Sequence record: ON922919
Reading direction: 5' to 3' (one strand)
Length of the DNA: 64,000 nucleotides
From: Escherichia phage vB_EcoM_PD205
In this document: in pieces, positions 1 to 64,000 of the stretch
Layout: each line of letters begins with the position of its first letter
How positions within the stretch are numbered: position 1 is the stretch's first letter
Notes under the pieces: generated by a model
What the model was told of the DNA's origin: nothing
What the model saw: the letters and a program-made list of their open reading frames with translations, nothing else
Databases searched by the model: none
Position numbers and translations under genes: made by a program

Positions 1-1074
1 CTGACGACGCAGGTCATTACCGTAGTTAGGATGGCAACGGAAGCAGTCATGTACAGTCATTACAGGGAAAGGTTTCTTAGGCATAGTATTGAGCATAGCC
101 AGGATTACATCTGTATCTACCAATGCAATGGTTTCTGAATCCAGATAATCAAAGATACGGGTAGACAGGAATCCAGACTTCTCATAACTAGTCCATAATG
201 TATTAACCATTTCATAGTTATCATCAGAACCAACCATGTAGTCACCAGTTCCTTCACAGATGGACTTAACATAGTTCACCTGGTTCATGTCGAAGTTACA
301 ACGACGTAGCATCTCACGTACCACCATTCCATCAATAGAGTGGGTGATGTTAGCAGAGAGCATACGGGTCTTCTCTTCAGTACCCTGAACCATACGAGTG
401 ATGTCGAATGGCTTACCTAAGAAGTTAACAGTCTGTACTTCAGGAACCATGACCTTAATGACAGCATGGAAGTTGTCAGGGAGTACCCATATGTAACGGT
501 TAGCATCTGGGTTACCACATTGCAGTAAGAACTTGTTAAGTGCCCAAGGACCACTAGCAACAGTTTCCATTACATTCTCAAAAGTCTTGAGACGAATACC
601 TTCACCGAATACTTCTTTAGGCTTGGCTTCTGAACCGTAGAATGCAGTCATAACAGCCTGTTTAGTGTCACTACGTTTAATACGTGATGCTTCACCAAGG
701 ATGTCCAGCATCTTGTGATAGATGACTGTATAAGCATCACGGCGTAATGGTTTACCATTCTCGCCCATGTAGTTAACTACGTTACACAGTTCAGCAGCAG
801 AGCGGTCACCAGTCAGGCAAGCCAGTAACTGCAAGCCTGATGATGTAGCATCCAGAGCTACGGCATAACCGATAGGCTTACCAGCTTTCATATCTTTCCA
901 TGCATTTATGCCTGCAAAGAACAGAGCAGAATCTTCAGCTTCATCTACCAGATTAAGCAGGTTAGCTTCGTTCTCATCGAACCAGGCAATACGTTCATCC
1001 CATGTCTTCTTGTCTAAGCCATAGTTATTAGCGATATCTACTTTCAGGTATTCACGAGCGGTTAACAGTTGCAT
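1..1074 (-). CDS. T7-like single-subunit RNA polymerase catalytic fragment (N4 RNAP II large-subunit-like); gene runs off the window start, only N-terminal ~358 codons present
   Basis: Own translation of minus strand from ATG 1074..1072 (AAGGAA 6 nt upstream): MQLLTAREYLKVDIANNYGLDKKTWDERIAWFDENEANLLNLVDEAEDSALFFAGINAWKDMKAGKPIGYAVALDATSSGLQLLACLTGDRSAAELCN... (verified codon by codon to this point); DATSSGLQ resembles T7 RNAP motif A (DGSCSGIQ). Less carefully checked continuation shows motif B-like MTAFYGSEAKPK and motif C-like VHDCF. Not in ORF track because it is open at the window edge. Confidence 0.8.
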   Translation of the reverse strand, partial: MQLLTAREYLKVDIANNYGLDKKTWDERIAWFDENEANLLNLVDEAEDSALFFAGINAWKDMKAGKPIGYAVALDATSSGLQLLACLTGDRSAAELCNVVNYMGENGKPLRRDAYTVIYHKMLDILGEASRIKRSDTKQAVMTAFYGSEAKPKEVFGEGIRLKTFENVMETVASGPWALNKFLLQCGNPDANRYIWVLPDNFHAVIKVMVPEVQTVNFLGKPFDITRMVQGTEEKTRMLSANITHSIDGMVVREMLRRCNFDMNQVNYVKSICEGTGDYMVGSDDNYEMVNTLWTSYEKSGFLSTRIFDYLDSETIALVDTDVILAMLNTMPKKPFPVMTVHDCFRCHPNYGNDLRRQ

Positions 1075-1118
1075 TTTATGTTCCTTAGCGTCTTGAGCCA
1101 CTCGGCTCGCATAGTGGA

Positions 1119-1625
1119 TTAATAGTTATTAAGTTCTTTGTTTGTTTTGGCGAACTCACCAAAGTATTTAATTGCGGCATCATCATATGCTTTAGCAGCC
1201 TCCACTGGGTCAGTGAATGAACCTAATGCTATTTTGGTGCCTTTAACTTGAATTTGGGCTAGGTATTTACCATTACGAATACGCACACCTTTAAATCCAG
1301 AAGTGTTATTCTTGTTCATAGTTCTATTGCACATGTTCTGTGCATGAGTTGCCTCACGTAGGTTACACCAACGGTTATTGGCCCGGTTTGTATCATTATG
1401 ATCTACCTGTTCGGGCCATGAACCAGTCATGATACACCAGGCTATGTGGTGAGCCTTGTATTCCTGTTTATTAATGACAATCTTTCGATGTCCTCTGGAG
1501 CCTGATAAGCCAGTCTCCTTACCCCTTACGTTGATGTACACCAAAGGACTATGAGTCCAATGAAATGTTCCATTCACTGGGTCATAGTCGATTAGTTCCA
1601 TCAACTCTGCTTGAGTTGGTTTCAT
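1119..1625 (-). CDS. HNH homing endonuclease with C-terminal AP2-like DNA-binding domain
   Basis: 168 aa ORF; HNH-type core (GHRKIVINKQEYKAHHIAWCIMTGSWPEQVDHNDTNRANNRWCNLREATHAQNMCN) and AP2-like tail (GFKGVRIRNGKYLAQIQVKGTKIALGSFTDPVEAAKAYDDAAIKYFG); start overlaps upstream stop (TAATG). Confidence 0.75.
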   Translation of the reverse strand: MKPTQAELMELIDYDPVNGTFHWTHSPLVYINVRGKETGLSGSRGHRKIVINKQEYKAHHIAWCIMTGSWPEQVDHNDTNRANNRWCNLREATHAQNMCNRTMNKNNTSGFKGVRIRNGKYLAQIQVKGTKIALGSFTDPVEAAKAYDDAAIKYFGEFAKTNKELNNY

Positions 1626-2440
1626 TAGTCCTCTACTGGTTCTTTGTCTGCAAATTCAATAACAGCTTTGTTATAGGAAGTGCCTTGGTAGGATATATGG
1701 TATCCGGAACAGTAAGTACGTCCTCTCTTATCGTAACGGTGAGCCAGTGAGAAGTTATTACCTTCTTTGGTCACTAACTCCATTACTTCCTTAGCTGTAC
1801 GGCTGTACTTCTCAAAGGCTTTAACACGTTTCTCGTAGTCCTGACGGGTTTCACCTTCTTTGGGTTTATCCATATTAGGACGAGAGTCTTTTACATAGTT
1901 AGCAACGTCCCAGTTAATGCAGAGACGTTGATTGTTCATACGGTTGATGTGGTCAAGACAGACATCCATCTCATGATGGTTCTTCTTGAGGATGATGCTA
2001 CCTCTGCTTTCGTAGTAACCAGTATCACGGTTACACAGAACAGGCTTAGGAGCACTTACGATAGGCAATGGATACTGGAATGCTTCCAGTTCCATCTGAA
2101 CATCTTCACTAATCTCATAAATAACACCGAACTTGTCGATGGTAGGGTCATAGTTGAAGCAGTCATTCTCTGCCATCTTATACAGACAGTCAGCAATGTA
2201 CTGAGCATCATCTGAGTGACTCATGAGTGAGCCAATCATAGTTTGGATGTCAGCACGTTTATGTAGGGCAATCTGCACCATTGCATCAATGAGCAGCTTA
2301 TAATCAATTTCTAAATAGGCAGCGAATGCCTTAAAGTCAATTTCTTCGGAGTCCTCGAATTCCTTCCTCATGCGAGGGAGTAATTGATTTTTGTTGAAAA
2401 GGATTTCAAGTTGCTTCTGATGTTCAATAGATGAGTACAT
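1625..2440 (-). CDS. T7-like RNA polymerase N-terminal catalytic-domain fragment (N4 RNAP II small-subunit-like)
   Basis: 271 aa; AHRYDKRGRTYCSGYHISYQG resembles T7 RNAP DxRGR motif region (MDWRGRVYAV); AGGAG RBS 9 nt upstream of ATG 2440; directly upstream of the large-subunit fragment. Confidence 0.65.
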   Translation of the reverse strand: MYSSIEHQKQLEILFNKNQLLPRMRKEFEDSEEIDFKAFAAYLEIDYKLLIDAMVQIALHKRADIQTMIGSLMSHSDDAQYIADCLYKMAENDCFNYDPTIDKFGVIYEISEDVQMELEAFQYPLPIVSAPKPVLCNRDTGYYESRGSIILKKNHHEMDVCLDHINRMNNQRLCINWDVANYVKDSRPNMDKPKEGETRQDYEKRVKAFEKYSRTAKEVMELVTKEGNNFSLAHRYDKRGRTYCSGYHISYQGTSYNKAVIEFADKEPVED

Positions 2441-2473
2441 CGCTTATTCTCCTAAATGTGATTAATAACCAAA

Positions 2474-2488
2474 AGCTGCGGAGCAGCT
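2474..2488 (-). promoter_or_regulatory. N4 vRNAP-type hairpin promoter (AGCTGC-GGA-GCAGCT, 6 bp stem, 3 nt loop); predicted +1 near 2470, transcription leftward
   Basis: Perfect inverted repeat with GGA loop on plus (template) strand, core GCGGAGC; 35 nt upstream of RNAP II gene start (2440); -11 G at loop centre and -8 G in stem; predicted +1 template base is C. Confidence 0.55.
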
Positions 2489-2493
2489 ATTAC

Positions 2494-2754
2494 CTAACGC
2501 TTAGTCCAAAAGGTAATACGAATACTATTTTCATTACCAATGTAGTCGATACGTACATGCAGACCATTACCATTAAACTCATTACTTTTCTTCTGATAAG
2601 GCCAGACTAGGCTAGTCATAGGTATTTTAACTAAGCCGGATATGTGACCCAGCTTAGTACGACTCTTTAATTCGTTCTGTAATGCACAATAGATGTCATG
2701 TCGTGTAAGTGCTCTAGCTCTGACTTGGGCAGACCACAGTTCTTCATAAGTCAT
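2494..2754 (-). CDS. hypothetical early protein
   Basis: ORF track 2494..2766 begins at TTG; in-frame ATG 2754..2752 preceded by TTGGAG (part of conserved CAACTATTGGAG motif) chosen as start. Confidence 0.4.
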   Translation of the reverse strand: MTYEELWSAQVRARALTRHDIYCALQNELKSRTKLGHISGLVKIPMTSLVWPYQKKSNEFNGNGLHVRIDYIGNENSIRITFWTKR

Positions 2755-2756
2755 TA

Positions 2757-3107
2757 TTAACTCCAATAGTTGTAAGCATTACCTAAGTATTTACACCATG
2801 CTTCTGGCAATAGCACATTGCCAGTGACATTATTGAACGGGTATGGGTCCAGAAAGTCATCTCCCATTACTTTGAAATCCCATTGAGGATTAACAGATGC
2901 ATAGGCAATAAAGCCTTCAACGAAGCCATAGATAGCACCCTCTTTAATTCGGTTACCATTGCCATCTCTTACTGGAATGGCAAAGCTATTACCATAATGT
3001 CCATAGGCCATACCCCAGCGAGCACCATGCTTCTTATAAGCTAATTTGGCAGCAGCATTAGTATGTTGTCCAAGTGTATTGGTAGTGAATACTAAGATCT
3101 CTTTCAT
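2757..3107 (-). CDS. hypothetical protein (Rossmann-like small protein, family not assigned)
   Basis: 116 aa ORF, ATG start, tightly packed in same-strand operon; Gly-rich motifs (GARWGMAYGHYGNSFAIP). Confidence 0.4.
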   Translation of the reverse strand: MKEILVFTTNTLGQHTNAAAKLAYKKHGARWGMAYGHYGNSFAIPVRDGNGNRIKEGAIYGFVEGFIAYASVNPQWDFKVMGDDFLDPYPFNNVTGNVLLPEAWCKYLGNAYNYWS

Positions 3108-3298
3108 TTGTATAACTTCCTTAAGCCCATATAGGCTTCTTTTTCAGTCATATTAAATTCAGGTCGACCTGCAATATAGAGATCTAGCTCTTTTAATGCT
3201 AACTCATGGTCACGTTGTTCTTTCTTGGTTCGGCAATGTCCACATTTACCATCCCATTGGGATACATAGCCTTTACCACATTTACATTGTTGGTTCAT
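3104..3298 (-). CDS. hypothetical zinc-ribbon protein
   Basis: 64 aa; CxC...CxxC arrangement (CKCGKG...CGHC); ATGA-type overlap with neighbours. Confidence 0.35.
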   Translation of the reverse strand: MNQQCKCGKGYVSQWDGKCGHCRTKKEQRDHELALKELDLYIAGRPEFNMTEKEAYMGLRKLYK

Positions 3299-3543
3299 TT
3301 AAAAGTACTCCATGGTATGGATTCCAAGTAATTAATTTTGTAAATAATCTTACTTCTTATTTCTCCACCAACATCTTGTACATGGATTAGGTTTAACCTT
3401 TGTGCTTGAGTTATTGTAGCTGCAAGGGTTCTTCCTATAATATTTGATATTTCTATAAAAGATTTATTAGATTCTACTAATATCCTTAAATTAGTATTAT
3501 CTAAATTACTCCACTCTTTGGAGTGGTTTGCTGGCTTATCCAT
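3295..3543 (-). CDS. hypothetical small protein, possible HTH DNA-binding, in AT-rich islet
   Basis: ORF track start 3558 is TTG; in-frame ATG 3543 with GGAG 9 nt upstream; body lies in conspicuously AT-rich stretch 3300..3530. Confidence 0.35.
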   Translation of the reverse strand: MDKPANHSKEWSNLDNTNLRILVESNKSFIEISNIIGRTLAATITQAQRLNLIHVQDVGGEIRSKIIYKINYLESIPWSTFK

Positions 3544-3916
3544 TAGGATTCTCCACAAAGTATTTGTACATAGCTTTTACTAGCTTCTCTTTAATAACCT
3601 CACCATGACATGGTTTTGGATAACAGAAGCATTGTAAAGCTAATCCTTTTTCATCAATGGCTTTATTACCAAGACGATTTAATTCATCCAGTACAATTGG
3701 ATTCTTTCTCATTATTTGCTCATTAAGCCATACTCGATACTTGGCTATAACTTGTTCTCTCGAACCGTCTTTACCAATAACGAATGGATTACCTAATGGT
3801 GAGCCACGTCCAATATACTCACCTGATTTACCATGATGTTTATTAACAATGATGATTGGACGTGCAGATACACCAAGCAAAGCATTGGTGTCATCACCTA
3901 AAGAGATATTCTTCAT
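3536..3916 (-). CDS. DUF4326-like protein
   Basis: 126 aa; motifs GRGSPLGNPF ... YRVWL ... CFCYPKPCHG recalled as characteristic of DUF4326; family name from memory, not searched. Confidence 0.45.
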   Translation of the reverse strand: MKNISLGDDTNALLGVSARPIIIVNKHHGKSGEYIGRGSPLGNPFVIGKDGSREQVIAKYRVWLNEQIMRKNPIVLDELNRLGNKAIDEKGLALQCFCYPKPCHGEVIKEKLVKAMYKYFVENPNG

Positions 3917-4227
3917 GGTTTAAGTACCTGGAATGCGAACACGGGACGTTTACTACGCCATTGGTTCATAGCTAGTTCACTAGTTTCAGAACCATCATGT
4001 AAGTCATAGATAAATGAGATTACATAGTCTGGTTCTTCCGGGAAGTTCTCTGTAGAGAAGGGTAGCCCTGATTCCTTAAGAATAGGAACCAGTGGAGATT
4101 CAGCATTACAGTACAGAGTAAACTCTTCATTGAATGCTTGGCTTGTCTGAGATACATAATCAATATTACGCATCATCTTATCTACATCAGTAAACGTAGA
4201 ATCATGGATTACTAGAATAGTTTTCAT
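3913..4227 (-). CDS. hypothetical protein
   Basis: 104 aa ORF, ATG, 4 nt overlaps with both neighbours. Confidence 0.4.
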   Translation of the reverse strand: MKTILVIHDSTFTDVDKMMRNIDYVSQTSQAFNEEFTLYCNAESPLVPILKESGLPFSTENFPEEPDYVISFIYDLHDGSETSELAMNQWRSKRPVFAFQVLKP

Positions 4228-4415
4228 ACTGGCTCCTTGCCTGTAAATGCTACTACTTTTCCTGACATATTCCGTAGGGTTACCTGTGCTGAGTTAACAT
4301 CAGCAAATTGCTCTGCAACCCAGTTAAGCATCTCAGGGTCATTATTTAATTGTTTGTTAATCACAGTTTTACTGTCTGCTGTTACTAAAGTGATTTCATA
4401 ATTTTCAATATTCAT
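4224..4415 (-). CDS. hypothetical protein
   Basis: 63 aa ORF, ATG, overlapping-stop operon arrangement. Confidence 0.3.
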   Translation of the reverse strand: MNIENYEITLVTADSKTVINKQLNNDPEMLNWVAEQFADVNSAQVTLRNMSGKVVAFTGKEPV

Positions 4416-4669
4416 GCTACTTTCTCCAGCGTTAGGTAAACGTTATTATTGACAATACTCAAATCACAGAAACCAATCTCTTCTTGTCTCCCAGAGGATA
4501 CCCAAATATTGTTTTTTGTTAGCTTAGGCTTCTTAGAGAAACCTATTAGTGAGGTATTAGCGCTCTTATATTGACGAGTATATAGAGCTATATACTTAAC
4601 CCAGTGAGGCACTTGAATAGTATGCTTCATATATTCCACAGTCTTACCTGTAGGATATGTAATAATCAT
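4412..4669 (-). CDS. hypothetical protein
   Basis: 85 aa ORF, ATG, overlapping-stop operon arrangement. Confidence 0.35.
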   Translation of the reverse strand: MIITYPTGKTVEYMKHTIQVPHWVKYIALYTRQYKSANTSLIGFSKKPKLTKNNIWVSSGRQEEIGFCDLSIVNNNVYLTLEKVA

Positions 4670-4887
4670 TTCTGATAACCTTCTATGAAGTTAGTACGAC
4701 GAATGAGCTGAGTGGATGCTTTAACAGCCGTCTTCTTGAACTCATCTTTGTGTTGGTTTTCCAATATCTTATCCCATTCTTTCTGGTTCCGTCGTTTCTG
4801 TAGGATACGACTACACTTTTTATGATTAGCAACTCCTTTACGTTTGTTACATACAGGGCAAATACCATAATTAGTGCTGTACATCAT
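4666..4887 (-). CDS. hypothetical protein with CxxC...C motif
   Basis: 73 aa; CPVCNKRKGVANHKKC; GGAGG upstream. Confidence 0.35.
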   Translation of the reverse strand: MMYSTNYGICPVCNKRKGVANHKKCSRILQKRRNQKEWDKILENQHKDEFKKTAVKASTQLIRRTNFIEGYQK

Positions 4888-5192
4888 TGGCTTAAAGCCT
4901 CCATTAATATTTTACGAATAACATTTACATCAGATTCAGTACCAATTAAGCCAACAGGCTTACCTGTACTATCTGTTACAAAGGTTGCAATCCTTTCCAT
5001 CTCTGCTGTAATTAATTTGTCCCCACTAATAAGACGATTACGAAGGTAAGCTTCATAAGCTACCTCTACATCTTCTACTGTGGTTCTTTCATTACGAGTG
5101 AATGGATTACTTAATGGGAATGGTAAGTGGATACGTATATTCCGGTCAGCTATCTTAGCTGATTGAGGAAGTATACAAACAATTTCATTCAA
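4884..5192 (-). CDS. hypothetical protein (weak DUF4326-like PLSNPF motif, lacks Cys/His tail)
   Basis: 102 aa; TTG start at 5192 with AGGAG 9 nt upstream (no in-frame ATG near); HLPFPLSNPF...AYEAYL resembles the GNPF...Y.WL core of the 3536..3916 protein. Confidence 0.35.
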   Translation of the reverse strand: MNEIVCILPQSAKIADRNIRIHLPFPLSNPFTRNERTTVEDVEVAYEAYLRNRLISGDKLITAEMERIATFVTDSTGKPVGLIGTESDVNVIRKILMEALSQ

Positions 5193-5270
5193 GATAATTT
5201 CTCCTATTTAAATACATATCTAACTATTCAAGAATAAAAAATAGAAGCCCCCCTAATGGAGCACTCCTTG

Positions 5271-5447
5271 TTATTTGATACATGGATGATTGAAGGTTAC
5301 GATACGAGCTTTACTTTGTTTAAGTCCTGCATCAATGAACTCTTTCAGCTGTTCATTGGTCATGCTGAGTGCCCGTTTACTTGCTACATTACGATTACGC
5401 ATACGAGTAACGTCTTCTTTGGTTCCCATGATTAATGACTTACGCAT
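5271..5447 (-). CDS. hypothetical protein
   Basis: ORF track 5271..5462 starts at GTG; first in-frame ATG at 5447; no clear RBS; low confidence. Confidence 0.25.
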   Translation of the reverse strand: MRKSLIMGTKEDVTRMRNRNVASKRALSMTNEQLKEFIDAGLKQSKARIVTFNHPCIK

Positions 5448-5610
5448 GATTTGGTTGTCCACATAAAGTTAAAAGGTTTATTGTTACGTACAATTCTTAC
5501 AACCATTTGATAGCCATTGAGTTGCACAACACCATAGTGTCGTTTCTGTACACCAGTGTGATACCTACGAAAGATACATTCTTCAATGGCATCATCTATG
5601 TTAGTGAATA

Positions 5611-5799
5611 TCACTGGTTCCTCTTTGCAAACTCTTCTGCTTGTTGCTTGTAGTACTGAGTCATTGCTTTCTTGTGTTTAACACTAGCAATGAGACACTC
5701 GATAGTAACGAATGGCAGCTTAGCAATAAGCAACCATTTATGACGTAATTTCCAACCCAGAAAGTAGAAGATTACACAGAAAGCGATGAAGTCTAACAT
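5611..5799 (-). CDS. hypothetical small membrane protein
   Basis: 62 aa; hydrophobic N-terminus (MLDFIAFCVIFYFLGW); GAGGA RBS. Confidence 0.3.
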   Translation of the reverse strand: MLDFIAFCVIFYFLGWKLRHKWLLIAKLPFVTIECLIASVKHKKAMTQYYKQQAEEFAKRNQ

Positions 5800-5900
5800 G
5801 GTTAATTCCTCTTCTAATATAAATCTATATCTATCTGGTTACTGTTTCAGTACCCTTCGTCTAAAGATACTCAAAAAGTAGAAATAGCTTATCGTCTAGT

Positions 5901-5930
5901 TAAAAATAAAAGACTCCCCGAAGGGAGTCT
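5901..5930 (-). terminator. rho-independent terminator (AGACTCCC-CGAA-GGGAGTCT; RNA loop UUCG) with U-tract
   Basis: 8 bp perfect stem 5911..5930; on minus strand followed by UUUAUUUUUA (5901..5910); 10 nt after stop of gene 5940..6320. Confidence 0.7.
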
Positions 5931-5939
5931 AGTAGTTGA

Positions 5940-6320
5940 TTAGAAAGTCAGTTTACGAGCATATTTATTCTCGTCTGCTGGGATGTCAGCAGCCTCTGCT
6001 TTCACACGACGAAGTTGAACTTGCAGGTTAATGATACCCTCTTCGCCTGGTTCCAGGTTCTGAGCATATTCAATTAACTGTTCCAGCAAGTCGTTCTGTG
6101 CACAACGCATTGCACGGAAGTCTTCGTTAGAGGAATTGGTTGGCAGATGCTCCTGAGTATCCAGTGGAATACCAGTAGGCAGAGAGATGAAACGTTCATC
6201 TTCAGTGCCTTCATTAGCAACATAACCAATGTTCAGCCAGAACTGAGCTTTAGGTTTATCAGCTTTAGCAGTGGTAGCAGCAGCGTTAGATTGACCGAAA
6301 GTGAATTTTTGAATAGACAT
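5940..6320 (-). CDS. hypothetical early protein (compact promoter-gene-terminator unit)
   Basis: ORF track 5940..6413; internal ATG 6320 with GGAGAG RBS chosen; hairpin promoter 6425..6439 upstream and terminator 5911..5930 downstream. Confidence 0.45.
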
Positions 6321-6424
6321 TTTGTACTCTCCAGATTTATGTGATTTACGGGTGAACTCGTCGGTGAGAACACCCAAACAAAAGGATAAAAGTTCAATGA
6401 TTAGTGGATGCATTTACATCCTTT

Positions 6425-6439
6425 AGACGCGGAGCGTCT
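6425..6439 (-). promoter_or_regulatory. N4 vRNAP-type hairpin promoter (AGACGC-GGA-GCGTCT); predicted +1 near 6421
   Basis: Perfect 6 bp stem with GGA loop, core GCGGAGC; intergenic between stop of 6446..6724 and gene 5940..6320; predicted +1 template base C. Confidence 0.55.
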
Positions 6440-6445
6440 TGATAA

Positions 6446-6724
6446 TTACTTGAAGAAATGTGGGTAGTCTTCTATGAATTGAGCTAAGTCATGTACATGC
6501 TCAATGACAGCTTTACGCTTGCACTGGCGTACTTGTTTAGCCGTAGGCTTAGATGTGAAAGCATACTGATGTACAGATGCAGTCATAGGGTTATCATCAA
6601 CTGATATCTCTACATCTACGGCCCATTGTGCAGGATTAGAAGTGTACATCATTCGAGATTTAGTAAATGTAGTTGAATGATTAAATGGTGATACATAGTG
6701 GATTGAGGTGTGAATAGTACGCAT
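6446..6724 (-). CDS. hypothetical early protein
   Basis: 92 aa ORF; ATG 6724 preceded by conserved CAACTATTGGAG motif; hairpin promoter 35 nt upstream. Confidence 0.4.
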   Translation of the reverse strand: MRTIHTSIHYVSPFNHSTTFTKSRMMYTSNPAQWAVDVEISVDDNPMTASVHQYAFTSKPTAKQVRQCKRKAVIEHVHDLAQFIEDYPHFFK

Positions 6725-6757
6725 AGCTTAATCTCCAATAGTTGAATGATATCCTAT

Positions 6758-6772
6758 AGATGCGGAGCATCT
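6758..6772 (-). promoter_or_regulatory. N4 vRNAP-type hairpin promoter (AGATGC-GGA-GCATCT); predicted +1 near 6754
   Basis: Perfect 6 bp stem with GGA loop; intergenic; predicted +1 template base C. Confidence 0.55.
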
Positions 6773-6777
6773 GGTTT

Positions 6778-7137
6778 TTAAGACAAGCGTTTAAGTAACT
6801 CTGCTTTAGCAGATTCATACTTTTCAGTAGCTTTAGAGTGGTCAATATCTGACTCACCGTATTCAAGGATGTCCCTTTCATACGTTGCAAGAACATCTAC
6901 TGCATCTTCAAAGCGTTCCAGTAGTTCATCCTTGTCTAGTTCTCCTTCACAGGATTCCCATTGCCATACATAACCTATTAACGGAATTGTTTCTTCTTTC
7001 TTAAAGTAAGGATTATTGCCACCATCTTTGACAGTAGAATCTTTAGTAAGACAGATACGTTCTCCTTCCAATTTTCCTACGATAATTGTTCCAACAGGAA
7101 CAGCAGCAGAACCTTTGATACAACGGAATTTAGTCAT
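6778..7137 (-). CDS. hypothetical protein with acidic C-terminus
   Basis: 119 aa ORF; AGGA RBS; C-terminal LERFEDAV motif shared with the small ORF 7150..7329. Confidence 0.4.
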   Translation of the reverse strand: MTKFRCIKGSAAVPVGTIIVGKLEGERICLTKDSTVKDGGNNPYFKKEETIPLIGYVWQWESCEGELDKDELLERFEDAVDVLATYERDILEYGESDIDHSKATEKYESAKAELLKRLS

Positions 7138-7149
7138 GATTTCCTATCC

Positions 7150-7329
7150 TTATGGTATGTAAGACATCCAGGTTAACATTTCAGCTTTGGCTTCTTGGTA
7201 TTCAGCTTCAACTACTTGAGGGTCAAATTGATTTCTATCATTTTGTAAACCCTCATGTGTTCTTACAGCTTCTTCGAATCTTTCCAGAGCTTCTTGTGGT
7301 GATTTAGCTTTGCAATCTGTCAGGGACAT
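7150..7329 (-). CDS. hypothetical small protein (59 aa, below ORF-track cutoff)
   Basis: Own translation: MSLTDCKAKSPQEALERFEEAVRTHEGLQNDRNQFDPQVVEAEYQEAKAEMLTWMSYIP; GGAG RBS; fills gap between annotated ORFs. Confidence 0.3.
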   Translation of the reverse strand: MSLTDCKAKSPQEALERFEEAVRTHEGLQNDRNQFDPQVVEAEYQEAKAEMLTWMSYIP

Positions 7330-7380
7330 TTTACTTCTCCTAAAGTAGATAACTATCTACTTAGTTGAACTATCTAATCT

Positions 7381-7408
7381 TTATAAAAGGAGACTCCGAA
7401 GAGTCTCC
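7381..7408 (-). terminator. rho-independent terminator (GGAGACTC-CGAA-GAGTCTCC; RNA loop UUCG) with U-tract
   Basis: 8 bp perfect stem 7389..7408 followed on minus strand by UUUUAUAA; 9 nt after stop of gene 7417..7740. Confidence 0.65.
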
Positions 7409-7416
7409 TATGTGGT

Positions 7417-7740
7417 TTAGTCTTTAGTCAGGATGTCAATTACTTTGGAATATTCTGCGTTATAGATACGAGCGTTCTCTGAATCCTTGCAGAATTCCTC
7501 GATACTTTTCTTACGCAGAGTCTCAGTCATAGCTGTTTCCTCTGCCAGTTTATTAACAAAGGTATGCATTTCTAATTTAGTACGAATGGCTTGTTTCTCT
7601 GCCATTGTACTTACATATGAATTAAGCATACCTACTGCTTTAGTTGCAGTGCTGAATGTATCTGCAACAGTAGTAGCAGCTGAGTTAACAGTACCAAGTA
7701 AAGTTCCTGCGGTCATACGTACAGTAGCTTGAGTAGTCAT
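7417..7740 (-). CDS. hypothetical early protein
   Basis: ORF track 7417..7818; internal ATG 7740 chosen because it is preceded by CAACTATTGGAG motif (GGAG RBS) and the upstream part overlaps a promoter-like hairpin. Confidence 0.4.
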   Translation of the reverse strand: MTTQATVRMTAGTLLGTVNSAATTVADTFSTATKAVGMLNSYVSTMAEKQAIRTKLEMHTFVNKLAEETAMTETLRKKSIEEFCKDSENARIYNAEYSKVIDILTKD

Positions 7741-7784
7741 GATGATAGCTCCAATAGTTGATGATAGGACGACATGTCCATAAC

Positions 7785-7795
7785 ATGCGGAGCAT
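7785..7795 (-). promoter_or_regulatory. degenerate N4 vRNAP-type hairpin promoter (ATGC-GGA-GCAT, 4 bp stem); predicted +1 near 7779
   Basis: Shares 11 nt core ATGCGGAGCAT with hairpin 6758..6772 but outer stem pairs are lost; 45 nt upstream of ATG 7740; predicted +1 template base C. Confidence 0.35.
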
Positions 7796-7851
7796 CGCTG
7801 ACGAACGAAGTGAGTCAAGCATGTGTAACGTGTAAGGTGGGGTAGGGTAGT

Positions 7852-7922
7852 GGCTACACCGTCAACATACCGGGGGGGCTAGTTGAGTGTAAGGGTGTAG
7901 CCCCAGCCACACCACTGTAGCC
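7852..7922. repeat. intergenic repeat cluster: GGCTACACC (7852..7860) inverted to GGTGTAGCC (7894..7902), plus second direct copy TGTAGCC (7916..7922)
   Basis: Read directly; 9 bp inverted repeat with 33 nt spacer, alternative 7 bp pairing partner 20 nt further on; flanked by GGGTAGGGTAG and a G7 run. Confidence 0.5.
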
Positions 7923-7967
7923 ATACATAACTATGCTACTTTTCATACGCAAAATATGATAGCTATC

Positions 7968-8294
7968 TTACTTATAAGCAGTTAAATAGGAGGAAGGAAT
8001 CTGGGAGAGGATGTAGTCATAGTAATAGCAATATGCTTCACTATAGGTAGAGTTTATAGGCATACCTATGTAGTCAAACACCCATAAACAGAAATGATTG
8101 AGTTCGTGGATGAGTGTATGTAAAGGTTCCTTGAAGATACCAATCAATACACGATTACCAGAGTAAGTAGTATACCCTTTACAACCTTCCAAGTCTGGCT
8201 CATACCCTTTGAGCTTCTTGTATTTCTTAATGAAGGTATCCTGGTCGAATACTACTTCTAACTGTACCGGGTAGGGTGCTGTGTTTAGTTTCAT
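7968..8294 (-). CDS. hypothetical protein with HExxH motif (possible minimal zinc metallopeptidase-like protein)
   Basis: 108 aa; LIHELNHFCLWVFDY contains HELNH; ATG start. Confidence 0.35.
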   Translation of the reverse strand: MKLNTAPYPVQLEVVFDQDTFIKKYKKLKGYEPDLEGCKGYTTYSGNRVLIGIFKEPLHTLIHELNHFCLWVFDYIGMPINSTYSEAYCYYYDYILSQIPSSYLTAYK

Positions 8295-8575
8295 TGTCTT
8301 TCCTTATAGATTGGGGTGTTATCCTCGAAGGATAGGATGTACTTGTCTGTATTAAGATGCCAAGGACTAAAGCTACCCTGCCAGGACATAGGTGTTCCTG
8401 GCTCAAGTAGATATACTTCTGCCTTCTTATTGTATAGGAAGAGTAATCCTTGTAATTCATGCAGAGACTGCTCATCTGGAACCAAGATAAGTACATCTGC
8501 GTCTAGATTAGCTATATCTTTATGACGGTAGTAGTCATCCTCAAGTACTGCTGAATAAATTTTACTGATAACCAT
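8291..8575 (-). CDS. hypothetical protein, member of tandem paralog family
   Basis: 94 aa; shared motif DADVLILVPDEQSLHELQGLLFL...VYLLEP. Confidence 0.4.
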   Translation of the reverse strand: MVISKIYSAVLEDDYYRHKDIANLDADVLILVPDEQSLHELQGLLFLYNKKAEVYLLEPGTPMSWQGSFSPWHLNTDKYILSFEDNTPIYKERQ

Positions 8576-8892
8576 TAGAGACTCTCGTCGCTAGTTAAAT
8601 ATGAGGTAGAAGGATACAGGGTAATAAGTCTACCAGTTAAGGTAGTAACTACCTTAGGTTCACTGGAGGAATAGATATACACAACTACATTCTCTGGAAC
8701 TTCAATGGAGGTATCTATTTTAATAAAGGTAATAGGTACACCCAACATGAGGCAGGTTCCGATGAACTCATCTGCTTTTTCGCATTGTTCGTAGTACATG
8801 GTCATAGGCGTGCTTATTCTAATCCAGTGAGATTTACCTACCCCCAGATTAAGGGGACTGGTACTACGATAACTCAAACCATAGAAGCGCAT
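8575..8892 (-). CDS. hypothetical protein, possible diverged member of tandem paralog family
   Basis: 105 aa; similar size and position; TAATG overlap with downstream gene. Confidence 0.35.
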   Translation of the reverse strand: MRFYGLSYRSTSPLNLGVGKSHWIRISTPMTMYYEQCEKADEFIGTCLMLGVPITFIKIDTSIEVPENVVVYIYSSSEPKVVTTLTGRLITLYPSTSYLTSDESL

Positions 8893-8895
8893 ACC

Positions 8896-9210
8896 TTACT
8901 TCCTTACATAGTAGTAACGGGATTCACCATCCTCATAGCGACAATCCCATTGGTAATCATCAGACACCATCATGTATGGGATAGGTTCCCCGGAGTTAAA
9001 GTTGGTATAGACAGATGGAGGAACAATACATACAACCTTACGGTCATTACCTGCTAAGAAGAGTTGACCCCTTACTTCATGGTAGTCCTCTAAAGTAGGA
9101 ACCAGGATTACTTGCTGGGGGTTGCTGTCCATGACTTCTTCTAAAGTGAAGTCTCCTGCATACATAGCCCCCCTTCCAGTAAAACTAGGGATGGTCATTA
9201 TGAATTTCAT
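8896..9210 (-). CDS. hypothetical protein, member of tandem paralog family
   Basis: 104 aa; PQQVILVPTLEDYHEVRGQLFL...VVCIVPPS; AAGGAGGGAG RBS upstream of ATG 9210. Confidence 0.4.
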   Translation of the reverse strand: MKFIMTIPSFTGRGAMYAGDFTLEEVMDSNPQQVILVPTLEDYHEVRGQLFLAGNDRKVVCIVPPSVYTNFNSGEPIPYMMVSDDYQWDCRYEDGESRYYYVRK

Positions 9211-9574
9211 GATTGGTTCTCCCTCCTTTAGGGATAGGTCTGAAGTAAATGGAAAGTGTTTTATTAAAGACGTTATGGTCTGCTATCATTTCCCAACCAG
9301 CTATCTTATAGAAATGTACACCAGGGAAAAATGTTTCGAAGTTTGCATACTCGGTAAGGTCATACACCTTTGGTTCAGTAAGTATCTCAGCATTAAGTTG
9401 CAGGTTGGTTAAGAAAAAAGAACCAATAATCTCGTGGGATTCGTCGCAATCAGGAAAGAATACTGATTGTCTTGGTGATAATATCTTACTTACTACCTCA
9501 GGTTCCTCAAGATAATACGGTTCTTGTTTACGGAGTACTCCAGTAATATCAATATCAAAAGCGTAGATGCTCAT
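9185..9574 (-). CDS. hypothetical protein, member of tandem paralog family
   Basis: 129 aa; ...DCDESHEIIGSFFL...AEILTEP; GGAGG RBS; preceded by terminator hairpin. Confidence 0.4.
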   Translation of the reverse strand: MSIYAFDIDITGVLRKQEPYYLEEPEVVSKILSPRQSVFFPDCDESHEIIGSFFLTNLQLNAEILTEPKVYDLTEYANFETFFPGVHFYKIAGWEMIADHNVFNKTLSIYFRPIPKGGRTNHEIHNDHP

Positions 9575-9589
9575 ATTTGCATACCTCCT

Positions 9590-9626
9590 GAAAAAGAAAT
9601 GGGGTAGAGCCTCTCGACTCTACCCC
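9590..9626 (-). terminator. rho-independent terminator (GGGGTAGAG / CTCTACCCC, 9 bp stem) with U-tract
   Basis: Hairpin 9601..9626; on minus strand followed by AUUUCUUUUU (9590..9600). Confidence 0.6.
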
Positions 9627-9774
9627 TTACCGTTTTCTATCACGGGTCAGTTCATCACCCTAGATACATGTGTATCGTTAGCCTACTAGGTAGGAAAGGA
9701 GCCGGGCAACCCTGACTGTAGAAGTTATTAACTCTTTACGAGTACCGCCACTGTCTACTAGGCGGCATGACTAA

Positions 9775-10065
9775 TCACATCATCACCGTCATCCGAACAC
9801 TGTCTTTGCTTCGCCTGACGGAGACACTATGAGGTAATTTTGTGAAGAACACAAGAGAGGAGGGGCGTTTTTCTAAAGAGTAAGTTTCTCTTGGTTCTAA
9901 GATTTTAATGCCGGGTCGATTCTCTAAAAGCATCATCCCAGCTAATTCATGGTAGGTATTTTCATCATGTGTGATGATAATGTCATCTGAAAGAATACCA
10001 GCCTTAGTGTGGTCTAGTTCTTTGTATTCATCTTTAGAGTCATGGACTCTCATATAGATTCTCAA
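9775..10065 (-). CDS. hypothetical protein, member of tandem paralog family
   Basis: 96 aa; ...SDDIIITHDENTYHELAGMMLL...IKILEP; start codon at 10065 is TTG with AAGGAG 7 nt upstream. Confidence 0.35.
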   Translation of the reverse strand: MRIYMRVHDSKDEYKELDHTKAGILSDDIIITHDENTYHELAGMMLLENRPGIKILEPRETYSLEKRPSSLVFFTKLPHSVSVRRSKDSVRMTVMM

Positions 10066-10236
10066 AGGTTACTCCTTTTGGGAATAGGGTCATCGGAACA
10101 TTACATACTATTTAGTATCATGAACTTTTTCTATATCATGACTAAAGTGTAACTGTATGGTATCGTTTCTTCAAGGGGTATATCACCCCAAGAAAAGAAT
10201 CTTCTTTAATAGACATAACTTTGTAGCGAGATAAGT

Positions 10237-10926
10237 ATGAGTGAACTAACTAAGCAGCAGATTATTAATGCCTTACCTGCTAACTTCAAAAACAGTGTGA
10301 CCCAAGAGTTAGTAGACACAATTAACAACATAACCCAAGACCAACTGGTTGCTGAGTCCTTCCGTGAAAACTTCATCTCCTACTCTGGTGTTATGAAGGA
10401 AGGTAAGTTTAAGACCCAGGACTACATGAATGCAGTTCAGTATGTGACTTACAAACATATGGGCTACTCAAATAAGGAAGCCTACTTCAAGACATTCCCT
10501 AACCGACAAGCAGAACTTGTTGCACGAGGAACCAGTGAGAAAGATATTAGTGCCTACGTATCTGCTTACCACAGGGGTAAGTTAGTTAACCTCATCATGG
10601 AACAAAGTTTGGTTCCAGTGTGGATTGTGAACCAGGACAATTATCAGAAGGCAATCAACGTTCAGGTTGAACTGATGACTACAGCAGCAAGTGAGAAAGT
10701 AAGATGTGATGCAGCTAACTCTATCCTTACTCACTTAGCTAAACCGAAAGACCAGGTAACTAATATCAACCTGGACTTGAGAGAGAACTCCGGATTGACC
10801 GACCTCAGGGCAACACTTGCTGCATTAGCTGAACAGCAGATTAATGCAATCAACAGTGGTGTACCCACCAAAGAGGTTGCTGGTTCTAAACTAGTACGTG
10901 CAGATGAGGACATTACAGATGTCTGA
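10237..10926 (+). CDS. hypothetical protein; position immediately upstream of and overlapping terminase large subunit suggests terminase small subunit
   Basis: 229 aa ORF, first gene of plus-strand late module; function inferred from synteny only. Confidence 0.4.
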   Translation: MSELTKQQIINALPANFKNSVTQELVDTINNITQDQLVAESFRENFISYSGVMKEGKFKTQDYMNAVQYVTYKHMGYSNKEAYFKTFPNRQAELVARGTSEKDISAYVSAYHRGKLVNLIMEQSLVPVWIVNQDNYQKAINVQVELMTTAASEKVRCDAANSILTHLAKPKDQVTNINLDLRENSGLTDLRATLAALAEQQINAINSGVPTKEVAGSKLVRADEDITDV

Positions 10927-12508
10927 GTTAATTAAGCAGGAACTGGATGAATGGCTAGACCAGGTGGATTACTCCCACCTTAATTCATCTAACTATGTTC
11001 CTAGTCAGTTTGCTCTTACCTTTGCCAACTTTATTAAGTTGGTTAACGGCAAAGAGGGTGAGTCCAACAAAACACCTCCAGTTCACTTGAAGATGCTGGA
11101 TAAGATGATTAGTCCGAACCAGTATGTAGTTAACCTGTGCTTCCGTGGTGCAGGTAAGACTGCTGTGTTCATGGAATACTTTACTTTGTTCCTGGCAGTG
11201 TTTGGTCACTTACCAAGTTTGGGTAAGGTAGAGGGAATGATTTACGTATCTGACTCAATGGATAACGGTGCTAAGTCTGCACGTAAGAACATCGAGTTCC
11301 GTTACAAGAATAGTGAGTTTCTTCAGCAATGGATACCTGAAGCTACTTTTACAGATAACCTGTTAGAGTTTCGTAATGTAGAAGGGCATCGACTAGGTGT
11401 TAAGCTGTTTGGTGCTAAGACAGGTCTTCGTGGTACGAAGATATATGGTAAACGTCCAACACTCTGCGTACTGGATGACTTGATTAGTGATGGTGATGCT
11501 AACTCCAAGACGAGCATGGAAGCTATTAAAGACACCGTTTATAAAGGTGTGAACCATGCTCTTGACCCTACTCGTCGTAAAGTAATCTTCAACGGTACTC
11601 CCTTTAATAAGGAAGACATTATCATTGAAGCTGTTGAGTCTGGTGCATGGGATGTCAACGTATGGCCTGTATGTGAGAAGTTCCCTTGCAGTAGAGAAGA
11701 ATTTCAGGGTGCATGGGATGACCGTTTCTCTTACGACTACATTAAAGCCCAATATGACATGGCAGTTAAGACTGGTAAGCTGGCAGGTTTCTATCAGGAA
11801 CTTATGCTCCGTATCAGTTCTGAAGATGAGAGACTGGTTCAGGATAGTGAAATTAGATGGTATAGCAGACAGCAACTATTAAGGATGAAGTCTTGCTATA
11901 ACTATTACATCACAACCGACTTTGCTACATCGGAGAAACAGACCAGTGACTACAGTGTCATATCAGTTTGGGCTTATAGTTCTAATGGAGATTGGTTCTG
12001 GGTTGATGGTGTGGCTAATCGTCAGCTTATGGATAAAAACTTTGATGACCTGTTCCGTCTGGTTCAAGAATACCAACCACAAAACGTTGGGGTCGAAATC
12101 ACAGGGCAGCAAGGTGGATTCATTTCACTCCTTCAGAAGGAAATGATTAACCGTAATGTCTTCTTTAACTTTGCATCTTCTGAGGGTGGTAAGCCAGGCA
12201 TCCGTCCTGTAACTTCTAAGCTGTCACGCTTTAACCTGGTAGTTCCATGGTTCAAAGCTGGTAAGATGTATTTCCCGGAAGAGTTGAGAGACTCAACTAT
12301 TATGGGTCTGTTCATGGGTCAGATTAAACTAGCTACCATTAATGGAATCAAAGGCAAGGATGACTGTATTGATACTATCTCCATGCTGGGTTATCTCAAT
12401 CCTTGGAAGCCGCAAGCAGGTATGACTATGGTGGATAATAAGGGTGACCCAATGTGGGATGACGAAGAAGAAGATAGTGTTAACCCACTACGTTCATACA
12501 TTGTGTGA
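10919..12508 (+). CDS. terminase large subunit
   Basis: ORF track 10898..12508; ATG 10919 preferred (GAGGA RBS, ATG overlaps upstream stop); Walker A-like LCFRGAGKTAV, Walker B-like LCVLDDLISDGD, C-terminal nuclease-like region. Confidence 0.8.
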   Translation: MSELIKQELDEWLDQVDYSHLNSSNYVPSQFALTFANFIKLVNGKEGESNKTPPVHLKMLDKMISPNQYVVNLCFRGAGKTAVFMEYFTLFLAVFGHLPSLGKVEGMIYVSDSMDNGAKSARKNIEFRYKNSEFLQQWIPEATFTDNLLEFRNVEGHRLGVKLFGAKTGLRGTKIYGKRPTLCVLDDLISDGDANSKTSMEAIKDTVYKGVNHALDPTRRKVIFNGTPFNKEDIIIEAVESGAWDVNVWPVCEKFPCSREEFQGAWDDRFSYDYIKAQYDMAVKTGKLAGFYQELMLRISSEDERLVQDSEIRWYSRQQLLRMKSCYNYYITTDFATSEKQTSDYSVISVWAYSSNGDWFWVDGVANRQLMDKNFDDLFRLVQEYQPQNVGVEITGQQGGFISLLQKEMINRNVFFNFASSEGGKPGIRPVTSKLSRFNLVVPWFKAGKMYFPEELRDSTIMGLFMGQIKLATINGIKGKDDCIDTISMLGYLNPWKPQAGMTMVDNKGDPMWDDEEEDSVNPLRSYIV

Positions 12509-12514
12509 GGAACC

Positions 12515-13225
12515 ATGCAAAAATTATCGGAAGTATATCGTGGCCTGGCACTAAGTACCTTGAAAGGTACTGGTGCAGTCACTGATGACAGATTAGATAT
12601 TGAACCAGATAGTAAGCCTGAGATATTAGCTGCTATTAATGAGGGACTGGTACGACTGCATAGTCGTTTCCCTCTTAGAACTAATAGCTGCATTGTGGAG
12701 ATGAAGGAAGGTCGCACTGATTATCCCCTTCAATCTAAGTATGCTTACTCCAGATTTACTAAGCCTACTCTTGAGATTCAATACCCGTATATCATGGATG
12801 GGTTCATGAAACCTTTCCAGGATGACGTTATTAAAATCTTAAATGTGTTTGATAACTCAGGGAATCGACGTAGACTGAACGACGATTCAGACCCCCATGC
12901 AATCTTCACCCCAAGACCGGATACTATTCAGTGTATGCGACCTCGACACTTCGAGGCACTTAACGTAACTTATCAAGCTAAGCACCCTGTACTTACGGGT
13001 GATGAAGAACAGGAAGTTGACTTAGCAGACACGCTAATGACAGCACTTCATAACTGGGTGGGTTATCGTTACCACACTGGTTTAAATACTCCGGAAGCTA
13101 ATGCTAAGGCAGCAGAGTATCTGCAAACGTATGAAAGCATCTGTGGTGAGGTTGTTGATTATGACCTGGCTAATGGAAGTATTTCAATTACCGAAACTAA
13201 ATTTGAACAACGAGGATGGCGATGA
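12515..13225 (+). CDS. hypothetical virion protein
   Basis: 236 aa; GAGGAA RBS; between terminase and tail fibre genes. Confidence 0.4.
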   Translation: MQKLSEVYRGLALSTLKGTGAVTDDRLDIEPDSKPEILAAINEGLVRLHSRFPLRTNSCIVEMKEGRTDYPLQSKYAYSRFTKPTLEIQYPYIMDGFMKPFQDDVIKILNVFDNSGNRRRLNDDSDPHAIFTPRPDTIQCMRPRHFEALNVTYQAKHPVLTGDEEQEVDLADTLMTALHNWVGYRYHTGLNTPEANAKAAEYLQTYESICGEVVDYDLANGSISITETKFEQRGWR

Positions 13226-15930
13226 ACGCACATACCCCCTTTGATGCAAATCAGGATTGGACCAATCCTTACTGCCAGAATAGTTCCAACGACCCAATGG
13301 TAGATGCACTACTTGGTAATGCTTACCATGTGGTTCGTACTGTGTACTGCAACCTAGGTAACCTTAAACTCATTTATGATTTCTTGAATAAATATGGAAT
13401 GGTGTTAGGTGTTCAATCAGAAACTGAACTGAAGGCCATGCCTACCAGTGCATCCTATGTACGACTGTATGGTTTTGATAATACCAATAAGAGAGTTGTT
13501 ACAGACTATCTGTATGTAGATGGGGATCGTACAGGTGTAATTCCGGATGACCCTTCCGCTACTGGTTCCTGGATTTTGGTTGCTACTTCTAATTCAGATA
13601 GTGGTGGAGATGATGGTGAAGGTAAAGCATCACCACCATACATTCCATACTCATATAATAATGGTTCTGCTATCGGGGGAGAAACCACTATTGCAGTACC
13701 TGTTGGTACGGTTGGCGTGCCAATGATTGTAATTGATGGCTATACCAACTTGGTTGGTTATGGTTTTACTTATGATGCATCTACACTAACTGTTACCCTG
13801 GCTCAACCATTGGAACCAGGTGATGAAGTACATCTGTTCTTGACAGGTACTCCAGCAGTTCCTGATAACCCTAATGTAACTGACTGGGTTCAGATTAACT
13901 GGTTATACAATGGTGGTTATGCTTCTGGCGGTGAACAGGTAATTCAGATTCCATACACCTTCCAATCTGTGCCTGCTATTTATAAGAATGGTGCTCGTTA
14001 TTATGCTGGTCTGGTAGAGAACTCATATACTGCTGATGCTGATAACCAACGTATTCTGTTAACTGAGCCACTGGCAACTAATGACCGTCTTATCGTTACT
14101 ATCGGCGGTGAGTCTGAGACATTGATTATGACTGACCGTACCATTCAGGAAGTGGCACGTTCAGCTAATGTTAAAGATACTGAAATTATTCTGAGTACTA
14201 ATACTACCCAGTACCTCAATGGTATGAAGGTTGTCTATGACGTAGTTGCTCAAAAGATTTATGGTCTGCCGACGTTACCGACCAATGTCTATATTAATTC
14301 TGTATCTAATGGTCAGTTAACTTACTCACCAGGAAGTATTACCGTAAACCTGTTACCTGTTCCAGGCTCCATGGAAGAATTTGAAAATAAACTAGCTTTG
14401 GATGTAGGAGCTTCTACTATTGGAACTGAGTCCGGTAAGACTGTCCAAGAAGAGTTGGATACTTTAGAAGAAACATCAACGATTCTTGCGAATAGTATCT
14501 ATAAGCCCATACCTGTTAAATATTCCCCAAATTATTCTCAGGTAATGGTGGCATCAGTTAATCCGCAAGGTCTAGCCCAGGATGCTACTTATTGGTACAT
14601 TACAGAAGATACCTCTTCTGGTGGTGCTTACACTTGTACCCTAAGTCGTATTAATAAGGTTACCAATACCAAAGAATCATTCCCAGGTACGTTTGGTACA
14701 CATGGGCAAGGCATCGGTATTCTCCCCTCTGGCGAAGTATTCATTGGAGGGGCTACTAACAGTTTTATCACAGTAATTAACTTCGCAGCAGGTACTTCTT
14801 ACCAGGTAGCCTGTACTGGTTTTATGAAAGATTTTCCTTTCTGCTATGACAGTAAAACTGATTTGATTTACCAGTTACAGGATGCTGATGGTACATCAGC
14901 TAATATTACTCGTATTGCTGTACTTAGCCGTACCGCTGGTTTTATCTCTGATAACTCTATTGACCGTAAGTTAGTCAAGCCAGGGTATCCACAAGGTATT
15001 ACTACAGATGGAAGTTTTCTGTATGTTACCTGTGGTAATTCTTGGTCTGCTGCTTCTACTGGTACATGGAATGATTACTGGGCTTGCTTTAAAGTTTCCT
15101 TGACAGGACAAGTTATAGAGCGAGCAATGTTCCGTAGAACCTCTATGGGTGTTTTGGCAGGTGGTATTACAGTTACTTCTCACGAACCACAAGCAGTATC
15201 TTGGTTTGAGGGTAAGCTGTCTTTCCTACAGTGTATTGGAAGTTCTTCAGCAACTAATGCTGTAATTTTTACTGAAGATGCTGAAGGTAGTGCAATACGT
15301 GCTGTACCAAAAAACCTTTGGGTAAGCTACTACTCCCTGGATGAACTTGGTATTAATGCTGCATCCTTAGTTGCTGGTTCTGCTCTGTCCACAATTGCAG
15401 CAGCAATGCCTGATAACTCTGATGTAACCTTCTCCCTAAGTAATGAAGCAGCATTACTTGCTGATACAGGTATTGGGTATGGTGTATGTAAGATTACTCG
15501 CGTAAATGCTAACCGAATTAATGCAGTAACTACAGAAGCCAGTTCCGGTTTAACTTCGTCGCAGGTATGTGCTGTATCATACGTTGGTATCTACGGGTCT
15601 GTGCAAAGTGCTCCTAAGCTTTTACGTGGTGTTAAACCAGTAGCACTTGCTTATGAGGGGACTACTGTTGCAACAGCACCCTCTACAATAACAGTTTCCG
15701 GTATTGCAAACTGTAATGAGTTGGTAATCCATATCACTCATACCAGTGGGACTAATCCAGTAACCCCACATAAATTCACAAGAGATGAGATTAGTTATTA
15801 CGTTACAAATGCTACAACTCTCTATCTTGGTGATGGTACTGGGTTTATGTCTTGCCAGTTTACATCTACCGGGTTATCCATTACAGGTGTCACTGGTTCT
15901 CCGATTGTTAGACGTGTTCTAACTATTTAA
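13216..15930 (+). CDS. tail fibre / appendage-like structural protein
   Basis: 904 aa; Gly/Ser/Thr-rich repetitive sequence typical of fibre proteins; alternative start ATG 13222 (GAGG RBS). Confidence 0.45.
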   Translation: MAMNAHTPFDANQDWTNPYCQNSSNDPMVDALLGNAYHVVRTVYCNLGNLKLIYDFLNKYGMVLGVQSETELKAMPTSASYVRLYGFDNTNKRVVTDYLYVDGDRTGVIPDDPSATGSWILVATSNSDSGGDDGEGKASPPYIPYSYNNGSAIGGETTIAVPVGTVGVPMIVIDGYTNLVGYGFTYDASTLTVTLAQPLEPGDEVHLFLTGTPAVPDNPNVTDWVQINWLYNGGYASGGEQVIQIPYTFQSVPAIYKNGARYYAGLVENSYTADADNQRILLTEPLATNDRLIVTIGGESETLIMTDRTIQEVARSANVKDTEIILSTNTTQYLNGMKVVYDVVAQKIYGLPTLPTNVYINSVSNGQLTYSPGSITVNLLPVPGSMEEFENKLALDVGASTIGTESGKTVQEELDTLEETSTILANSIYKPIPVKYSPNYSQVMVASVNPQGLAQDATYWYITEDTSSGGAYTCTLSRINKVTNTKESFPGTFGTHGQGIGILPSGEVFIGGATNSFITVINFAAGTSYQVACTGFMKDFPFCYDSKTDLIYQLQDADGTSANITRIAVLSRTAGFISDNSIDRKLVKPGYPQGITTDGSFLYVTCGNSWSAASTGTWNDYWACFKVSLTGQVIERAMFRRTSMGVLAGGITVTSHEPQAVSWFEGKLSFLQCIGSSSATNAVIFTEDAEGSAIRAVPKNLWVSYYSLDELGINAASLVAGSALSTIAAAMPDNSDVTFSLSNEAALLADTGIGYGVCKITRVNANRINAVTTEASSGLTSSQVCAVSYVGIYGSVQSAPKLLRGVKPVALAYEGTTVATAPSTITVSGIANCNELVIHITHTSGTNPVTPHKFTRDEISYYVTNATTLYLGDGTGFMSCQFTSTGLSITGVTGSPIVRRVLTI

Positions 15931-15938
15931 TATCAATT

Positions 15939-15954
15939 CCCCTCTTCGGAGGGG
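15939..15954 (+). terminator. terminator-like hairpin (CCCCTC-UUCG-GAGGGG) after tail fibre gene
   Basis: 6 bp stem with UUCG tetraloop 9 nt after stop; followed by AUUCUU. Confidence 0.45.
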
Positions 15955-15980
15955 GATTCTTAGAATAAAACGAGGCATAT

Positions 15981-18314
15981 ATGAAAGACATGTTCGCTCA
16001 AGGTGGTTCTGGTTCTGCTGGAATCAAAACCAACAAACAAGCTATAGCTAGACACTTTGGTGTTAAGCAATCTGATGTTGTTTATTTCTCTCCCGGTGTT
16101 CCTCTTACCGGATACAAAGTTATTTACGACAAAGAGTCGCAGCGTGCTTACTCATTACCTACTGACATTGGTTCTAGGGTTACTGCTGTAAGTCTTAGTA
16201 CTGCTGGGGTATTGGTTCACTCTGCTGGTAATGTGGACTTGGGTGAATTGGCTGTTACTCGTGGGGAGTATGTGACCTTACCTGGTTCATTCGATACAGG
16301 TGTAACTGTTAATACTAAGAATGAATTGGTTGTCTTTGCTGATGGTAAGTATCGCTGGGACGGGGAGCTTCCCAAAGTAGTGCCTGCTGATTCAACTCCA
16401 GACAGCACTGGTGAGGTTAAATTAGGAGCGTGGGTTGGTGTTGGTGATGCTGCTTTGAGAGGTGATATAGCAAAATTTGATTATAAAGATAAATCATTTG
16501 AAGACTCACTATTAAAAAGACCTTACATTTTTGAGTCAGTATCGGAAATGATTGCTGCTGATTTCACTGGCGTCAAAGATGGCGCTGTAGTTAAAACTTT
16601 AAAAAATGAATTTGGTTTAACATGTGAATCAACATGGCGAATAGCATCTTCTCAATTAGAAACCACCTATAACGTTAGCGTTTCAGGAGGCAGATACGCA
16701 CAACTAGTCATTGAACCTGAAATGTCTTTTGCATCTTTCGGATTTGGTGGCAACGACATACAAAATGCGGCTGCCGTTACAGAGGGCAACCGAGTAGCTA
16801 GGGCGAACCCTATTATGCACACACTGCGATTCCCTGCTGGTGCATTTAATATTGGAGCGTTCACTCTTGATGTGGACCGTCGTGGATTTACTTGGGACGG
16901 GGCTGGATGGGATGGTACATACCTAACTTCTACGTCAAACGGTATATCCATGCATCATATTCTTATCGACCCTAGAAACCGTGCTAGAGACCGAGACCAT
17001 TATTACCAAACAGTTAAAGGTTTTACTATTGACGGCAATATCTCCGGCGTGGGGTCAGCCGCCGCTCAACGAACTGTGTGTTCAGCGCACTACTCTAATA
17101 TTGCGTACAAATCCGTAGGCCATATTTTGTCTAACGTTGACCTTTGTGGATTAGTAATTAATTGGAGGGGACTCACTGGAGGCAGAACTGTCGGCGCCAC
17201 TAGAACCAGTAGGAGTGTGCGCGCAAGGTATAACTCCATAAAGATTGATGGATATATCGGAGGTTCCACTGATAATGCGGTGGCTCTTGAGATAAACGGC
17301 CCGATCACCACTTTGGCTGCTGCCGCAAATATCGGCGATACTACGATAACGGTGTCCTCCGCGGTTGGATTTAGCGTCCACGACATCATCGAGATTGCTG
17401 GCGGAACACTTGACGCCAAAATAATCATCGGGATTTCCGGCAACACACTTACACTTGATAGTGGACTGAATAACGCCCACACTAACGCGGCAACTGTGAG
17501 AGTCCCTGTATTCGGCACATCGGTTACCGGAACCATAGAGGTAGGGCAGATTCAGATAGGTAACTCAAACGGCACTGAATTACGGGGCGCTTACGCAGAA
17601 CAGAGTAAAATCTACATTTACGGATGGCCGAGCGCACTGGAAATCCACGGTAACACACTTGGCCAAGCTGCGCCGCAGATTCAAATTGACCAAGTTAATC
17701 GCCTGTCAACCATCAGGATTGTTTGTAACGATACAGCGTTTCCTATAGCCGTTAACGTTGCGGAGAGAGCCACTGGTGCGGTTAATGCTAACTTAGACCT
17801 TTATAACTTCCCTGAACTTGATATTAGTCAGAACACTCGCGCTCAAAGCAGTATCCTGGTAAATGGAATTTATCCGTTTAAATCACTGCGTACTGAGCGA
17901 TTCTATGATTCGTCAATAAATGACCGCGCTTTCACTAGTTTTAAATTCACTGGGTTTTCGGCAACACAAAACCCGGCGACATCGACGGAGATATTACGAT
18001 TCGCACAAGACGCTGCCCTACGTGGATATGACGGTCACTCATATAGTATCAGTGCCACAATTAGACGTAACACAGGTCTTTCTGGGCTTATAGAGCGTAA
18101 AGGACAAACATCCAATATAGGTGGCGTTATCTCAGATACGACCACAGAAGCATCAAGGACGCTCAGTAGCTATGCGTTCTTCGACCCCACTAATGGCATG
18201 GATATTTTAATCGGCAGTAACACAGGTAGGATGGGAATTGTGCTTAAAGGGGAGCCTTCCAGTGGGCAAGCAATTAAGGCCATGATTAGTGGTGAAATTG
18301 TGAGTGTCATTTAA
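15981..18314 (+). CDS. tailspike / receptor-binding protein with probable right-handed beta-helix C-terminal domain
   Basis: 777 aa; repetitive Gly/Asn/Thr-rich segments (GFTIDGNISGVG, IKIDGYIGGSTDNAV, IEIAGGTLDAKIIIGISGNTLTLDSG) typical of beta-helix spikes; C-terminal two thirds looks GC-richer by eye. Confidence 0.5.
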   Translation: MKDMFAQGGSGSAGIKTNKQAIARHFGVKQSDVVYFSPGVPLTGYKVIYDKESQRAYSLPTDIGSRVTAVSLSTAGVLVHSAGNVDLGELAVTRGEYVTLPGSFDTGVTVNTKNELVVFADGKYRWDGELPKVVPADSTPDSTGEVKLGAWVGVGDAALRGDIAKFDYKDKSFEDSLLKRPYIFESVSEMIAADFTGVKDGAVVKTLKNEFGLTCESTWRIASSQLETTYNVSVSGGRYAQLVIEPEMSFASFGFGGNDIQNAAAVTEGNRVARANPIMHTLRFPAGAFNIGAFTLDVDRRGFTWDGAGWDGTYLTSTSNGISMHHILIDPRNRARDRDHYYQTVKGFTIDGNISGVGSAAAQRTVCSAHYSNIAYKSVGHILSNVDLCGLVINWRGLTGGRTVGATRTSRSVRARYNSIKIDGYIGGSTDNAVALEINGPITTLAAAANIGDTTITVSSAVGFSVHDIIEIAGGTLDAKIIIGISGNTLTLDSGLNNAHTNAATVRVPVFGTSVTGTIEVGQIQIGNSNGTELRGAYAEQSKIYIYGWPSALEIHGNTLGQAAPQIQIDQVNRLSTIRIVCNDTAFPIAVNVAERATGAVNANLDLYNFPELDISQNTRAQSSILVNGIYPFKSLRTERFYDSSINDRAFTSFKFTGFSATQNPATSTEILRFAQDAALRGYDGHSYSISATIRRNTGLSGLIERKGQTSNIGGVISDTTTEASRTLSSYAFFDPTNGMDILIGSNTGRMGIVLKGEPSSGQAIKAMISGEIVSVI

Positions 18315-18327
18315 CTAGATAAAACTA

Positions 18328-18352
18328 AGGCCCCAAATGGGGCCTTTTCTTA
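18328..18352 (+). terminator. rho-independent terminator (AGGCCCC-AAAU-GGGGCCU + UUUUCUU)
   Basis: 7 bp GC-rich stem 18328..18345 followed by T-tract; 14 nt after tailspike stop. Confidence 0.65.
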
Positions 18353-18565
18353 TATAGAGTTTACTGTTTGCATTACCCTAACCGATACTGCTGTTAGGAT
18401 GATTACTTGCCCAAATATGTTAAACATGCCCAATTGAATACCATCTACCACGGATTGATACCAGACACTATGTCTGGATGTACCTCATCATACTAAGTAT
18501 TATCTAAGAGTCATCTTATGATATGACCCTATTGGGGATTCTAACTACACAACTACGGTAATATT

Positions 18566-18895
18566 ATGAATGAATCTGGTGAGCTGCTCCTAGTCAGACT
18601 GGAGGAACGATTGAAGACTCTGTTTGAGAACCAGACGAGAGACAGGCAGGACCGAGAGAAACTGGAGGAAACTCTGGTAGAACTACGGGATTCAATCAAC
18701 GACATAGGCAATAGACTAAAAAATGTGGAGGATAGTTTAGCTAAGAACGAACCTACTATTGAAGAGTTCATCACCATTAAGCATAAAGTTGTTGGTGCAG
18801 GAATTTTTGGTAAGTGGGTGTGGGCTGGGGCAGGTGCAATTATTGGTGTATTAGCTGCTGCAAGACGGGAGATATTCGCATGGTTCGCAGGCTGA
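18566..18895 (+). CDS. hypothetical membrane protein (N-terminal coiled-coil, C-terminal TM helix); possible lysis-associated protein
   Basis: 109 aa; C-terminal VGAGIFGKWVWAGAGAIIGVLAAA hydrophobic segment; first gene of lysis cluster. Confidence 0.35.
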   Translation: MNESGELLLVRLEERLKTLFENQTRDRQDREKLEETLVELRDSINDIGNRLKNVEDSLAKNEPTIEEFITIKHKVVGAGIFGKWVWAGAGAIIGVLAAARREIFAWFAG

Positions 18896-19140
18896 AAAGA
18901 AAGGTAGAGTTAGTACCTAACTGGAAAAGATGCTGGAAGTGGGCATCCATTCAGATTAGTACGCTTGGGTTAATTATGTTTTCTGCCATAGATATCATTC
19001 AACCAATGCTGACAGGATTACCTCGTCACATCCTGGAAGATATTCCCCATGGTTCCAATATTGCAATCGCACTGTTTGCCCTAAATATTGTAGGCAGATT
19101 AATACGATTCCGACCAAAGGAAGATTCACATGAAAGCTAA
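18880..19140 (+). CDS. putative holin (two predicted TM helices)
   Basis: In-frame ATG 18880 within ORF-track ORF 18814..19140 (GGGAG RBS; overlaps upstream stop); hydrophobic stretches WKWASIQISTLGLIMFSAIDIIQP and IAIALFALNIVGRLIRF; immediately upstream of endolysin. Confidence 0.4.
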   Translation: MVRRLKRKVELVPNWKRCWKWASIQISTLGLIMFSAIDIIQPMLTGLPRHILEDIPHGSNIAIALFALNIVGRLIRFRPKEDSHES

Positions 19141-19765
19141 ACAGAAACTTGCTGCGAAAGGTGGTGCAGTGGGAGGAGTTGTCGCTGCTATCCTGGGGGC
19201 AGTGTTTTATATGGAAGGGGGATACGTAAACAACCCTCGTGACCCAGGTGGAGAAACTAATCATGGCATTACCCAATCGGTAGCTAAGACTCATAAAGAA
19301 GTTCTGGCTACTGAGTATGGTTGGGATGGTTCTATGAAAGGTTTATCTAAAGAGATGGCTGCTGAGATATACATTGATGACTACGTACTTAAGCCTAATT
19401 TCGTAGCCTTCGCTGATATATCTCCTGCTGTAACACACAAGCTGGTAGATGCTGGTGTTAACACTGGTGTAACCCGTCCTGCTAAGTGGTTGCAGCAATC
19501 TCTTAATGAAATGTCCCGTGATGGCAAAGACTACCCTAAAATACAGGTTGATGGTAAAGTCGGTACAAGTACTGTTAATGCATATAAAGCATTACAGAAA
19601 AAACGAGGCAAAGTTGCAGCATGTCAGGTAATGATTAAGTTACTCGATGCCAAACAACTGAACCACTACACCTCATTAAACATGTCAGACTTTACGTATG
19701 GTTGGGTAGCTAACCGAATAGGCAATGTGCCACTGGAGGCATGTAATGAAGATGCTAATCTCTAA
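19130..19765 (+). CDS. SAR endolysin, GH108-type N-acetylmuramidase
   Basis: 211 aa; N-terminal Gly/Ala-rich weakly hydrophobic segment (KLAAKGGAVGGVVAAILGAVFY) typical of signal-anchor-release domains; EGGYVNNPRDPGGETNHGIT matches recalled GH108 motif; AAGGAAG RBS. Confidence 0.7.
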   Translation: MKAKQKLAAKGGAVGGVVAAILGAVFYMEGGYVNNPRDPGGETNHGITQSVAKTHKEVLATEYGWDGSMKGLSKEMAAEIYIDDYVLKPNFVAFADISPAVTHKLVDAGVNTGVTRPAKWLQQSLNEMSRDGKDYPKIQVDGKVGTSTVNAYKALQKKRGKVAACQVMIKLLDAKQLNHYTSLNMSDFTYGWVANRIGNVPLEACNEDANL

Positions 19766-20252
19766 AGGTTGGCCTTATCTTCTGGTGGTGGTCCTAGGGG
19801 CCACCATTTACTTTTGGGGTAACTCCAATGGACAGTCCACTGTTCAAAAGAAGTGGGATGACCAAAAGGTTGAAGATCAAAAGGCACTACAAAAATTACA
19901 GGACAAATACAATGCTCTCCAAAGAAACCATAGTTATGAAGTCGGGTTACTCACTTCCCGGTTGCAGACGGCTGAGAGTAATTATGCAAGCGAGCTTGCT
20001 CGCGTTAGCAGTGATTACGACAGCCGGATGCAACAGTCTGAAAGACGAGCATCGGTATATAAACGTCAAGCCGAAGCCGGAACCTTTGAGTGCAGAAGTC
20101 TTGCAAGCCATGCAGCCAGACTCGACAACAGTCTTGAAGAAGGCAGACGTTTGGTTGAAGAACTCAGGGCAACTGTTAGACTCCGTGACAGCCAACTAAT
20201 TGAGTTGGGTAAACAGATTCAGGCTGACCGTAAACTTTTTGAACAGGAATAA
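19746..20252 (+). CDS. i-spanin (Rz-like)
   Basis: ORF track 19725..20252; ATG 19746 with GGAGG RBS; N-terminal TM ([25 protein letters not shown]) followed by coiled-coil-like charged region. Confidence 0.55.
19936..20199 (+). CDS. o-spanin (Rz1-like lipoprotein) embedded in +1 frame of i-spanin
   Basis: Within ORF 19828..20199; lipoprotein signal with lipobox ([12 protein letters not shown]); alternative start ATG 19984; GC-rich local composition. Confidence 0.5.
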   Translation: MKSGYSLPGCRRLRVIMQASLLALAVITTAGCNSLKDEHRYINVKPKPEPLSAEVLQAMQPDSTTVLKKADVWLKNSGQLLDSVTAN

Positions 20253-20254
20253 CT

Positions 20255-22525
20255 ATGGAACACCAAGACACTTTTAAGCCTTTACCAGACCCGGCTCAAT
20301 CAGAGAAGTTAACGGACTGGAAGAAGGAACCAAGTATCCAATTACTGAAAGGTGATTTGGAATCAGCTAAACCTGCTCACGATGCAATCATGGCACAGAT
20401 TCGTGAATGGAATGACTTGATGGAAGTTAAGGGTAAGGCTAAACCCCCAAAGGTTAAGGGTCGCTCACAAGTCCAACCTAGACTGGTTCGCCGTCAGGCA
20501 GAATGGCGTTATGCACCATTGTCTGAACCATTCCTCTCATCTAATAAACTCTTTAAGGTAACTCCTGTTACTTTTGAGGATGAGTTGGCTGCTCGTCAGA
20601 ATGAATTAGTTCTTAACTACCAATTCCGTACCCAGCTTAATAAAGTAAAACTGGTGGATGATTACGTACATAGTGTCGTAGATGACGGTACTGGTATTGC
20701 TCGTATTGGTTGGGAACGTAAGACTGTTAAGATTAAAACAGAAACCCCAGTATTCCAGCTGTATCCAATTGAGAACCAGGAACAAGCAGATATTCTTCAG
20801 CAGGCTTTACAGCTTCAGGCAGAGAATCCCCGTGAGTATGATGAAACAATGCCGGAAGATATTAAGGAAGCTGTTAATTACTTCAATGAAACTGGAGAAG
20901 CTACTTATGCAATCCAGACTGGAGTTACTGAGGTAGAAGTAGAGAAGGCACTGGTTAACAGACCTACTGTTGAAATGCTTAATCCTAATAACGTAGTTAT
21001 TGACCCGAGTTGTAATGGGGATTTGGATAAGGCTCTATATGCAGTTATCTCATTTGAGACATGCAAAGCAGACCTCATGAAGAACAAAGATCGTTACCAT
21101 AACCTGGATAAGATTGACTGGGAAAGTTCTAGTCCTATGACTGACCCAGACCATGAAAGTAAAACACCAAGTGACTTCCAATTTAAAGATGCACTTCGTA
21201 AGAAAGTAGTTGCTTATGAGTACTGGGGATTCTACGACATTAACGATGATGGTTCACTGGAACCGATTGTTGCTACCTGGATTGGTTCTACTCTTATTCG
21301 TATGGAGAAGAACCCATTCCCGGATGGTAAGTTGCCTTTGGTAGTTGTTCCTTATATGCCACGTAAACGTGAACTCTTTGGTGAAGCTGATGCTGAACTA
21401 CTAGGAGATAACCAAGCAATTCTTGGTGCAACCATGCGTGGGATGATTGACCTGTTAGGTCGAAGTGCAAATGGACAGCGTGGTTATCCTAAGGGGATGT
21501 TAGATACCCTAAACCGTCGTCGATATGATGATGGACAAGACTATGAATACAACCCAATGCAGGGCAATCCTAGTCAGGCCATTATAGAACATAAGTTCCC
21601 TGAGTTACCTCAGTCGGCAATAGTAATGACTCAGATGCAGAACCAGGAAGCAGAAGCACTAACTGGTGTTAAAGCATTCTCAGGTGGTGTAACTGGTGCA
21701 GCTTACGGAGATGTAGCTGCTGGTATTCGTGGTGCACTCGATGCAGCATCCAAACGTGAGATGGCAATCCTTCGTCGATTAGCTAAGGGTATGGCAGACA
21801 TTGGTACTAAGATTTGTGCAATGAATGCTGTGTTCTTATCTGAGAAGGAAGTAGTACGTATTACTAATGAACAGTATGTAGAAATTAACCGAGAAGACCT
21901 TAAAGGTAACTTCGATATTGAAGTTGATATTAATACTGCTGAAATTGATAACCAGAAGTCACAGGACTTGAGCTTCATGGTTCAAACATTAGGTAATACA
22001 GTTGACCAGTCTATTACGTTATCTCTTGTAGCTAAGATTGCAGAACTCAAACGTATGCCTGACCTTGCTCATGAATTACGTACCTGGCGACCACAACCAG
22101 ACCCTATGGAAGAACAGCTTAAGCAGTTGGCAATTCAGAAAGCCCAGCTTGAGAATGAAGAGTTGAAAAGTAAAATTGCACTTAATAATGCTAAGGCTAA
22201 AGAAGCTATTTCTAGTGGTGACCTTAAAGACCTGGATTATCTTGAACAGGAATCTGGTACTAAACATGCTCGTGATATGGAGAAACAAAAAGCACAATCA
22301 CAAGGAAACCAGAACCTTCAAATAACTAAGGCGTTGACAACACCTACTAAAGAAGGTGAAACTACCCCCAACATATCTGCTGCTGTCGGATATAACGCTT
22401 TGACTAACGGGAACTCTTTACAGGAACGTGACTTAGCTGCACAGCAAGACCCGACTTATTCACTTAGTTCCCAACATTATGACCCTAGCCAAGACCCAGC
22501 ATCGGCTCTTGGTATGAACTTATAA
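20255..22525 (+). CDS. portal protein
   Basis: 756 aa; AGGAA RBS; size and position (between lysis genes and scaffold/capsid) fit N4-like portal; assignment by synteny and size, no search run. Confidence 0.7.
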
Positions 22526-22538
22526 GGCAGACCTTCAC

Positions 22539-22883
22539 ATGAGTAAAGAATCAACAATCGCAGGACTGGAACATCGACTGGAAGCTGCTAAAGGTGCAGT
22601 TGCACACGCAGAGGATGTACGTAAACTTCTGGAGAATCCACTGTTCCGTAAAGTAATCCTTCGCCAGTTCTGTGTAGAAGATTGTGCACGTTACGTGCAG
22701 GAGTCTGGTGACCCACTGCTTGAACCTAATAACCGTGCAGATGCACTGAATATGGCCCAAGCTGCTGGTCACTTACGTCGTTGGCTCGACCTCGCCATTC
22801 GTATGGGTGAGAATGAGGCTGACGTTATTCTACAGGTAGAAGAAGAACTCGACGCAGTTCGTGCTGAACCTGAAGACGAATAA
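22539..22883 (+). CDS. hypothetical protein
   Basis: 114 aa ORF between portal and scaffold. Confidence 0.4.
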   Translation: MSKESTIAGLEHRLEAAKGAVAHAEDVRKLLENPLFRKVILRQFCVEDCARYVQESGDPLLEPNNRADALNMAQAAGHLRRWLDLAIRMGENEADVILQVEEELDAVRAEPEDE

Positions 22884-22902
22884 TTAACCGGAGATATTTC
22901 CT

Positions 22903-24123
22903 ATGACTACGGAAGCTGCAACCACAGCTTCCGACATTCTCGCAATGTCGGATGATGAGATTCTGAATATGGAAGCCCCAGCTATTATTGCTGAGGAAGA
23001 TACTTCCACTCAGAACAACCCAGAAACCAACGGCGTACAGACTCCTGATGAAGAAGTTGACCCCTCTGCTGTTGAAGACCTACCAACCGAAGAAACCTCC
23101 ACTGAAACTGAACCAGTTGAAGATGATTCAGCAAATTCTTTAACTTCTGATAAAGTTGATGATAAAGTTGTTGACACAGAAGTTGATAGTAACGGTAAGC
23201 CGATTACTAAAGCTGAACCTTCTACTGCTGAACCAGGCCAGGAACAGAAAGAAGAAGGCAAACAGTCTGAAGGTCTGCCTGCTGACTTCAACTATAAGGA
23301 AGGTTATGAGAAGTTGATGGCTCCTTTTAAAGCTAACGGCAAAATGATTACTCCCCGTTCACCGGAGGAGGCCATTAGCCTGATGCAGATGGGTGCTAAC
23401 TATACTCGTAAGATGCAAGAACTTCAGCCGTACCGTAAGGTAATGCTGATGTTACAGAACAACGGTTTAATGGATGAGGAAAAACTTTCTTTCCTGATTG
23501 ACCTGGATAAGAAGAATCCTGAAGCCATTAAAAAGTTGTTGAAAGACTCTGGTACAGATCCTCTGGACTTTAATCCAGAAGAGGAAATTAACTACCAGGG
23601 TGGCAAACACCGTGTTACAGACACCGAAGCAGATTTTGCAACCGAAATTGACGACTTAAAGTCTACTCAAGAAGGACAAGCTACATTAGGTGTTATTAGT
23701 TCGACATGGGATGCTGCCAGTAAAGATGCTCTTTATCAGAATCGTGGCTTACTCCACACCATTCACGAACAGCGTGAGAATGGTATTTATGACACCATTG
23801 CTAATGAAGTGAATCGTCTTCAGGTGTTAGGTCAGATTCCGGTAGGTACTCCGTTTATTCAGGCTTATAACTATGTTGGTAACCTCCTTGCACAGCAAGG
23901 AGCATTTAACCAAGTAGCTAAGCCTGAACCGGTACAAGCAGTTAAACCAGCAGTTCAGCCGGTAGTGCGTGTAGCACAACCTAAGCAGACTCTGGCTAAC
24001 AGTGAGCAAGCTAAAGCAGCTTCCCTTAATCGGGCTGCTACACGTAAAGCAACACCTATTGTAAACCCACTCGCTATGAGTGATGAAGATTTCGCTAAAC
24101 TCCCAGTACCGGGTAGTCTTTAA
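22903..24123 (+). CDS. putative scaffolding protein
   Basis: 406 aa, highly acidic N-terminal half, immediately upstream of major capsid gene; GGAGA RBS. Confidence 0.45.
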   Translation: MTTEAATTASDILAMSDDEILNMEAPAIIAEEDTSTQNNPETNGVQTPDEEVDPSAVEDLPTEETSTETEPVEDDSANSLTSDKVDDKVVDTEVDSNGKPITKAEPSTAEPGQEQKEEGKQSEGLPADFNYKEGYEKLMAPFKANGKMITPRSPEEAISLMQMGANYTRKMQELQPYRKVMLMLQNNGLMDEEKLSFLIDLDKKNPEAIKKLLKDSGTDPLDFNPEEEINYQGGKHRVTDTEADFATEIDDLKSTQEGQATLGVISSTWDAASKDALYQNRGLLHTIHEQRENGIYDTIANEVNRLQVLGQIPVGTPFIQAYNYVGNLLAQQGAFNQVAKPEPVQAVKPAVQPVVRVAQPKQTLANSEQAKAASLNRAATRKATPIVNPLAMSDEDFAKLPVPGSL

Positions 24124-24139
24124 ACAGGAATGAGATGAT

Positions 24140-25342
24140 ATGTTAAACTATAACGCTCCAATTGACGGTCAGAAATCTAGCATTGATGGTGCTGGCTCCG
24201 ACCAGATGAATACCTATTACTGGCTGAAGAAAGCTATTATTCAGTCCCGTAAAGACCAGTATTTCATGCCTCTGGCTAACACCGTTAACATGCCGAAGAA
24301 CTACGGTAAGACTGTTAAGGTGTATGAGTACGTTCCTCTGCTCGACGATAAGAACATTAATGACCAGGGTATTGATGCTAATGGTGCTACCATCGTTAAC
24401 GGTAACCTGTACGGTTCTTCCAAAGACGTTGGTAACATCACTTCTAAACTGCCCCTGCTGTCAGAGAACGGTGGTCGTGTTAACCGTGTAGGCTTTACTC
24501 GTCTGGCTCGTGAAGGTTCTATTCACAAGTTCGGCTTCTTCTACGAATTTACCCAAGAGTCTCTGGACTTTGATTCTGATGACCAACTGAAAGAACACCT
24601 GTCCCGTGAACTGATGAACGGTGCCGTACAGTTGACTGAAGCTGTTCTCCAGAAAGATCTGCTGGCTGCTGCTGGTACTGTACTGTATGCAGGTGCTGCT
24701 GTCTCTGATGCTACCATCACCGGTGAAGGTTCTACCCCGTCTGTAGTTTCTTATAAGAACCTGATGCGTCTTGACCAGATTCTTACTGAGAACCGTACCC
24801 CGACCCAGACTACTATCATCACTGGTTCTAAACTGACAGATACCAAAGTACTTGGTGGTACTCGTGTAATGTACGTAGGTTCTGAACTGGTTCCAGAACT
24901 GAAAGCGATGAAAGACTTGTTCGGTAACAAAGCATTCATCGAAGTTCAGCACTATGCTGATGCTGGTACTCTGATGAATGGTGAAATCGGTTGTATTGAT
25001 AAGTTCCGTATTATCCAGGTTCCAGAGATGCTGCATTGGGCAGGTGCTGGTGCACAGGTTACTACTAACCCGGGTTACCGTACTTCTATGGTATCTGGTC
25101 AGGAGCACTATGACGTGTTCCCGATGCTGGTAGTTGGTGATGACTCCTTCTCTACCATTGGCTTCCAGACTGATGGTAAGTCTGTTAAGTTCACCATCAT
25201 GACTAAGATGCCGGGTAAAGAAACTGCTGACCGTAATGACCCGTATGGTGAAACTGGCTTCAGTTCTATCAAGTGGTACTATGGTATTCTGGTTAAACGT
25301 CCAGAACGTCTGGCTCTGATTAAGACTGTTGCTCCTCTGTAA
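24140..25342 (+). CDS. major capsid protein
   Basis: 400 aa; AGGAA RBS; strongly biased codon usage (long open antisense frame is a by-product); followed by hairpin; position after scaffold. Confidence 0.75.
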
Positions 25343-25360
25343 TAGTCCGAAATAAAACAA

Positions 25361-25378
25361 GGGGGACATAAGTCCCCC
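25361..25378 (+). terminator. terminator-like hairpin (GGGGGAC-AUAA-GUCCCCC) after capsid gene
   Basis: 7 bp stem 19 nt after stop; weak U-tract. Confidence 0.4.
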
Positions 25379-25409
25379 TCTTAATAAAACTAAATGAACC
25401 ACAGGAAAT

Positions 25410-26051
25410 ATGAACATGAGCATTAACGATAAACCGACCACTGACGTAGAAGTAAACGTACAGGGCAACGAAGATACCGTTAACGATATTGCAATGCCTA
25501 GCGAACTTGAAGTTCTTAAGCAACGTGCAACGTTGATGAATATCAAGTTCTCTAACAACATTTCCGTTGAGAAGCTTCGTGAGAAGATTGAAGCTGCACA
25601 AGTAAAAGATGAACCAGTAGTAGAAGAAGCTGCTGTTAACCCACTGGGTGCTAATCAAGAAGCCGGTGTTAAGAAGATGACACTAGGTCAGAAGATTCGT
25701 GCAGAACAGACTCGACTGATTCGTGTACGTATTCAGAACCTTGACCCTAAGAAGAAAGACCTGCCGGGTGAGATTATCACCGTAGCTAACGAATATATGG
25801 GTACTGTACGTAAGTTTGTTCCATTCGGTGAAGTGACCGACAATGGTTATCATATTCCGTACTGTATCTACGAGTTCCTTAAAGAACGTAAGTTCATCAA
25901 CATTACGACTCGTAAAGGTAAGAATGGCTTACCGGATATCCGTGCAACAGAAGCGCGTGAGTTCTCCATTGAAGTGCTGCCTCCGTTGACTGAAGCAGAA
26001 CTGGCTCAACTGGCTCAAGCACAGATTGCTGCTGGTAGCCTTAACGATTAA
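25410..26051 (+). CDS. hypothetical virion protein
   Basis: 213 aa; AGGAAA RBS. Confidence 0.4.
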   Translation: MNMSINDKPTTDVEVNVQGNEDTVNDIAMPSELEVLKQRATLMNIKFSNNISVEKLREKIEAAQVKDEPVVEEAAVNPLGANQEAGVKKMTLGQKIRAEQTRLIRVRIQNLDPKKKDLPGEIITVANEYMGTVRKFVPFGEVTDNGYHIPYCIYEFLKERKFINITTRKGKNGLPDIRATEAREFSIEVLPPLTEAELAQLAQAQIAAGSLND

Positions 26052-26072
26052 CGTATAAGCTACAGTTCAACA

Positions 26073-26109
26073 CGGCTCACTGGGGTAACTCCGTGGGCCG
26101 TTTCTTTTT
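26073..26109 (+). terminator. terminator-like hairpin (8 bp stem with one G-U pair) plus UUUCUUUUU
   Basis: CGGCTCAC ... GTGGGCCG followed by T-tract 26101..26109. Confidence 0.5.
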
Positions 26110-26127
26110 GAACCAAGAGGAATAACT

Positions 26128-26964
26128 ATGTCTTGTTCTGCTGAGGTAGAAGCTAACCGACTCCTAGAAGAGTTAACTAAGGGTGATGACTTTACCCTTC
26201 CTGATATTGATATGTCCGGCCCTGAATGGGATATCCCTGGTGGTGATGGTTCCCCAATCTTTGGTGCTATTGATAAAATATCTAATGAATCCCTTACTAC
26301 CCGTGAAGTAGGTGGTAGTGGTACGTTTGATGCATTAATGGAATCTGCACACAATCACCTTAAAGCTGAGTTTAAAGCTAACCGTATTACAGGTGGTGAA
26401 TATACCAAAGCATATATTGCTATGATGGAATCATGCATGAGCAATGCTGTACAGTTCTTACTTGGTCGTGACCAGGCATACTGGGCTGCTGCACTAGCAC
26501 AGATTCAGGCAGTTACTGCTCGTGTTACATTGGCAACCTCTAAGGCTCAGTTTGTACTAGCTAAGATTCAGACACTGTCTGCTAAGAGTGAATATGCTCT
26601 TACTAAGATGAAGATTGCTACTGAGTCTGAAACATACTGTGCTGCATTGTTTAACGCCAGTCAGATGTTACCTCAACAGCTTAAGCTGGTTACTGAGCAG
26701 ACCGAAGCACAACGTGCACAGACACTGGATACCCGTAGTGATGGAACCACTGTTACTGGTTCTGTAGGTAAACAGAAAGAGTTGTACTCCCAACAGATTA
26801 CTTCTTATCAACGGGATGCAGAAGTTAAAGCATCTAAGCTGTTTACTGATGCATGGATTACTCAGAAGACTATTGATGAAGGCTTGAATCCTCCTAATGG
26901 TTTCACTAACGCAAGTATTGATACCATTCTGACCAAGCTGAAGTCTAACAACGGGCTGAACTAA
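26128..26964 (+). CDS. hypothetical virion structural protein
   Basis: 278 aa; GAGGAA RBS. Confidence 0.4.
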
Positions 26965-26965
26965 T

Positions 26966-29620
26966 ATGGGCTTATTCAGTGGGAAGACCAAAGTATACGT
27001 AGCATCCTCTGTCTATAACATGGCAGGGGATATACACAAACGTCCTAACTATATGAAGACTGTAGTCATTGGTAACATTGTTTCCAATACAGGATTCACT
27101 ATGGCAGACACTATCTCAGATAGTTATATGAATGGACCTGGTATTCGTATGCGACTGTTCTCCAGCTGGAGTAAGAACCACTATGATTCAGTAGTTGGTA
27201 TGGCTGGTTCTTCATTAGGTGTACTGGCTAAGATTGACCCTACTGTTATAGAGGGTCAAATTACACCCCCTGCTGGAGAATCTGTTTATGTTCAGGCAGC
27301 AGAGATTGGTTTTGCTGACTTTGAACAGTGGTGTGACCAGTATCTTTATGAGAATGCTCCAAGTCGAATCATGGAACGATTCGACATAGACATTGATGAA
27401 GATACCAATGAAATTACTATGACCTCCTTGGATGGAGGTTCTACTATTAAATTCACACCTACTAACTTTGAACCAGGTGCTTTGTATCTCTATGCTGATT
27501 ACTCTTTCTATAAATCCCCATCTACCAATCCACCAGTAGTAGGACCAACTACTGTCTATGATAATGAGGATGACTTACCATCCACTTTGTTATGGACTAC
27601 CGTCTCAAGTGATACGACGGCTAACACAACCAATCTTACCAAGACGATACATACTCATTCTGTTTACTCTGATGGTAGACCGGATGAAGATAGTACTGTC
27701 ACGGAACCAAGTGTGGATAACTGGAACTCTTACGTTAAGGTTTATCGTAGAGGGTTCACAGAGAAACCTAATGATGTAACTGTGGTTGTATCTGACAGGG
27801 TAATGACTCATAAAAAGTTTGGTGAGGTTCAATCCAGTACTACTGTAACTACCAATGTAGTTGATATAGGTGGGGGTGTTACTCGTACTGACACAATCAC
27901 TACAACCACAGAGATACTGGTTCGTAAGTATTCATCCCAGACCACCCGTACTGATACTGAGATGACTGCTGTTGGTACACCCAAGATGCTTATCTATAAG
28001 CAGAACTCTGGTAACGTTGTACTGGATTCACTGTTTGAAACTGAGGCTACTGATAACCGATTCTATCCATTCATCCCAATCAGGAATGATAAACAATGGG
28101 TAGAGAATGACCCAATCTACCCTCACTGTAAGAAGGCTCTTTATAAAGCTACTGGTGGGAAAATTGATAAGGTAGTGACAGAGCTTAAGAAGAATGATGA
28201 CATAGGTGATATTCAGTACATTTATGGCACATTCGGTGTATCTCTTAACACTCCTGAAGATACTGCTAAGGAATACATCTACCGTTTCTTTCAGATGGCT
28301 ACTGAAGCATTTCCACCTGACCCAACCTACCCGACTTTGGAAGCAGTTATTGCAGGTTATCAGGCAGCTAATGATGCAGTTGATGCATATGTAGAATGGT
28401 GGAACAGGCAAGAAGGACAGATTGTTGGAACACCTCCCCCACTGCCGGAATACCCTGTAATACCTAAGCGAGAGTTTAGGGTGCATAGTAATAAGCAGTA
28501 CAAGTACGACATGACTATTGGATGGAACTATGTATTTGAAACTACCCACTCAGGGCAAGCATGGTCTGGTGCTAAGCAAGGGCAACTCCGAGCCAGATAT
28601 GCAGGAGATATAACCCTTACTCGTAAGAATATAAGGACAGCCTCTAATTCCGGTTCTGCTAAGAAACTTGAGGTAACGTACACATTCTATTCAATGCAGG
28701 AGTATGAGTTACTTTGGCAGGATGGTAATGACACTTACCGTAAACTCAGAGTACTGGGCCTAAACCACAATAACAGGGTATATAAGAATAAGTCAGTACA
28801 CATTGATGTTGCTGAGGCAATGGGTGATGCAGAGGAGAGTGGATTCATTATCCCACTACACACCAACATCTACCGTTCAATGTCACTGGTTCGAAGTACC
28901 CAATTGTCTACTGCTTGTTCCTACTTAGTGATGAACTCATATAAGAAGGTTAAGCAGAAGTGGTATCAAACATCTGCCTTTAAGATTGTGGTGGTTGTAG
29001 TTGCAGTCGTTGTATCCGTATTCACTATGGGTACTGGTGGTGCAGGTATACTTGGAGCATATGGTGCAGTTGGTGCATCCTTGGGCTTTGTTGGATTAGC
29101 TGCCGTGATAGTTGGTGCTGTAGCAAATGCCATTGCTGGAATGATTCTGGTATCTATTATCACTAAAGTATCTGCCGCACTGTTCGGGGACAAGCTGGGC
29201 TTTATCATTGCTGCTATTGCTTCAATGGTAGCTATGAATGTTGGTACTGCTATGTCTACAGGTACATCCCTGTCTACTCTAGCTGGTGAAATGATGAATG
29301 CTCAAAACATCATGCAGCTTACCAGTTCGGTTGGTAATGGTATTAGTCAGTATATTAATGCATCCACGGCTGCTACTATTCAGAAAGCAGAGAGCGTAAT
29401 GCAGCAGTACAATACTGATATGATGGCAATCAATAAGCAGTATGAAGAGATGTTTGGTACTGCTGGACAGGGTGTAATTGACCCAATGCAATTCGTGTCA
29501 ATGGAGTCAATGGATTCATTCCTGTCACGTACTCTTATGACTGGTTCAGATATAGCTGACTTGTCTCTAGATATGATTGGCAACTACTCTGACATGACCC
29601 TTAACACAGACCTTGTTTAA
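26966..29620 (+). CDS. large virion protein with multi-helix hydrophobic C-terminal region (candidate ejection/channel protein)
   Basis: 884 aa; C-terminal approx 150 aa contains several consecutive hydrophobic Gly/Ala-rich segments (IVVVVVAVVVSVFTMGTGGAGILGAYGAVGASLGFVGLAAVIVGAVANAIAGMILVSII...). Confidence 0.45.
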   Translation: MGLFSGKTKVYVASSVYNMAGDIHKRPNYMKTVVIGNIVSNTGFTMADTISDSYMNGPGIRMRLFSSWSKNHYDSVVGMAGSSLGVLAKIDPTVIEGQITPPAGESVYVQAAEIGFADFEQWCDQYLYENAPSRIMERFDIDIDEDTNEITMTSLDGGSTIKFTPTNFEPGALYLYADYSFYKSPSTNPPVVGPTTVYDNEDDLPSTLLWTTVSSDTTANTTNLTKTIHTHSVYSDGRPDEDSTVTEPSVDNWNSYVKVYRRGFTEKPNDVTVVVSDRVMTHKKFGEVQSSTTVTTNVVDIGGGVTRTDTITTTTEILVRKYSSQTTRTDTEMTAVGTPKMLIYKQNSGNVVLDSLFETEATDNRFYPFIPIRNDKQWVENDPIYPHCKKALYKATGGKIDKVVTELKKNDDIGDIQYIYGTFGVSLNTPEDTAKEYIYRFFQMATEAFPPDPTYPTLEAVIAGYQAANDAVDAYVEWWNRQEGQIVGTPPPLPEYPVIPKREFRVHSNKQYKYDMTIGWNYVFETTHSGQAWSGAKQGQLRARYAGDITLTRKNIRTASNSGSAKKLEVTYTFYSMQEYELLWQDGNDTYRKLRVLGLNHNNRVYKNKSVHIDVAEAMGDAEESGFIIPLHTNIYRSMSLVRSTQLSTACSYLVMNSYKKVKQKWYQTSAFKIVVVVVAVVVSVFTMGTGGAGILGAYGAVGASLGFVGLAAVIVGAVANAIAGMILVSIITKVSAALFGDKLGFIIAAIASMVAMNVGTAMSTGTSLSTLAGEMMNAQNIMQLTSSVGNGISQYINASTAATIQKAESVMQQYNTDMMAINKQYEEMFGTAGQGVIDPMQFVSMESMDSFLSRTLMTGSDIADLSLDMIGNYSDMTLNTDLV

Positions 29621-29633
29621 CAGGAGAATCCCT

Positions 29634-30077
29634 ATGGATTTGTCATTCTTAACAGGCAACCAAACCCCACAGCCAGCTGCTATGTCTTGGATGTCTAATA
29701 ACAATCAGAACTTTAATACCCCGGCTATGAACTATAATCCTGGTGCAGCTATTGGTATGGGTACTAATTTGGGAGCATCTACCCCTACTTCTTTCATGTC
29801 TGGTTCAGCTAATCAGTTGGGCATGAATGTACCCACCTTCCAGTTAGGACTAGGTGCACTTGGTTCATTAGCTAATATCTATAGTGGTTTCCAGGCTAAT
29901 AAGTTAGCTAAAGACCAGTTGAACTTTGCTAAGAGTGTTACTAACACTAACCTGAATAACCAGATTAAGTCTTATAACACTGCACTAGAAGACCGTGCTC
30001 GCAGTCGTGCTGTTGCAGAAAACCGTGACCAGTCTTCAGCTGATGCTTACATTGCAGCTAATAAATTAACCCGTTAA
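29634..30077 (+). CDS. hypothetical virion protein
   Basis: ORF track start 29613 is TTG; ATG 29634 with AGGAGAA RBS chosen. Confidence 0.4.
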   Translation: MDLSFLTGNQTPQPAAMSWMSNNNQNFNTPAMNYNPGAAIGMGTNLGASTPTSFMSGSANQLGMNVPTFQLGLGALGSLANIYSGFQANKLAKDQLNFAKSVTNTNLNNQIKSYNTALEDRARSRAVAENRDQSSADAYIAANKLTR

Positions 30078-30089
30078 TAGGAAACCATC

Positions 30090-32045
30090 ATGAGTCAGAT
30101 AACATGGCGAAATGTTGATGCACCTAACTTCTCTGGAGTTGGTGACAGCATTCGCACATTTGGAAGCATGATTGGTAACGCCACCTCCGGCTTAAGTGAC
30201 GCACTGGGTAACTTCCAGAACGCTGCCAAGCAGGAGGCTGGCAATGCCGTCATGATGAATGCTATGCAATATCAAGACCCTACTGAGTATCGTAATGCTC
30301 TGGCATCCGGTGCATTGTTCCAGGGGGTTGACCCTTCACTCGTAAACCAACATACCCTGCAGAATCTGGATGAGCGAGCAGGTACTCTGTTGACCCAACA
30401 AGGTCAGCAGGGAATTAATGACTACAATGCTTATCGTTTTGGTCGTTTACAGAATACTGACTCTGCATTAGATAATGCTTCCCCAGCTATTCGTTTACTG
30501 TCTGAGGCTTATCAGTCTGGTGACCAGAACCGTATTAATGCTGCATTGAGTCAGACTCGTGAGGCACTGTCTGCACTCCCTGCTGACCAACAACTGGATA
30601 TGCTGAGTCGTCTACAAGGTCAGGGTGGTCAGGCTATTAACCAAGCCCAAAACCGTTTTGACTTGGGTGTTGCTCAACGTAATGATGCTGATAGTCAGGC
30701 AGCTATGGGTGTAATGTCACAGATTACCCGTGGTGCTGAGAACCCCAACGATGCCCGTCTGTTGGCAGAAGCATATAGTAAGAATCTGTCTCCGGTTGCA
30801 CAGGCACGTTTACAGGAAATGCTTGCACGAGCATACCCGGGTGTTTACGGTAACAATGTTGGTGCTACGTCTGCTCCAGGTACTGCCGGTACTCGTCAGG
30901 GTTCCCCTTATGATGTTACTTATCAGTTTGCTGGTACATCTACCCCTATTACTCAAATGAGTATTGGTGATGTAATTAAACACCAGGATAGTATGAAGAC
31001 GAACCAGGGTGCTTCACCTGTTGGTGCATTCCAGATTAACCAAGCTACTCTGAAAGACTTCGCTCCTAAAGTTCTTGGTTCAGATTGGCAAAGCCAGCCT
31101 CTTTCTCCCGAGAACCAGGATAAGATTGGTAAGGCTATCTTCGAGGCTCGCAAGAATGGTAACCTTAAAGATACCTGGGCTGCTTTACCTAACTCTACCC
31201 CAGGTGCTTATAAGGATATGACTTGGGAACAGATTAAGCCTGTTATTGCTCAAGCTGAGGTAGGGGCTGACCCACTAGCTATGGTTCAGAATAATCAAGG
31301 TAATCAGGCAGTATCTACTCTGGCTACCGGTATGATTGGTACTCGTTCTATGGAGGACAATGCTGGAAGTATTGCTCCTGATTATTTACCTGCCTTAAAT
31401 GACACCTCTACTGTTGGGGAAGTTGCTAATAGATTACTGGAGGGTGATTTTAAGGGGGCAGATAAAAAATGGGTTGTGGCTCGTATTAGTAATATCGCTC
31501 AACGTGCTAATGTATCCCCTGCTATGGCAGGTGTTGTTGTTCAACGTGCAATGACTAATGCACCAGAAAGTAATACAGGTCGTCTTATTGATTATCTAAC
31601 CATAGGAAAAACCCCAGAAGCCGGTAATGGCTTGCGCCTTAATGATGCTGCTGTAGACCAAATGGTTGAGGGGTTAAAACGTGGTGAACCCCTTGAAGCA
31701 AGTGTTCGTAACCTTGGACGTGCTCAGGCTATGCAGAACATTCAGGCAGCACAGACTGCATATGATGCTGCTGTAGCTGCACTGACAAATACCCAGAATA
31801 AGATTGCTACTGGGCAGACAGCACTCACTGCGTTACTTCCGTCACGACAGGAACAAGTGCGTAGAGCTGCTGAAATGCTTAAAAATGCACAAGGCCAAGT
31901 TCAGGCTGACCCACAAAACCTGGCTCCACGTAACTTTCGATCACAGGCTTCCGTAGATCGAGAGGCTGAGAAAGAAAACCAGGAGCGTGCTATACGGTAT
32001 CTACGCCAAGCCCAGGGCATACCTGGGTATGTGAAAATGCCTTAA
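30090..32045 (+). CDS. hypothetical internal virion protein
   Basis: 651 aa; AGGAAA RBS; immediately upstream of vRNAP. Confidence 0.4.
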   Translation: MSQITWRNVDAPNFSGVGDSIRTFGSMIGNATSGLSDALGNFQNAAKQEAGNAVMMNAMQYQDPTEYRNALASGALFQGVDPSLVNQHTLQNLDERAGTLLTQQGQQGINDYNAYRFGRLQNTDSALDNASPAIRLLSEAYQSGDQNRINAALSQTREALSALPADQQLDMLSRLQGQGGQAINQAQNRFDLGVAQRNDADSQAAMGVMSQITRGAENPNDARLLAEAYSKNLSPVAQARLQEMLARAYPGVYGNNVGATSAPGTAGTRQGSPYDVTYQFAGTSTPITQMSIGDVIKHQDSMKTNQGASPVGAFQINQATLKDFAPKVLGSDWQSQPLSPENQDKIGKAIFEARKNGNLKDTWAALPNSTPGAYKDMTWEQIKPVIAQAEVGADPLAMVQNNQGNQAVSTLATGMIGTRSMEDNAGSIAPDYLPALNDTSTVGEVANRLLEGDFKGADKKWVVARISNIAQRANVSPAMAGVVVQRAMTNAPESNTGRLIDYLTIGKTPEAGNGLRLNDAAVDQMVEGLKRGEPLEASVRNLGRAQAMQNIQAAQTAYDAAVAALTNTQNKIATGQTALTALLPSRQEQVRRAAEMLKNAQGQVQADPQNLAPRNFRSQASVDREAEKENQERAIRYLRQAQGIPGYVKMP

Positions 32046-32063
32046 AATACTTCATACTAATAA

Positions 32064-32088
32064 AAGCCCTACGGGGCTTTTTTCTTTA
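32064..32088 (+). terminator. rho-independent terminator (AGCCC-UACG-GGGCU + UUUUUUCUUU)
   Basis: Hairpin 32065..32078 followed by T-tract. Confidence 0.65.
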
Positions 32089-32148
32089 ACTGGCTTACTG
32101 TAGAGTAAGTTACCTATATACGATATAAGTTTGAATAGGAAACATGCT

Positions 32149-35100
32149 ATGTCAACATTTGACCGTCTGGCAGGTTTCGCAGACAGCATCACTAATGCTA
32201 AGCAAGTCGATGTCTCTACTGCAACCTCCCGGAAGCAAGCTGCACAGGGGCAAAGCCCTTTCCAATTAACCCCAGATAATGCTTACAATCTCCAGACTGG
32301 ACGAGTAGGTAATCTTGGAATCGGTGCATACGAACCAGGTTCACTTCAGGCAGATTTCACTCAAGCCTCCCCCTTAGAAATCATTAATAAGTATGGTAAT
32401 GAGCAAGGTCTACAGATTCTTAATAGTCGAGCTAATGCTGCTGATGCTGTACGTCAGGACTTATCTAAACAACGTACTAACGCAGAAGCATTTGGCGATA
32501 TTCTTTCTGGTGTTGGTCTTGGTGTTGCTAATACCCTTGGGGGCATTGCTGCTCTTGGCACAGGCTTGGTCAATGATAATGCCGGGGCATCCATTGCTTC
32601 CGGGCTTGACTGGTTGAATAAAGGTGTACACAACCTACAGTCTGATGCATTGAATGCTCGTCGTAATGTAGTACAGAACCAGAACGTAATATCTGCACAG
32701 GAGAATGATAAACTCTATAAGCAGGATATTGCTAAAGGAGAAAGTGAACTCGTTGCTTCCCTGTCTCGAATTGGTCGTGATGCTTATGATTCTGTCACTA
32801 ATACACTTGATAATGGCATGGCTGCTACAGATGGCCTGGCTGAGGGCGTTGGTTCTCTGTTTACTGGTGGTCCACTAATTCGTGGTGTATCTGCACTCGG
32901 TAAGGTAATGGTAGGTGGTGATAAAGCTGTTAAGGGCATTACCTTAGCTGCTGAGTTAGGTTCACGTCCTGCACGGATTGCACAGTCTGCTGGGCGTATT
33001 GCTGCGCCTGCTATAGCAATTGGTGGTATGGAAGCTGGTGGTGCATACCAACAAACTGCCAATGAAATTATGGAAATGCCATTCAGTGAACTGGCTGCTA
33101 AATCTCCTGTATACCAACAGCATATTAAAGACGGTCTGTCTCCTGAAGAAGCACGACGTCAGACTGCATCTGAAACAGGTATCACTGCTGCTGGCTTAAC
33201 TGCTCCAGTTGCTGCTCTTACTGCTCCACTGGTATCCAAGTTTGAACTTAACCCACTCAAGGTAGGTTCACTGGCTGGTGCTGGTTCTAACATGCTGCGT
33301 GAGACTGTAGAAGAAGGTATCCAGTCTGGTACTAGCCAGCTTGCACAGAACAAGGCAATTCAGGGTAATGTAGATGCTAAGCGTGATTTGCTTAAAGGCG
33401 TGGGTGAACAAACCGGTCTTGGTGCATTGTATGGCTTCGGTTCTGCTGGAGTTGCTCAAGCTCCTGGTACAACTGTTAAGGCTGCTGGTGCTGCCGTTGG
33501 TCCTGCTGTACGTACTACCCTGGCTGGTGCTTCTCTGGCTGGTAAGGCACTAGCAAAAGTAGCTTCCCCTATTACTACCATCCTGGTTCAACGTGGTGAA
33601 GAAGTTGCTAAGCGTAATGAACAAGCATCCCCTGTATCAGACGCTACAGTTAACGCTGCTGCACAGGAAGCCACTGCTCAGGCAGAACAAGCACAAGCAA
33701 CTGTTCAGGAAGCAGTAGATGCAATGGATATTTCTCCTGAAGAGAAAACTGCTGCTACTCAGTATGCTGCTGATTTAACTCAGGCAATGAAGTTTGACCC
33801 TGTAGAACTGGAGCAAGCTAGTCCGACAATCCGTGAAGCTGTTTCTGGTTCTACTAACCGTGTTGAAGCTATTCAGAAGATGGCTGACCTGGTTAATACT
33901 GCTGAAGACCCTAACGTTCAAATGGAAGCTGCAATCCAGATGTATGACAACATCATGTCTATGGATAGCTTCATTAACCGTGACCCAGGTGCATTAGCTA
34001 ATCTAGAACAAGGTTCTCCTGCTGCTGCAATCGTAGACCAGTTCTCCGGACTGATGGCTAACGTTCAGAATACACCGAAGGTACTCCGTGCATTCCGTGC
34101 TATCCATTCCATGATTCAGGAACAGGCAGAAGCAGGTAAACTGAAAGCCACTGAAGAAGCTAATCAAGCCCAGGCAAACAACATTGCTATGGCTGCTGAT
34201 ATGTCTCCAGAAGTACTGGATGCAGATTCAGTTAACATGGTTCTGAAACACGCAAGTGAAGGTAAGATTACACTTGGGAATCGTCAGCGTGCTGCCCTGC
34301 AATCTGCTGCTGCTTTATTGCAAGGAGCACGAGAATTTGACGCTAAAGCAGAAGAACTAGGCTTACGTCCTCAAGACATTGTTAGTAAACAGATTAAAAC
34401 CGACGAATCTCGTTCTAATGAAGGTCAGTACTCTGCGTTGCAACACGCTAAACGCATTCGTTCTGCGTACAACTCTGGTAACTTCGATTTGGCTTCCGCT
34501 TATCTCGACGACTTTATGAAGTTCGCCCAGCACATGCAGAATAAGGTCGGAGCGTTGAATGAGCATCTGATTTCTGGGAATGCGGATAAGAATAAGTCTG
34601 TCCATTATCAGGCTCTTACTCCCTCGCGTGAATGGGTACGTAGTCGTACTGGCCTCGGTGTCAATCCGTATGATACCAAGTCTGTTAAGTTTGCCCAGCA
34701 AGTAGGACTGGAAGCCAAGACCGTAGCTGATATTGCTAACGCACTTGCTACGGCTTACCCGGAGCTTAATGTTTCTCATGTGAAGGTTACCCCATTGGAT
34801 TCACGTCTGGACAAGCCTGCTGCCCAGGTAGTTAAAGAGTTCCGTCAGGGCAATCTTGATGCTGCTCAATCCCAACAGACCAATGAACCAGTGAATCAGG
34901 TTGATGAAACTCCTGTTACGAAACAGGAACCAGTTACCCCTACTGTACAGACTAAACCCTCTGTTAGTGAAGCTGTTAAAACAGAACCTACTAATAAAGA
35001 GTCTAATCCACAGACTGCAAAAGAACCTGAGAACCAGTCTGAAAAACAGGATACCATCAAGCAGTCTACTGAATCTGAAAGGGATGCTTATGTAAAAGAG

Positions 35101-38100
35101 AATACTATTTCCCAGGATACTCTTAATAAGTACGGTGACCGTAGGGAGAGTCCGTGGCTCTTTGCAGATGGTACTGTTGTTGGTTCTAATGGTGACCATA
35201 TCAGCCTGTCTGATGTATTTGGTCATGATGGTTATCGTGATATGTCATTAGATACTGGTGCTATTCGCTCCACTTTCTACAAAGGAAGTGAGCAACCATT
35301 TGTATCATTACAACTGTTTGATAATCAAAAGCTGACTCCTGAACAATTTAATACTGTTCAATCATTCGTAGAAGCAAACAATGCACTGATTCAGGTTGGT
35401 GTAGATACGTCTGGGCGTAATACCAATAACGTTAAGAAGGAAGAAGTATCACTGGCTCAACTGAAAGCAGACTATACCGTTGGTGGTAAACCTCTATCGG
35501 AAATGGAAACAGTGTTCCCTGTCTATAACAATGACAAGACACCGAACCAGTTCCTGAAAGCATTTACCCTTCCGGAAGAACCTAAGTCTCGTACCATTGG
35601 TTCTGAATCTCCTTTGACCGATGTTAAGAAAGCACTATCCTCTGTTGCTCGCTTTGAGGCATTCACTCAAAAAGAAAATAACGCTCTCACAAGTGATGTG
35701 ATTAAGCGTTACCAGGACTTGTTTGATTTTGGTGAAACTCTGAAGACTACCTTGTCTGACCGTCTTGCTAAGTTCCTTGCTAATAAGAATGTTGGTAAAC
35801 GCTTTGCAGAAGGTACTGAGGCTAATCGTTGGGTAGGTGGCAAACTGCTTAACATCGTAGAGAAAGATGGAGACACCTTTAAGTTCAATGACCAGTTGTT
35901 AGAGACTGCTGTACTTGCTGGTCTGCAATGGCGACTGACTGCTACACAGAATGCTGCCATTAAAGACATGAAAGACGTAGCTGCTATTACTGGTGTAGAA
36001 GCATCCCTGTTACCTGAAGGTATTCTGGCTGACTTCGAGAATGCTCAGACTCTGGTGGAAGCCACTAACTCTCTGGCTCAAAAGATTGAATCTTATTGGG
36101 GTTTGAATCGTAATCCTAATGCACCCCTGGGTTATACCAAGGGTATCCCAATGGCAATGGCTACAGAGATTCTGTCTTCTCTCATTGAGATGGGTGAAGT
36201 TAAAGAGTCTATGCTGGATGTGTCTGAGATTGACCCAGAATCCAATAAGACTGTTGGTCTGTATACCATTGAGAAGCTGGATGATAACGATGCCATTAAC
36301 AAATTCCCTACTGCTATTGAGGAAGCTGTCCTCGTAGAACCAGTAGAGAAACTGTACCTGGGTGATGATATTCCTTCCGTGGCTCAAACTCAGTTACGTA
36401 ACCCGGCTGTCAAGAATACCCCGGAACAGAAAGCTGCTCTTAAAGCAGAACAGGCTACTGAGTTCCGTGTACATATGCCGATGGTTAACTTCTACGAAGC
36501 ATTGGGTCGTGACAACATTCTGGAACTAATGGGTGCTGGTGCTCTTACCCCAGAATTGCTGAATGTGAATACTGCTAAATCTCTGGAAGGTAAAAACCTA
36601 TCCGTGTCTATGGCATATGATTCCTTGTTTGGTGTAATCAATCAGATTAAGGAACAAGAGAATGGACTGGATACACCTATCCACTATGGCTACAACATGA
36701 CCCGTGTAGGTCGTATGCAGATGCTTGGTAAGAACAACCCACAATCCAGCAAGCTGGTACGTGAAGCAATCCTACCAACTTTCTCTACCATCGACTTGAG
36801 TAATGAAAACAGCCAAACGTTCTCTGACTTCCAGCTTGGACTGGCTCAGGCATTGGGTATCAAAGTTCATAAAATGTCCCGTGAAGTTATGTCGGATGAG
36901 CTGACTAAAGCTCTGGAAGGTAAATTGAAACCTGCCGTTGATATGATGGTTGAGTTTGATAAGTCTGGGCACTTACCTACTGATGCTGTGGATATTCTGA
37001 AGACCTCTTTGGGTAATGATAAATCATTTGTAGCTCTCATGGCTCTGATGGAGTATGCCCGTTACTTGAACAGTGATGACCGAGCCAACTTTAATACTCC
37101 ACTGTACGTTGAAGCTGATGGTGTAACCAACGGGCCAATCAACGCAATGGTATTAATGACTGGTGGTAAGTTCACTTCAGACTGGATTAAGAATACTGCT
37201 AAGGGTGGTTTGTTCTTCGGTAAAGCAGGTAAGACCATGAACGAGCATCATTCGCATGAGGACAGTGTTGACCTGTATGAAGCATCCACTAATAGTCTAC
37301 AACAGGCACTGAATGAATTACGTAGTACTTATCGTAACAACGTTCCTGTTACGAACCAGATGAAGCATCTTCAGAAGTTAATGGACCTGTTCATTAAAGA
37401 CTTCAATCTTAATGAAGATGGTACTCTGGACCTGAAACGTGGTATCGCTAAAAACCCACTGACTATTACCATCTATGGCTCAGGTGCTCGTGGTATTGCA
37501 GGCAAGATGGTTAGTGCAATTACTGACACCATCTACGAACGCTTCAGTGACGTTCTACAAGCCCGTGCTGCTGACCCTAGCATTTCCCCAGCTATGGCTA
37601 TGTTTGGTAAGGAGGCTGCGTCTGAGGCCGATGCTCAGGCTATGCTGGATACTTTCCTTACTTCTATGGAAGCACTGACTGGTAATGTTCCAGTTATGCG
37701 TAAAGGTGAACTGTCTATTCAACAAGCAGAGGGTGCTCTGTCTGGTAAGTTAGACCCCCAGAAGTTTACCGTATCTGGCAATGCTCTGAAGAACCTGCAA
37801 GAGAATATGCTTCACCTGTTCGTTGAACCAATGCGTACTGGTATCCGAAATACCGTTGGCGAAGGTCTGATGCACTCTACTGAGAACTTGCAGAAGGCTA
37901 CTCAGATTCAATCTCTGGTATTGCAGGATATGTTCCAACAAGCAGTACAGGCTAAGCTGACAGAAAAAGAAAAAGACCCAACATGGAAGAAAGGTGATTT
38001 CTTAACACAGAAAGAACTAAATGAAATCCAGGCTTCATTATCTCCACTGGCTCCAATGATTGAGACTGGTTCTCAGACTTTCTACATTGCTGGTAGTGAG

Positions 38101-41100
38101 AATACTGATGTTGCTAACCAAGTATTGGCTACTAACTTAGATGACCGTATGCGTGTGCCAATGAGCATTTATGCTCCTTCACAGGCAGGTGTTGCAGGTA
38201 TTCCATTTATGACCATCGGTACTGGTGATGGCATGATGATGCAGACCCTTTCTACTATGAAAGGTGCTCCGAAGAATACCCTGAAAATCTTTGATGGTAT
38301 GAACATTGGCATTAATGACATCACTGATGCAAGCCGTAAAGCTAATGAGGCTGTATATACTTCCTGGCAGGGCAATCCTATCAAGAATGTTTATGATTCC
38401 TTTGCTAAGTTCATGAAGAATGTAGACTTCAGCAAACTGTCTGATGAAACCAAACAAGCTATCGCTAAGTCTGCTCTGGAGTATGACCAGCGTGAGGGTG
38501 CTACTGATGACCTGTTACGTGTTGGTGCTGAACAGATTGAACGTAACCTGCGTAACATTGCTTTAGGTGTAGATATTCGTCACAAGGTAATGGACCAGGT
38601 ACAAGTCACTGTTGACCAGATGGCTGCTGTAGGTGCTCCTTATGTGAACAACGGTAAAATCTCTTTGGAAGGTCTGACTGTAGACCAGCAAGTAGCTAAG
38701 CTGAACGAACTGTTTGATGCTGAATTAAACAAGCGTCGTGATGCAGTACGTGCTGCTAAAGCAGAACCAGTGAAAGAAGTACCAGCTATGGAACAGGTTG
38801 GTCGTGTACTGAAGTCTGGTGTACGTCTGCTGTCTAATACTGCTATCGCTAAACTGGCTAAAGAGATGTCTCCTGAACAACAAGCAGTATTAAAAGAAAT
38901 ACAGAAATCCCTTGCTGCCAAAGACTATAAGGTTGTTTACGGTACACCTTCTCAACTGGATGCTTATGCTATTGAGAAGAACATTACTCGCCCAGCACCG
39001 GAAGATATTGAAGCTGCTGAAGCAGGTAATGCATATGGCTGGACTAACTTTGAAGATAAGACCATCTACTTAGTTACCCCTTCCTTAGAGACTCTGGTTC
39101 ATGAATTGGTACATGCTTCTACTTTTGAATCTGTACTGGCTCACTATGAGGGTACTCCTAATGAAGCAGTCCAGAACATTGAAGACCTGATGAATCAGTT
39201 CCTTACTCTGGATGTTAAGGATGAATCCCCGGCAGTACGTGAAGCATATGCTGATGCACTGAATACCATTAATGGACACCTGTCTAATGGCTTCATTGAA
39301 CCAGCGATGGCTAAAGCTGCTGCGTTGAATGAGTACATGGCATGGGGCTTAACCAACCGTGAACTGATTGGTAAGCAGAAGAAAACTACTGCACTGAAAA
39401 CTATGGTTCAGGCTGTATATGAAGCAATCAAACGTCTGGTATTCGGACGTAAGAAAGCTCCAGCTAATGCAGATGATATGTTCTCTGGCTTACTGTTTAA
39501 CTCTGCTGTAGTAATGCGTGGACAAGCTCCTACTGCTGCTGTAGCCAAAGACACTACCCTGTTCCATAACAAAGCGTATGGTGAAAATACTCGTCTGGAA
39601 GGGCTAGGGAAAACCTTTGATAAGTTGATTACTGACTACATTGGTTCAGAACCAGTACAGCAAGTAATTCGTAAAGGTAAGTTCTCTGATGCAGTAGTGA
39701 ATGCAACTAAAGTAACTCGTGATGTTCAGGCACATGGCTTCACCATGAATATGCAGGAACAGCGTCTATTTACTAACATTGTTGCTGCACTAGCTACCGA
39801 GGCTGCTATTAACCCTGCTGCTTTGGCTCGTGCACAGGAATACTACACACATGTTACTAAGAACCTGACCGTTGAAGCATTCATGGCTGACCCGGATAGT
39901 ACTAACCCTGCTGACCGTTACTATGCACAGCAGAAGTTCGATACCATCATGGGTGCTAACAACATTGAGTTTGATGCACAAGGTCGTTCTTCCTTACTGC
40001 CTACCTTTGTTGGACTGGCAATGGTAAGTGAAGAGGTACGTAAAGTACTGGCTGATATTCCTGTTATGAAAGTAGATAAGAAATCAGGCAATACCGTTGA
40101 TGCAATGCTGACTAACATCGGTACTGCTGCAATGGCTAGTCTGAATGCTCGTGTAGCAGGCGATACTAAAGCTACTAACGTACAGGAAGGTATGGATGCA
40201 CTGGCTCAGACAATCATGCAGACCAGCCTTAATGCAGAATCCTTCTATGATTCCGTTGCTACTCCTACTGGTAATGCTATTGACCGTGCTAACCAGTATC
40301 TGGTGGACTCTATTGATGTACTGTCTACCCGTGCTTTGGAAGGTGCTCGTGAAGTTGCAGCTAATACCAAGAATCCATTGGTTAAAGGTGCTGCTCATGC
40401 TGCACAACTGATAGCTGCTATCGCTACAGAGAAGAATGGTTCAATCGTAGCTGAAGGTGTTATGGCTGCAATGAACCAAGGTAAAGTATGGCAACCTTTC
40501 CATGACCTGGTTAATGACTTAACTGGTCGTACTAAGAGCAATGCTTCTGTTTATGATTTGATTAAAGCAGTACGTGCACAGGTACAGGCTGACCGTCAGC
40601 AATTCCGTGAGCATTTACCTACCACTATCGCATCTAAGTTCAGTCGTAAACTGACTAATGATGAGTGGAGAGCAATGCATACTGGTATGGGTAAGACTGA
40701 CTTAGCTGTTCTGCGTGACACTATGTCTCTGGATGAAATCCGTGACCTGCTGACTGACCAGAAGATTGTTGACCGTGAGGTTAATAAACTGGAAGCAGAT
40801 TTGCAGAAACAAGCCGGACGTAACTGGCCTCTGATTAACCGTAAATCTAAGCAACTAGCTCAGTATATGATTAACGGTACGGTTGGTAATAACCTGCTGC
40901 GTAATGCTACTGCAATTTCTCGCTTGCTGGGGGAACGTAAGACTACACGTTCTGTTGTAGATGTAGCTCAACTGGATAAATTGATTACCCTGTATGCACT
41001 GGAAGCAATGAGTAAGACTGACCGTGAGATGTTATCTTCACTGGCTCAGACAGAAATTGAAGGTATGGATTTTGCTACTTCTTATCTGGTTGGTCAGCGT

Positions 41101-42903
41101 AAAGATGAAATGGCTAAAGCTAAGTCTGATAGTCGTGCAACCTTGAACCAGTACAAAGGGTATATCCCTAGCGAGAACAAACAGGGAGTTAACCTGATTG
41201 TTGCTGAAGATAGTCAGTTCTCTGATTTGATTGAGAAATCCTATGTACGTCTGGGTACTTATCAGGGTAGTTCTGCTAACCGTGGTGCAGCACGTAGTTA
41301 CTACTTTGCACCGGTACAGGCACAGGCTCCATTCTCACAGGGTATCCTACAGAACGTTCGCAATACTGCTGGTGGTGTAGACCTTGGTACAGGCTTTACG
41401 ATGGGAACCATGGTAGCTGGTCGTATCACTGACAAACCTTCCGTAGACCGTATTACTAAAGCACTGGCTCGTGGTGAACGTGGTAATGAACCACTGCTGC
41501 CTGTATATGATGCCAATGGTAATGTGATTGCTTACGAGCAATCTATTGACCCTAATATGCTGAAGCACATTGAAGGTGAGAACCATCTTGCTCGTGCAAT
41601 TGGTGTATGGCGTGGTCGTCAAGTAGAAGAAGCTAAGGCCCAGCGTTTCAACGATATTCTGATTGAGAATCTGCACAGCATGTATGAGAACGACATTAAG
41701 ATGTCTGCTTCTAATAAGTCCCAGTACGTTAACCTTCTTGGTTCTAAACTGGACCCAGTAACTGCCGATGCTCTTAAACTGATGAACAGTGAAACTCGTC
41801 AGAAAGCAGAAAGTCTGTTTGGTCCGGGTGAGTTGTGGGTACGTCGTGACATGCTTAATGATGCTTTAGGTTATCGTGCAGCTTCTGTGGGTGATGCCTG
41901 GTCTGGTAATTCTCGTTGGTCCCCAGAAACACTGGATACCTTCAAGAAAGCTATGCTTGGTGTCTTCGGTAACCGTGCCTATAAGTATGTAATGGGTGGT
42001 GAGAATCTGGTTCAAAACTTAGTTAAAGAAGCTAAGACTCTGATTGTAGTTAAATCAGTAGTCGTACCTGCTGTTAACTTCCTGGCTAACCTTTACCAGA
42101 TGGTTGCTCGTGGTGTACCTGTTAAGAATATTGCTAAGAGCATTCCACAGAAGACTGCTGAGATTAACCAGTATCTGAAATCTCGTCTGCGTCAGGTAGA
42201 TGCAGAAGCAGAGTTACGTGCAGCTACTAACCCGAACCAGATTCGTAAGCTGAAGGCCGAGATTCAGTCCATCACGGATAGCCATAAGCGTTTAAGTATC
42301 TGGCCTCTGCTGGAAGCTGGCGAGTTCTCCTCAATTGCAGATGCTGGTATTGGACGTGATGACATCCTGATTACTGAAGGTAAACTTCACGAGTACATGG
42401 ATAAGCTGGCTGATAAGCTGCCTAAGTCTGTACGTAACGCAGGACGATATGCACTTATTACTAAGGATACTGCTCTGTTTCAGGGTATCCAGAAGACGGT
42501 TGAATACTCTGACTTTATCGCTAAGGCAATCATCTATGATGAACTGACTCAGCGTAAAGGTAAGACTCGTGAAGAAGCACTTGGACGTGTAACGGAAGAG
42601 TTCATTAACTATGACCGTTTGCCAGGTCGCTTCCGTGGGTATATGGAAAGTGTTGGTCTGATGTGGTTCTACAACTTTAAGATTCGTTCTGCAAAAGTTG
42701 CAGTGTCCATGATTCGTAACAACCCAGTCCATGCTGCTATGGCTATGTTGGCCCCAACTCCTACCATGTTTGGTAATGTTGGTCTGCCTATTCAGGATAA
42801 CATCTTTAGCATTGCTGCACAGGGTAACCTTGGTTACTCCTTCGGTTTCGGTCAAGGTTTACGTGCCCATAACCTTAACCCTTGGCTCAACCTTACTAAC
42901 TAA
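32149..42903 (+). CDS. virion-encapsidated RNA polymerase (N4 vRNAP-like giant protein, about 3584 aa)
   Basis: ORF track 32131..42903 begins at TTG; ATG 32149 with AGGA RBS chosen; 10.8 kb single ORF; central region carries T7-like motifs (KRGIAKNPLTITIYGSG motif B-like, MTIGTGDGMMMQT motif C-like). Confidence 0.85.
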   Translation: MSTFDRLAGFADSITNAKQVDVSTATSRKQAAQGQSPFQLTPDNAYNLQTGRVGNLGIGAYEPGSLQADFTQASPLEIINKYGNEQGLQILNSRANAADAVRQDLSKQRTNAEAFGDILSGVGLGVANTLGGIAALGTGLVNDNAGASIASGLDWLNKGVHNLQSDALNARRNVVQNQNVISAQENDKLYKQDIAKGESELVASLSRIGRDAYDSVTNTLDNGMAATDGLAEGVGSLFTGGPLIRGVSALGKVMVGGDKAVKGITLAAELGSRPARIAQSAGRIAAPAIAIGGMEAGGAYQQTANEIMEMPFSELAAKSPVYQQHIKDGLSPEEARRQTASETGITAAGLTAPVAALTAPLVSKFELNPLKVGSLAGAGSNMLRETVEEGIQSGTSQLAQNKAIQGNVDAKRDLLKGVGEQTGLGALYGFGSAGVAQAPGTTVKAAGAAVGPAVRTTLAGASLAGKALAKVASPITTILVQRGEEVAKRNEQASPVSDATVNAAAQEATAQAEQAQATVQEAVDAMDISPEEKTAATQYAADLTQAMKFDPVELEQASPTIREAVSGSTNRVEAIQKMADLVNTAEDPNVQMEAAIQMYDNIMSMDSFINRDPGALANLEQGSPAAAIVDQFSGLMANVQNTPKVLRAFRAIHSMIQEQAEAGKLKATEEANQAQANNIAMAADMSPEVLDADSVNMVLKHASEGKITLGNRQRAALQSAAALLQGAREFDAKAEELGLRPQDIVSKQIKTDESRSNEGQYSALQHAKRIRSAYNSGNFDLASAYLDDFMKFAQHMQNKVGALNEHLISGNADKNKSVHYQALTPSREWVRSRTGLGVNPYDTKSVKFAQQVGLEAKTVADIANALATAYPELNVSHVKVTPLDSRLDKPAAQVVKEFRQGNLDAAQSQQTNEPVNQVDETPVTKQEPVTPTVQTKPSVSEAVKTEPTNKESNPQTAKEPENQSEKQDTIKQSTESERDAYVKENTISQDTLNKYGDRRESPWLFADGTVVGSNGDHISLSDVFGHDGYRDMSLDTGAIRSTFYKGSEQPFVSLQLFDNQKLTPEQFNTVQSFVEANNALIQVGVDTSGRNTNNVKKEEVSLAQLKADYTVGGKPLSEMETVFPVYNNDKTPNQFLKAFTLPEEPKSRTIGSESPLTDVKKALSSVARFEAFTQKENNALTSDVIKRYQDLFDFGETLKTTLSDRLAKFLANKNVGKRFAEGTEANRWVGGKLLNIVEKDGDTFKFNDQLLETAVLAGLQWRLTATQNAAIKDMKDVAAITGVEASLLPEGILADFENAQTLVEATNSLAQKIESYWGLNRNPNAPLGYTKGIPMAMATEILSSLIEMGEVKESMLDVSEIDPESNKTVGLYTIEKLDDNDAINKFPTAIEEAVLVEPVEKLYLGDDIPSVAQTQLRNPAVKNTPEQKAALKAEQATEFRVHMPMVNFYEALGRDNILELMGAGALTPELLNVNTAKSLEGKNLSVSMAYDSLFGVINQIKEQENGLDTPIHYGYNMTRVGRMQMLGKNNPQSSKLVREAILPTFSTIDLSNENSQTFSDFQLGLAQALGIKVHKMSREVMSDELTKALEGKLKPAVDMMVEFDKSGHLPTDAVDILKTSLGNDKSFVALMALMEYARYLNSDDRANFNTPLYVEADGVTNGPINAMVLMTGGKFTSDWIKNTAKGGLFFGKAGKTMNEHHSHEDSVDLYEASTNSLQQALNELRSTYRNNVPVTNQMKHLQKLMDLFIKDFNLNEDGTLDLKRGIAKNPLTITIYGSGARGIAGKMVSAITDTIYERFSDVLQARAADPSISPAMAMFGKEAASEADAQAMLDTFLTSMEALTGNVPVMRKGELSIQQAEGALSGKLDPQKFTVSGNALKNLQENMLHLFVEPMRTGIRNTVGEGLMHSTENLQKATQIQSLVLQDMFQQAVQAKLTEKEKDPTWKKGDFLTQKELNEIQASLSPLAPMIETGSQTFYIAGSENTDVANQVLATNLDDRMRVPMSIYAPSQAGVAGIPFMTIGTGDGMMMQTLSTMKGAPKNTLKIFDGMNIGINDITDASRKANEAVYTSWQGNPIKNVYDSFAKFMKNVDFSKLSDETKQAIAKSALEYDQREGATDDLLRVGAEQIERNLRNIALGVDIRHKVMDQVQVTVDQMAAVGAPYVNNGKISLEGLTVDQQVAKLNELFDAELNKRRDAVRAAKAEPVKEVPAMEQVGRVLKSGVRLLSNTAIAKLAKEMSPEQQAVLKEIQKSLAAKDYKVVYGTPSQLDAYAIEKNITRPAPEDIEAAEAGNAYGWTNFEDKTIYLVTPSLETLVHELVHASTFESVLAHYEGTPNEAVQNIEDLMNQFLTLDVKDESPAVREAYADALNTINGHLSNGFIEPAMAKAAALNEYMAWGLTNRELIGKQKKTTALKTMVQAVYEAIKRLVFGRKKAPANADDMFSGLLFNSAVVMRGQAPTAAVAKDTTLFHNKAYGENTRLEGLGKTFDKLITDYIGSEPVQQVIRKGKFSDAVVNATKVTRDVQAHGFTMNMQEQRLFTNIVAALATEAAINPAALARAQEYYTHVTKNLTVEAFMADPDSTNPADRYYAQQKFDTIMGANNIEFDAQGRSSLLPTFVGLAMVSEEVRKVLADIPVMKVDKKSGNTVDAMLTNIGTAAMASLNARVAGDTKATNVQEGMDALAQTIMQTSLNAESFYDSVATPTGNAIDRANQYLVDSIDVLSTRALEGAREVAANTKNPLVKGAAHAAQLIAAIATEKNGSIVAEGVMAAMNQGKVWQPFHDLVNDLTGRTKSNASVYDLIKAVRAQVQADRQQFREHLPTTIASKFSRKLTNDEWRAMHTGMGKTDLAVLRDTMSLDEIRDLLTDQKIVDREVNKLEADLQKQAGRNWPLINRKSKQLAQYMINGTVGNNLLRNATAISRLLGERKTTRSVVDVAQLDKLITLYALEAMSKTDREMLSSLAQTEIEGMDFATSYLVGQRKDEMAKAKSDSRATLNQYKGYIPSENKQGVNLIVAEDSQFSDLIEKSYVRLGTYQGSSANRGAARSYYFAPVQAQAPFSQGILQNVRNTAGGVDLGTGFTMGTMVAGRITDKPSVDRITKALARGERGNEPLLPVYDANGNVIAYEQSIDPNMLKHIEGENHLARAIGVWRGRQVEEAKAQRFNDILIENLHSMYENDIKMSASNKSQYVNLLGSKLDPVTADALKLMNSETRQKAESLFGPGELWVRRDMLNDALGYRAASVGDAWSGNSRWSPETLDTFKKAMLGVFGNRAYKYVMGGENLVQNLVKEAKTLIVVKSVVVPAVNFLANLYQMVARGVPVKNIAKSIPQKTAEINQYLKSRLRQVDAEAELRAATNPNQIRKLKAEIQSITDSHKRLSIWPLLEAGEFSSIADAGIGRDDILITEGKLHEYMDKLADKLPKSVRNAGRYALITKDTALFQGIQKTVEYSDFIAKAIIYDELTQRKGKTREEALGRVTEEFINYDRLPGRFRGYMESVGLMWFYNFKIRSAKVAVSMIRNNPVHAAMAMLAPTPTMFGNVGLPIQDNIFSIAAQGNLGYSFGFGQGLRAHNLNPWLNLTN

Positions 42904-42931
42904 ATGAAAAAGCCCCCCTAATGAGGGGCTT
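42901..42931. terminator. hairpin at convergent junction (AAGCCCC / GGGGCTT, 7 bp stem); U-tract only on minus strand
   Basis: Stem 42910..42916 / 42925..42931; overlaps vRNAP stop; on minus strand followed by UUUCAUUUA, so likely terminates the 42967..43200 transcript. Confidence 0.5.
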
Positions 42932-42966
42932 CTACTAATACTCATACTAGATGTGCTGTAAATGAT

Positions 42967-43200
42967 TTATTTACATTTTCCCCACATCTTAGGTTTACGC
43001 CCCTCGCTTGGAAATTTACCAGTCTCTTTAATCTTCCGTAATGTTTCCTCTGATGGGAACCACAGGAATGAGAAGTAAAGTTTCTTGGCTACGTAACGAG
43101 TTACTCCCAGTTTCTCTGAGATTTCATCGAATGAATATGTACGAACAGTATTGTTGAGAATGGCCTCACGAACAACAGTGGTAATAGATACTTGTGTCAT
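42967..43200 (-). CDS. hypothetical small protein, possible HTH DNA-binding
   Basis: 77 aa; FDEISEKLGVTRYVAKK HTH-like; AGGAAA RBS. Confidence 0.35.
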   Translation of the reverse strand: MTQVSITTVVREAILNNTVRTYSFDEISEKLGVTRYVAKKLYFSFLWFPSEETLRKIKETGKFPSEGRKPKMWGKCK

Positions 43201-43212
43201 GTGTATTTCCTA

Positions 43213-43254
43213 TAAATGAGAAAGCCCTCACTAGGAGGGCTTGTTTTGTTTTGG
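43213..43254. terminator. terminator-like hairpin (AGCCCTC-ACUAG-GAGGGCU) with U-rich tail on plus strand
   Basis: 7 to 8 bp stem 43222..43242 followed on plus strand by UGUUUUGUUUUGG; lies between two minus-strand genes, so strand of action is ambiguous. Confidence 0.4.
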
Positions 43255-43323
43255 CTTATAGAGCCTTACTACTTTGTCGGGTAGTTCAGTACCTTTCGGT
43301 AAAAACTACCTTACACCTTTGAA

Positions 43324-43704
43324 TCAGATTGTACAACCACCACCATCACAGGTATTGTTTTCTGCAAAGGAAGCCAGAGCTTTAGCAGTCTCTTCTTTCT
43401 CATGCAGTGCCTGACGTAGCAGGTAACCCTCTAATTCCCAAATCTTATTGAATGCATTTTCATATGCATACTGACGACCTTTTTGCTCATCATAGATAGT
43501 CGGGTCTACACAAGCAGATACGCCTTCAACTTTGAATCCATTTTCCAGGATGATAATGCAATGGGTTACCAGACCCAGGTTAGCCAAATCATCTGCTGGG
43601 ATTGCTGAAGGGTCAACGAATGCAGACTTCACTGCGTCAGCACCATTAAAATAGTAGACGCTCTTAATCTTAGCTTCGATTGCTTCTTTACTTACTGTTG
43701 CCAT
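43324..43704 (-). CDS. hypothetical protein (possibly N4 gp49-like, by position next to vRNAP)
   Basis: ORF track 43324..43716; ATG 43704 with GAGG RBS preferred; family assignment from memory and position only. Confidence 0.4.
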   Translation of the reverse strand: MATVSKEAIEAKIKSVYYFNGADAVKSAFVDPSAIPADDLANLGLVTHCIIILENGFKVEGVSACVDPTIYDEQKGRQYAYENAFNKIWELEGYLLRQALHEKEETAKALASFAENNTCDGGGCTI

Positions 43705-43760
43705 TATTAGCCTCATAGAGTGGTTTGAGTTTGTACTTAAACATGATTGTGCTTACTAAT

Positions 43761-43791
43761 ACTCAAATAAAAAAGTCCCTCCGAAGAGGGA
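43761..43791 (-). terminator. rho-independent terminator (AGTCCCTC-CGAA-GAGGGACT; RNA loop UUCG) with U6 tract
   Basis: 8 bp perfect stem 43772..43791; minus strand continues UUUUUUAUUUGA; would terminate minus-strand transcripts coming from the tRNA-like island. Confidence 0.65.
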
Positions 43792-44587
43792 CTTAGTAGC
43801 TTTAACGCAGCTAACGAGGCTTGTATGAGTGCTGGGATTTGCAACTCCCAGCATATCCCCACCGTTTTAGCTGACGGCAAACAGAGATTGATAGTCTCAG
43901 AGGATACTTTACTCAGGCTAGGATTTAAGGAGTTCCTATTCTCCAGCGAAATTCCCGTCGAGGGGAATAACAATACAATAGCAGCCACTGGACTGTCTTA
44001 CCAGTGTTGTCTTTAGAGTGCAATGCAATCAGGACTATGTTACTGCTAAATAGGTTGAGTCATGCCAGACTTTAACTGGCTCCTTCTTCGCAATCCTTAC
44101 ATACCCCTACATAATTATTGCGTTAAGCTTTTTTGTTTAAGTTTAAGTGAAGGCGTTCTTGCTGACTCATAATAGGGTGGGCGTTTGACGAATGACTAGT
44201 TCGTTACTACCCGTTTGCCATAAGTACCTGGCGACTTTGGTTTGAGGTGGGAGTCCGATTCCTGTACAGCCTTACCGTTCACACATTGGCAGCGTATCTA
44301 GAATAGCACTTCCAGCAACTGGATTTAACTGTTACACCTCAAATCTGGTAGGGGCGTCCAGAAGTCTCATCTGGTACTTACGCTGTCGTATGGTTACGAC
44401 TTACCCCCATAGTTAGTTGCTCGGATCACCCCCTTGACTAAAGTGACCTTTGAGGGGCTACGCTACACTATGTGTTTCATCCCATTACAGAGAATCATCA
44501 GGCGTATTAGTTGGTCACCCCGGATACCTACTTGCCGAGCATTGGTATCGTATGGCTCGTCCAATTAGAAGTAGCACTGTTGCAGTC

Positions 44588-44668
44588 GTCACTGCTCATA
44601 GGTAAGGATTCGAACCTTACAATACCATTGGTTTGCAACGTCGCTGTACCATTTCGCGTTCTATGCAA
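44588..44668 (-). tRNA. tRNA-like element (canonical T-arm, imperfect acceptor stem; anticodon not determined)
   Basis: Minus-strand TAAGG-TTCGAAT-CCTTA T-arm (plus 44597..44613); putative acceptor halves pair only over 5 central bp; cloverleaf not confirmed by eye. Confidence 0.25.
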
Positions 44669-44681
44669 TGCTACTTTGAAT

Positions 44682-44760
44682 TGGTTACCAGTGAGGGATT
44701 CGAACCCCCGGTTGGAGTCTATAGCTTACCGCAGCAGCCCTCCAATCTAGCGGTGTCACA
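44682..44760 (-). tRNA. tRNA-like element with encoded 3' CCA (anticodon not determined)
   Basis: Minus-strand GGGGG-TTCGAAT-CCCTC T-arm (plus 44693..44709) followed by ACTGGTA-A-CCA; matching 5' acceptor strand TACCAGT is found only 121 nt upstream, so the structure is non-canonical or interrupted. Confidence 0.3.
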
Positions 44761-44807
44761 CTTAGTCCAAACTTGAACATGTCAAGCCATCTCGTGCAAC
44801 TGGTAAT

Positions 44808-44880
44808 TGGTTCCGGCGTCTGGACTCGAACCAGAACACTCATGCCGTGCACGACACTAGTACCTACACCGGAATAAATT
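44808..44880 (-). tRNA. tRNA-like element with encoded 3' CCA (anticodon not determined)
   Basis: Minus-strand TCTGG-TTCGAGT-CCAGA T-arm (plus 44819..44835) followed by CGCCGGA-A-CCA; nearest complementary 5' acceptor (TCCGGTG) gives only about 63 nt; partial duplicate of the 3' region (CGTCTGGAC) at 44929..44937. Confidence 0.3.
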
Positions 44881-44992
44881 GCCAGGGATTCCACCTGGCT
44901 CCATCTGTTTTTATAGTCACTCAGATATCGTCTGGACTTGCTGTGGAGTGACGCACCATCTCACTCTTGAATGTTAACCCATTCCCAGCCCC

Positions 44993-45040
44993 ACAACACA
45001 CTCTACGGTTAAGATTATCGCGTGTGTTGTATGGTCTTGC
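44993..45040. repeat. inverted repeat, 9 bp stem (ACAACACAC ... GTGTGTTGT) with 30 nt loop
   Basis: Read directly; stem 44993..45001 pairs with 45032..45040. Confidence 0.5.
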
Positions 45041-45046
45041 TGGTCA

Positions 45047-45127
45047 CAACAGGTAAGAGCATTTAACAGAAGATAGGTCTGATTGCCTCGGATAATTTCT
45101 CAGTAGCCTAAATGCTCTTACCTGTTG
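45047..45127. repeat. 19 bp perfect inverted repeat (CAACAGGTAAGAGCATTTA ... TAAATGCTCTTACCTGTTG) with 43 nt spacer
   Basis: Verified base by base: 45047..45065 is the reverse complement of 45109..45127. Confidence 0.75.
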
Positions 45128-45412
45128 GTTCCCCGTTTCTAATACACGGACGGGGACACTCCATGGTCGTTTGATAATCAGGACGACTCACTCCTGACTG
45201 ACGCTTGGCTTATTAGGCTGCCATCAGAACAACATCATCGTTTGCATTTATGTTATTGGTTCGTTTCTAAAAAACCGCATAATCGCTTACGAAAACTATC
45301 AAAGAGTACACTAGCACAGGTAGCTACCCTGCCGTCTTCTCTATTTACACCGGCTACAGTGTAAACCTCCGCACGTTAGCCTAATGTACTCATTGATAGG
45401 ATGTCAGTAGGT

Positions 45413-45482
45413 CGGGGGCTGGATTCGAACCAGCGAGAGAAGTAGCGACCATCTGCACATGCCTACGTGCTACCCCGACCAT
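45413..45482 (-). tRNA. probable tRNA gene (about 70 nt; anticodon uncertain, candidates GCU or CGC depending on loop register)
   Basis: Minus strand: 7 bp perfect acceptor stem (GTCGGGG / CCCCGAC), 4 bp D-stem (GCAC / GTGC) with GG-containing D-loop, perfect T-arm GCTGG-TTCGAAT-CCAGC; anticodon stem imperfect and variable loop short, so needs tRNAscan-SE or ARAGORN confirmation. Confidence 0.45.
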
Positions 45483-45657
45483 TATAATAGGAGGGAGGGG
45501 ACGAGTCCTCCCTTTATACCCTATATTGCATGTAAGACCTAACAATTCGATGCTGTAGGTAGCTATGCTATCCGACATTTAACCCAGCCCATATAGGGGC
45601 TTATGTGATTAAAATGCTCAACATTGAGCGGTTAGTTTGATAAGGGATCTGAAGCCT

Positions 45658-45727
45658 TATCCCAAAGATACTAACCTTTGGGATATAGCCTATCATTCAG
45701 AAATGGCCCCTATAGGGAGAGGCCATT
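45658..45727. repeat. two adjacent strong hairpins (10 bp stem 45658..45685; 7 bp stem 45702..45727 whose loop reads CCTATAGGGAGA)
   Basis: TATCCCAAAG-ATACTAAC-CTTTGGGATA and AATGGCC-CCTATAGGGAGA-GGCCATT read directly; loop of second hairpin matches the T7 promoter initiation core CTATAGGGAGA. Confidence 0.5.
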
Positions 45728-46299
45728 GATTAACCCGAATGTTGCTTTACATTTGCTGTGATAACCTATTCTTAAAATAGTCTACCTGACGGATGGGCAT
45801 AAACCCTAGCGTCAGTGCCATACGGCAAAGATTAAGTTAAGAAAGGTTATGATAGGAGTTCCTATCTCAAAGGATTCTGACAGAACCCTTCACGATATTA
45901 ACTACTCTTTTTCAATGCTTCAACTTCACCCTCTTTATACCAAGCATACGGTATTAAGATTTTGCAGCCTTATGAATCAATGTGGAATGCTTTGTTTCCT
46001 TCAGCAGGTTCTCCACCCATGAAAGAACTAACCTTTCCATTGAGCCAGTGAATAGTAAATTTGTTCATATTAACCCCGGTTGAACCAATGGACTTCGGAG
46101 AGTATTAAAGCCCACTGGTTCGGTTGTTGTTATTCTGGCGGCTTGTCACCACCGTGTTTACCACTGCATTTCCACAGGATAATGACAGTGATGATAAAAG
46201 CTATGTATGGAGCCGACACGTCTATAATCCTGACCAGTAGTAGCATCAGGACTATAAACACTACCACACCTAGCAGCAGCTTCTGAGCCACCTACCAGA

Positions 46300-46779
46300 T
46301 TAACTACGTTTCAGGCCAGCGAACAGTGAAGGCTTCGCAGCAGGTTTCTCTGCTGGTTCTTCAGCCTTAACTTCCTCCTGCACAACTTCTTCTTGTGCTT
46401 CTGGTTCAGCTACTGCTTCTTCAGGTTCCGGCGTAGAACTCTCGTTCTGACCACCAACTGAGGTCGGGGCATCTACTTTCGGTCCCAGAGGTGCTCCCTC
46501 CTTTACTGATTCAGTAACAACTTGCTCACCAACCTCAGGTTCTGAGGTTGAGTCAACAGGACGATGTTTGGCTTCTTGTGGATTCTTACGAGGACGGCGG
46601 GTCTTCTTCTCTACCAAGGGTGGAGTGTCATCACTATGACCGACCTCTTCATTGATACCAATAGTGGCAGTACCATCTGCATTCACCAGGATATTAATGT
46701 CCCCGGCAAGATTAACTTGTTCATTTACATAAGCTTCAATAGCAGCTTCTACTTCAGACTGGTTCAGAACGATTTGCAT
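46300..46779 (-). CDS. hypothetical protein with highly acidic Pro/Glu-rich C-terminal half
   Basis: 159 aa ORF; first gene after the non-coding island on minus strand. Confidence 0.4.
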   Translation of the reverse strand: MQIVLNQSEVEAAIEAYVNEQVNLAGDINILVNADGTATIGINEEVGHSDDTPPLVEKKTRRPRKNPQEAKHRPVDSTSEPEVGEQVVTESVKEGAPLGPKVDAPTSVGGQNESSTPEPEEAVAEPEAQEEVVQEEVKAEEPAEKPAAKPSLFAGLKRS

Positions 46780-46780
46780 A

Positions 46781-47335
46781 TTATGCCTTTATTAATTTAA
46801 TGAGATTCTGGAAAGCTGGTAGATTTACCCCAGCGTGGATTGCACCGATTGCATCAGCTAAGTGCTCATTCTTATTCAGAAGTTTACCTTTCTTATCCGT
46901 GAGCCAGTTGGCTTCAGGATAGATAGCATGAGCAGCACGAATCATCGTGTCTTTGGATGCAGTTTTATCACCGACCAGTGCAAGTTTGTTTTCAATTGGG
47001 GATACTTCAAAGATTGGGCAACCCAATGCACGGAATGCACCGATTAATCCTACGCATACACCATAGGACTTCATACCATTAGCAGACTGAGAGCCTACTG
47101 GTACTTCTACGAATACTGCTTTAGCAGACCGTAACCATTCCTCACAACCAAGAAACAAATCATGGGCAGCTTGTATATCTTTGGAGTTGGTTCGAACTTG
47201 TTTGTTGTGGTCAACTTCAGTTTGAATCAGTTTAAGTTCGACCTGCTCGAAGACACCGGATTCAATGTCCAGCATCCCACGAGCTAATCCCCAATTGCGG
47301 AGGCTAATGTCTGCACCGACAATTGGGATTTTCAT
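46781..47335 (-). CDS. RuvC-like Holliday junction resolvase
   Basis: 184 aa; IVGADISLRNWG (N-terminal catalytic Asp), FVEVPVGSQ, EHLADAIGAIHAG resembling RuvC acidic motifs. Confidence 0.5.
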   Translation of the reverse strand: MKIPIVGADISLRNWGLARGMLDIESGVFEQVELKLIQTEVDHNKQVRTNSKDIQAAHDLFLGCEEWLRSAKAVFVEVPVGSQSANGMKSYGVCVGLIGAFRALGCPIFEVSPIENKLALVGDKTASKDTMIRAAHAIYPEANWLTDKKGKLLNKNEHLADAIGAIHAGVNLPAFQNLIKLIKA

Positions 47336-48138
47336 TAACGCTTACCGAACAGTGATTTACCACCAGCTGGAGTAGTACCTGTGCCAGCACCTGCACCTGG
47401 TTTAGGAGGCAAACCACCTTTACTATTACCACCAGTAGAACCCTTGGTCTTATCACGGGTTTTGCCTTTGTTCTTCTCTAACCATGCTGCGTAGAATACA
47501 GCTAGTTCTGGGGTCAGTTCTTTCTCAGCCTTCTCTGCTTCCTGAGCCTCGACGACTGTGACCAACAGCTCCGGATGAAACACTTTCTGAATCTCGTTTA
47601 CTTCACGAGTTTCACCGGAGTCAACATAACCGTTGTCACCCTTAACCTGCTTGGATTCCAGAACCTTTTCCAGAGCGAAGGTAACAGTCTGTCCTACCAG
47701 GTCAACTGGAACCATGACGGATTTATTAACTTCTGCTTTAGCATCGAAGTCATAGACTTTGACAATCTTCTCTTCGAAGTCTGCTTCAGGCAGTTCAGTA
47801 CCAGTAGCCATCAGCATCATGTCGTTAATGACAGTGTAGCCAGGCAGGAAGTATTCTTTACCGTTCTTCTCGTAAGTCGGCTTGTTGCCTTTAGCATTAC
47901 CAGAAGTGAAGTACACCTGAGCACGGAACTCACCGGCAGGTACGCCGTCAGAGTTTTTCAGGTCTTCAATAATTAACTGCATCCAGTCTGCACCAGAATC
48001 AGCTTTGCCTACATAGGCTACTTTTACAGTACCGGTGTAGATATCGGATTCTTTTGCACCGAATCCACCACCACCAAGGGAGTCTTTAACAGCTTCAACG
48101 TTTTTGGTTTTTTCTTTCAGATTACTGAACAATGACAT
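47335..48138 (-). CDS. putative single-stranded DNA-binding protein (N4 SSB-like by size/position) with Gly-rich C-terminal tail
   Basis: 267 aa; AGGAAAA RBS; C-terminal GGNSKGGLPPKPGAGAGTGTTPAGGKSLFGKR; identity inferred from size and synteny only. Confidence 0.35.
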   Translation of the reverse strand: MSLFSNLKEKTKNVEAVKDSLGGGGFGAKESDIYTGTVKVAYVGKADSGADWMQLIIEDLKNSDGVPAGEFRAQVYFTSGNAKGNKPTYEKNGKEYFLPGYTVINDMMLMATGTELPEADFEEKIVKVYDFDAKAEVNKSVMVPVDLVGQTVTFALEKVLESKQVKGDNGYVDSGETREVNEIQKVFHPELLVTVVEAQEAEKAEKELTPELAVFYAAWLEKNKGKTRDKTKGSTGGNSKGGLPPKPGAGAGTGTTPAGGKSLFGKR

Positions 48139-48177
48139 ATGATTTTCCTAATAAGTGATTAACAACCAGGCAAACGC

Positions 48178-48930
48178 TTAAGCGTAGTATTCAGCCAGGT
48201 GGTCTAAGAGTTTCTGGGCATCGTTATCAATGTAAGTCTCGGACTTATCGAACATACCCATTGGGGAACGAAGTCGTTTACCAACAGACTTCTTGGTTGG
48301 ACGGGTCTGGAATACGTGCTTATACCCTAAGTCACGTTCTTCTTCCGTAATTTCTAACATCTTGTTCCCATACTTCTCCAGTTCTTTAATATCTACGCGT
48401 TCTGCATAAACTACTGTAGAGAAGTAGGCTTCAAGCCCATTATTCTTCAGAGAGCCTTTCACTGGGATGAATGTTTTCATCACACCAGCAGCTTCATCCA
48501 GTTCGTCTTTAGCATGAGCAGTAATGATTACTGGCTTACCAAACTTAACGACTTTTTGTTGCAGCAGTATTTTAAAGAACTGTGCAAAGTCACCCCATGC
48601 TTTCTGCGTATTTGCAGAAGGCAGAACATACTGGGATTCCAGCATATCCATCATGAAGGTTGCTGAGTCAATGATGATACCATCAACATCGTCTGCCATT
48701 TCTCCACCAGGAGATGCAACATCAAATGCTTCCCAAATCTGGTATGGGTCTTCAATGTTGTAGGTATTGAATTTGTTACGGAAAGGCAGACGTTTACCTG
48801 CTTCAGTATTCAGATAGAGCCAGCGTTCCTGGTTCCGGATGTTACGCAGTGATGCTGATTTACCACTCGCTGAGAATCCTGCAATCAGGATTAGCTGAGT
48901 GTTCATATCATTGGGAATTACTTCGGACAT
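48178..48930 (-). CDS. P-loop NTPase (possible nucleotide kinase or recombination ATPase)
   Basis: 250 aa; Walker A LIAGFSASGKSA, Walker B-like GIIIDSATF; GAGGAA RBS. Confidence 0.45.
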   Translation of the reverse strand: MSEVIPNDMNTQLILIAGFSASGKSASLRNIRNQERWLYLNTEAGKRLPFRNKFNTYNIEDPYQIWEAFDVASPGGEMADDVDGIIIDSATFMMDMLESQYVLPSANTQKAWGDFAQFFKILLQQKVVKFGKPVIITAHAKDELDEAAGVMKTFIPVKGSLKNNGLEAYFSTVVYAERVDIKELEKYGNKMLEITEEERDLGYKHVFQTRPTKKSVGKRLRSPMGMFDKSETYIDNDAQKLLDHLAEYYA

Positions 48931-48986
48931 TATTTTTCCTCATTTAATTTAGGAGTCCTTCAAACCAAAGAAAGACTCCTGTTTGC

Positions 48987-51140
48987 TTACTTGCCAGCGA
49001 AGCGTTTAGCCACGGTGACCATTACGGTTGCATTCAATTCATCATCTGGTAATGGATTAGTCAGTTTCTTATTGAATGAGTGGACGGCTTGCTGTACTTG
49101 GGCAAAGTCCCAACCACTGTCAACCAATGCCAGTGCGTACTTAATCATTTGATTATTACGATTACCGGTAGCAATACGACTAGCGAACCAACGCTCCAGA
49201 TTATCCAACGACTGTACTTCCTTCATCTGGTTCCGGAACTGCTCGTTCTTACTAGTACGAGGAATAAAATCACGCACGTCCAACAGATTTGCTTCAAGAT
49301 TGTAATGATAGGAACCAGTCTCGCAGGACATCCACTTCTTGGCTCGTTGGTTAGCAGATTCATCTGTTTCGAACGGTAGCCAAGACATGACGTTATTCAT
49401 GAACTCTTTGTATTCCTCAGTGTCGAGGTGTAATTCATAGTTCATTGGAATAATCAGTCGGAATCGGTTCTCTTCATCAGAATGGCGTTTAGTGGTATAG
49501 GTCATGAACTTATATTCCTTCATCAGTTCATGGCACGTATGCAGAGGTACTCCACCATCACAGTCAATAACAATCATGTTAAATCCTGGAATAACGTTCT
49601 CTTCAGAACGATGCCCATTCTTCATGTGATGGTTTACCCAATGCATACCTGGAGCTTGGGTTAATACATGCAACTGGTCGAACGGTACACGTTCACCAAT
49701 GTAGTCATAAGCAAAGCTATCACTATATGCCACTATCATCTCATTGATGTCAGTCTCTTTCAGAGTCTCACCACGGAAGAACTCAATACCTTCGTTGAAG
49801 GTTTTCTTAATGATGATATGCTGTTTGTAGCCCCATGCTGTAGCAAGAGTCATCATCTCATTACGAGCTGCATTGCCACTCTTATAGAACGGTAACGACT
49901 CCACCAAGTCAGCATGAGTTACTTCTTTACCTACAGAAGCAATGTACTTAGCCAGCTTCACATAAGCCTTCTCGCGATTGAGGATTGTCTGAAATGCTGC
50001 CCCAGATTCCTCTACGAGCAGGATTGCTTGTTTAAGGTGAGACATTTCAATGAATGAACTCTGGTCAACAAACGCCAGTGCTCCAGCCAGCTTAAGAGCT
50101 TTGAAGTAACGGTGGGAAATTTCGGCCTTACGAATTTCTTCGTGGTCAGCCATAGCTTCTGCTTGTTTCTCACAATCAATCTTGTAAGTAATCAGAGCAA
50201 TACCCACAGCATCTTCCACAACCATCTTAAAGCCAAACAGGTTTGGGTCAGCCAAACTATGGAAGTGGTTGGCCCACTTGCCAAGAGACTGTACGTTATC
50301 CTGCTTAATCAGGTTACGGTAGATTTCTTCTGGAGACATTGTTGCATGTGCTCGCTTGTCTAAATGCCCAATCGCAAACAGACATCGACGTGCATACCCT
50401 GTATCCAGAAAGTCATAGAACTGATCTTCGGTCTGACCACCATCCAGTAACTTACTTGGCGTACCAAATAACAACAGGTTAGCTGGAGTCTTACCATCCA
50501 GTTCTTCACCACGAACACTTTCAGCAGTGTTCTTGGTTAACTTCTGCTTAACCTTACCCTGGTCATATAATTCCAGGAACAGGGTTAATACATCTGTGTT
50601 AGCCAACAGGTTTGAACCAATTTCATCAATCTGAAGGTTGATTGAACCACACCCAGCCATTAACAGTTTATGCCGTAGTTGTTTAACTGCTGGTGGAGTA
50701 CCTGAGTCAAACGTAAACGGATATGCCCCAGCACGCTTATACTCTGCTTCAACTTTATCAAACTCATCATTCTGGTCTGTACCTTGTCGAGCAGCACGTT
50801 CGTTAGCAATCTTCCATAAACGGTCATTTGCAATGACGGGCATGGTGTCTTCCATAAAACGTTTACGGAAGCCAGTCATAAACCCGTCTTCAATAATATT
50901 TACCGAGTGACCTTTACCGAAGCCAGACGTTGCTAATGCCATAGCGTAAATGTTGACTGGTAAGTCACCACGGTCTTTAGTGACAATGGTTGCACCCATG
51001 CAGGATGCCATTTTAGCCAGGAAGTAGGCTACTTCGACACGGAAGAATCCTCTGTCGTTGTTTTGTGTCTTGTTACACAGCACGTCTACAATTTCTTCAA
51101 TTGCAGGGTGGTGAGTGACTCCGGTCAGGTCAATACTCAT
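48987..51140 (-). CDS. putative DNA primase / replication initiation protein
   Basis: ORF track 48987..51197; ATG 51140 (MSIDLTGV...) overlapping upstream stop preferred; C-terminal region primase-C-terminal-like; assignment tentative. Confidence 0.4.
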   Translation of the reverse strand: MSIDLTGVTHHPAIEEIVDVLCNKTQNNDRGFFRVEVAYFLAKMASCMGATIVTKDRGDLPVNIYAMALATSGFGKGHSVNIIEDGFMTGFRKRFMEDTMPVIANDRLWKIANERAARQGTDQNDEFDKVEAEYKRAGAYPFTFDSGTPPAVKQLRHKLLMAGCGSINLQIDEIGSNLLANTDVLTLFLELYDQGKVKQKLTKNTAESVRGEELDGKTPANLLLFGTPSKLLDGGQTEDQFYDFLDTGYARRCLFAIGHLDKRAHATMSPEEIYRNLIKQDNVQSLGKWANHFHSLADPNLFGFKMVVEDAVGIALITYKIDCEKQAEAMADHEEIRKAEISHRYFKALKLAGALAFVDQSSFIEMSHLKQAILLVEESGAAFQTILNREKAYVKLAKYIASVGKEVTHADLVESLPFYKSGNAARNEMMTLATAWGYKQHIIIKKTFNEGIEFFRGETLKETDINEMIVAYSDSFAYDYIGERVPFDQLHVLTQAPGMHWVNHHMKNGHRSEENVIPGFNMIVIDCDGGVPLHTCHELMKEYKFMTYTTKRHSDEENRFRLIIPMNYELHLDTEEYKEFMNNVMSWLPFETDESANQRAKKWMSCETGSYHYNLEANLLDVRDFIPRTSKNEQFRNQMKEVQSLDNLERWFASRIATGNRNNQMIKYALALVDSGWDFAQVQQAVHSFNKKLTNPLPDDELNATVMVTVAKRFAGK

Positions 51141-52117
51141 GATGGAAAATATCTCTCTCTTTGTTTGCAAATGGTTGCGACAGGGCAGTATAGACAACGC
51201 TTAACCTGTCCCTCCACGACCTTGATAGCACCCTTGCCACCTTTTTCAGCCATGAAGATACGAGCAGATGCCATATCGTCAAAGTTTTTGGTACTTCTGG
51301 CTCCAGGTACATCTACCTTAGAAGCATCAGAGAAGTATTTGAATTGTGGCTCTGTTCGCCACAACTCCTCGTCAGTACATTCAGGAATTTCCTCTTCAGG
51401 AGCATTCCAGTACTTTTCAATGAGGTGAATCTTCTCTTCTACCCAACGTTCAGTCTTATCGACAGATAGCAACGGAATATCCTTATGCATAATACGATTA
51501 GCAGGATAGTTCGGATTGCTATTAGCCATGTGCTTCATGAAGTCAGTGAAGATGTAGTTAATACGAATTACATCCTCAGTAATGATGTCGTTGTGAATCC
51601 AACGATACAAGCTGCCTTGCATCTTGTGTTCATCATCACGGGAACCAGCAACCCAGGAATAGGTTGAGGTAGACTTAAAGTCCTGCAACAGACCTTCTGT
51701 TACGATGTCAAACTTACCACCGATAGTCCAACCCTTAACTACCCTGGTTCCACGTTGTTCAATGTAGATTGGGATAAGGTCAGGGTTAGCATCAAAGTCT
51801 GCTTTGGTTGGGTTAATGACTACTGCATCAATTACTCGCTGAGGATAACCTAGCTTCTTCAATGCAGTCTTGTGGCCCAGCTTCCAGGCTTTCTCGATAG
51901 AATCATGTAAACCAGTACCCATTGATGTGGAGACGAAATCCATAACATCAATTGACTGGTCACTTAAATCTACACGATGTTTCATGACGATTTGCTTAAT
52001 GGGCTTAAGCAATGTAGTAACAGACAGATACTTAGGATTGTCTACGTAATCATACTCATCATGTAATAGCCATACAGCCAGAGCCAGTGAGACATCATGA
52101 TTGTTGGTTATCTTCAT
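51137..52117 (-). CDS. PD-(D/E)XK family nuclease (RecB/Cas4-like exonuclease) with C-terminal Cys cluster
   Basis: 326 aa; FDIVTEGLLQDFK (D...D.K) and C-terminal CLYCPVATIC suggestive of Fe-S-containing Cas4/RecB-like nuclease. Confidence 0.45.
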   Translation of the reverse strand: MKITNNHDVSLALAVWLLHDEYDYVDNPKYLSVTTLLKPIKQIVMKHRVDLSDQSIDVMDFVSTSMGTGLHDSIEKAWKLGHKTALKKLGYPQRVIDAVVINPTKADFDANPDLIPIYIEQRGTRVVKGWTIGGKFDIVTEGLLQDFKSTSTYSWVAGSRDDEHKMQGSLYRWIHNDIITEDVIRINYIFTDFMKHMANSNPNYPANRIMHKDIPLLSVDKTERWVEEKIHLIEKYWNAPEEEIPECTDEELWRTEPQFKYFSDASKVDVPGARSTKNFDDMASARIFMAEKGGKGAIKVVEGQVKRCLYCPVATICKQRERYFPS

Positions 52118-52379
52118 TATAAGCCTTTTTCAATATGCGATTGGCATAGTGCACAATCTTCTCTGAGTCGTACACCGAAGAATTACCAGGTTTACCATTA
52201 CCCATACGGGCAGCAGCATTTCGCCATAGAGCTTTAAAGGCACAACCTTCATCGAAGGTCATGCCCAGTGCTTGGATAATATCCTCACACTCTGCTTGGT
52301 ATGGTTCTTGCTCTTTCCGCTGAGGGTGCTTAACTGACACTACATACCAGTTATTCAATCCACCGGAGAGCTTAGTCAT
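52095..52379 (-). CDS. hypothetical protein
   Basis: 94 aa ORF, ATG, overlapping neighbours. Confidence 0.35.
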   Translation of the reverse strand: MTKLSGGLNNWYVVSVKHPQRKEQEPYQAECEDIIQALGMTFDEGCAFKALWRNAAARMGNGKPGNSSVYDSEKIVHYANRILKKAYNEDNQQS

Positions 52380-52684
52380 TATTCCCCCTTGGGGATCATG
52401 TTTGCCTGGAACTCTGGTTCAGACATCAGACCCAGGTTGCTGAGAGACAGATAAACAATGTCTTTCAAATCAACCGAAGTGTCGAAACGTTGGTCCAGAC
52501 TAATCTTCAGGGAATGATTGGCACGAGCCAAATCTTTGTAGGTCACATAAGGTTCATCAGTGAGCAACATTGTGTTCATGGTAAGCAGGGAACCATCATC
52601 CACTTTAGGAAGTTGGAATACTACCTGTGCTGCTACCATCCAATGATATTTTTTGACTACAGTTTCTTTAGTACTTTTGGTCAT
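52379..52684 (-). CDS. hypothetical protein
   Basis: 101 aa ORF, TAATG/ATGA overlaps. Confidence 0.35.
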   Translation of the reverse strand: MTKSTKETVVKKYHWMVAAQVVFQLPKVDDGSLLTMNTMLLTDEPYVTYKDLARANHSLKISLDQRFDTSVDLKDIVYLSLSNLGLMSEPEFQANMIPKGE

Positions 52685-53511
52685 GCGAATGCCTTTTGAA
52701 TTATTTGATGAACTTCTTCTGGGGTAGCGTGATTTGGAATTTCAATCTCGTTAGCCCACGTTGGGTAGAACAAGGATAGTTCCCCACCCAAGCCAACTTC
52801 TGGATGAGCAATATCGGGATGGTCTTGCCAGTTAACGGCCTCAACCAAGTGCTTGTTCGTGAACTGCAAGGTATCCATGTTGTCACGAATCATGAAGTAC
52901 TGAGCATCGTGAATGTGAATACTAGGACGTATATCTAACCTGAACTCACTGGCTCTGACTTTACGCATAAATTCTGAACCAGCACGATTATTTAGTAGAC
53001 ACCAGCTTTGCCCTAAAGCATTACCAGCAGTTCTGCCTTCTGCTTCTGCTTCATACGGAGTCTTACATGTCCCACGTAATACTTGAGCCAGTAAAGGAGT
53101 ACGCACTCTCAAACCGAATGCGGCAGTAACATAACCAGTTTTGGCAGCTTCGTCTAGTTTAGCCTGAACCCACATGTCGCTAACTACATAGAGGTCGTGA
53201 TAACGTTTCTCTGTAGTCTTAGCCTTCTCTTCAGAGAAGCCACAGTTTTTCATTAAGCCCATATATGTACCACCATAAGTAAGCAAGAAGGTTGGAGCCT
53301 TCGAGTCACTACGTAATGATTTGTACTTATGCTGGATGGAGTTAATGGATTCTACCGTGTCTTCTATGTCTGGCATCTGCTCACCAAAGTAAGCATATGC
53401 ACGGAGACTGTGTCCATCATAGCCCGTTGAACTACCTACCTTTTTTACAGATTGAATCTTTTTGCCAGTGAAATCATGAGTTGATTTTGGCAAGTTGTCG
53501 AATTGCGACAT
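52681..53511 (-). CDS. family A DNA polymerase, C-terminal fragment (motifs B and C)
   Basis: 276 aa; GYDGHSLRAYAYFG, KAPTFLLTYGGTYMGL (motif B-like K...YG) and SIHIHDAQYF (motif C-like HD); separate ORF downstream of HNH gene. Confidence 0.7.
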   Translation of the reverse strand: MSQFDNLPKSTHDFTGKKIQSVKKVGSSTGYDGHSLRAYAYFGEQMPDIEDTVESINSIQHKYKSLRSDSKAPTFLLTYGGTYMGLMKNCGFSEEKAKTTEKRYHDLYVVSDMWVQAKLDEAAKTGYVTAAFGLRVRTPLLAQVLRGTCKTPYEAEAEGRTAGNALGQSWCLLNNRAGSEFMRKVRASEFRLDIRPSIHIHDAQYFMIRDNMDTLQFTNKHLVEAVNWQDHPDIAHPEVGLGGELSLFYPTWANEIEIPNHATPEEVHQIIQKAFA

Positions 53512-54016
53512 CTCTGCGGTTCCTCCTCATAACCTCATCCCACTTATGACGGATACCGAGTCTGTCAGCAGTGGTTCTGAGCATTTTATGCAGTGTTTCT
53601 GCACGTCTGCCTATTTCTTGGGCGAGTTCACCTACTTGCTTACCTTCCAGTACTTCAAATAGGTACTTCTCCTTGTCATTTGCAGACATATATCCAGGAC
53701 GTAATCCTGTTCGCAGGGCGTGTTCTGAATTTTGGGATGCTGTACACCATTCCAGATTATCCTTATGGGGATTCTGTTTATTCCCATCCAGATGATTTAC
53801 ATACTTGTATCCATATGGATTGGGAATAAAGTGTTTAGCTACCAGAATATGAACCAATTCCTGTTGGTGCGTACCATCCCCTTTCGCTAAACCAACCTTA
53901 AGATACCCATTAGGATTTACTGTTGGTTTAAGCGGGGAATTGTTAGCAAGATTGGTGATGGAACCATCCTCTGAAATTAGATAACGGTTCTCAAAGTAGG
54001 CTATTGGTATAGGCAT
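53474..54016 (-). CDS. HNH homing endonuclease inserted between DNA polymerase fragments
   Basis: ORF track 53474..54115; ATG 54016 with GGAGAGGA RBS; IAYFENRYLISEDGSITN (NUMOD4-like) and HNH-type region YVNHLDGNKQNPHKDNLEWCTASQNSEH; overlaps end of polymerase N fragment and start of C fragment. Confidence 0.7.
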   Translation of the reverse strand: MPIPIAYFENRYLISEDGSITNLANNSPLKPTVNPNGYLKVGLAKGDGTHQQELVHILVAKHFIPNPYGYKYVNHLDGNKQNPHKDNLEWCTASQNSEHALRTGLRPGYMSANDKEKYLFEVLEGKQVGELAQEIGRRAETLHKMLRTTADRLGIRHKWDEVMRRNRRDVAIRQLAKINS

Positions 54017-55955
54017 TATAAAATTCCTCTCCGGTAAATGTTTTCCCATCATAAACAATTGTATCATCATCTCGGATATGATGGTCAACTCCATCGATAG
54101 TAACGCTATACACAATTACCCCCATGTACACTTTGAGCTTCTGTGGGTCTTTAGTAGTTAGTGCAGAGATTCTGTCTTCCAGCGAGGCGAAATCCAAGCC
54201 GCAAAATATCCAGCCTGGAGGAGCTTCGAAGCATTTCTTAATCTTCTTGGCATATTTAGAGCCGGATGGAATTGTTTGTAGATTTGGCTCTGAAGCCGAT
54301 AGCCTACCGGAGACTGTGCCTCCCAGATTGAGGTTACCGAACAGGTAGTGCCAGCCATCCGGTCCCGGTTGGGCATTCCGGAAAGCTGGTATAAAGCTAG
54401 TGATAATCTTATCCACGAGCTTATAGTCGATAAGTGCATTGAGCAGTTCCTTAACATCTTCACTTTGCGTATGTGTACGCAGTGCTTTAATAGTGTCACC
54501 GTCAGTAGCAGGTTGCTTGCTCTTAGTAAGACCAAGAACTGGTAAGCCAATATAATCAAATAACAGCTTCTGTAGCTGCGGTCCGGAGTTAGGGTTAAAC
54601 TCGATGTCACAATCAGCAAGTGTTACTTGTTTCTTCTTGAGCTTAGCATTCTTATCGTCTACCCATTCCTGACGAAGCATCAGGGTGAAGTTCTTCATGA
54701 GCTTAGACTCACGAATAGTTTTCAGAGCCTGGTTCCTGTCAGTTTCCATCTCTTTAGCTACTTGGTTAACGGTATCCATATTCATGGGCATACCGGTTAA
54801 CTGCATCTGGATAATATCTTCACAAGCTGGCTTAAAGATGTTGTTGTAAACATCCAATTGGTCATCAGCAACGAGAGTATCCCAGTGCTTCTCATAAGTG
54901 TACCACGTACATAAACCATCAATGAGGTTGTAACGTAACAGTTGCTCATTAGGAATAAGACGAATGTCTTTAATATCATCCTGAGCATAGTTACCAGCAT
55001 ACTCCTGAGCCTGGTCTTTCAGACTAAGGTGATTACCAGCACAACTGTTAGTAGCCAGGTAGGTGATTAACTTAGTGCAATCCCAGTTACGCAGCATGAT
55101 TTCCATGCCATGTAGTAAACCTTCTGTATCAATCAGGTTATCCATGAATAACTGATAGATAAGCACATACACGTCATAGCTAATGTTGTGATACATCTGC
55201 CGTTGGGTGTACTTAATGAAGAACTCACGTAGAAGATTTCGAACAATATCATTTCTGTTGATACGCCCATAAGGTGCTTCAGTAGCTCCAGGTATCGGCT
55301 CGTAGTCCACATTAAAGGCTATGCCTTGTGTCTTACTCCAACAGAATGTAATTGTTCCTATACCGGCGTTATAGTGCTTTAAACCGAATGCTTCAATGTC
55401 TATAGCCAGTGGCTTATTCATCTCAAGCAACTGGTCTAGCCAGGCTTTAATCTTTTCTGGGGTATCCGGGTAGGCTTCAAACTCAATGATTCCTTGACCT
55501 GGTTCAGCATACTGCCCACGTATGTGGTTAAGTAATGCATCCATACCCTGAGCAATCTTGGATTTCACTACAGGAGGATCATAAAAGACCTGCCTGTAGC
55601 TAGGTGCATAGATAACTTTCTGCTTACCCCATACTGAGTCACAAACATAGCCGAGGTTAGCCTCTGCTTTTGCTTCTTTAGTCAGTATTTTAAAGTAATC
55701 AGAATCGGTACAGATTATGTATTGAGTTTCTGCATCATCCAGTACTTGTTGCAGTTCCTGCTGTATGAACTCCTTAATCTCCCTTGCAGGAGTCTTCTTC
55801 TTGCCGGGGGCAGAATGAAGTTCAATGAAGATGAAATCTTCCATGCTTAGGTCATTGGGCAGCAGGTAGGTTTTAATCATCTCCTCCCTTCGGATTTGAT
55901 GACCGAGGATAGCAATGGGGTACTTACCCGTATCTTGAGAGGTGATGTAACGCAT
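53991..55955 (-). CDS. family A DNA polymerase, N-terminal fragment (3'-5' exonuclease domain through polymerase motif A)
   Basis: 654 aa; exo motifs (LAIDIEAFG, YHNISYDVYVL, YNLIDGLCTWYTY), GRLSASEPNLQTIP and motif A FCGLDFASLEDR; ends before motif B. Confidence 0.75.
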   Translation of the reverse strand: MRYITSQDTGKYPIAILGHQIRREEMIKTYLLPNDLSMEDFIFIELHSAPGKKKTPAREIKEFIQQELQQVLDDAETQYIICTDSDYFKILTKEAKAEANLGYVCDSVWGKQKVIYAPSYRQVFYDPPVVKSKIAQGMDALLNHIRGQYAEPGQGIIEFEAYPDTPEKIKAWLDQLLEMNKPLAIDIEAFGLKHYNAGIGTITFCWSKTQGIAFNVDYEPIPGATEAPYGRINRNDIVRNLLREFFIKYTQRQMYHNISYDVYVLIYQLFMDNLIDTEGLLHGMEIMLRNWDCTKLITYLATNSCAGNHLSLKDQAQEYAGNYAQDDIKDIRLIPNEQLLRYNLIDGLCTWYTYEKHWDTLVADDQLDVYNNIFKPACEDIIQMQLTGMPMNMDTVNQVAKEMETDRNQALKTIRESKLMKNFTLMLRQEWVDDKNAKLKKKQVTLADCDIEFNPNSGPQLQKLLFDYIGLPVLGLTKSKQPATDGDTIKALRTHTQSEDVKELLNALIDYKLVDKIITSFIPAFRNAQPGPDGWHYLFGNLNLGGTVSGRLSASEPNLQTIPSGSKYAKKIKKCFEAPPGWIFCGLDFASLEDRISALTTKDPQKLKVYMGVIVYSVTIDGVDHHIRDDDTIVYDGKTFTGEEFYNAYTNSLL

Positions 55956-55964
55956 AGCTTTACC

Positions 55965-56495
55965 TTAGAAAATCAGATGGGAAGCTGCATAATACTCAAT
56001 AGAAGGCAGAATCTTCTCATACTGTTTTATTGCCATGGGATCACCAGCAAGTGTCCAGGCTGCTTCACGAGTACGTGGCAGTTCCTTGTACTTACCAGTT
56101 TGGTCTTGGGCTACCAGGCATTCAGGTAAAGCATCACGTACATCCTGATAGGACATACAACCACGAACCAGGCGATATACAGTCTGGTTCACAAGGTGTA
56201 CTTCCATAATCAGGCGACTGGAGGCTTTCAGATACTTGTCCATTGCAGGCCAAAGTTCTGGATTAAGTGTTAATCGTTCACCGTAGGTTGGAGGTCTGGC
56301 AGCATTAGAACGCTGATAGAACTCCCCTTGATAAAGAAATCCAGCCGATATATCAATACCATTGATACGGTCGTTCTTATCAATGATACCGTTTAACACA
56401 CTATCAAGACGAACCAGTTCTGCTAAGAACAGGTGTTTGACTATCTCACTGCTATTGGCAACCTGACCAATAGTCGCTGAACCAATCTGAGGCAT
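55965..56495 (-). CDS. hypothetical protein
   Basis: 176 aa; AAGGGAGGA RBS. Confidence 0.4.
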   Translation of the reverse strand: MPQIGSATIGQVANSSEIVKHLFLAELVRLDSVLNGIIDKNDRINGIDISAGFLYQGEFYQRSNAARPPTYGERLTLNPELWPAMDKYLKASSRLIMEVHLVNQTVYRLVRGCMSYQDVRDALPECLVAQDQTGKYKELPRTREAAWTLAGDPMAIKQYEKILPSIEYYAASHLIF

Positions 56496-56505
56496 ATATC
56501 CTCCC

Positions 56506-57816
56506 TTAGAAAGTTAGACCACCATACTTACTGGCAAGATTGCCATAAAACACTACTCGCTTACGGGCACGAGACACAGCGACGTAAAGCAGACGAGCAA
56601 CCATATCCGGTTGGCGACAGCTTGAGAGGTCATCTGCATCAATGAAGATTGTGTCGTAAGTAGAGCCTTGTGATTTATGGACAGTACATGCATGAGTAGC
56701 ACGTAGGTCTGGAATGGTTTCTTTAAGACGGAAGTAAGGTTCCCAGTTCTTCTCCTTACCTAGCCACTTAACCAAACGGTTGAAGTATTCTGGGTCGGTA
56801 GGTACTGGGACTTCACTTACAATACCACCATAGCCAAGGTCCAGAGTACTATCACGGACTTCCAGTTCCAGGTCACCTGTAACCTGAATCATGCGAGTAC
56901 TGCTATCCTGGTCGATGAGTTTTACGTCTTGCTCGATAGACAGACGGTCTTCCACACCTAAGCGAACAGCAGAGTTAGAAACTAACTGTTCACCGATGGA
57001 GTACTCACCCACGTAACCATTGGCTTCACGAATGTAGTTATTGTAATTAATAACCTGGTCATTTGTGTAAGCAACAATACGGCTGTTGGTGGGTTGAGTG
57101 AAGTGACTGAGAACCAGTTTCTCCATCTCTTCCCCCTGTACCCAGTCAATAATGCCTGGGATACACTTAATAGGCAGGAAACCTGTCTTACCTTCCACCG
57201 TATCACGTAATTGTTGGTTCAATGCTTTGAGTTCAGGTACATCGGTACGCATCTGTTCAGTCAGATAGTGTGTTGGGATATTACCTGCATATACCGGAGA
57301 CTTATTCTCTTTAACAGGCAGAAGCTGAGAAGCATCACCTACGAATACCAGCTTACACTGGTGAGTACCTTCACGAGCATACTTAAGTAACTGACGGTCA
57401 ATCATGGATGCTTCATCTACGAAGATGATTTTGTTCTTCTTAATATTGAATGATTTGGACGGTACGACATTAGCCTCACCAGTCTTAAAGTCATTCTTAA
57501 CAATCAATCCCTGGAAGGAATGATAGGTAGACGTTGGACGTCCAGTAGCCTGAGCCAGAACTTCAGCAGCTTTGTTCGTGGTCGCAGTCATAACAACTTC
57601 GTTATACAGGGGCTTGGTTCCCATAAGGGAGCAAGTTTCCATATATGCAGGCATTGTGTCGTCAATGAGGTGCGACATCAGGAATGTCTTGCCAGTTCCC
57701 CCAGGGCCACTAATATTGAATTCGGTAGCATTAGGGTTGAGCAGGAAGTCGAAGAACTCCTTCGCAACCGCTTCTTGCCCCTTGTTCAGTGGGGCTTTGG
57801 TAGGTTTGGAAAACAT
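56506..57816 (-). CDS. Dda/RecD-like superfamily 1 DNA helicase
   Basis: 436 aa; Walker A GPGGTGKTF, Walker B IIFVDEASMI, ATHACTVHKSQGSTYDTIFI and YVAVSRARKRVVFY helicase motifs. Confidence 0.75.
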   Translation of the reverse strand: MFSKPTKAPLNKGQEAVAKEFFDFLLNPNATEFNISGPGGTGKTFLMSHLIDDTMPAYMETCSLMGTKPLYNEVVMTATTNKAAEVLAQATGRPTSTYHSFQGLIVKNDFKTGEANVVPSKSFNIKKNKIIFVDEASMIDRQLLKYAREGTHQCKLVFVGDASQLLPVKENKSPVYAGNIPTHYLTEQMRTDVPELKALNQQLRDTVEGKTGFLPIKCIPGIIDWVQGEEMEKLVLSHFTQPTNSRIVAYTNDQVINYNNYIREANGYVGEYSIGEQLVSNSAVRLGVEDRLSIEQDVKLIDQDSSTRMIQVTGDLELEVRDSTLDLGYGGIVSEVPVPTDPEYFNRLVKWLGKEKNWEPYFRLKETIPDLRATHACTVHKSQGSTYDTIFIDADDLSSCRQPDMVARLLYVAVSRARKRVVFYGNLASKYGGLTF

Positions 57817-57849
57817 TAAAATCTCCAGTAAAAAACTCTCCGTAGAGGG

Positions 57850-58311
57850 TTAGATGTAAGGGGTTAAATCCGGGGGAGTGTAGTCTTTCCCTTTCATAAC
57901 TTTCATATTCTCATTGAAGACAGGTTCCCCATCTTCAAACTTAGAATAGTTTGAGCGATTAACTTCAGCCAATGCTCCAGGGACATTCATCCCAAGGAAA
58001 GTACCGACGCCAGTTGCTGTAACAATCTGGTCTGCCAGTGAATCCAGCAAAGCCAAGCGATTGCTATTTGCTGGGAAGATGGCCATGTGGTCTGCTTTCA
58101 TCAGCAGAGATAATTTACCCAAAGCAGCCTGTGCATCGGCTAACACTTGCATACTATCCTCGCAGGATGGGGTCAACTCATCTAACATTTCACATACTTC
58201 TTCCAGATGACAACCAATCTGGGTACTAATGTTCTTACTTGTTGGATTTGCTACTGCTTTCCGGAACCAGGCTTCCGTATTTGCCAGCGTACAAACGGAT
58301 GAACTTGTCAT
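57850..58311 (-). CDS. hypothetical protein (weak resemblance to all-alpha NTP pyrophosphohydrolase, EExxE-type)
   Basis: ORF track start 58317 is GTG; ATG 58311; HLEEVCEMLDEL motif; overlaps 3' end of upstream gene. Confidence 0.25.
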   Translation of the reverse strand: MTSSSVCTLANTEAWFRKAVANPTSKNISTQIGCHLEEVCEMLDELTPSCEDSMQVLADAQAALGKLSLLMKADHMAIFPANSNRLALLDSLADQIVTATGVGTFLGMNVPGALAEVNRSNYSKFEDGEPVFNENMKVMKGKDYTPPDLTPYI

Positions 58312-58630
58312 GCTCACTCTCTTGGTTAAGGTGGCGATTATTATATGCCTCCAGAATCAAGTCTCTTACATATGAGCGAATCTCATAAGCAGGACCAACT
58401 TGTTCTGACAGCCAATCAGCCACATGGGTTGGTAAAGGTCGTAATACGTTTTCCATGAACGTCCGACGTGTGTCGGCTGGTTCAATGTTTAGAGAACGCA
58501 ATCGCAAAGTGACTGTGGTTGGGTGAACCCCCAACGTCTTAGCGATAGTTGCGAGGGACAGACCAACAGCATTCATACGAATGATGTCTTCATCAGTTGC
58601 TTTGCGATTACTTCTGAATACTTTAGACAT
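58235..58630 (-). CDS. hypothetical HTH DNA-binding protein
   Basis: 131 aa; LSLATIAKTLGVHPTTVTLRLRSL helix-turn-helix-like. Confidence 0.4.
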   Translation of the reverse strand: MSKVFRSNRKATDEDIIRMNAVGLSLATIAKTLGVHPTTVTLRLRSLNIEPADTRRTFMENVLRPLPTHVADWLSEQVGPAYEIRSYVRDLILEAYNNRHLNQESEHDKFIRLYAGKYGSLVPESSSKSNK

Positions 58631-58692
58631 AGCTTATTTCCTCTTCAAAGATAGCCTCACTTTATTATAAGTGAGGCTATTTGAACAGGCTA

Positions 58693-60741
58693 TTACTTAA
58701 GGTGGTGCTTCAGCTTATCAATAGCTTTACACTCTTCTTCAGTAAGACCCATAGCAGCATATGACTTCTTAGCTGCACGTTTCAGGTCATGAATGGAGTG
58801 GGCTTTCTGATAATCGGACATACCACTATCTGCTAGGTAACCTCTGATGATGTTGGCATTAGTGCTATTAATAGCTGGCTTAGATTTAGTAGGTTTAACT
58901 GTCTTATCCTGCTTAACAGCTTTAGGTTTACCAATAGGCTTAGCTGTATAGGTTGCACGTACATCAGCAATCTTAGCTACTACATCATTACCCACATCGA
59001 ATAAAGCCCAAGGCTTACGAGCTTTACCACGCAGTTCTACCAGAAGGTCAGCAGCAGCTAATTTATCTTCTGGTGTTGTTGCATTAAGGAACTCTTTTAC
59101 TAGTTCCTGGATTTGTTCTTTCACAGTAGGAGCCTTCTTAATAACAGGTTTAAGGTCAGTAGCCTTCACTGGTTCAGCAGCTACAGCTTCATTCAGTGAC
59201 TCTTCCATATTCAGTGCTTCTTTACTAGCAACTGTACGAAATTGTTCTACGGAACCAGACGTGAGATTAGTGTATTTGAGGTTAGTACCATAATGACCAC
59301 CAACCATAATAAGTGTGGTAGGTGAACTATGATTCCCAACGATGGCATCATTAAGTAACTTCTTACCTACTTCTGTCTTAGACAGGTAGATACCGTTGTT
59401 AACGTTATTACGTTCCTCTTCTGGTAGTTCAGCAATAATATGATATGCAGATACACGCATCTTATCGGTGCTGTACTCAGGAACAGCAAATACATCTTCT
59501 GGTGCTACTTTACCAAGGATAGTTACATCACCACCGAAGCTACGGATATAGCTCATAGATGCTACATGTAGACCATTAGAGCAGTCCTGACGACGGTCAG
59601 GGTCTACCAGGTCTTCACGCACCTGCACTTTACAGCCTACCCATTGACGAATGTTACCTGAGTGACAGTCAACGAATACACGCTTACCACCATTTACCTC
59701 TTTATAGTTCAGACGTTTCAGGAACAGGATTGAACCATCATCAGCAATAGGTAGCTCAGCAGTCTCCATGAATTTCATCAGGTCTTCTACTGAGTGCAGA
59801 CGGTCTTTAATAACCGGAGCCAGACGCTCAAGGAACTTAGTAAAGCCCTTGTAGTCTTTCAGCTGGGCAGACTGACGTAAGTGACGATGCAGGTTTTCAA
59901 CTCCCGGGATAACCCCATTGTTGGTAACAGCAACAACCACTTCATCTTCTTTCACATCAGTGTGGAAATTAGCATCATCAGTACTGATAGCCCCCAATGC
60001 AGCCAGCTTCTCGGAAGCAGCAGCCAGCTTATCCTGGTTCGTAGTTTTAGCTACTTCCACATAGGGTAGTGGCGTTTCATCACGACTGGTAAATACAATG
60101 TGTACTCCTTTGATGTGTTTAGCTTGCTTAGCAAACTCACCCATTTCATCATCGGATACTGCACGAATTGCAATGGGCCATTCTTGTGCAAGAGTACGGT
60201 TGGTATGATCATAACCACAACGTAGCACGTCATTGATAAAACGAACCAGTGCAGGATGGTTATGGTCTTTGTCCCAACCAGTAACCCACATCAGGTTGTC
60301 ACGTTTGTCATAACAACCGTCTGCTACCGTTACTTCTGGTTCATTAGCCTGTACAGCCAGGAAGGTATCCATAGCTTTAGATACTAATGTCTTAGTAGGA
60401 TTGCCTAGCTTAATATCTGAGACGATTTGGGCAGGTTGAACACCTGTACCATCCTGGAAGAACTCTTTGAGTTTCGCTTTAGTTACCTTGAAGAAACGTA
60501 CGAATCCGTTAGTGTTCTTCTCTGCTTCCAGATATTCAGTACGCAGGCTTACTTCTGGTGCAATGTTTACTTCTATCCGGTCTTTGGTAGTTCCCAGACC
60601 TTTGGTTTGTGCTTCGGATACAATACGAGCAACTCGTGGGTCGCTCTGTGGATATACAATTGTGGAGCCATCAGGCTTCCACAGTGTAAGGTTACGACTG
60701 TCAACTGCCAGTGCGATGATAGAAATCAGTTCGATTTTCAT
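58693..60741 (-). CDS. rIIB: rIIB-like protein
   Basis: 682 aa ORF immediately downstream of rIIA-like gene (4 nt spacing); assignment by synteny and size, no motif search. Confidence 0.45.
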   Translation of the reverse strand: MKIELISIIALAVDSRNLTLWKPDGSTIVYPQSDPRVARIVSEAQTKGLGTTKDRIEVNIAPEVSLRTEYLEAEKNTNGFVRFFKVTKAKLKEFFQDGTGVQPAQIVSDIKLGNPTKTLVSKAMDTFLAVQANEPEVTVADGCYDKRDNLMWVTGWDKDHNHPALVRFINDVLRCGYDHTNRTLAQEWPIAIRAVSDDEMGEFAKQAKHIKGVHIVFTSRDETPLPYVEVAKTTNQDKLAAASEKLAALGAISTDDANFHTDVKEDEVVVAVTNNGVIPGVENLHRHLRQSAQLKDYKGFTKFLERLAPVIKDRLHSVEDLMKFMETAELPIADDGSILFLKRLNYKEVNGGKRVFVDCHSGNIRQWVGCKVQVREDLVDPDRRQDCSNGLHVASMSYIRSFGGDVTILGKVAPEDVFAVPEYSTDKMRVSAYHIIAELPEEERNNVNNGIYLSKTEVGKKLLNDAIVGNHSSPTTLIMVGGHYGTNLKYTNLTSGSVEQFRTVASKEALNMEESLNEAVAAEPVKATDLKPVIKKAPTVKEQIQELVKEFLNATTPEDKLAAADLLVELRGKARKPWALFDVGNDVVAKIADVRATYTAKPIGKPKAVKQDKTVKPTKSKPAINSTNANIIRGYLADSGMSDYQKAHSIHDLKRAAKKSYAAMGLTEEECKAIDKLKHHLK

Positions 60742-60745
60742 CAGA

Positions 60746-63310
60746 TTAGTTACCTTTCAGTTTATTTAGACGATTACGGTAGAGGGACTTAAACCCAGGA
60801 ATATCCTCTGGATTCTTCTTGAGGTGTTTGACTAAACTGCCTAAGTCCAGCGTCTGTAGGATGTCATTTTTATTCCAGCTATAACTGAATAATTCTTTGT
60901 AATCATTAAATACTTTAAAGTACTTATGGTTACGGGGATTAACCAGTTTTACATATGGCTCTAAGTCATCAACTGACTTAATACAACCCATTTCAACAAG
61001 TTTTTCTTTGTTGTCGTGTGGTCGATTTCGTAAAAAGTCATATGCCCATTCATACTCTGGTTTGAAAATCAGATTCTGTAAGGGTTTGAAGGTTAGACCC
61101 AGTATGTCGAGGATTTCCCAATACTCTCTGTCATCCAGTCCTACGTATTCCAGAATACCAATACGGTGTTCAGTAACATATTTCTTGAAGCCTTTGCTGG
61201 TAATAACAGGCATCAATTCGTTAAAGCGAACATCATCAATGTGGATAGCACCACGACGCTTAGCCTTGTTAGCTTCGATTTGATTACGGCAGACAACAGT
61301 CTCTGCTTTCATCTCATCAGATAACTCATACCATTTCCACATGGTTCCAATACTGGCAGTTACTGGGCTACCTGAACCAACCTGATTGGCTAGTACGTAG
61401 TACTTAGGTTGCTCTACTTCAATGAAACCATACTTTTCATGGCGACTTGGGTCAGCAAATTCCTTCTGAATATACGGCTTGGGTTCCCAATCTCCATTTT
61501 CATTCCGTACCTGGGTAGCACCAAGAACTGCATTCAATGAAATCAGAGCATTAGTTTTACCCCCTGCTTTGGTTTTATTGGTAGCTATCGTTTTAGCCCG
61601 TTTCTCAGCAGCTATCTTAGCCTGCTCTCTACGGAAGTTAGTTGGTTTGTCCCACTCATTGTATTGAGTAAGGTCAATTACCCGATAACCCATAGCAGTG
61701 AACTTAGCTACAGCTTCTTCTGCTGCACCCTTCTTAGGACCAACGACGTGAACAAAAGCTGTACGCTCCAGGTCACCTCGGTTGTATTCAGGGAAGTATG
61801 AGAAAGAGTCTGCACAATCAGATAAACGTCGGGTAACTACAACGTTCTTGGTAGTAAATATGCCAATACTCTGATGGGAGTTAAGATACGTCTTAAAGTA
61901 GTAAGTAAGATTACTCTTTACCAGATCTACAGTGTTACCTTGATTCATTATGTAACCAGACCACCTAACACCAGAAGCTTTTAAAGCAGCAAGCTGGGGT
62001 AAATGTAGATGACGGTATACTAAATCCTGAAATAATAATGCACTGTCTGTACGAGTATGCTTAAGAGCACGCATAGCCTTACCATACAGTTTCTTAAGAC
62101 CTGCATACTCAGGGCGAGCTAATAACGCCTTATTGGATAGGTTACGCCAGTGTTTGATGTGATGCTTACGTTGCTTAGCCCATAAACTGGAGGACATATA
62201 ACGTTGAACAATTGGGTCTGTAACAGCACTTAGGAATGATGGATATTCCCAAAAGCGAGTAGAGGATTTGGAGGCGTATTCTTCAGCTTGCTTAATAGCT
62301 TCAGGAATCTTAGCCTTAATCTCTTTCTCCATACGGTCTACTAAATCTACGCATAGAGTAGTAATACCATCGTCGGTTAACTTCTGGTTAGACAGTGTTT
62401 CACGACTAGGAGCAATAGCTAGAGTATCCGGTGCAGCCTGAACTACTAAATTAGATGCTCCAATAATATTCATGAAGTTGAGGATAAGACCTACAGCTTC
62501 TTCACTAGCTGGACTGGATACTATTGGGTACATTACGTTACCATAACGAACGAATATGTTACTGTTACCCATATAACCCTGATACCAGCTATCAGACATA
62601 TCATATGAACCGGGTTCAAATGACATACCTAGCGTATTCAGTAGAGTGTAGTCACCTTGCTGAATACTATTTCCTGCTTCTGTTTTAACTAGTTTAGGAA
62701 TGCTAAGTTCAGCTTTAATCTCACCGTTAAATACGATTGATGTGATGTAATGCACGAAGGTATTTACGTCATGCTTACCTAACTGGAATTTAACTTCCAG
62801 ACCAGATTCCTCAGTAGGAATATTGGTAACAATAGGAACAATGCCAGGCTTACCATCATTCTCAATCGCAGCCTTAGCTACGTTATATACTGACATCTTT
62901 CCTTGGTTCCATGAAGTAACCTGAAAGCTATCTGTATAAGCGAATGGAGATTTACACCCCAGACCAAAGCCACCAGTAACACTACTGTTGGACTTCTTAG
63001 TAGATGCACCATAGACACCATAAATGGAACCAATGAGTTCATCCGGGATTCCATTACCATAGTCACGGAAGGTAATAAAGTTGTCTGTATCAATGGTGAT
63101 ACGAATAGGAGTATCAGTCTTACCTGCTTCAATATGAGCATCCCAACTATTACAGATAGTTTCACGAACTACTGCCAAAGTGGGATTGTTATACAGGGAA
63201 GTACTTAATACATGAAAGAATGCCGGGTCATCAGAGATGCCAAAGGCAATTGTTTCTTTGCCACCCAGTGTCGCTGAGGTAGCTATTTCGTTGGTATCTG
63301 CAACTAACAT
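60746..63310 (-). CDS. rIIA: rIIA-like protein with N-terminal GHKL (histidine-kinase-like) ATPase domain
   Basis: 854 aa; N-box ETICNSWDA, G1-box RDYGNGIP, G2-box GGFGLGCKS. Confidence 0.65.
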   Translation of the reverse strand: MLVADTNEIATSATLGGKETIAFGISDDPAFFHVLSTSLYNNPTLAVVRETICNSWDAHIEAGKTDTPIRITIDTDNFITFRDYGNGIPDELIGSIYGVYGASTKKSNSSVTGGFGLGCKSPFAYTDSFQVTSWNQGKMSVYNVAKAAIENDGKPGIVPIVTNIPTEESGLEVKFQLGKHDVNTFVHYITSIVFNGEIKAELSIPKLVKTEAGNSIQQGDYTLLNTLGMSFEPGSYDMSDSWYQGYMGNSNIFVRYGNVMYPIVSSPASEEAVGLILNFMNIIGASNLVVQAAPDTLAIAPSRETLSNQKLTDDGITTLCVDLVDRMEKEIKAKIPEAIKQAEEYASKSSTRFWEYPSFLSAVTDPIVQRYMSSSLWAKQRKHHIKHWRNLSNKALLARPEYAGLKKLYGKAMRALKHTRTDSALLFQDLVYRHLHLPQLAALKASGVRWSGYIMNQGNTVDLVKSNLTYYFKTYLNSHQSIGIFTTKNVVVTRRLSDCADSFSYFPEYNRGDLERTAFVHVVGPKKGAAEEAVAKFTAMGYRVIDLTQYNEWDKPTNFRREQAKIAAEKRAKTIATNKTKAGGKTNALISLNAVLGATQVRNENGDWEPKPYIQKEFADPSRHEKYGFIEVEQPKYYVLANQVGSGSPVTASIGTMWKWYELSDEMKAETVVCRNQIEANKAKRRGAIHIDDVRFNELMPVITSKGFKKYVTEHRIGILEYVGLDDREYWEILDILGLTFKPLQNLIFKPEYEWAYDFLRNRPHDNKEKLVEMGCIKSVDDLEPYVKLVNPRNHKYFKVFNDYKELFSYSWNKNDILQTLDLGSLVKHLKKNPEDIPGFKSLYRNRLNKLKGN

Positions 63311-63353
63311 TTATTTACTCTCCAGATTAAATGTTGCTTCTTGGTTATGACTA

Positions 63354-63548
63354 TTAAGAATCTAATGCTGATTTACAGGATTCAAAGATTACTTTACGTA
63401 ATTCCCGTTCTTTTTCTGGTTCCTCATGAGGACTGTAACCAAAAGGACTGTTTTGCATAAAACTAGCCAGAATTAGTAAATCTTCTTCAGATAGACCATC
63501 AATAGTGATGGAGTATTGGTTTTTGCTTTTTACTGTAGCGTTAGCCAT
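63354..63548 (-). CDS. hypothetical small protein
   Basis: ORF track 63354..63605; ATG 63548 (8 nt overlap with upstream stop) preferred over 63605. Confidence 0.3.
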   Translation of the reverse strand: MANATVKSKNQYSITIDGLSEEDLLILASFMQNSPFGYSPHEEPEKERELRKVIFESCKSALDS

Positions 63549-63867
63549 TTCGTTTCCCCGCCATTGCTTGTAATACAAACACAGCCATATCTGATGCCAT
63601 GTCATCTGTTATATCGTTGACCGTCCCATAAGGAAGTGGGCCGTTCTCTTCCCAGTTATCTAATGTGTTTTGTACTTCAGCTAAACCAGCCTGAATCATT
63701 TCCTTACTTGGCTCCAGCCATAACTTGCGTTCCTCTGCCAGTGCAGCGATGCACATACATAGAGAGGCAATGTTTGCTGGACAAGCAGCAATATCACCGG
63801 TTACTGCAATCTCACTAAGTGGAACAGCCTTACCGGTTTTACTATGAATTACTTCAGGATTAATCAT
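63541..63867 (-). CDS. hypothetical protein
   Basis: ORF track 63541..63915 starts at GTG; ATG 63867 with GGAG RBS chosen. Confidence 0.3.
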   Translation of the reverse strand: MINPEVIHSKTGKAVPLSEIAVTGDIAACPANIASLCMCIAALAEERKLWLEPSKEMIQAGLAEVQNTLDNWEENGPLPYGTVNDITDDMASDMAVFVLQAMAGKRNG

Positions 63868-64000
63868 GGATTTGCTCCAGGTTATGGGCAGGGATAGGGA
63901 AGCATGGATAGTCACCTGTAGGGTCCAGTGTTACTGATACATGCAATGTATTTGTCATTTGGGTTAGCATCTGAGCAGCATTGAAATCATCCTGAATACA

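Follow-up and report, generated by a model that had tools for sequence, protein, structure and literature searches.

The window analysed here is a 64,000-nucleotide stretch of Escherichia phage vB_EcoM_PD205 (record ON922919), and the features of its structured island are collected in Table 1. The original prediction described a gene-free stretch at 43,800 to 46,300. The protein-free core is real, but it spans about 43,717 to 45,969 (2.25 kb), because two small conserved minus-strand genes lie at its upstream side. The outer one is kept in Gamaleyaviruses (100%), shows 81% amino acid identity to its N4 counterpart at 79.5% nucleotide identity, and forms the upstream edge of the island, outside the RNA array; the inner one is shorter than its family profile, which has 56 amino acids. 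Apart from this pair of overlooked genes, no credible protein gene was found in the interval 43,717 to 45,969 and no open reading frame longer than 83 codons within 43,737 to 46,130, and the reading frames that overlap RNA modules are interrupted by stop codons in relatives. Downstream of the array, similarity to N4 within the gp48 homologue covers 43354 to 43500, and this gene has its own terminator (43222 to 43242). The last minus-strand gene is convergent with the vRNAP gene and has a terminator at 42908 to 42933.

Table 1. Features of the PD205 island and its borders, in the order of minus-strand transcription. Fold z-scores were computed against dinucleotide shuffles.
Feature	Position	Strand	Fold z	Description
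Small membrane-protein gene	46130..46291	-		53 aa; phrog_19025 match, E 5e-9
Small conserved ORF	45970..46068	-		32 aa; phrog_14773, E 1e-22; relatives 91-97% identical
Multi-hairpin structured domain	45621..45900	-	-6.4 (45761-45900); -4.5 (45621-45760)	Kept in Gamaleyaviruses
tRNA-like T1	45410..45480	-	-2.9	8-bp acceptor stem, 6-bp D stem, canonical T arm, defective anticodon stem
Long hairpin 0	45296..45399	-	-4.5	19-bp stem around three small hairpins; inverted repeat I2, 89% complementary
5' arm of tmRNA-derived RNA	45258..45299	-		42 nt; antisense to host ssrA nt 56-107
Linker	45246..45257	-		12 nt, ends AUAAAU; A(-6) U(-5) A(-4) ahead of resume codon
Tag ORF	45210..45245	-		10 codons: GCA AAC GAU GAU GUU GUU CUG AUG GCA GCC UAA UAA
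Hairpin containing stop codons	45198..45227	-		Covarying outer stem
H-type pseudoknot, PK2 analogue	45166..45199	-		Compensated stem variants
Second H-type pseudoknot, PK3 analogue	45130..45165	-		3' end of conserved core
Long hairpin 1	45047..45127	-	-6.0	19-bp perfect inverted repeat (45047-45065 / 45109-45127)
Module M2	44900..45044	-	-1.7	Hairpin set including 9-bp inverted repeat (44993-45001 / 45022-45030)
Hairpin (44881-44899) and tRNA-like T2 (44808-44874)	44808..44899	-	-3.35; -3.4 (44805-44899)	T arm and acceptor pairing confirmed
tRNA-like T3	44682..44805	-		UACCAGU ... GGGGGUUCGAAUCCCUC ACUGGUA A CCA; canonical T arm, 7-bp acceptor, encoded ACCA
Long hairpin with T4 tRNA-like body at tip	44561..44684	-	-4.6	19-bp stem; inverted repeat I3, 84% complementary
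tRNA-like T5	44238..44341	-		UGAGGUG ... CACCUCA A CCA; inverted repeat I12 = acceptor stem; non-canonical body
Intrinsic terminator closing RNA array	43765..43794	-		9-bp stem, 5 G-C pairs, 4-nt loop, T-run
Protein gene, N4 gp48 homologue, downstream of array	43324..43716	-		130 aa; phrog_322, E 1e-45
Protein gene	42967..43200	-		77 aa; phrog_9565, E 5e-33

The four predicted T-arm elements are present, all of them within 44,596 to 45,479 of the minus strand, and three of the four show 7/7 acceptor pairing. The canonical T arms, that of T4 included, have a 5-bp G+C-rich stem and the loop TTCGA[AG]T. ARAGORN made a single tRNA call in the island, which corresponds to T1 (45409-45480, minus strand, "Ala cgc"), and Rfam matched T1 only to tRNA-Sec (30.5 bits; gathering score, 47); no Rfam family reached its gathering score anywhere in the island. 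A G3:U70 pair is absent from T1, by direct reading of the sequence, and from all the other tRNA-like elements of the island. T2 lacks an anticodon arm and combines its acceptor stem with one long hairpin, a T arm and an encoded ...GCCGGAACCA end. The segment made up of T2 and the preceding hairpin folds more stably as the minus strand (-37.4) than as the plus strand (-27.7). This segment is 96% identical to N4 (positions 2072-2206 of the N4 locus, L007), where it is unannotated. In T3 the normal body is replaced by a large insert, and neither ARAGORN nor Rfam called it. The T5 segment at 44248-44336 is 97% identical to N4, and part of it also occurs in Enterobacter phage F1M1E. Three of the tRNA-like RNAs carry an encoded CCA.

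The inverted repeats of 19 and 9 bp that had been reported were found as described, and the strong minus-strand terminator, earlier placed at 43761-43791, lies at 43773-43794 plus a T-run. Terminator-like sites number 16, compared with 2.8 +/- 1.8 in shuffled sequences. Folding is more favourable for the minus strand than for the plus strand; for long hairpin 0 the energies are -41.5 and -31.6 kcal/mol, respectively. Six segments of the island (z -3.4 to -6.4 in Table 1) fold far more stably than shuffles, and its other segments cannot be told apart from shuffles by nested-structure energy. The 3' strand of long hairpin 0 reaches up to and into the start of the tmRNA-derived RNA described below. 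Long hairpin 1 belongs to a recurrent family of hairpins, GGUAAGAGCAUU...AGUGCUCUUACC, whose members border modules in 94-99 of 127 loci from several phage families. Other pieces of the island are likewise found elsewhere: module M2 occurs at 76% identity in Shigella phage DS8 (a siphovirus of the genus Deseoctovirus), and segment 45482-45667 is common to PD205 and phiEco32-like phages.

The suggestion that the island is a functional RNA cluster is supported by the consistent strand of its features, by its one terminator, by modules that are conserved with N4 or common to unrelated phage families, by one module that is rich in compensatory base-pair substitutions and keeps a mini-ORF, and by its position. 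Phage N4 has four canonical tRNAs (tRNA-Asn/Ser/Thr/Pro) at the homologous position, between gp47 and gp48; PD205 instead has non-canonical tRNA-like RNAs, long "punctuation" hairpins and a 170-nt tmRNA-derived RNA. Every tRNA-like and tmRNA-like feature is on the minus strand and shares the orientation of the upstream middle (replication) genes; the array ends at a single strong terminator at its downstream end. Rather than an origin, the island is most probably a row of small RNA genes on the minus strand, and it is best explained as the small-RNA locus, made up of stable-RNA genes, of a G7C-like (Gamaleyavirus) N4-like phage.

The most notable content of the island, a tmRNA-like tag template, had been missed by the original prediction. 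It is part of an RNA at 45299-45130 on the minus strand that has four parts: a 5' arm, a linker, the tag ORF and two pseudoknots. This RNA contains no tRNA-like domain and is therefore not a tmRNA. The ORF translates to ANDDVVLMAA and is followed by two stops. The three bases AUA at -6 to -4 were seen in all inspected variant types, including the divergent copies of Bue1, Kevin and L341, and one further copy (L259) has ACA; in E. coli tmRNA the resume codon is preceded by the same three bases (AAUAGUC|GCA). The Rfam model tmRNA_permuted scored 32.7 bits on the tag region (E 4e-4), below its gathering score. The stop-codon hairpin is analogous to tmRNA helix 5, and it and both pseudoknots each have several independent compensatory variants. 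The outer stem of the hairpin is CUGA/UCAG or CUGG/CCAG, the varying pair being G-C in 32 of the 58 sequences and A-U in the other 26. In the PK2-like pseudoknot, S1 occurs in fully compensated forms (GCAAGG/CCUUGU, GUGAGG/CCUCAU, ACGGGG/CCCCGU, AGUCAGG/CCUGAUU) and S2 as CCGA/UCGG, CCAG/CUGG, CCAA/UUGG or GUCGU/ACGAC. In the PK3-like pseudoknot, S1 varies among CGCAC/GUGUG, CGCAG/CUGUG, CGCAUU/GAUGUG, CAUGG/CCGUG, CGUGG/CCAUG and CGUGGU/ACCAUG, and S2 among GCCCG/UGGGC, UCCCCGU/ACGGGGA, GCCCUGA/UCAGGGC, GGCGGGAG/CUCCCGCC and ACCCCU/AGGGGU.

Homologues of this RNA were found in N4-like, P1-like, Ackermannviridae and T1-like phages and in many prophage contigs, amounting to 314 phage records and 657 of 5,426 E. 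coli genomes, and none of them is annotated. The RNA of the PD205 island is an unannotated RNA common to hundreds of unrelated enterobacterial phages, with a tag template and an anti-tmRNA arm. A frame of 10 codons followed by a stop is present in 127 of 127 homologues, with 17 peptide variants that follow the pattern A-N-[DE]-[DEN]-x-x-[LMK]-x-[AV]-A, and the terminal Ala is written in three synonymous codons. A sigma-70 promoter immediately precedes the arm in DS8-type and L026-type copies, which fixes the 5' end of the RNA at the arm. The tRNA operon of P7 starts, after its C1-controlled operator, with this element.

The actual E. coli ssrA sequence was retrieved as the pairing partner of the arm. 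Its nt 56-107 run from the 3' half of PK1 through the linker and the resume codon to codon 6. With RNAduplex, the PD205 arm pairs with ssrA at a dG of -40.3 (z -7.1 when either partner is dinucleotide-shuffled), and all 39 distinct arm variants pair at the same site, nt 56 to about 107, through 33-43 bp and with a dG of -34 to -48. Raw duplex energy does not discriminate, as values of about -41 kcal/mol with ssrA are also attained by other G+C-rich 45-nt windows of the island. Local alignment gave most variants scores of 35-47, above all 31,918 PD205 background windows (maximum 34); the PD205 arm is the weakest member of the family, with a score of 29 that 13 of 31,922 background windows equal or surpass. 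Conservation within the arm falls on the paired columns (odds ratio 9.5, Fisher p 0.009). The arm can also fold back, more weakly, on its own linker and tag, and its pairing with its own tag region is much weaker than that with ssrA (median -26 versus -43). The target segment is near-invariant across Enterobacterales, and complementarity ends at codon 7, where host ssrA begins to vary. Because the target is invariant, covariation between the two molecules is limited to one host-matched compensatory event, a U-to-A change in the arm of Erwinia phage Bue1 opposite a G-to-U change in E. amylovora ssrA.

These observations are best explained, with a probability that we put at about 55% on sequence grounds, by an RNA array whose tmRNA-derived RNA would bind to host tmRNA and either mask the host tag template or take its place, and docking of this kind is the most likely mechanism. 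Once released from the array, the arm would anneal to host tmRNA, melt the 3' half of PK1 and cover the host resume codon and the first six codons. The arm-ssrA duplex would substitute for PK1, and the phage resume codon would lie 12 nt past the duplex, about the distance of the host resume codon from PK1. In a putative further step, translation would resume on the template of the second, docked RNA, so that a ribosome that the host tRNA-like domain and SmpB have rescued would read ANDDVVLMAA and not ANDENYALAA. At a minimum, the host tag would become unreadable to the rescued ribosome. Access of the arm to PK1 is uncertain, since PK1 of mature tmRNA is folded and SmpB bound. There are precedents: in the two-piece tmRNAs of alpha-proteobacteria two RNAs function together by base pairing, and a simple helix can stand in for PK1 in E. 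coli tmRNA. If the docking model is correct, the complex would be a two-piece tmRNA completed by the phage.

The complementarity between arm and ssrA would fit equally well with an RNA that acts as an antisense inhibitor only, blocking host tmRNA or triggering its cleavage, for example by RNase III, and shutting down trans-translation during infection. The near-continuous duplex would be a plausible RNase III substrate, and the lack of a tRNA-like domain also agrees with such a role. The tag would then be untranslated, and the frame and pseudoknots would serve stability, protein binding or co-localisation as a tmRNA-like scaffold. We nevertheless consider this possibility doubtful, as readings without decoding are strained by features that are otherwise hard to explain: exactly 10 codons plus stop in every copy, residues arranged as in a degradation tag (a hydrophobic one followed by [AV] and a C-terminal Ala), the synonymous codons of the last Ala and the conserved A-U-A resume signal.

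Alternatively, the phage might possess an autonomous tmRNA, in which a neighbouring tRNA-like module, in cis or as a second processed piece, supplies the aminoacylated domain and host tmRNA is not needed. The core always lies within arrays of tRNA-like modules, several with an encoded CCA, and the existence of two-piece tmRNAs lends this idea some plausibility. In a few lineages (L026 type) an ssrA-like T arm with a CCA end lies about 480 nt downstream and might act in cis. However, the core has no constant tRNA-like partner module, its 5' and 3' flanks being mosaic across the 127 loci; no ssrA-like tRNA-like domain was found near the cores, ARAGORN called no tmRNA in any locus tested, and the G3:U70 pair is missing from every tRNA-like element of the PD205 window. 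An autonomous tmRNA would also leave the conserved anti-ssrA arm unexplained, and we regard it as improbable.

It is very unlikely that the island is a decaying tRNA cluster, with degenerating tRNA and tmRNA fragments that are effectively spacer DNA. Most elements are missed by tRNA finders, module content differs among close relatives, some stretches are found in PD205 alone, and relatives yield odd calls such as tRNA-Ile(aat), "tRNA-???" and tRNA-Pseudo. Against decay, the non-canonical modules are 96-97% identical between N4 and PD205 while the flanking DNA has diverged. At least five phage groups show compensatory evolution and purifying selection in the core, the folding z-scores are strong, and the rest of the genome is tightly packed.

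A replication origin or other DNA-level element, with the hairpins as cruciforms or protein-binding sites, had been proposed and might be suggested by the many inverted repeats, the adjoining replication module and a nearby turn in cumulative GC skew, but it is hardly credible: there are no iterons (the sole direct-repeat family is the T arm) and no A+T-rich stretch (G+C is 0.42-0.50, above that of the flanks), RNA features that are specific to one strand, namely G-U pairs, T arms, CCA ends and the reading frame, explain the repeats, and the skew turn (about 42.6 kb) falls together with the convergent change of gene direction at 42.9 kb.

The RNA-rich part of the window, an island at about 43.7 to 46.0 kb, encodes on its minus strand an RNA, about 170 nt long, that is structured and conserved, carries a tmRNA-type tag template, and has no tRNA-like domain. 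The first lead to this tmRNA-derived RNA was a low-threshold Rfam search, in which the permuted-tmRNA model (tmRNA_permuted) aligned with 45213-45315 of the minus strand at 32.7 bits (E 4e-4), below its threshold of 47 bits. The minus strand reads AUAAAU GCA AAC GAU GAU GUU GUU CUG AUG GCA GCC UAA UAA, which specifies the tag ANDDVVLMAA followed by two stops; the E. coli tag is ANDENYALAA. Exactly ten codons and a stop are present in 127/127 copies, which together encode 17 variants of the peptide (e.g., ANDDLMMVAA, the tag of P1, and ANEEMYLAVA, ANDEQFLAVA, and ANDNTFLAVA). Codons 1 and 2 are nearly invariant, residues 3 and 4 are acidic or Asn, the C terminus is hydrophobic, and the last Ala is written GCC, GCG, or GCU. 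The A-U-A at positions -6 to -4 is kept even in the most divergent copies and matches A84-U85-A86 of E. coli tmRNA, which are determinants of resume-codon choice. As in a tmRNA, the frame opens on a GCN resume codon behind A-U-A, with no AUG or Shine-Dalgarno sequence, and ends as a hydrophobic/Ala-Ala degradation tag. Taken together, the copies point to selection on the tag frame.

Features of the island and of the genes beside it (window coordinates)
Feature	Coordinates	Strand	Remark
Virion RNA polymerase gene	32131-42903	+	3,590 aa
Terminator	43773-43794	-	
T5	44341-44238	-	tRNA-like, encoded CCA
T4	inside 44684-44561	-	tRNA-like
T3	44805-44682	-	tRNA-like, encoded CCA
T2	44874-44808	-	tRNA-like, encoded CCA
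tmRNA-derived RNA (core)	45299-45130	-	170 nt
Arm of the core	45299-45258	-	5' 42 nt, antisense to host ssrA
T1	45480-45410	-	tRNA-like
Small ORF	45970-46068		phrog_14773 match, E 1e-22
53-aa two-helix membrane protein gene	46130-46291		kept in N4
Middle gene	46300-46779	-	
RuvC-like gene	46781-47335	-	middle gene
SSB gene	47335-48138	-	middle gene

The stop codons of the tag lie inside a hairpin whose outer stem covaries between CUGA/UCAG and CUGG/CCAG. On its 3' side follow two H-type pseudoknots, each stem of which occurs at homologous positions in four to seven fully compensated versions, as counted with our own scripts. When the pseudoknot finder was run on shuffled sequences, the observed score was reached in 0 to 6 of 200 trials per sequence. 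This is the tmRNA order of a stop in helix 5 and then pseudoknots, with two pseudoknots and not three. The conserved stretch has sharp limits, at GUUUUCG on the 5' side and at the second pseudoknot on the 3' side. In copies of the type found in the siphovirus DS8 and in the IMG/VR contig L026, a good sigma-70 promoter lies immediately 5' of the arm, which places the start of the RNA there; the transcript would begin at (G)AUAGUUUUCG and end past the second pseudoknot. In phage P7, the element (1501-1890 of its locus) has Op(ban), an operator under C1 control, on one side and the tRNA-Asn/tRNA-Thr genes of P1/P7 on the other. As the first unit after Op(ban), it is probably the RNA with which the C1-repressed tRNA operon starts. 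A terminator-like hairpin with a U-run is found immediately 5' of the element in P7.

The 5' domain has the invariant form (A)UAGUUUUCGU..GCGA(C/U)U(U/A)UGCGG..UUUAGAAAC.GACC and is antisense to nt 56-107 of E. coli ssrA (sequence drawn from an annotated genome), a segment that comprises the 3' half of PK1, the pseudoknot upstream of the resume codon, together with the A-rich linker, the resume codon, and the six first codons. RNAduplex placed 39/39 distinct arms on one ssrA site, with 33 to 43 bp and a dG of -34 to -48 kcal/mol. The window arm reaches -40.3 kcal/mol on ssrA (z -7.1 against dinucleotide shuffles of either partner) versus -14.9 kcal/mol on its own tag region. Because G+C-rich windows of the island give similar raw energies, these were discarded as a test of specificity and replaced by composition-matched shuffles and by an alignment score, in which reverse-complemented arms were compared with ssrA against a background of every window of the 64-kb genome. 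Most arms score 35 to 47, and the background maximum over the 31,918 windows is 34; the shortened arm of the window is the weakest, with a score of 29 at an empirical frequency of ~4e-4. Pairing takes in 26/28 invariant arm columns but 11/19 variable ones (p 0.009). The ssrA target is nearly invariant across 120 Enterobacterales genes, and host variation starts at codon 7, the exact end of the complementarity. Given this near invariance, only one compensatory event could be found: the arm of Bue1 has CAGACC against GGUUUG of Erwinia amylovora ssrA, whereas other arms have CUGACC against GGUUGG of E. coli, so that a U-G pair becomes A-U in the only host-matched change that we detected. Own-host duplex energies differ by <2 kcal/mol. 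The complementarity to ssrA nt 56-107 is extended, conserved, and beyond chance, as expected of a trans-acting antisense or sponge RNA. A PK1-like pseudoknot within the 5' domain itself was also considered; its GUUUU/GAAAC stem is invariant and hence uninformative and its CUUUG/CAAAG register shifts between types, and this pairing was dropped in favor of pairing with host ssrA. When viral contigs were scanned with a looser pattern for the arm alone, most matches were due to chance; the four to five true new members all bear the tag.

Ribosome rescue by tmRNA and SmpB is universal in bacteria and affects the growth of several phages, and we know of no enterobacterial phage reported to carry any part of it. 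Our tentative reading, to which we give a probability of roughly 0.35, is that the phage RNA reprograms host trans-translation as an intergenomic two-piece tmRNA. The arm would invade host tmRNA and anneal at PK1 and the resume codon, and the duplex would take the place of PK1, for which a helix can be substituted. The phage resume codon, 12 nt past the duplex, would then substitute for that of the host, which lies 11 to 12 nt past PK1. Host Ala-tmRNA and SmpB would deliver the ribosome, translation would resume on the phage template, and rescued proteins would gain a tag chosen by the phage. Before docking, the arm might fold back, in a weaker pairing, on its own linker and tag and so hold the template shut. 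The main rival is that the phage RNA is a simple inhibitor of tmRNA, which would account for the arm but leaves the coding constraints on the tag unaccounted for. Should rescued proteins indeed receive the phage tag, this mode of action would be new in kind. If it works as proposed, the tmRNA-derived RNA would be the first natural RNA to retarget or block trans-translation through pairing with tmRNA and a natural case of a tag template given in trans, and P1 in E. coli would offer a tractable genetic system for resume-codon choice.

A cis-acting or two-piece autonomous phage tmRNA is less likely because the core has no conserved partner. ARAGORN, low-threshold Rfam searches, a motif census of downstream modules in the 127 loci, and alignment with the ssrA ends found no conserved tRNA-like domain linked to the core. 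Neither the window nor any of 18 related loci gave a tmRNA call with ARAGORN, local alignment with both E. coli ssrA ends recovered no ssrA-like 5' or 3' halves near the cores, and a tRNA-like unit of the form 'GUUGUGGUG...CACCACAA' accompanies only 15 to 33 of the 127 loci. The tRNA-like domain of a tmRNA, in which both ends of a single RNA build a 7-bp acceptor stem containing G3:U70 along with the T arm and the 3' CCA, was not found. Lacking a conserved tRNA-like domain, the element therefore fails the defining test for both tmRNA and two-piece tmRNA. Nor does it resemble a permuted two-piece gene: T1, the upstream tRNA-like unit, is a self-contained cloverleaf without G3:U70, and the core opens with the antisense arm and not with an acceptor strand. 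It also falls under every gathering threshold of the Rfam tmRNA models, with 13.7 versus 84 bits for beta_tmRNA and no match to RF00023. The copies in the IMG/VR contigs L026 and L107 are preceded by a promoter of their own and terminate, about 480 nt 3' of the tag, in GCGGGTTCGATTCCCGCGTCACTCTCCCA; this sequence looks like the T arm and 3' acceptor/CCA of ssrA, and a G3:U70 register is possible. From the promoter and the ssrA-like 3' end, some lineages may encode a complete but rearranged tmRNA.

With bacterial tmRNA (SsrA, RF00023, clan CL00001) the phage RNA shares a GCA resume codon behind A-U-A, a tag of 10 residues with an AND/ANE start and a hydrophobic-Ala-Ala end, and a stop codon in a hairpin followed by H-type pseudoknots. 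However, at ~170 nt versus ~360 nt, it lacks the tRNA-like domain (no G3:U70 acceptor stem or T arm of its own) and helix 2, has only two downstream pseudoknots, and carries in place of PK1 an arm of 42 to 51 nt that is antisense to the host from PK1 to codon 6. Pairing with the host would split acceptor and tag template between two base-paired RNAs, as in the two-piece tmRNAs of alphaproteobacteria, some betaproteobacteria, and cyanobacteria. There, however, a single permuted gene in one genome yields both pieces, which are held together by acceptor and helix-2 strands, whereas here the coding piece is phage encoded and would pair with PK1 and the tag region of an intact host tmRNA. Phage genes that act on trans-translation are known from the tmRNAs of the mycobacteriophage Bxz1 group and Bacillus phage G and from the RNA of mycobacteriophage DS6A. 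Bxz1-type RNAs are complete tmRNAs, unlike the phage RNA studied here; that of DS6A is a partial tmRNA, a tRNA-like domain only, reported to inhibit endogenous tmRNA in E. coli (PMC4131195, PMC11915505), and ours is the complementary fragment, tag template and pseudoknots, joined to an antisense arm. In published surveys, mycobacteriophages and Bacillus phage G are the only phages listed with tmRNAs, and no enterobacterial phage is among the carriers (PMC4131195, PMC11915505). The anti-sRNAs AgvB and AsxR of enterohemorrhagic E. coli are likewise small RNAs of phage or prophage origin that pair with host regulatory or stable RNA. They are encoded in accessory regions of lambdoid prophages and use short seeds against Hfq-dependent sRNAs (PMC4104026), whereas the target here would be tmRNA, the complementarity is ~50 nt, and a coding module is carried. 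The N4 tRNA cluster and the P1 tRNA operon resemble the island in position, orientation, polycistronic small stable RNAs, T arms, and CCA ends; unlike theirs, most island units are not decodable tRNAs, having an abnormal anticodon arm, big inserts, or long closing stems.

A distant BLAST search of the island showed that its core part matches unannotated DNA in unrelated phages, including DS8 (genus Deseoctovirus) and other siphoviruses of ~45 to 49 kb, some Drexlerviridae, the Ackermannviridae KP6, Bue1, and Kevin, and the P1-like P7 and D6. A motif scan of IMG/VR added at least 120 further loci. Of 50,697 phage records, 314 contain the core; these cover N4-like phages (of Escherichia, Klebsiella, Salmonella, and Shigella), Punavirus P1, five genera of Ackermannviridae, and siphoviruses of ~45 to 49 kb (several Drexlerviridae). 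Nearly all 314 matches are unannotated, the few exceptions being labeled 'hypothetical protein'. It is also found in 603 PLSDB plasmids and in 657/5,426 complete E. coli genomes (12%), mostly on P1-like plasmids. Among the carriers are P1, N4-like therapeutic candidates, and Vi1-like phages. In a full-text literature search, no enterobacterial phage was described as having a tmRNA-like or anti-tmRNA RNA, although an older mention is possible. The analysis has brought to light a conserved, unannotated RNA in which a tmRNA tag template is joined to an arm antisense to host tmRNA. On the reprogramming reading, this mobile RNA cassette would have been dispersed across N4-like, P1-like, lambdoid, Ackermannviridae, and T1-like phages. 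On a minimal reading, it is a widespread mobile cassette of structured RNA within arrays of noncanonical tRNA-like RNAs; this matters for phage annotation because such regions now either stay empty in the records or have spurious small ORFs and pseudo-tRNAs assigned to them. Automated annotation of relatives (nithesis, 2652-4621 of its locus, and Mimir124) places 9 to 12 tiny 'hypothetical protein' CDSs in the RNA island, and the record of one relative has 'anti-CRISPR protein' calls there; these calls are almost certainly spurious.

The closest DNA relatives of the window are the Gamaleyavirus (G7C-like) coliphages, at 90 to 96% identity. The replication (middle) genes run on the minus strand from ~51 kb down to 46.3 kb, and N4 uses its own RNAPII for the middle genes and the host polymerase for the late genes (PMC4496689). 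From the gene order and this scheme, the island lies where the middle-gene block ends on its 3' side and is convergent with the gene for the N4-like virion RNA polymerase. The original prediction had described the interval as largely gene-free, and no ORF of more than 83 aa occurs in 43,737-46,130; the small ORF and the membrane protein gene that border it upstream are genuine, however, so that the gene-free part is only ~2.25 kb. Coding across the RNA modules was rejected, as the ORFs of 62 to 83 aa there are interrupted in relatives. The gene for the 53-aa membrane protein is unannotated in the N4 reference genome (2719-2874 of that locus). The structured elements predicted for the interval were recovered, namely, four T-arm elements, all canonical, inverted repeats of 19 and 9 bp, to which further long inverted repeats can be added, and the minus-strand terminator. 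Terminator-like hairpins are in ~six-fold excess over shuffles, about half of 16 tested segments fold far below dinucleotide shuffles (z -3 to -6.4), and the minus strand usually folds more stably than the plus strand. The suggestion of a replication origin did not hold: there are no iterons and no A+T-rich tract (G+C 0.42 to 0.50), the sole family of direct repeats in the island is the T arm, and the skew change falls at the switch of gene direction.

The five minus-strand tRNA-like units, T1 to T5, have acceptor stems and mostly canonical T arms in abnormal bodies. Proposed scans with ARAGORN and Rfam returned one odd tRNA and, at gathering threshold, no family, respectively. The odd call is T1, which ARAGORN assigns to Ala (cgc); its anticodon stem is mismatched, and it failed the Rfam tRNA model. 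T2 to T5 were called by neither ARAGORN nor that model. In N4 the equivalent interval (gp47-gp48) holds four good tRNAs, for Asn, Ser, Thr, and Pro (50 to 78 bits), and the Gamaleyavirus versions are mosaic; in relatives, the tRNA calls include tRNA-Ile(aat), 'tRNA-???', and tRNA-Cys(aca)/pseudo. T2 and T5 are 96 to 97% identical to unannotated N4 sequence amid neighboring DNA that has diverged, which argues for function. The N4 counterparts (NC_008720, 1690-1778 and 2072-2206 of the locus), CCA-ended tRNA-like RNAs amid its four canonical tRNAs, have that identity to 44248-44336 and 44805-44938 of the window. Intervals 43,795-44,237 and 44,346-44,560 gave no signal.

A recurrent family of long hairpins has the stem GGUAAGAGCAUU...AGUGCUCUUACC, often lengthened to CACAAC.../...GUUGUG, and the inner motif GCAUU/AGUGC; its window members are at 45047-45127, 45296-45399, and 44561-44684. 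In 94 to 99 of the 127 loci, from P1-like, Ackermannviridae, T1-like, and N4-like phages and uncultured viral or prophage contigs, such hairpins flank or enclose RNA modules, with cargo from 42 nt up to entire tRNA-like bodies. Possible roles are as sites of processing or as boundaries of cassettes at which the shuffling of modules is favored. The whole island is a mosaic of cassettes traded between unrelated phages. The 186 nt at 45482-45667 have a match of ~81%, likewise unannotated, in the phiEco32-like phages NC-B, TH34, and 101114UKE3, and 44418-44554 and 44233-44352 match unannotated or 'hypothetical' DNA of large Klebsiella and Enterobacter myoviruses (05F01 and vB_ExiM_F1M1E). A multihairpin domain at 45621-45900 (z -4.5 to -6.4) is kept in Gamaleyaviruses. 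Models of YrlA (Y RNA-like), GOLLD, ROOL, and other large phage noncoding RNAs had no match in 42800-46500 at E values up to 10. Rfam STnc100 is a gammaproteobacterial sRNA; it scores above its gathering threshold (49.7 versus 47 bits) within the unannotated RNA array of KP6, at 287-500 of that locus, and slightly under it in P7, at 321-436.

Follow-up and report, generated by a model that had tools for sequence, protein, structure and literature searches.

Within 900 nt of an N4-like coliphage genome lie four sites that end like tRNAs and have bodies that do not resemble tRNAs, and the question is whether they encode decoding tRNAs, the remains of tRNAs or RNAs of another kind. The window, by which we mean the whole 64 kb stretch of DNA analysed, belongs to a Gamaleyavirus and has 90–97% identity to Gamaleyavirus genomes. 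An earlier note, made from the letters alone, had listed four T-arm motifs on the minus strand, and all of them were recovered, at 45421-45431 (A), 44822-44832 (B), 44696-44706 (C) and 44606-44616 (D). The pattern GGTTCRANTCC has four matches in the 64 kb, all on this strand and within those 900 nt, against an average of 0.23 in shuffles, and four was never reached in 100 of them. Reading out the 3′ ends bore out the statement that two sites encode CCA, these being B and C. As set out below, the four sites are probably genes for non-decoding, tRNA-derived small RNAs, arranged as a mosaic array of cassettes.

Genomic context and annotation of the array

The array is intergenic, between genes that match N4 gp47 and gp48/49 and beside the vRNAP gene. 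At the equivalent locus N4 and AL25 carry canonical tRNA-Asn, tRNA-Ser, tRNA-Thr and tRNA-Pro genes (50–77 bits) plus B, and the comparison shows that in the lineage of the window's phage the canonical tRNAs of the N4 locus were replaced by tRNA mimics. The mimics share with the N4 cluster its genomic slot, strand logic, T-loop TTCGA(A/G)T, 7-bp acceptor stems, encoded CCA and tight spacing. Relatives of the phage label the elements inconsistently, as tRNA-Ala, Cys, Ile, Thr, Val, Xle or OTHER, or as tiny hypothetical ORFs; B is tRNA-Undet or tRNA-OTHER in some of them.

Prediction programs supported A, the one site in the window called by ARAGORN at default settings, and left B, C and D uncalled by default ARAGORN and by Rfam. 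Across all 64 kb no Rfam tRNA match reached the gathering score (RF00005, 29 bits), and in a permissive scan B, C and D had no match at E<=10. Known large phage non-coding RNAs (GOLLD, ROOL and similar) and other Rfam families had no match in the window or in six homologous loci. A protein-coding origin was also rejected, as the ORFs over B and C and those on the plus strand had no PHROG match; the sole PHROG match there was that of a 29-residue stretch upstream of A to a 40-aa family of unknown function.

Elements B, C and D are structured RNAs under selection

Element B (44808..44874, minus strand) is a tRNA-like RNA of 66–67 nt whose 3′ end reads TCTGG-TTCGAGT-CCAGA followed by CGCCGGA-A-CCA. 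Its 5′ acceptor strand had been thought imperfect, but the stem TCCGGTG/CGCCGGA is local and a perfect 7 bp with one G-U. The predicted molecule is a compact three-helix fold that has a canonical T-arm and ends in A73 and an encoded CCA, and in which a single 10-bp arm with a tetraloop replaces the D and anticodon arms. Element C (44682..44805, minus strand) begins 2 nt past the CCA of B and ends in GGGGG-TTCGAAT-CCCTC followed by ACTGGTA-A-CCA. As the earlier note had observed, the 5′ acceptor strand of C is displaced, TACCAGT lying some 117–121 nt upstream of the 3′ strand, and thus C would be a closed molecule of 124 nt (44805..44682), its acceptor stem being TACCAGT/ACTGGTA. Two long arms of this molecule are non-canonical, the T-arm is canonical, and A73 precedes an encoded CCA. 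Element D (44587..44671, minus strand) is an RNA of ~85 nt that ends in TAAGG-TTCGAAT-CCTTA followed by CCTATGA-G-CAG, with no encoded CCA; its outer stem of 10 bp with a 2-nt bulge (CATTGCATAG / CTAT-GA-GCAGTG) encloses a canonical T-arm together with small hairpins.

A complete tRNA top half, with a 7-bp acceptor stem, a 5-bp T-stem with a 7-nt loop (TTCRANY), a discriminator base and CCA, is present in B and C; A differs in its 8-bp acceptor stem and D in its bulged 10-bp stem, and neither encodes CCA. The acceptor stems and CCA ends of B and C are intact in every copy, and U-1 precedes A, B and C. No 7-nt anticodon loop, and no 5-bp anticodon arm together with a D-arm, appears in the consensus folds of B, C and D (66, 124 and ~85 nt), which sets them apart from canonical phage tRNAs. 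The first base pair also differs: canonical tRNAs at these loci start with G1-C72 or C1-G72 (one in KP8, with U1-A72/G73, is the exception), whereas the tRNA-like acceptors have U1-A72 and A73. On the aligned homologues, the consensus folds show that B, C and D retain a predicted closed acceptor-type stem and T-arm, with idiosyncratic hairpins in place of the D/anticodon half. The earlier description of the sites as tRNA-related with non-canonical bodies was right.

Compensatory changes were found at four pairs in B, at five in C, three of them in the acceptor stem, and at four in D (in four sequences, Salmonella phage TR2 among them), counts that are small in keeping with the low diversity of 6–8 distinct sequences. 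These two-sided substitutions in relatives (four to five pairs each) imply selection on B, C and D. The whole 124-nt body of C is conserved and covarying, and B is ~99% identical between phage N4 and the window's phage, with flanks that cannot be aligned.

Three readings of the bodies had been offered: canonical tRNAs missed by eye, tRNAs split by insertions and decayed pseudo-tRNAs. For B to D the first is at odds with the failure of default ARAGORN and RF00005 and with the missing 7-nt anticodon loop. As to insertions, such models came from relaxed ARAGORN (-i -ps) alone, which forced C into a tRNA-Thr(ggt) with a 45-nt intron and D and anticodon stems of 3 bp, and built the T-arm of B into a tRNA-Ile whose intron would measure 305 nt; a permissive Rfam scan found no Intron_gpI or other ribozyme in the window, and the putative intron sequence of C is a conserved part of its covarying helices. 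Decay into pseudo-tRNAs, as remnants of an N4-type cluster, agrees with the canonical tRNAs of the homologous N4 locus and with the gain and loss of cassettes among close relatives, but the helices preserved by two-sided changes, a B that is near-invariant across genera, and the 7-bp acceptor stems and CCA ends that no copy of B or C has lost make it very improbable. These comparisons show B, C and D to be under apparent selection and neither decayed pseudogenes nor intron-split tRNAs. Their status as selected, non-decoding tRNA-like RNAs corrects the inconsistent annotations across N4-like genomes.

Element A

Element A (45407..45480, minus strand) was the one site that had seemed to fold into a near-complete cloverleaf. 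ARAGORN at default settings calls a tRNA-Ala(cgc) at 45409..45480, and a minimum free energy fold also gives the element; the anticodon arm is mismatched, and the best Rfam match, to tRNA-Sec with 30.5 bits in a permissive scan, falls short of the gathering score, 47. The 8-bp acceptor stem of A includes a perfect 5′ strand of its own; A also has a D-stem of 6 bp with a 4-nt loop, and a weak anticodon stem whose loop has the usual U33/R37 pattern in neither register. The 3′ end is GCTGG-TTCGAAT-CCAGC followed by CCCCGACC, and CCA is not encoded. Just 13 Gamaleyavirus records carry A, and in two of these it is annotated as tRNA-Ala. Comparison with EC1-UPM shows A as a precise ~84-nt insertion, that is, a presence/absence cassette, and its variants show a single G-U change, a single A-C mismatch and no compensatory pair.

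Alone of the four sites, A may be a decoding tRNA, an unusual one with a tRNA-Sec-like 8/5 geometry. Irregular tRNAs of 8/4, 9/3 and tRNA-Sec-like types are known as allo-tRNAs (PMC5389517), and A resembles tRNA-Sec and these in its extended 8-bp acceptor stem and 6-bp/4-nt D-arm; its branch, however, is 8/5 and not 8/4, it has no long variable arm and its anticodon stem is poor, while B to D fall wholly outside the class. A broader version of this idea takes the sites for true decoding tRNAs of unusual build that predictors miss, A being a tRNA-Ala or tRNA-Ser of 8/5 type and C a tRNA-Thr that carries an insertion. Besides the default ARAGORN call of A, it can draw on relatives, where stretches of this region are annotated as tRNA-Ala, Cys, Ile, Thr or Val, and on irregular 8/4 tRNAs known from phages (PMC5389517). 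Since those annotations contradict each other, no Rfam tRNA match reaches the gathering score, the consensus folds of B to D have no 7-nt anticodon loop, and A combines a mismatched anticodon stem with a missing U33/R37 pattern, we regard it as improbable.

A tmRNA-like tag module between A and B

The interval between A and B contains a tmRNA-like module (45300..45130, minus strand) that the earlier note does not mention. Its 5′ domain, GATAGTTTTCGTAAGCGATTATGCGG..AGAAAC (45246..45300), is near-invariant over 41 diverse homologues and continues as an A-rich single strand, ..CATAAAT, up to a resume codon; the match to the ARAGORN resume consensus is cataaatgcaaacgatga. In Jersey-like siphoviruses a sigma-70-type promoter, TTGACA-17-TAGATT, puts the 5′ end of the RNA at AGATAGTTTTCG. 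The tag frame (45210..45245, minus strand) reads GCA AAC GAT GAT GTT GTT CTG ATG GCA GCC TAA TAA, that is, a resume codon GCA in a frame of 10 codons for ANDDVVLMAA, closed by double stops. An in-frame TAG stands seven codons upstream, with no start codon between it and the tag. The Rfam model tmRNA_permuted matches the tag with 32.7 bits (E=3e-4, under gathering), and ARAGORN with -ps80 reports the same peptide.

The 10-codon frame and its stop are kept at the same place in 125 of 125 homologous copies, which encode 16 different 10-residue tags, all AN[DE]x....[AV]A with the stop in register. Entropy in the tag is three-periodic, at 0.73/0.47/1.13 for the three codon positions, and the TAA is invariant within a variable flank. 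On the 3′ side of the tag, covariation points to two H-type pseudoknots (45130..45200, minus strand). In the first, PKa, the stem GTCAGGA/TCCTGAT has two to four pair types at three pairs among 41 sequences, and the loop GTCG pairs with a downstream CGAC, a pairing that occurs as GTCG/CGAC, CCAG/CTGG, CCGA/TCGG and CCAA/TTGG. In the second, PKb, CATGG/CCGTG is interleaved with CCCCG/CGGGG, and stem 1 covaries (CAC/GTG, CAG/CTG, CAT/ATG; CATGG/CCGTG vs CGTGG/CCATG). As judged from these substitution patterns, the module is shown to be under what appears to be both coding and structural selection.

Unannotated homologues of the module occur in P1, HK620, Ackermannviridae and Jersey-like siphoviruses, and also in Serratia phage 3M, and its defining pattern was found at >120 IMG/VR loci. 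It is present in 657 of 5,426 complete E. coli genomes (~12%), in every case in a plasmid or a prophage-like place, whereas nine exact-pattern matches in a GTDB scan were taxonomically uninformative. An origin as a host ssrA fragment or attP remnant was rejected on this distribution and on the lack of any match to host ssrA. Our search of the literature on tag peptides, tmRNA-like phage RNAs and tRNAs of N4-like phages or Gamaleyavirus found no description of the module; an apparent tmRNA-style degradation tag under coding selection has thus gone unannotated in textbook phages such as P1 and HK620.

The cassettes that follow the tag module

Two hairpin cassettes and a conserved block separate the module from B, all on the minus strand. 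Hairpin H2 (45047..45127) has a 19-bp stem, CAACAGGTAAGAGCATTTA / TAAATGCTCTTACCTGTTG, with a variable insert, and was marked by a spurious Rfam match to MIR1120; other phages keep the stem with compensatory changes, and the insert sometimes bears a T-arm. Hairpin H3 (44938..45029), CAACACAC..GTGTGTTG, is followed by a small hairpin domain, GAGTG-11 nt-CACTC, and then CACAGCA. The H3 cassette is common to unrelated phages, with 92–95% identity to DS8, Segz_1, Webervirus and Ackermannviridae phages, and is missing from the nearest relatives, Bp4 and PD38. The block GTCCAGACGATATCTGAGTGACTATAAAAACAGATGGAGCCAGGTGGAATCCCTGGCAATTTA (44875..44937) always stands ahead of B in B-carrying N4-like phages and is also found inside the single DS8 transcript, with a hairpin GCCAGG..CCTGGC. 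It contains the partial duplicate of a 3′ region noticed earlier, which is GTCCAGACG at 44937..44929.

The order, combination and presence of cassettes vary among related phages, and the tRNA-like cassette that comes after the tag module is not the same from phage to phage; in KP8 and L111, C directly follows the module, ahead of B. To the extent that sequence comparison can tell, the cassettes behave as independent and shuffled units. A closed tRNA-like domain follows the tag module within the same transcription unit in every lineage examined except P1 and 3M, where no convincing domain of this kind was seen before the first canonical tRNA. Its T-arm analogue covaries (GCCGG/CCGGC, GTCGG/CCGAC, AAGG/CCTT) or has a canonical TTCGANT loop; next to it come CNCCACA, an A or a G and, in some cases, CCA. 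In DS8 the whole series is a single unit from promoter to terminator, and ARAGORN called no tRNA in the 1.9-kb stretch examined. In the window the series ends in B, which holds the position of the closed domain of the DS8 transcript. The conserved block and B are also present in N4, where the tag module is absent; the role of B would thus be at least partly independent of the tag.

Relation to tmRNA

The module shares with tmRNA (ssrA) a start-less tag frame with a GCA resume codon after an A-rich AUAAAU and a UAA stop (double in many copies), a 10-codon tag with an AND start and an AA or VA end, and pseudoknots past the tag, together with an associated acceptor/T-arm domain with NCCA. It differs in having two pseudoknots, 3′ of the tag, in place of PK1–PK4. 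The tRNA-like domain, moreover, is self-closed with both acceptor strands 3′ of the tag, and neither encloses the tag nor is split around it. Position 3:70 is C-G in B and C and U-A in A and in the TGTGGTG/CACCACA domain; no module examined carries the G3:U70 that AlaRS requires, and all have U1-A72. No curated tmRNA model (RF00023, RF04321, RF01849-51) was matched at its gathering score, the best scores being 32.7–33.2 bits against 47 for RF04321, and default ARAGORN reported no tmRNA in the window, P1, HK620, 3M, DS8 or KP8.

We considered several ways of joining the tag to an acceptor. A permuted tmRNA with the T-arm of A as acceptor piece, as reported by ARAGORN -ps80, was rejected because A is self-paired and a presence/absence cassette that the majority of phages with the tag do not have. 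A standard tmRNA that would begin upstream of the tag and end at the CCA of B was discarded: the best distal 5′ strand, GCCGGTG, gives poorer pairing than the local strand, and all that relaxed ARAGORN has for it is the tRNA-Ile model with the 305-nt intron. Pairings picked by eye, TCGTGAG/CTCACGA in locus L094 and TTCGTC/GACGAA in locus L119, were not general. An apparent covariation beside AGACG, GGGT:ACCC in P1 vs GATA:TATC in the window, involved differing alignment registers, and a systematic search found nothing. Pairing of the tag RNA, by its 5′ end, with the interior of the downstream tRNA-like domain was rejected too, as duplex energies did not surpass the shuffle level (z −3.1 to +1.8); no significant complementarity that might keep the pieces together was seen.

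A multi-piece phage tmRNA, in which B or another cassette would be aminoacylated, bind SmpB and EF-Tu and bring the tag to stalled ribosomes, the array acting as one machine, is unlikely. The coding selection on the tag frame, the closed tRNA-like domain that comes after the module (P1 and 3M apart), with A/G73 and in many cases CCA, and the permuted tmRNA spanning A and the tag that relaxed ARAGORN offers are what one would expect of it. Both acceptor strands, however, lie 3′ of the tag, which would make the tag a 5′ leader removed by RNase P; G3:U70 is absent, complementarity between the pieces is at shuffle level, A is absent from most tag-carrying phages and N4 has B without a tag.

Processing and possible function

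Under the reading of the array as non-decoding small RNA genes, a single precursor RNA would span it where the middle-gene operon ends, and host tRNA-maturation enzymes would process this precursor, with RNase P cutting at every U1 and the 3′ side being trimmed back to the encoded CCA. The 2-nt spacing of B and C resembles that of tRNA operons. The products would be stable small RNAs for which the tRNA top half is the sole tRNA part needed.

The same marks could serve as tRNA punctuation, the acceptor/T-arm minihelix recruiting RNase P and 3′ trimming enzymes to cut a polycistronic RNA and protect its ends, with RNAs that are themselves functionless. The features kept are those of RNase P and the CCA machinery alone, in bodies that range from 66 to ~190 nt; U-1 precedes A, B and C, the gap between B and C is 2 nt, and the slot after the tag module is filled by varied tRNA-like cassettes across phages. 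We nonetheless hold this reading to be rather unlikely, as body helices are also held by compensatory change (the arm of B, a hairpin of C), B is ~99% conserved between N4 and Gamaleyavirus within flanks that are otherwise unalignable, and the U1-A72/A73 signature, uniform as it is, points to a specific partner.

Returning to selected small RNAs as the preferred reading, it is conceivable, though we put it below even chances, that the module and a tRNA-like partner act on host trans-translation, either by supplying a phage degradation tag or by titrating factors that bind tRNA or tmRNA, such as SmpB, EF-Tu or a synthetase. Somewhat more speculative is a new class of phage tmRNA analogue with inverted layout, the tag domain and two pseudoknots lying 5′ of a self-closed tRNA-like domain, which might append a degron or subvert host trans-translation by a mechanism unlike that of tmRNA and SmpB. 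The predicted domain order, tag 5′ and closed tRNA-like domain 3′, fits neither standard nor permuted tmRNA, which tells against the explanation we favour, and with the tag in this position cleavage by RNase P would part the two. Such a class would spread as cassettes among N4-like podoviruses, P1, lambdoid or P22-like prophages, Ackermannviridae and Jersey-like siphoviruses.

If the module works in trans-translation, phages would carry a ribosome-rescue or tagging RNA of their own with a different topology, which would bear on the routes of tmRNA assembly and on the conflict between phage and host over stalled ribosomes; if it has no such role, its strong coding signature needs another explanation. 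A form of tmRNA that consists of the tRNA-like domain only has been described in mycobacteriophage DS6A (PMC4131195), and B is similar to that RNA in size and layout.

Precedents for the release of non-decoding RNAs by tRNA-like ends are also known. The species 1 and 2 RNAs of phage T4 are stable small RNAs co-transcribed with tRNA clusters, and mascRNA is a tRNA-like processing module; they have tRNA-like ends, are freed by tRNA-processing enzymes and do not decode, as is proposed for the elements described here. To our knowledge neither has any sequence relationship to the cassettes of the window, which differ from both in travelling with a tag-coding module and in being swapped between unrelated phage families.

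Genomic setting of the T-arm cluster

The four textbook T-arms that an earlier note had picked out (sites A to D) were all found on the minus strand between 45480 and 44587. The pattern GGTTCRANTCC has exactly four matches in the 64-kb window, every one on the minus strand (45421-31, 44822-32, 44696-706 and 44606-16); the expected mean was 0.23 per window, and none of 100 dinucleotide-preserving shuffles reached four. The surrounding 2.5 kb matches Gamaleyavirus genomes (N4-like podoviruses, including Bp4, ECBP1, PD38 and PGN829.1) at 90-97% identity, and the ORF-free stretch at 43988-46300 is flanked by minus-strand ORFs that are counterparts of N4 gp47 and gp48/49. Synteny with annotated relatives identifies the ORF at 32131..42903 (+; 3590 aa) as the counterpart of the N4 virion RNA polymerase; this polymerase, of the virion-encapsidated type, is encoded convergently toward the RNA locus.

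Default ARAGORN called only one of the four sites, A, as tRNA-Ala(cgc) at 45409..45480. No Rfam family matched anywhere in the window at gathering score, and a permissive scan of 43700-46400 scored A against tRNA-Sec at 30.5 bits (gathering score 47) and returned no match to B, C or D. The same intergenic locus of N4 and its close relative AL25 carries canonical tRNA-Asn, Ser, Thr and Pro (Rfam 50-77 bits) and additionally a 66-nt 'tRNA-Undet' that is our site B. Annotation of the region in relatives is conflicting (tRNA-Cys, Xle, Thr, Ile, Val, Ala, OTHER, or strings of tiny ORFs), and papers on N4-like phages go no further than repeating tRNA predictions.

Structure and covariation of the T-arm elements

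Element B (44874..44808, minus strand) has a three-helix fold consisting of an acceptor stem of 7-8 bp (TCCGGTG/CGCCGGA), one 10-bp arm with a UGCA tetraloop in place of the D and anticodon arms, and a canonical T-arm followed by A-CCA. Two nucleotides separate its CCA from element C (44805..44682, minus strand). C is 124 nt long and closed on itself; besides its 7-bp acceptor stem (TACCAGT/ACTGGTA) and T-arm it has two long arms of non-canonical form, and it ends in A-CCA. The T-arms of B and C are both followed by a 7-nt strand of the acceptor stem, A73 and CCA, which gives the two encoded CCA ends reported previously. In element D (44671..44587, minus strand) the outer stem is 10 bp long and bulged; the fold also has small hairpins and a T-arm, and it ends without CCA. 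None of these three folds contains a 7-nt anticodon loop.

Among few distinct homologues, B showed four compensatory pairs, with UA to CG and CG to UA changes in the arm; KP8 has the T-stem GTTGG/CCAAC where most copies have TCTGG/CCAGA. Five were found for C, including hairpin and T-stem changes (acceptor variants TACCAGT/ACTGGTA, TATCAGT/ACTGATA and TACTGGT/ACCAGTA), and four for D, again with few distinct homologues, Salmonella phage TR2 among them. B is ~99% identical in N4, yet its flanks are unalignable, and cassette order varies between phages, C preceding B in KP8 and in locus L111. These two-sided helix changes and the differing order indicate that B, C and D are independent RNA genes under selection rather than the decayed pseudo-tRNAs proposed as one option. 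The suggestion of intron-interrupted tRNAs fared no better: the introns modelled by relaxed ARAGORN (45 nt in C, 305 nt in the T-arm of B) rest on 3-bp stems, and the permissive Rfam scan gave no ribozyme support for either.

Element A resembles tRNA-Sec in stem geometry (8-bp acceptor stem, 6-bp D-stem with a 4-nt loop, 5-bp T-stem) but lacks the long variable arm, and its anticodon stem is mismatched. It was found in 13 Gamaleyavirus genomes only, two of which annotate it as tRNA-Ala, and comparison with EC1-UPM shows it to be a precise insertion of ~84 nt (45403..45487, minus strand; junction CCTATTAT/../GACATCC). Its variants comprise one G-U change, one mismatch and zero compensatory pairs; A may be an odd decoding tRNA. 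Just upstream of A, 29 residues encoded at 45483..45569 (minus strand, within ORF 45390..45578) match phrog_37481 (40 aa, E=1.8e-16, unknown function), which may be a genuine micro-protein or else an ORF repeatedly mis-called over non-coding RNA.

A tmRNA-like tag module between A and B

The more surprising component is a stretch of ~190 nt (45300..45130, minus strand) that the earlier note had missed. The top Rfam match of the region was tmRNA_permuted (45213..45315; 32.7 bits, E=3e-4, below gathering), essentially ..CAUAAAU GCA AAC GAU GAU GUU GUU CUG AUG GCA GCC UAA UAA, and ARAGORN at 80% stringency reported the tag ANDDVVLMAA followed by two stops. A 10-codon frame from GCA to the stop is fixed in position in all 125 copies compared, which encode 16 different peptides, including ANDDVVLMAA (window), ANDDLMMVAA (P1), ANEEMYLAVA (HK620) and ANDEQFLAVA. 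Column entropy is three-periodic (0.73/0.47/1.13 at codon positions 1/2/3), variation in the last two codons is almost confined to position 3, and the TAA after the tag is invariant, the following six bases being highly variable. In the window sequence the frame is not preceded by a start codon; seven codons before it there is an in-frame TAG. Two H-type pseudoknots 3' of the tag both covary: the first has three stem positions with 2-4 pair types and loop/downstream pairings GTCG/CGAC, CCAG/CTGG, CCGA/TCGG and CCAA/TTGG, and the second varies as CAC/GTG, CAG/CTG and CAT/ATG, and as CATGG/CCGTG versus CGTGG/CCATG. Judged from sequence, the module has the anatomy of the mRNA-like domain of tmRNA.

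Unannotated homologues were identified in a range of unrelated enterobacterial phages: P1 (between dmt and tRNA-Asn; L003 2486-2681), HK620 (late leader, between qut and tQ; L004 2007-2202), Serratia phage 3M (L005 1987-2184) and other Ackermannviridae, siphovirus DS8 (L143 643-1265), Salmonella phage 7-11, and Jersey-like and Webervirus siphoviruses; the conserved pattern retrieved >120 loci from IMG/VR. By BLAST, 657 of 5,426 complete E. coli genomes carry the module, at 555 places on P1-like plasmids and 150 on chromosomes, none of which has a PGAP annotation there. Host ssrA was rejected as the source of these matches, as the ssrA gene itself gave none. An exact-pattern scan of GTDB also matched a contig labelled Priestia aryabhattai (97 kb, a P1-like size) and Parcubacteria, Terriglobia, Bacillota and Saprospiraceae MAGs (L131-L139), which may reflect contamination, mis-binning or chance.

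No Rfam 15 family covers the module or the cassettes, default ARAGORN made no tmRNA call at the tag-module loci run, and we found no description of the tag peptides or such an RNA in the literature searched. A 2014 tmRNA survey lists phage ssrA for mycobacteriophages and Bacillus phage G only (PMC4131195), and a 2025 survey includes 79 unnamed phage sequences found via ARAGORN or BLAST seeds. Within the limits of this literature, Rfam and ARAGORN, the elements are an apparently new variant of tRNA-like RNAs and tmRNA.

Array order and exchange of cassettes

Lambdoid and Jersey-like versions consist of the module, a long hairpin (H2) with a variable insert, and a closed tRNA-like domain (5' strand TGTGGTG, variable body, 3' strand CNCCACA plus A or G, with a 3' CCA in several cases). 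The T-arm analogue of this domain covaries (GCCGG-AGWTCAGCA-CCGGC, GTCGG/CCGAC, AAGG/CCTT, or canonical TTCGANT loops). The entire series in DS8 forms one unit, which begins at a sigma-70-type promoter and ends at a terminator (5' end AGATAGTTTTCG); over the 1.9 kb covered there, ARAGORN called no tRNA. The window follows the arrangement of DS8: first the module, next H2 (45127..45047), next hairpin H3 and a small hairpin domain (45029..44938), and then a conserved block (44937..44875, all minus strand) that starts GTCCAGACGATATC and contains the previously noted 'partial duplicate' of a 3' region. B occupies the slot of the DS8 tRNA-like domain; other N4-like phages have a different tRNA-like cassette after the module, C itself in KP8 and L111. 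The H3 domain (44925..45050, minus strand) is 92-95% identical to DS8, Segz_1, Webervirus and one Ackermannviridae phage and is missing from the nearest relatives, Bp4 and PD38. The cassettes have clearly been exchanged horizontally; no homing endonuclease gene was found near the exchanged A and H3 domain.

Every non-decoding cassette starts with U1-A72 and has A73 (B and C; L001, L002, L128, L142 and others), and G3:U70 is absent from all those compared. In the canonical tRNAs of N4 and KP8 the first pair is G1-C72 or C1-G72; a single KP8 tRNA departs from this, with U1-A72/G73. Extra T-arm elements without an ARAGORN call were noted in P1 (L003 about 3151-3185, after tRNA-Thr; GAGGG-TTCGAAT-CCCTA followed by CGAAGTACCC) and in N4 (L006 2611-2689, between B and tRNA-Pro; TTTTGGT..TTAGG-TTCGAAT-CCTAA-ACCAGAG-T).

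Possible processing and function

The elements are selected structured RNAs that retain the acceptor/T-arm half of a tRNA, and they form a shuffled array with a pseudoknotted tag-coding module among them. U-1 precedes A, B and C, and a 2-nt spacing such as that between B and C is typical of tRNA operons. By analogy with established tRNA biology, the array would form one polycistronic precursor; RNase P would cleave it at each U1, and the 3' ends would afterwards be trimmed back to the encoded CCA. The likeliest reading, at somewhat less than an even chance, is that trans-translation is the target of the tag module and its tRNA-like partner, which would either supply a tag or titrate SmpB, EF-Tu or a synthetase. 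Mycobacteriophage DS6A is known to have a TLD-only RNA, and a similar molecule inhibits tmRNA (PMC4131195). What stands in the way of this trans-translation role is the topology. With both acceptor strands 3' of the tag, RNase P would split the tag part from the tRNA-like part, and we found no complementarity able to hold the two together. The main rival is that the T-arm elements serve purely for punctuation or stability; against it, the bodies covary, B is nearly invariant and the U1-A72/A73 signature is uniform.

The ~600 nt 3' of D (43990..44587, minus strand) is ORF-free, conserved and without a T-arm, and the matching stretch in relatives carries further tRNA-like cassettes. A weak Hammerhead_3 match at 44469..44530, scoring 18.8 bits where gathering requires 48.5, is probably due to chance. 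Inside or just 3' of the gp48-like ORF (43737..43988) lies a strong intrinsic terminator (43773..43794, minus strand; 9-bp stem AAGTCCCTC..GAGGGACTT and T-run), which explains the weak Rfam matches to STnc100, Ysr49 and CRISPR-DR46.

Follow-up and report, generated by a model that had tools for sequence, protein, structure and literature searches.

Several described systems bear on the locus analysed here. RNase III stalks are known from rRNA operon stems, 23S rRNA intervening sequences (as in Salmonella) and the R sites of phage T7, and duplexes of 19-21 bp are of a size that E. coli RNase III typically cleaves. The species 1 and species 2 stable RNAs of phage T4 (rnaC and rnaD) are reportedly small, hairpin-rich, and co-transcribed and processed with the phage tRNAs, and species 1 is said to be an RNase III substrate in vitro. 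Further points of reference are tmRNA (SsrA), including its two-piece permuted alpha- and beta-proteobacterial forms, and the bacterial Y RNA YrlA, whose Rsr/Ro partner E. coli K-12 is not known to possess. The hairpin promoters of the N4 virion RNA polymerase have a 5-7 bp stem and a 3-nt loop and lie in the early region. Long RNA stems in non-coding operons are a known kind of feature, and the palindrome taken in isolation is a modest one: it represents an extended RNA helix within an island of phage RNA genes and not an origin.

The window, meaning the whole stretch of 64,000 nucleotides analysed (Escherichia phage vB_EcoM_PD205, record ON922919), comes from an N4-like coliphage, genus Gamaleyavirus, family Schitoviridae. 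The initial annotation had singled out a perfect 19-bp inverted repeat, and the repeat is there: 45047-45065 (left arm, 19 nt, CAACAGGTAAGAGCATTTA) and 45109-45127 are complementary at 19/19 positions, with a spacing of 43 nt. No other perfect short-loop inverted repeat in the 64 kb exceeds 12 nt. The claim that chance is a very unlikely origin is borne out by an analytic expectation of 3.9e-5 per 64 kb, and the longest perfect inverted repeat in 60 first-order Markov shuffles measured 15 nt. RNA folding found both strands far more stable than shuffles (z = -5.3 and -6.4), the helix comprising 19 Watson-Crick pairs and one possible G·U. A search for the arms in related phages, as the initial annotation had proposed, recovered homologous hairpins in dozens of independently sequenced phages, and an assembly artefact, which it had raised as a way to refute the feature, is therefore very unlikely for the hairpin. 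The perfect form occurs in this genome alone among 50,697 phage records, the next best match being 95.2% identical. Of the two flanking structures, the 6-bp hairpin lies where it had been placed (44946-44951 / 44961-44966); the 9-bp inverted repeat exists with arms at 44993-45001 / 45022-45030, its outer coordinate having been put about 10 nt too far, at 45040.

Rfam gave no match in the window at gathering thresholds, the sole Rfam match to the hairpin itself being a spurious miRNA-precursor hit (E about 1, both strands). The features of an intrinsic terminator are lacking (41% G+C, a 43-nt loop, no T-run past the 3' arm), and a terminator scan did not report the hairpin. It also departs from the N4 hairpin promoters in stem (19 bp), in loop (43 nt) and in position, being downstream of a 3590-aa ORF at 32131-42903 which we take to be the virion RNA polymerase-sized gene. 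A role as host target or mimic was rejected, since a search of 5,426 E. coli genomes with the hairpin gave nothing meaningful, and a 14/17 complementarity to 44025-44041 is at chance level.

The surroundings are informative. As the initial annotation had stated, the repeat lies in a non-coding island, with no long ORFs from about 44400 to 45800; the flanks are 97-98% identical to PD38, ECBP1 and Bp4. The same interval holds four GGATTCGAACC-like motifs, which are reverse-complemented tRNA T-arms. ARAGORN calls one tRNA in the island, on the minus strand (45409-45480), and the protein genes from 46300 onwards are also on the minus strand. We therefore read the island as an RNA-gene array running from right to left, with co-oriented contents: a tRNA, then a long hairpin, then a tmRNA-like tag unit that includes two pseudoknots, followed by the 19-bp hairpin, a structured RNA termed module A, tRNA-like units and a hammerhead. 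The features are as follows, each with the evidence behind it in brackets.

44458..44507, minus strand: type I hammerhead ribozyme motif (weak Rfam match of 18.8 bits and motif scan)
44940..45046, minus strand: module A, a structured RNA of 3-4 helices (four-sequence comparison)
45047..45065, minus strand: 3' arm of the long helix, UAAAUGCUCUUACCUGUUG (inverted-repeat search)
45066..45108, minus strand: apical module (the 'loop'), 43 nt, GGCUACUGAGAAAUUAUCCGAGGCAAUCAGACCUAUCUUCUGU (conservation in distant phages)
45109..45127, minus strand: 5' arm of the long helix in the RNA sense, CAACAGGUAAGAGCAUUUA (inverted-repeat search; covariation)
45131..45197, minus strand: two H-type pseudoknots 3' of the tag (read from the sequence)
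45210..45245, minus strand: tag reading frame without a start codon, ANDDVVLMAA followed by two stops (Rfam tmRNA_permuted)
45251..45296, minus strand: conserved 5' block GUUUUCGUAAGCGAUUAUGCGGUUUUUUAGAAACGAACCAAUAACAUAAAU at a PK1-like position, including the resume-codon context (invariant alignment columns)
45296..45399, minus strand: second long stem with a 66-nt insert, 5' of the tag unit, arms 45381-45399 / 45296-45314 (inverted-repeat search)
45409..45480, minus strand: tRNA-like gene, called tRNA-Ala(CGC) by ARAGORN, without G3·U70

In every carrier examined, annotated or predicted tRNAs are on the same strand as the long-stem element. A promoter scan of the island, which did not extend to N4-type middle and late promoters, returned no convincing sigma-70 promoter. 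The tRNA-like gene at 45409-45480 has U3-A70 in place of the alanine identity pair G3·U70, carries U37, scores only 30.5 bits in Rfam (as tRNA-Sec), and is precisely missing from PGN829.1, Bas96 and PBM-3. The hammerhead motif is laid out as AUACGC, CUGAUGA, stem II, GAA, ACA-CAUAG-UGU, A17 and GCGUAG, and its homolog in UPM 2146 (locus L011, about 1310-1359, minus strand) differs in stems II and III with pairing kept. The motifs of the window, UPM 2146 and locus L112 are complete, with CUGAUGA-type and GAA segments, the A15.1-U16.1 pair of stem III and an NUH cleavage site.

Two further minus-strand units at 44808-44873 and 44690-44806 (about 63 and 117 nt) are tRNA-like, with good acceptor stems, an encoded A-CCA and T-arms (UCUGG-UUCGAGU-CCAGA and GGGGG-UUCGAAU-CCCUC), together with aberrant D and anticodon regions; neither was called by default ARAGORN or by Rfam. 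Directly past module A and ahead of the next tRNA-like unit, a terminator-like hairpin (GCCAGG-UGGAAUC-CCUGGC, then AAUUUAUU; 44881-44899, minus strand) may mark the end of one transcription unit within the island. In the records of Bas96 (L005), nithesis (L147) and Bas81 (L007), 'hypothetical proteins' of 30-70 aa are strung across the RNA islands on both strands; in all likelihood structured RNA has here been miscalled as genes.

Immediately upstream of the hairpin in the RNA sense stands a unit resembling the tag-encoding part of tmRNA. Its codons read GCA AAC GAU GAU GUU GUU CUG AUG GCA GCC UAA UAA, with the resume codon in the context AUAAAU-GCA-AAC-GAU. The Rfam permuted-tmRNA model (RF04321) matches 45213-45315 at 32.7 bits (E = 2e-4) against a gathering score of 47, and the Rfam tmRNA models remained below threshold in the window and in all loci scanned (RF04321 32.7, 29.6 and 29.2 bits versus 47; RF01850 13.7-20.4 bits versus 84). 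In IMG/VR, each of 50 units has a tag fitting the pattern A-N-[DE]-x-x-[VYF]-L-[AMI]-[AV]-A-stop, in 11 variants, and fGh-Ecl02 uses the synonymous GCU AAU at tag codons 1-2. The conserved 5' block recurs in P1, HK620, 7-11, Kevin, Akira and Det7. The pseudoknots found are the two 3' of the tag: PKa (CAGG 45196-45193 / CCUG 45182-45179; GUCGU 45187-45183 / ACGAC 45170-45166) and PKb (CAUGG 45165-45161 / CCGUG 45149-45145; CCCCG 45155-45151 / CGGGG 45135-45131). In the commoner sequence type, both helices of PKa and stem 1 of PKb are 97.8% paired with 6 compensatory pairs, a result matched by 0/500 shuffles; the window's type has the same topology, read from the sequence, with other sequences.

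The tag unit is present in 314 phage records, spanning N4-like phages, 45-50 kb siphophages, Ackermannviridae, P1 and HK620, and in prophages of 147 of the 5,426 complete E. coli genomes (about 3%). The P1 copy (NC_005856 68899-69061; L019 1501-1663) is in the ban-operon leader between the 'dicF-like region' and trnA/trnT, and that of HK620 (L020, about 1205-1370) is between pR'/qut and tQ. None of the records inspected annotates it, and the searchable, incomplete literature on phage tmRNA-like RNAs, tag peptides, and leader or tRNA-cluster hairpins yielded nothing relevant. A sigma-70-like promoter precedes the conserved 5' block by about 15 nt in Akira, Bas81 and pYD38-A, a place taken in P1 by a terminator.

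An alanine-type (G3·U70) tRNA-like domain was not found in the window, P1, HK620 or Akira, and ARAGORN at default settings called no tmRNA in the window or in about 150 loci; with relaxed settings (-ps80) it gave many mutually inconsistent permuted-tmRNA calls, of which only the tags were reproducible. Because no alanine-type domain was found and the Rfam scores are sub-threshold, we speak of a tmRNA-like tag unit and not of a tmRNA. Candidates for the missing parts were rejected. The ...CGGCUCC-A of fGh-Ecl02, proposed as a G3·U70 acceptor with the GGGGCUG of module A, failed on loci L079 and L131, which show GCCGUU / AACGGC followed by U-CCA; the acceptor candidate of the Kutterviruses, AACGGC-U-CCA, pairs with GCCGUU and has no G3·U70; and ring closure in the manner of tmRNA helix 2, between 5' GUUUUCGU and ACGAAAAC on the immediate 3' side of the stem, was confined to L062 and L120 and so is no general feature.

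The 19-bp hairpin belongs to a family of stems of about 19-21 bp carried by Schitoviridae, Drexlerviridae-like siphophages, Ackermannviridae, P1, HK620 and E. coli prophages. The stem starts 1-3 nt past the second pseudoknot in most of the 50 IMG/VR units, and relatives typically show 18-21 bp with one bulge and one mismatch. The common arms are CACAACAGGUAAGAGCAUU and AGUGCUCUUUCC-GUUGUG; the 5' arm of the window recurs unchanged in phage nithesis and several IMG/VR loci. Differing arms occupy the same position in Kevin (UAACUGAGAGGGUUAU), Det7 (ACAUCUGAGAGGGCACU) and the L099 (CCACCAAUGAGAGCACUG) and L058 (UAGCAGAGACUUGCUGG) types, with further distinct sequences in the L073 and L120 types. 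The second long stem of the window (45296-45399), also a member of the family, with 19 positions including one U·U and one U·G, has arms similar to the CCACCAAUGAGAGCACUG-type stems of L099, L130 and L087. Conservation of the arm sequence, and not just of pairing, is strong and goes beyond what a purely structural stalk explains. The long stem after the pseudoknots is missing in the closest relatives (PD38, ECBP1, Bp4-type), in phage 7-11 and in L100, so that the tag unit does not depend on it. Conversely, SF1-1 has the hairpin within an ordinary tRNA array, with no tag unit.

The pattern of substitution bears on whether the helix acts as RNA or as DNA. When arms-only constructs were aligned, each payload being swapped for a GAAA linker, 93.4% of cells were paired versus 83.5% in shuffles and at most 53% in slid controls, and compensatory double changes affected 9 of the 19 pairs of the long helix; the observed values were reached by 0/500 shuffles. 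Among 41 distinct homologous stems, transition mismatches were G·U on the tRNA strand in 59 cases and A·C in 14, counts which, like those for covariation, share ancestry and are not independent, one U·G being inherited by 20 of 25 copies. This symmetric alignment test replaced an energy-selected survey of 238 'long stems', which was discarded because choosing stems by their sense-strand energy favours G·U. Since the mismatches are G·U on the tRNA strand, the alignments show that it is as RNA, read from that (minus) strand, that the helix has been preserved. The settings are transcribed ones: in P1 the element lies downstream of the P1ban and P2ban promoters, and in HK620 within the late leader. 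The cruciform replication origin suggested by the initial annotation is accordingly not supported, in view of the G·U excess, the RNA-like covariation and the occurrence in transcribed leaders and tRNA arrays of unrelated phages.

The 'loop' was correctly measured at 43 nt in the initial annotation, which had not seen the strand or the tag-unit context; comparison of distant phages indicates that it is a conserved module in its own right. It is about 90-100% conserved in Bas81, fGh-Ecl02, UPM 2146, 1611E-K2-1, SF1-1 and L017, and the long stem of nithesis encloses the same 43-nt insert as the window. In Xanthomonas jumbo phages (XbC2, L013, L016) the 43-mer is closed by another stem of 7 bp, ACACUAC/GUAGUGU, and lies directly 3' of tRNA-Tyr, without a tag unit in XbC2. 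It matches no known ribozyme or RNA family in Rfam at E <= 10, and its internal pairing is weakly supported, comprising a UGM-GAAA-KYA mini-hairpin in three sequence variants. Like arms enclose other contents elsewhere: tRNA-like T-arm domains in PGN829.1, L099 and L039; in L112 a canonical type I hammerhead (CGCGC/GCGCG, CUGACGA, GUCC..GGAC, GAA, ACGC-AUUA-GCGU, C17); and unrelated inserts in P1 and HK620. Across these alignments the arms are conserved while the loop behaves as an exchangeable insert.

Exchange also involves larger units. The long hairpin and module A together make up a cassette (44939-45129), and at its place PD38, ECBP1 and PBM-3 have a pseudo-tRNA of about 90 nt, so that by sequence comparison the whole cassette has been swapped in the closest relatives. 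Module A has hairpins at 44993-45001 / 45022-45030, 44969-44984 and 44946-44951 / 44961-44966, helices that covary (six compensatory pairs among four sequences), and it is found alone, about 90% identical, in 45-50 kb siphophages. At gathering thresholds, Rfam matched none of module A, the hairpin and the tag unit. Another tRNA-like RNA, 'Module C', was observed in HK620 (L020, about 1483-1570), UPM 2146 (L011), 1611E-K2-1 (L009) and Akira (L023, about 1155-1285). It comprises a UGUGGUG acceptor strand, a D-like hairpin, a large insert, a T-like hairpin and CACCACA; its hairpin loops are mutually complementary and covary (GCUGAU/AUCAGC versus GUCGA/UCGAC), and its 5' acceptor strand overlaps GUUGUG, the last bases of the long-stem 3' arm.

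The perfection of the present copy is a separate matter. Of the 25 copies aligned, 20 have a bulged A5, 19 a U·U at pair 8-36 and 20 a U·G at pair 16-28, whereas the window helix is Watson-Crick at all three of these usually irregular positions. Its 3' arm differs from the common form (UAAGUGCUCUUUCC-GUUG) by three changes, each of which restores a Watson-Crick pair. Phage nithesis, also a Gamaleyavirus, shares the insert and the exact 5' arm of the window but has the imperfect 3' arm seen in most copies, the differences from it to the window (G>A, U>A and +U) all falling within the 3' arm. Quasi-palindrome correction by template switching is a known mutational mechanism, and it fits because the three changes are all in one arm. 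The perfection is most simply explained in this way rather than by a special function, with stepwise compensation a conceivable alternative route to perfect arms.

Taken together, we consider it probable that the inverted repeat is the closing helix of a structured minus-strand RNA cassette in a co-oriented array, with a role as a stalk. The stem of about 19-21 bp would form a rigid stalk that presents the apical module and lets neighbouring RNA modules fold independently. The long hairpin and the second stem (45296-45399) would bracket the tag RNA with stable duplex ends, which could protect it once RNase P has cut the array at the tRNA-like neighbours, the ribozymes have cleaved it and, possibly, RNase III has acted on the duplex. 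Transcription, cleavage and stability of the cassette RNA are all inferred, and RNase III could plausibly cleave a duplex of about 20 bp. Two of the roles put forward in the initial annotation, a processing site of a precursor RNA and a protein-binding site, are compatible with such a cassette provided that they are understood at the RNA level, given the RNA array, the hammerhead or tRNA-like inserts and the conserved arms and bulge.

A broader reading, which we regard as possible but doubtful, takes the hairpin to be one cassette of an undescribed, horizontally exchanged modular RNA-gene system in enterobacterial phages and prophages of N4-like, T1-like, Vi1-like, P1 and P22/HK620-like kinds, its stems serving for docking or processing with a specific partner and its inserts as effectors. 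Such a system would be centred on a tmRNA-derived 'tag RNA' without a tRNA-like domain of its own, which might re-programme host trans-translation, through a separate acceptor RNA or host SmpB, or act as a decoy for it. The 43-mer, the tRNA-like elbows and the hammerheads would then be interchangeable effectors, and for the 43-nt module one could think of a small ribozyme of a new type or of a site bound by some host factor.

The known size class of RNase III substrates, together with about two turns of mostly regular dsRNA (19 bp in the window, 18-21 bp in relatives), raises the question of whether the stem is a cleavage site and nothing else, the apical insert being excised and discarded as an intervening sequence and the tag RNA parted from the downstream modules. 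The inserts are indeed highly variable and sporadic, as in rRNA intervening sequences, and the array has RNA-cleavage elements in its hammerheads and tRNA-like units. However, the near-complete conservation of the 43-nt insert across very distant phages, and its closure in Xanthomonas phages by 7 bp, too short for RNase III, argue for an insert that has a function and is not thrown away; most copies also keep the bulge and the U·U mismatch, and the arms are conserved beyond the needs of RNase III. We judge this explanation unlikely. It is also rather improbable that the stem is an integral helix of an atypical, possibly two-piece phage tmRNA, needed for trans-translation from the ANDDVVLMAA template and corresponding to tmRNA helix 2 or to a pseudoknot whose place a hairpin has taken. 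The stem does directly follow the ssrA-like tag and its two H-type pseudoknots, with a gap of 1-3 nt in most units, and the tRNA-like or ribozyme inserts of some sister copies would open the loop, giving an RNA in two pieces that the stem keeps together. Against this, the G3·U70 domain is lacking, default ARAGORN found nothing in about 150 loci and Rfam stayed sub-threshold; the stem is missing after the tag unit in PD38/ECBP1, 7-11 and L100; the stem or the 43-mer lies beside ordinary tRNAs without a tag unit in SF1-1 and XbC2; and no general ring-closing helix emerged when one was looked for.

A perfect 19-bp palindrome in non-coding DNA, in a cassette that is horizontally mobile among phages and with conserved arms that could provide recombination homology, also invites an explanation at the DNA level, as an origin cruciform, a palindrome bound by a protein, or a small mobile DNA element with these arms as its inverted ends. 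Its homologs, though, are mostly imperfect, and a DNA-level element should treat the two strands alike, whereas the mismatches are strand-biased, with the G·U excess given above and U·G at pair 16-28 in most copies. Neither does the hairpin have the marks of terminal inverted repeats or a MITE: the arms are single-copy in the 64 kb, other near-matches being unpaired and in coding sequence, no target-site duplication was found at the hairpin (the flanks, CC and TG, are not duplicated), and a MITE-like repeat was rejected on the single copy. The short-stemmed N4-type hairpin promoters (5-7 bp, 3-nt loops) offer no parallel. An origin or cruciform role is disfavoured because the wobbles are strand-specific, the element is single-copy, and it lies within transcribed leaders and RNA-gene arrays of phages with unrelated replication systems, and we regard explanations at the DNA level as very improbable altogether.

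The RNA cassette belongs to a large and coherent set of structured RNAs, namely the tag unit with its pseudoknots, the conserved long stems and their swappable inserts, hammerheads, and tRNA-like units of aberrant form. This set is unannotated in well-studied phages (the P1 ban leader, the HK620 late leader); several hundred phage records contain it, as do prophages in about 3% of complete E. coli genomes. The long-stem family, the swappable inserts and the tag unit devoid of a tRNA domain do not appear to be described in Rfam or in the searchable literature, whose coverage is incomplete. If expressed, these RNAs would bear on phage control of ribosome rescue and tRNA biology, on the processing of tRNA islands and on the transfer of RNA modules between phages. 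For annotation practice, gene callers set spurious 'hypothetical protein' ORFs over the islands, as in the Bas96, nithesis and Bas81 records.

Compared with the described systems, the locus combines familiar traits in a different arrangement. The T4 species 1 and 2 RNAs are not known to go with a tag unit or to carry swappable inserts. YrlA shares the long stem of terminal ends, a conserved bulge and, in PGN829.1, L099 and L039, a tRNA-like cap, which there has T- and D-arms and no anticodon arm; the insert of the window, in contrast, is not tRNA-like, and Rfam YrlA matched neither the window nor 20 loci. RNase III stalks are alike in a duplex of about 20 bp within a polycistronic precursor, in the variable apex and in sporadic horizontal spread; they are unlike in that here the 43-mer is conserved and the arm sequence, the bulged A and the U·U persist across families. 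With tmRNA, the likeness is to the neighbouring tag unit and not to the hairpin: a resume GCA, a 10-residue tag AN[DE]xx[VYF]L[AM][AV]A, 1-2 stops and H-type pseudoknots after it. The tag unit differs from tmRNA in having no G3·U70 acceptor/T-arm domain at either end, with ARAGORN and Rfam sub-threshold, in the promoter or terminator that stands about 15 nt upstream of its 5' block in several phages, and in the long hairpins with swappable inserts that follow it.
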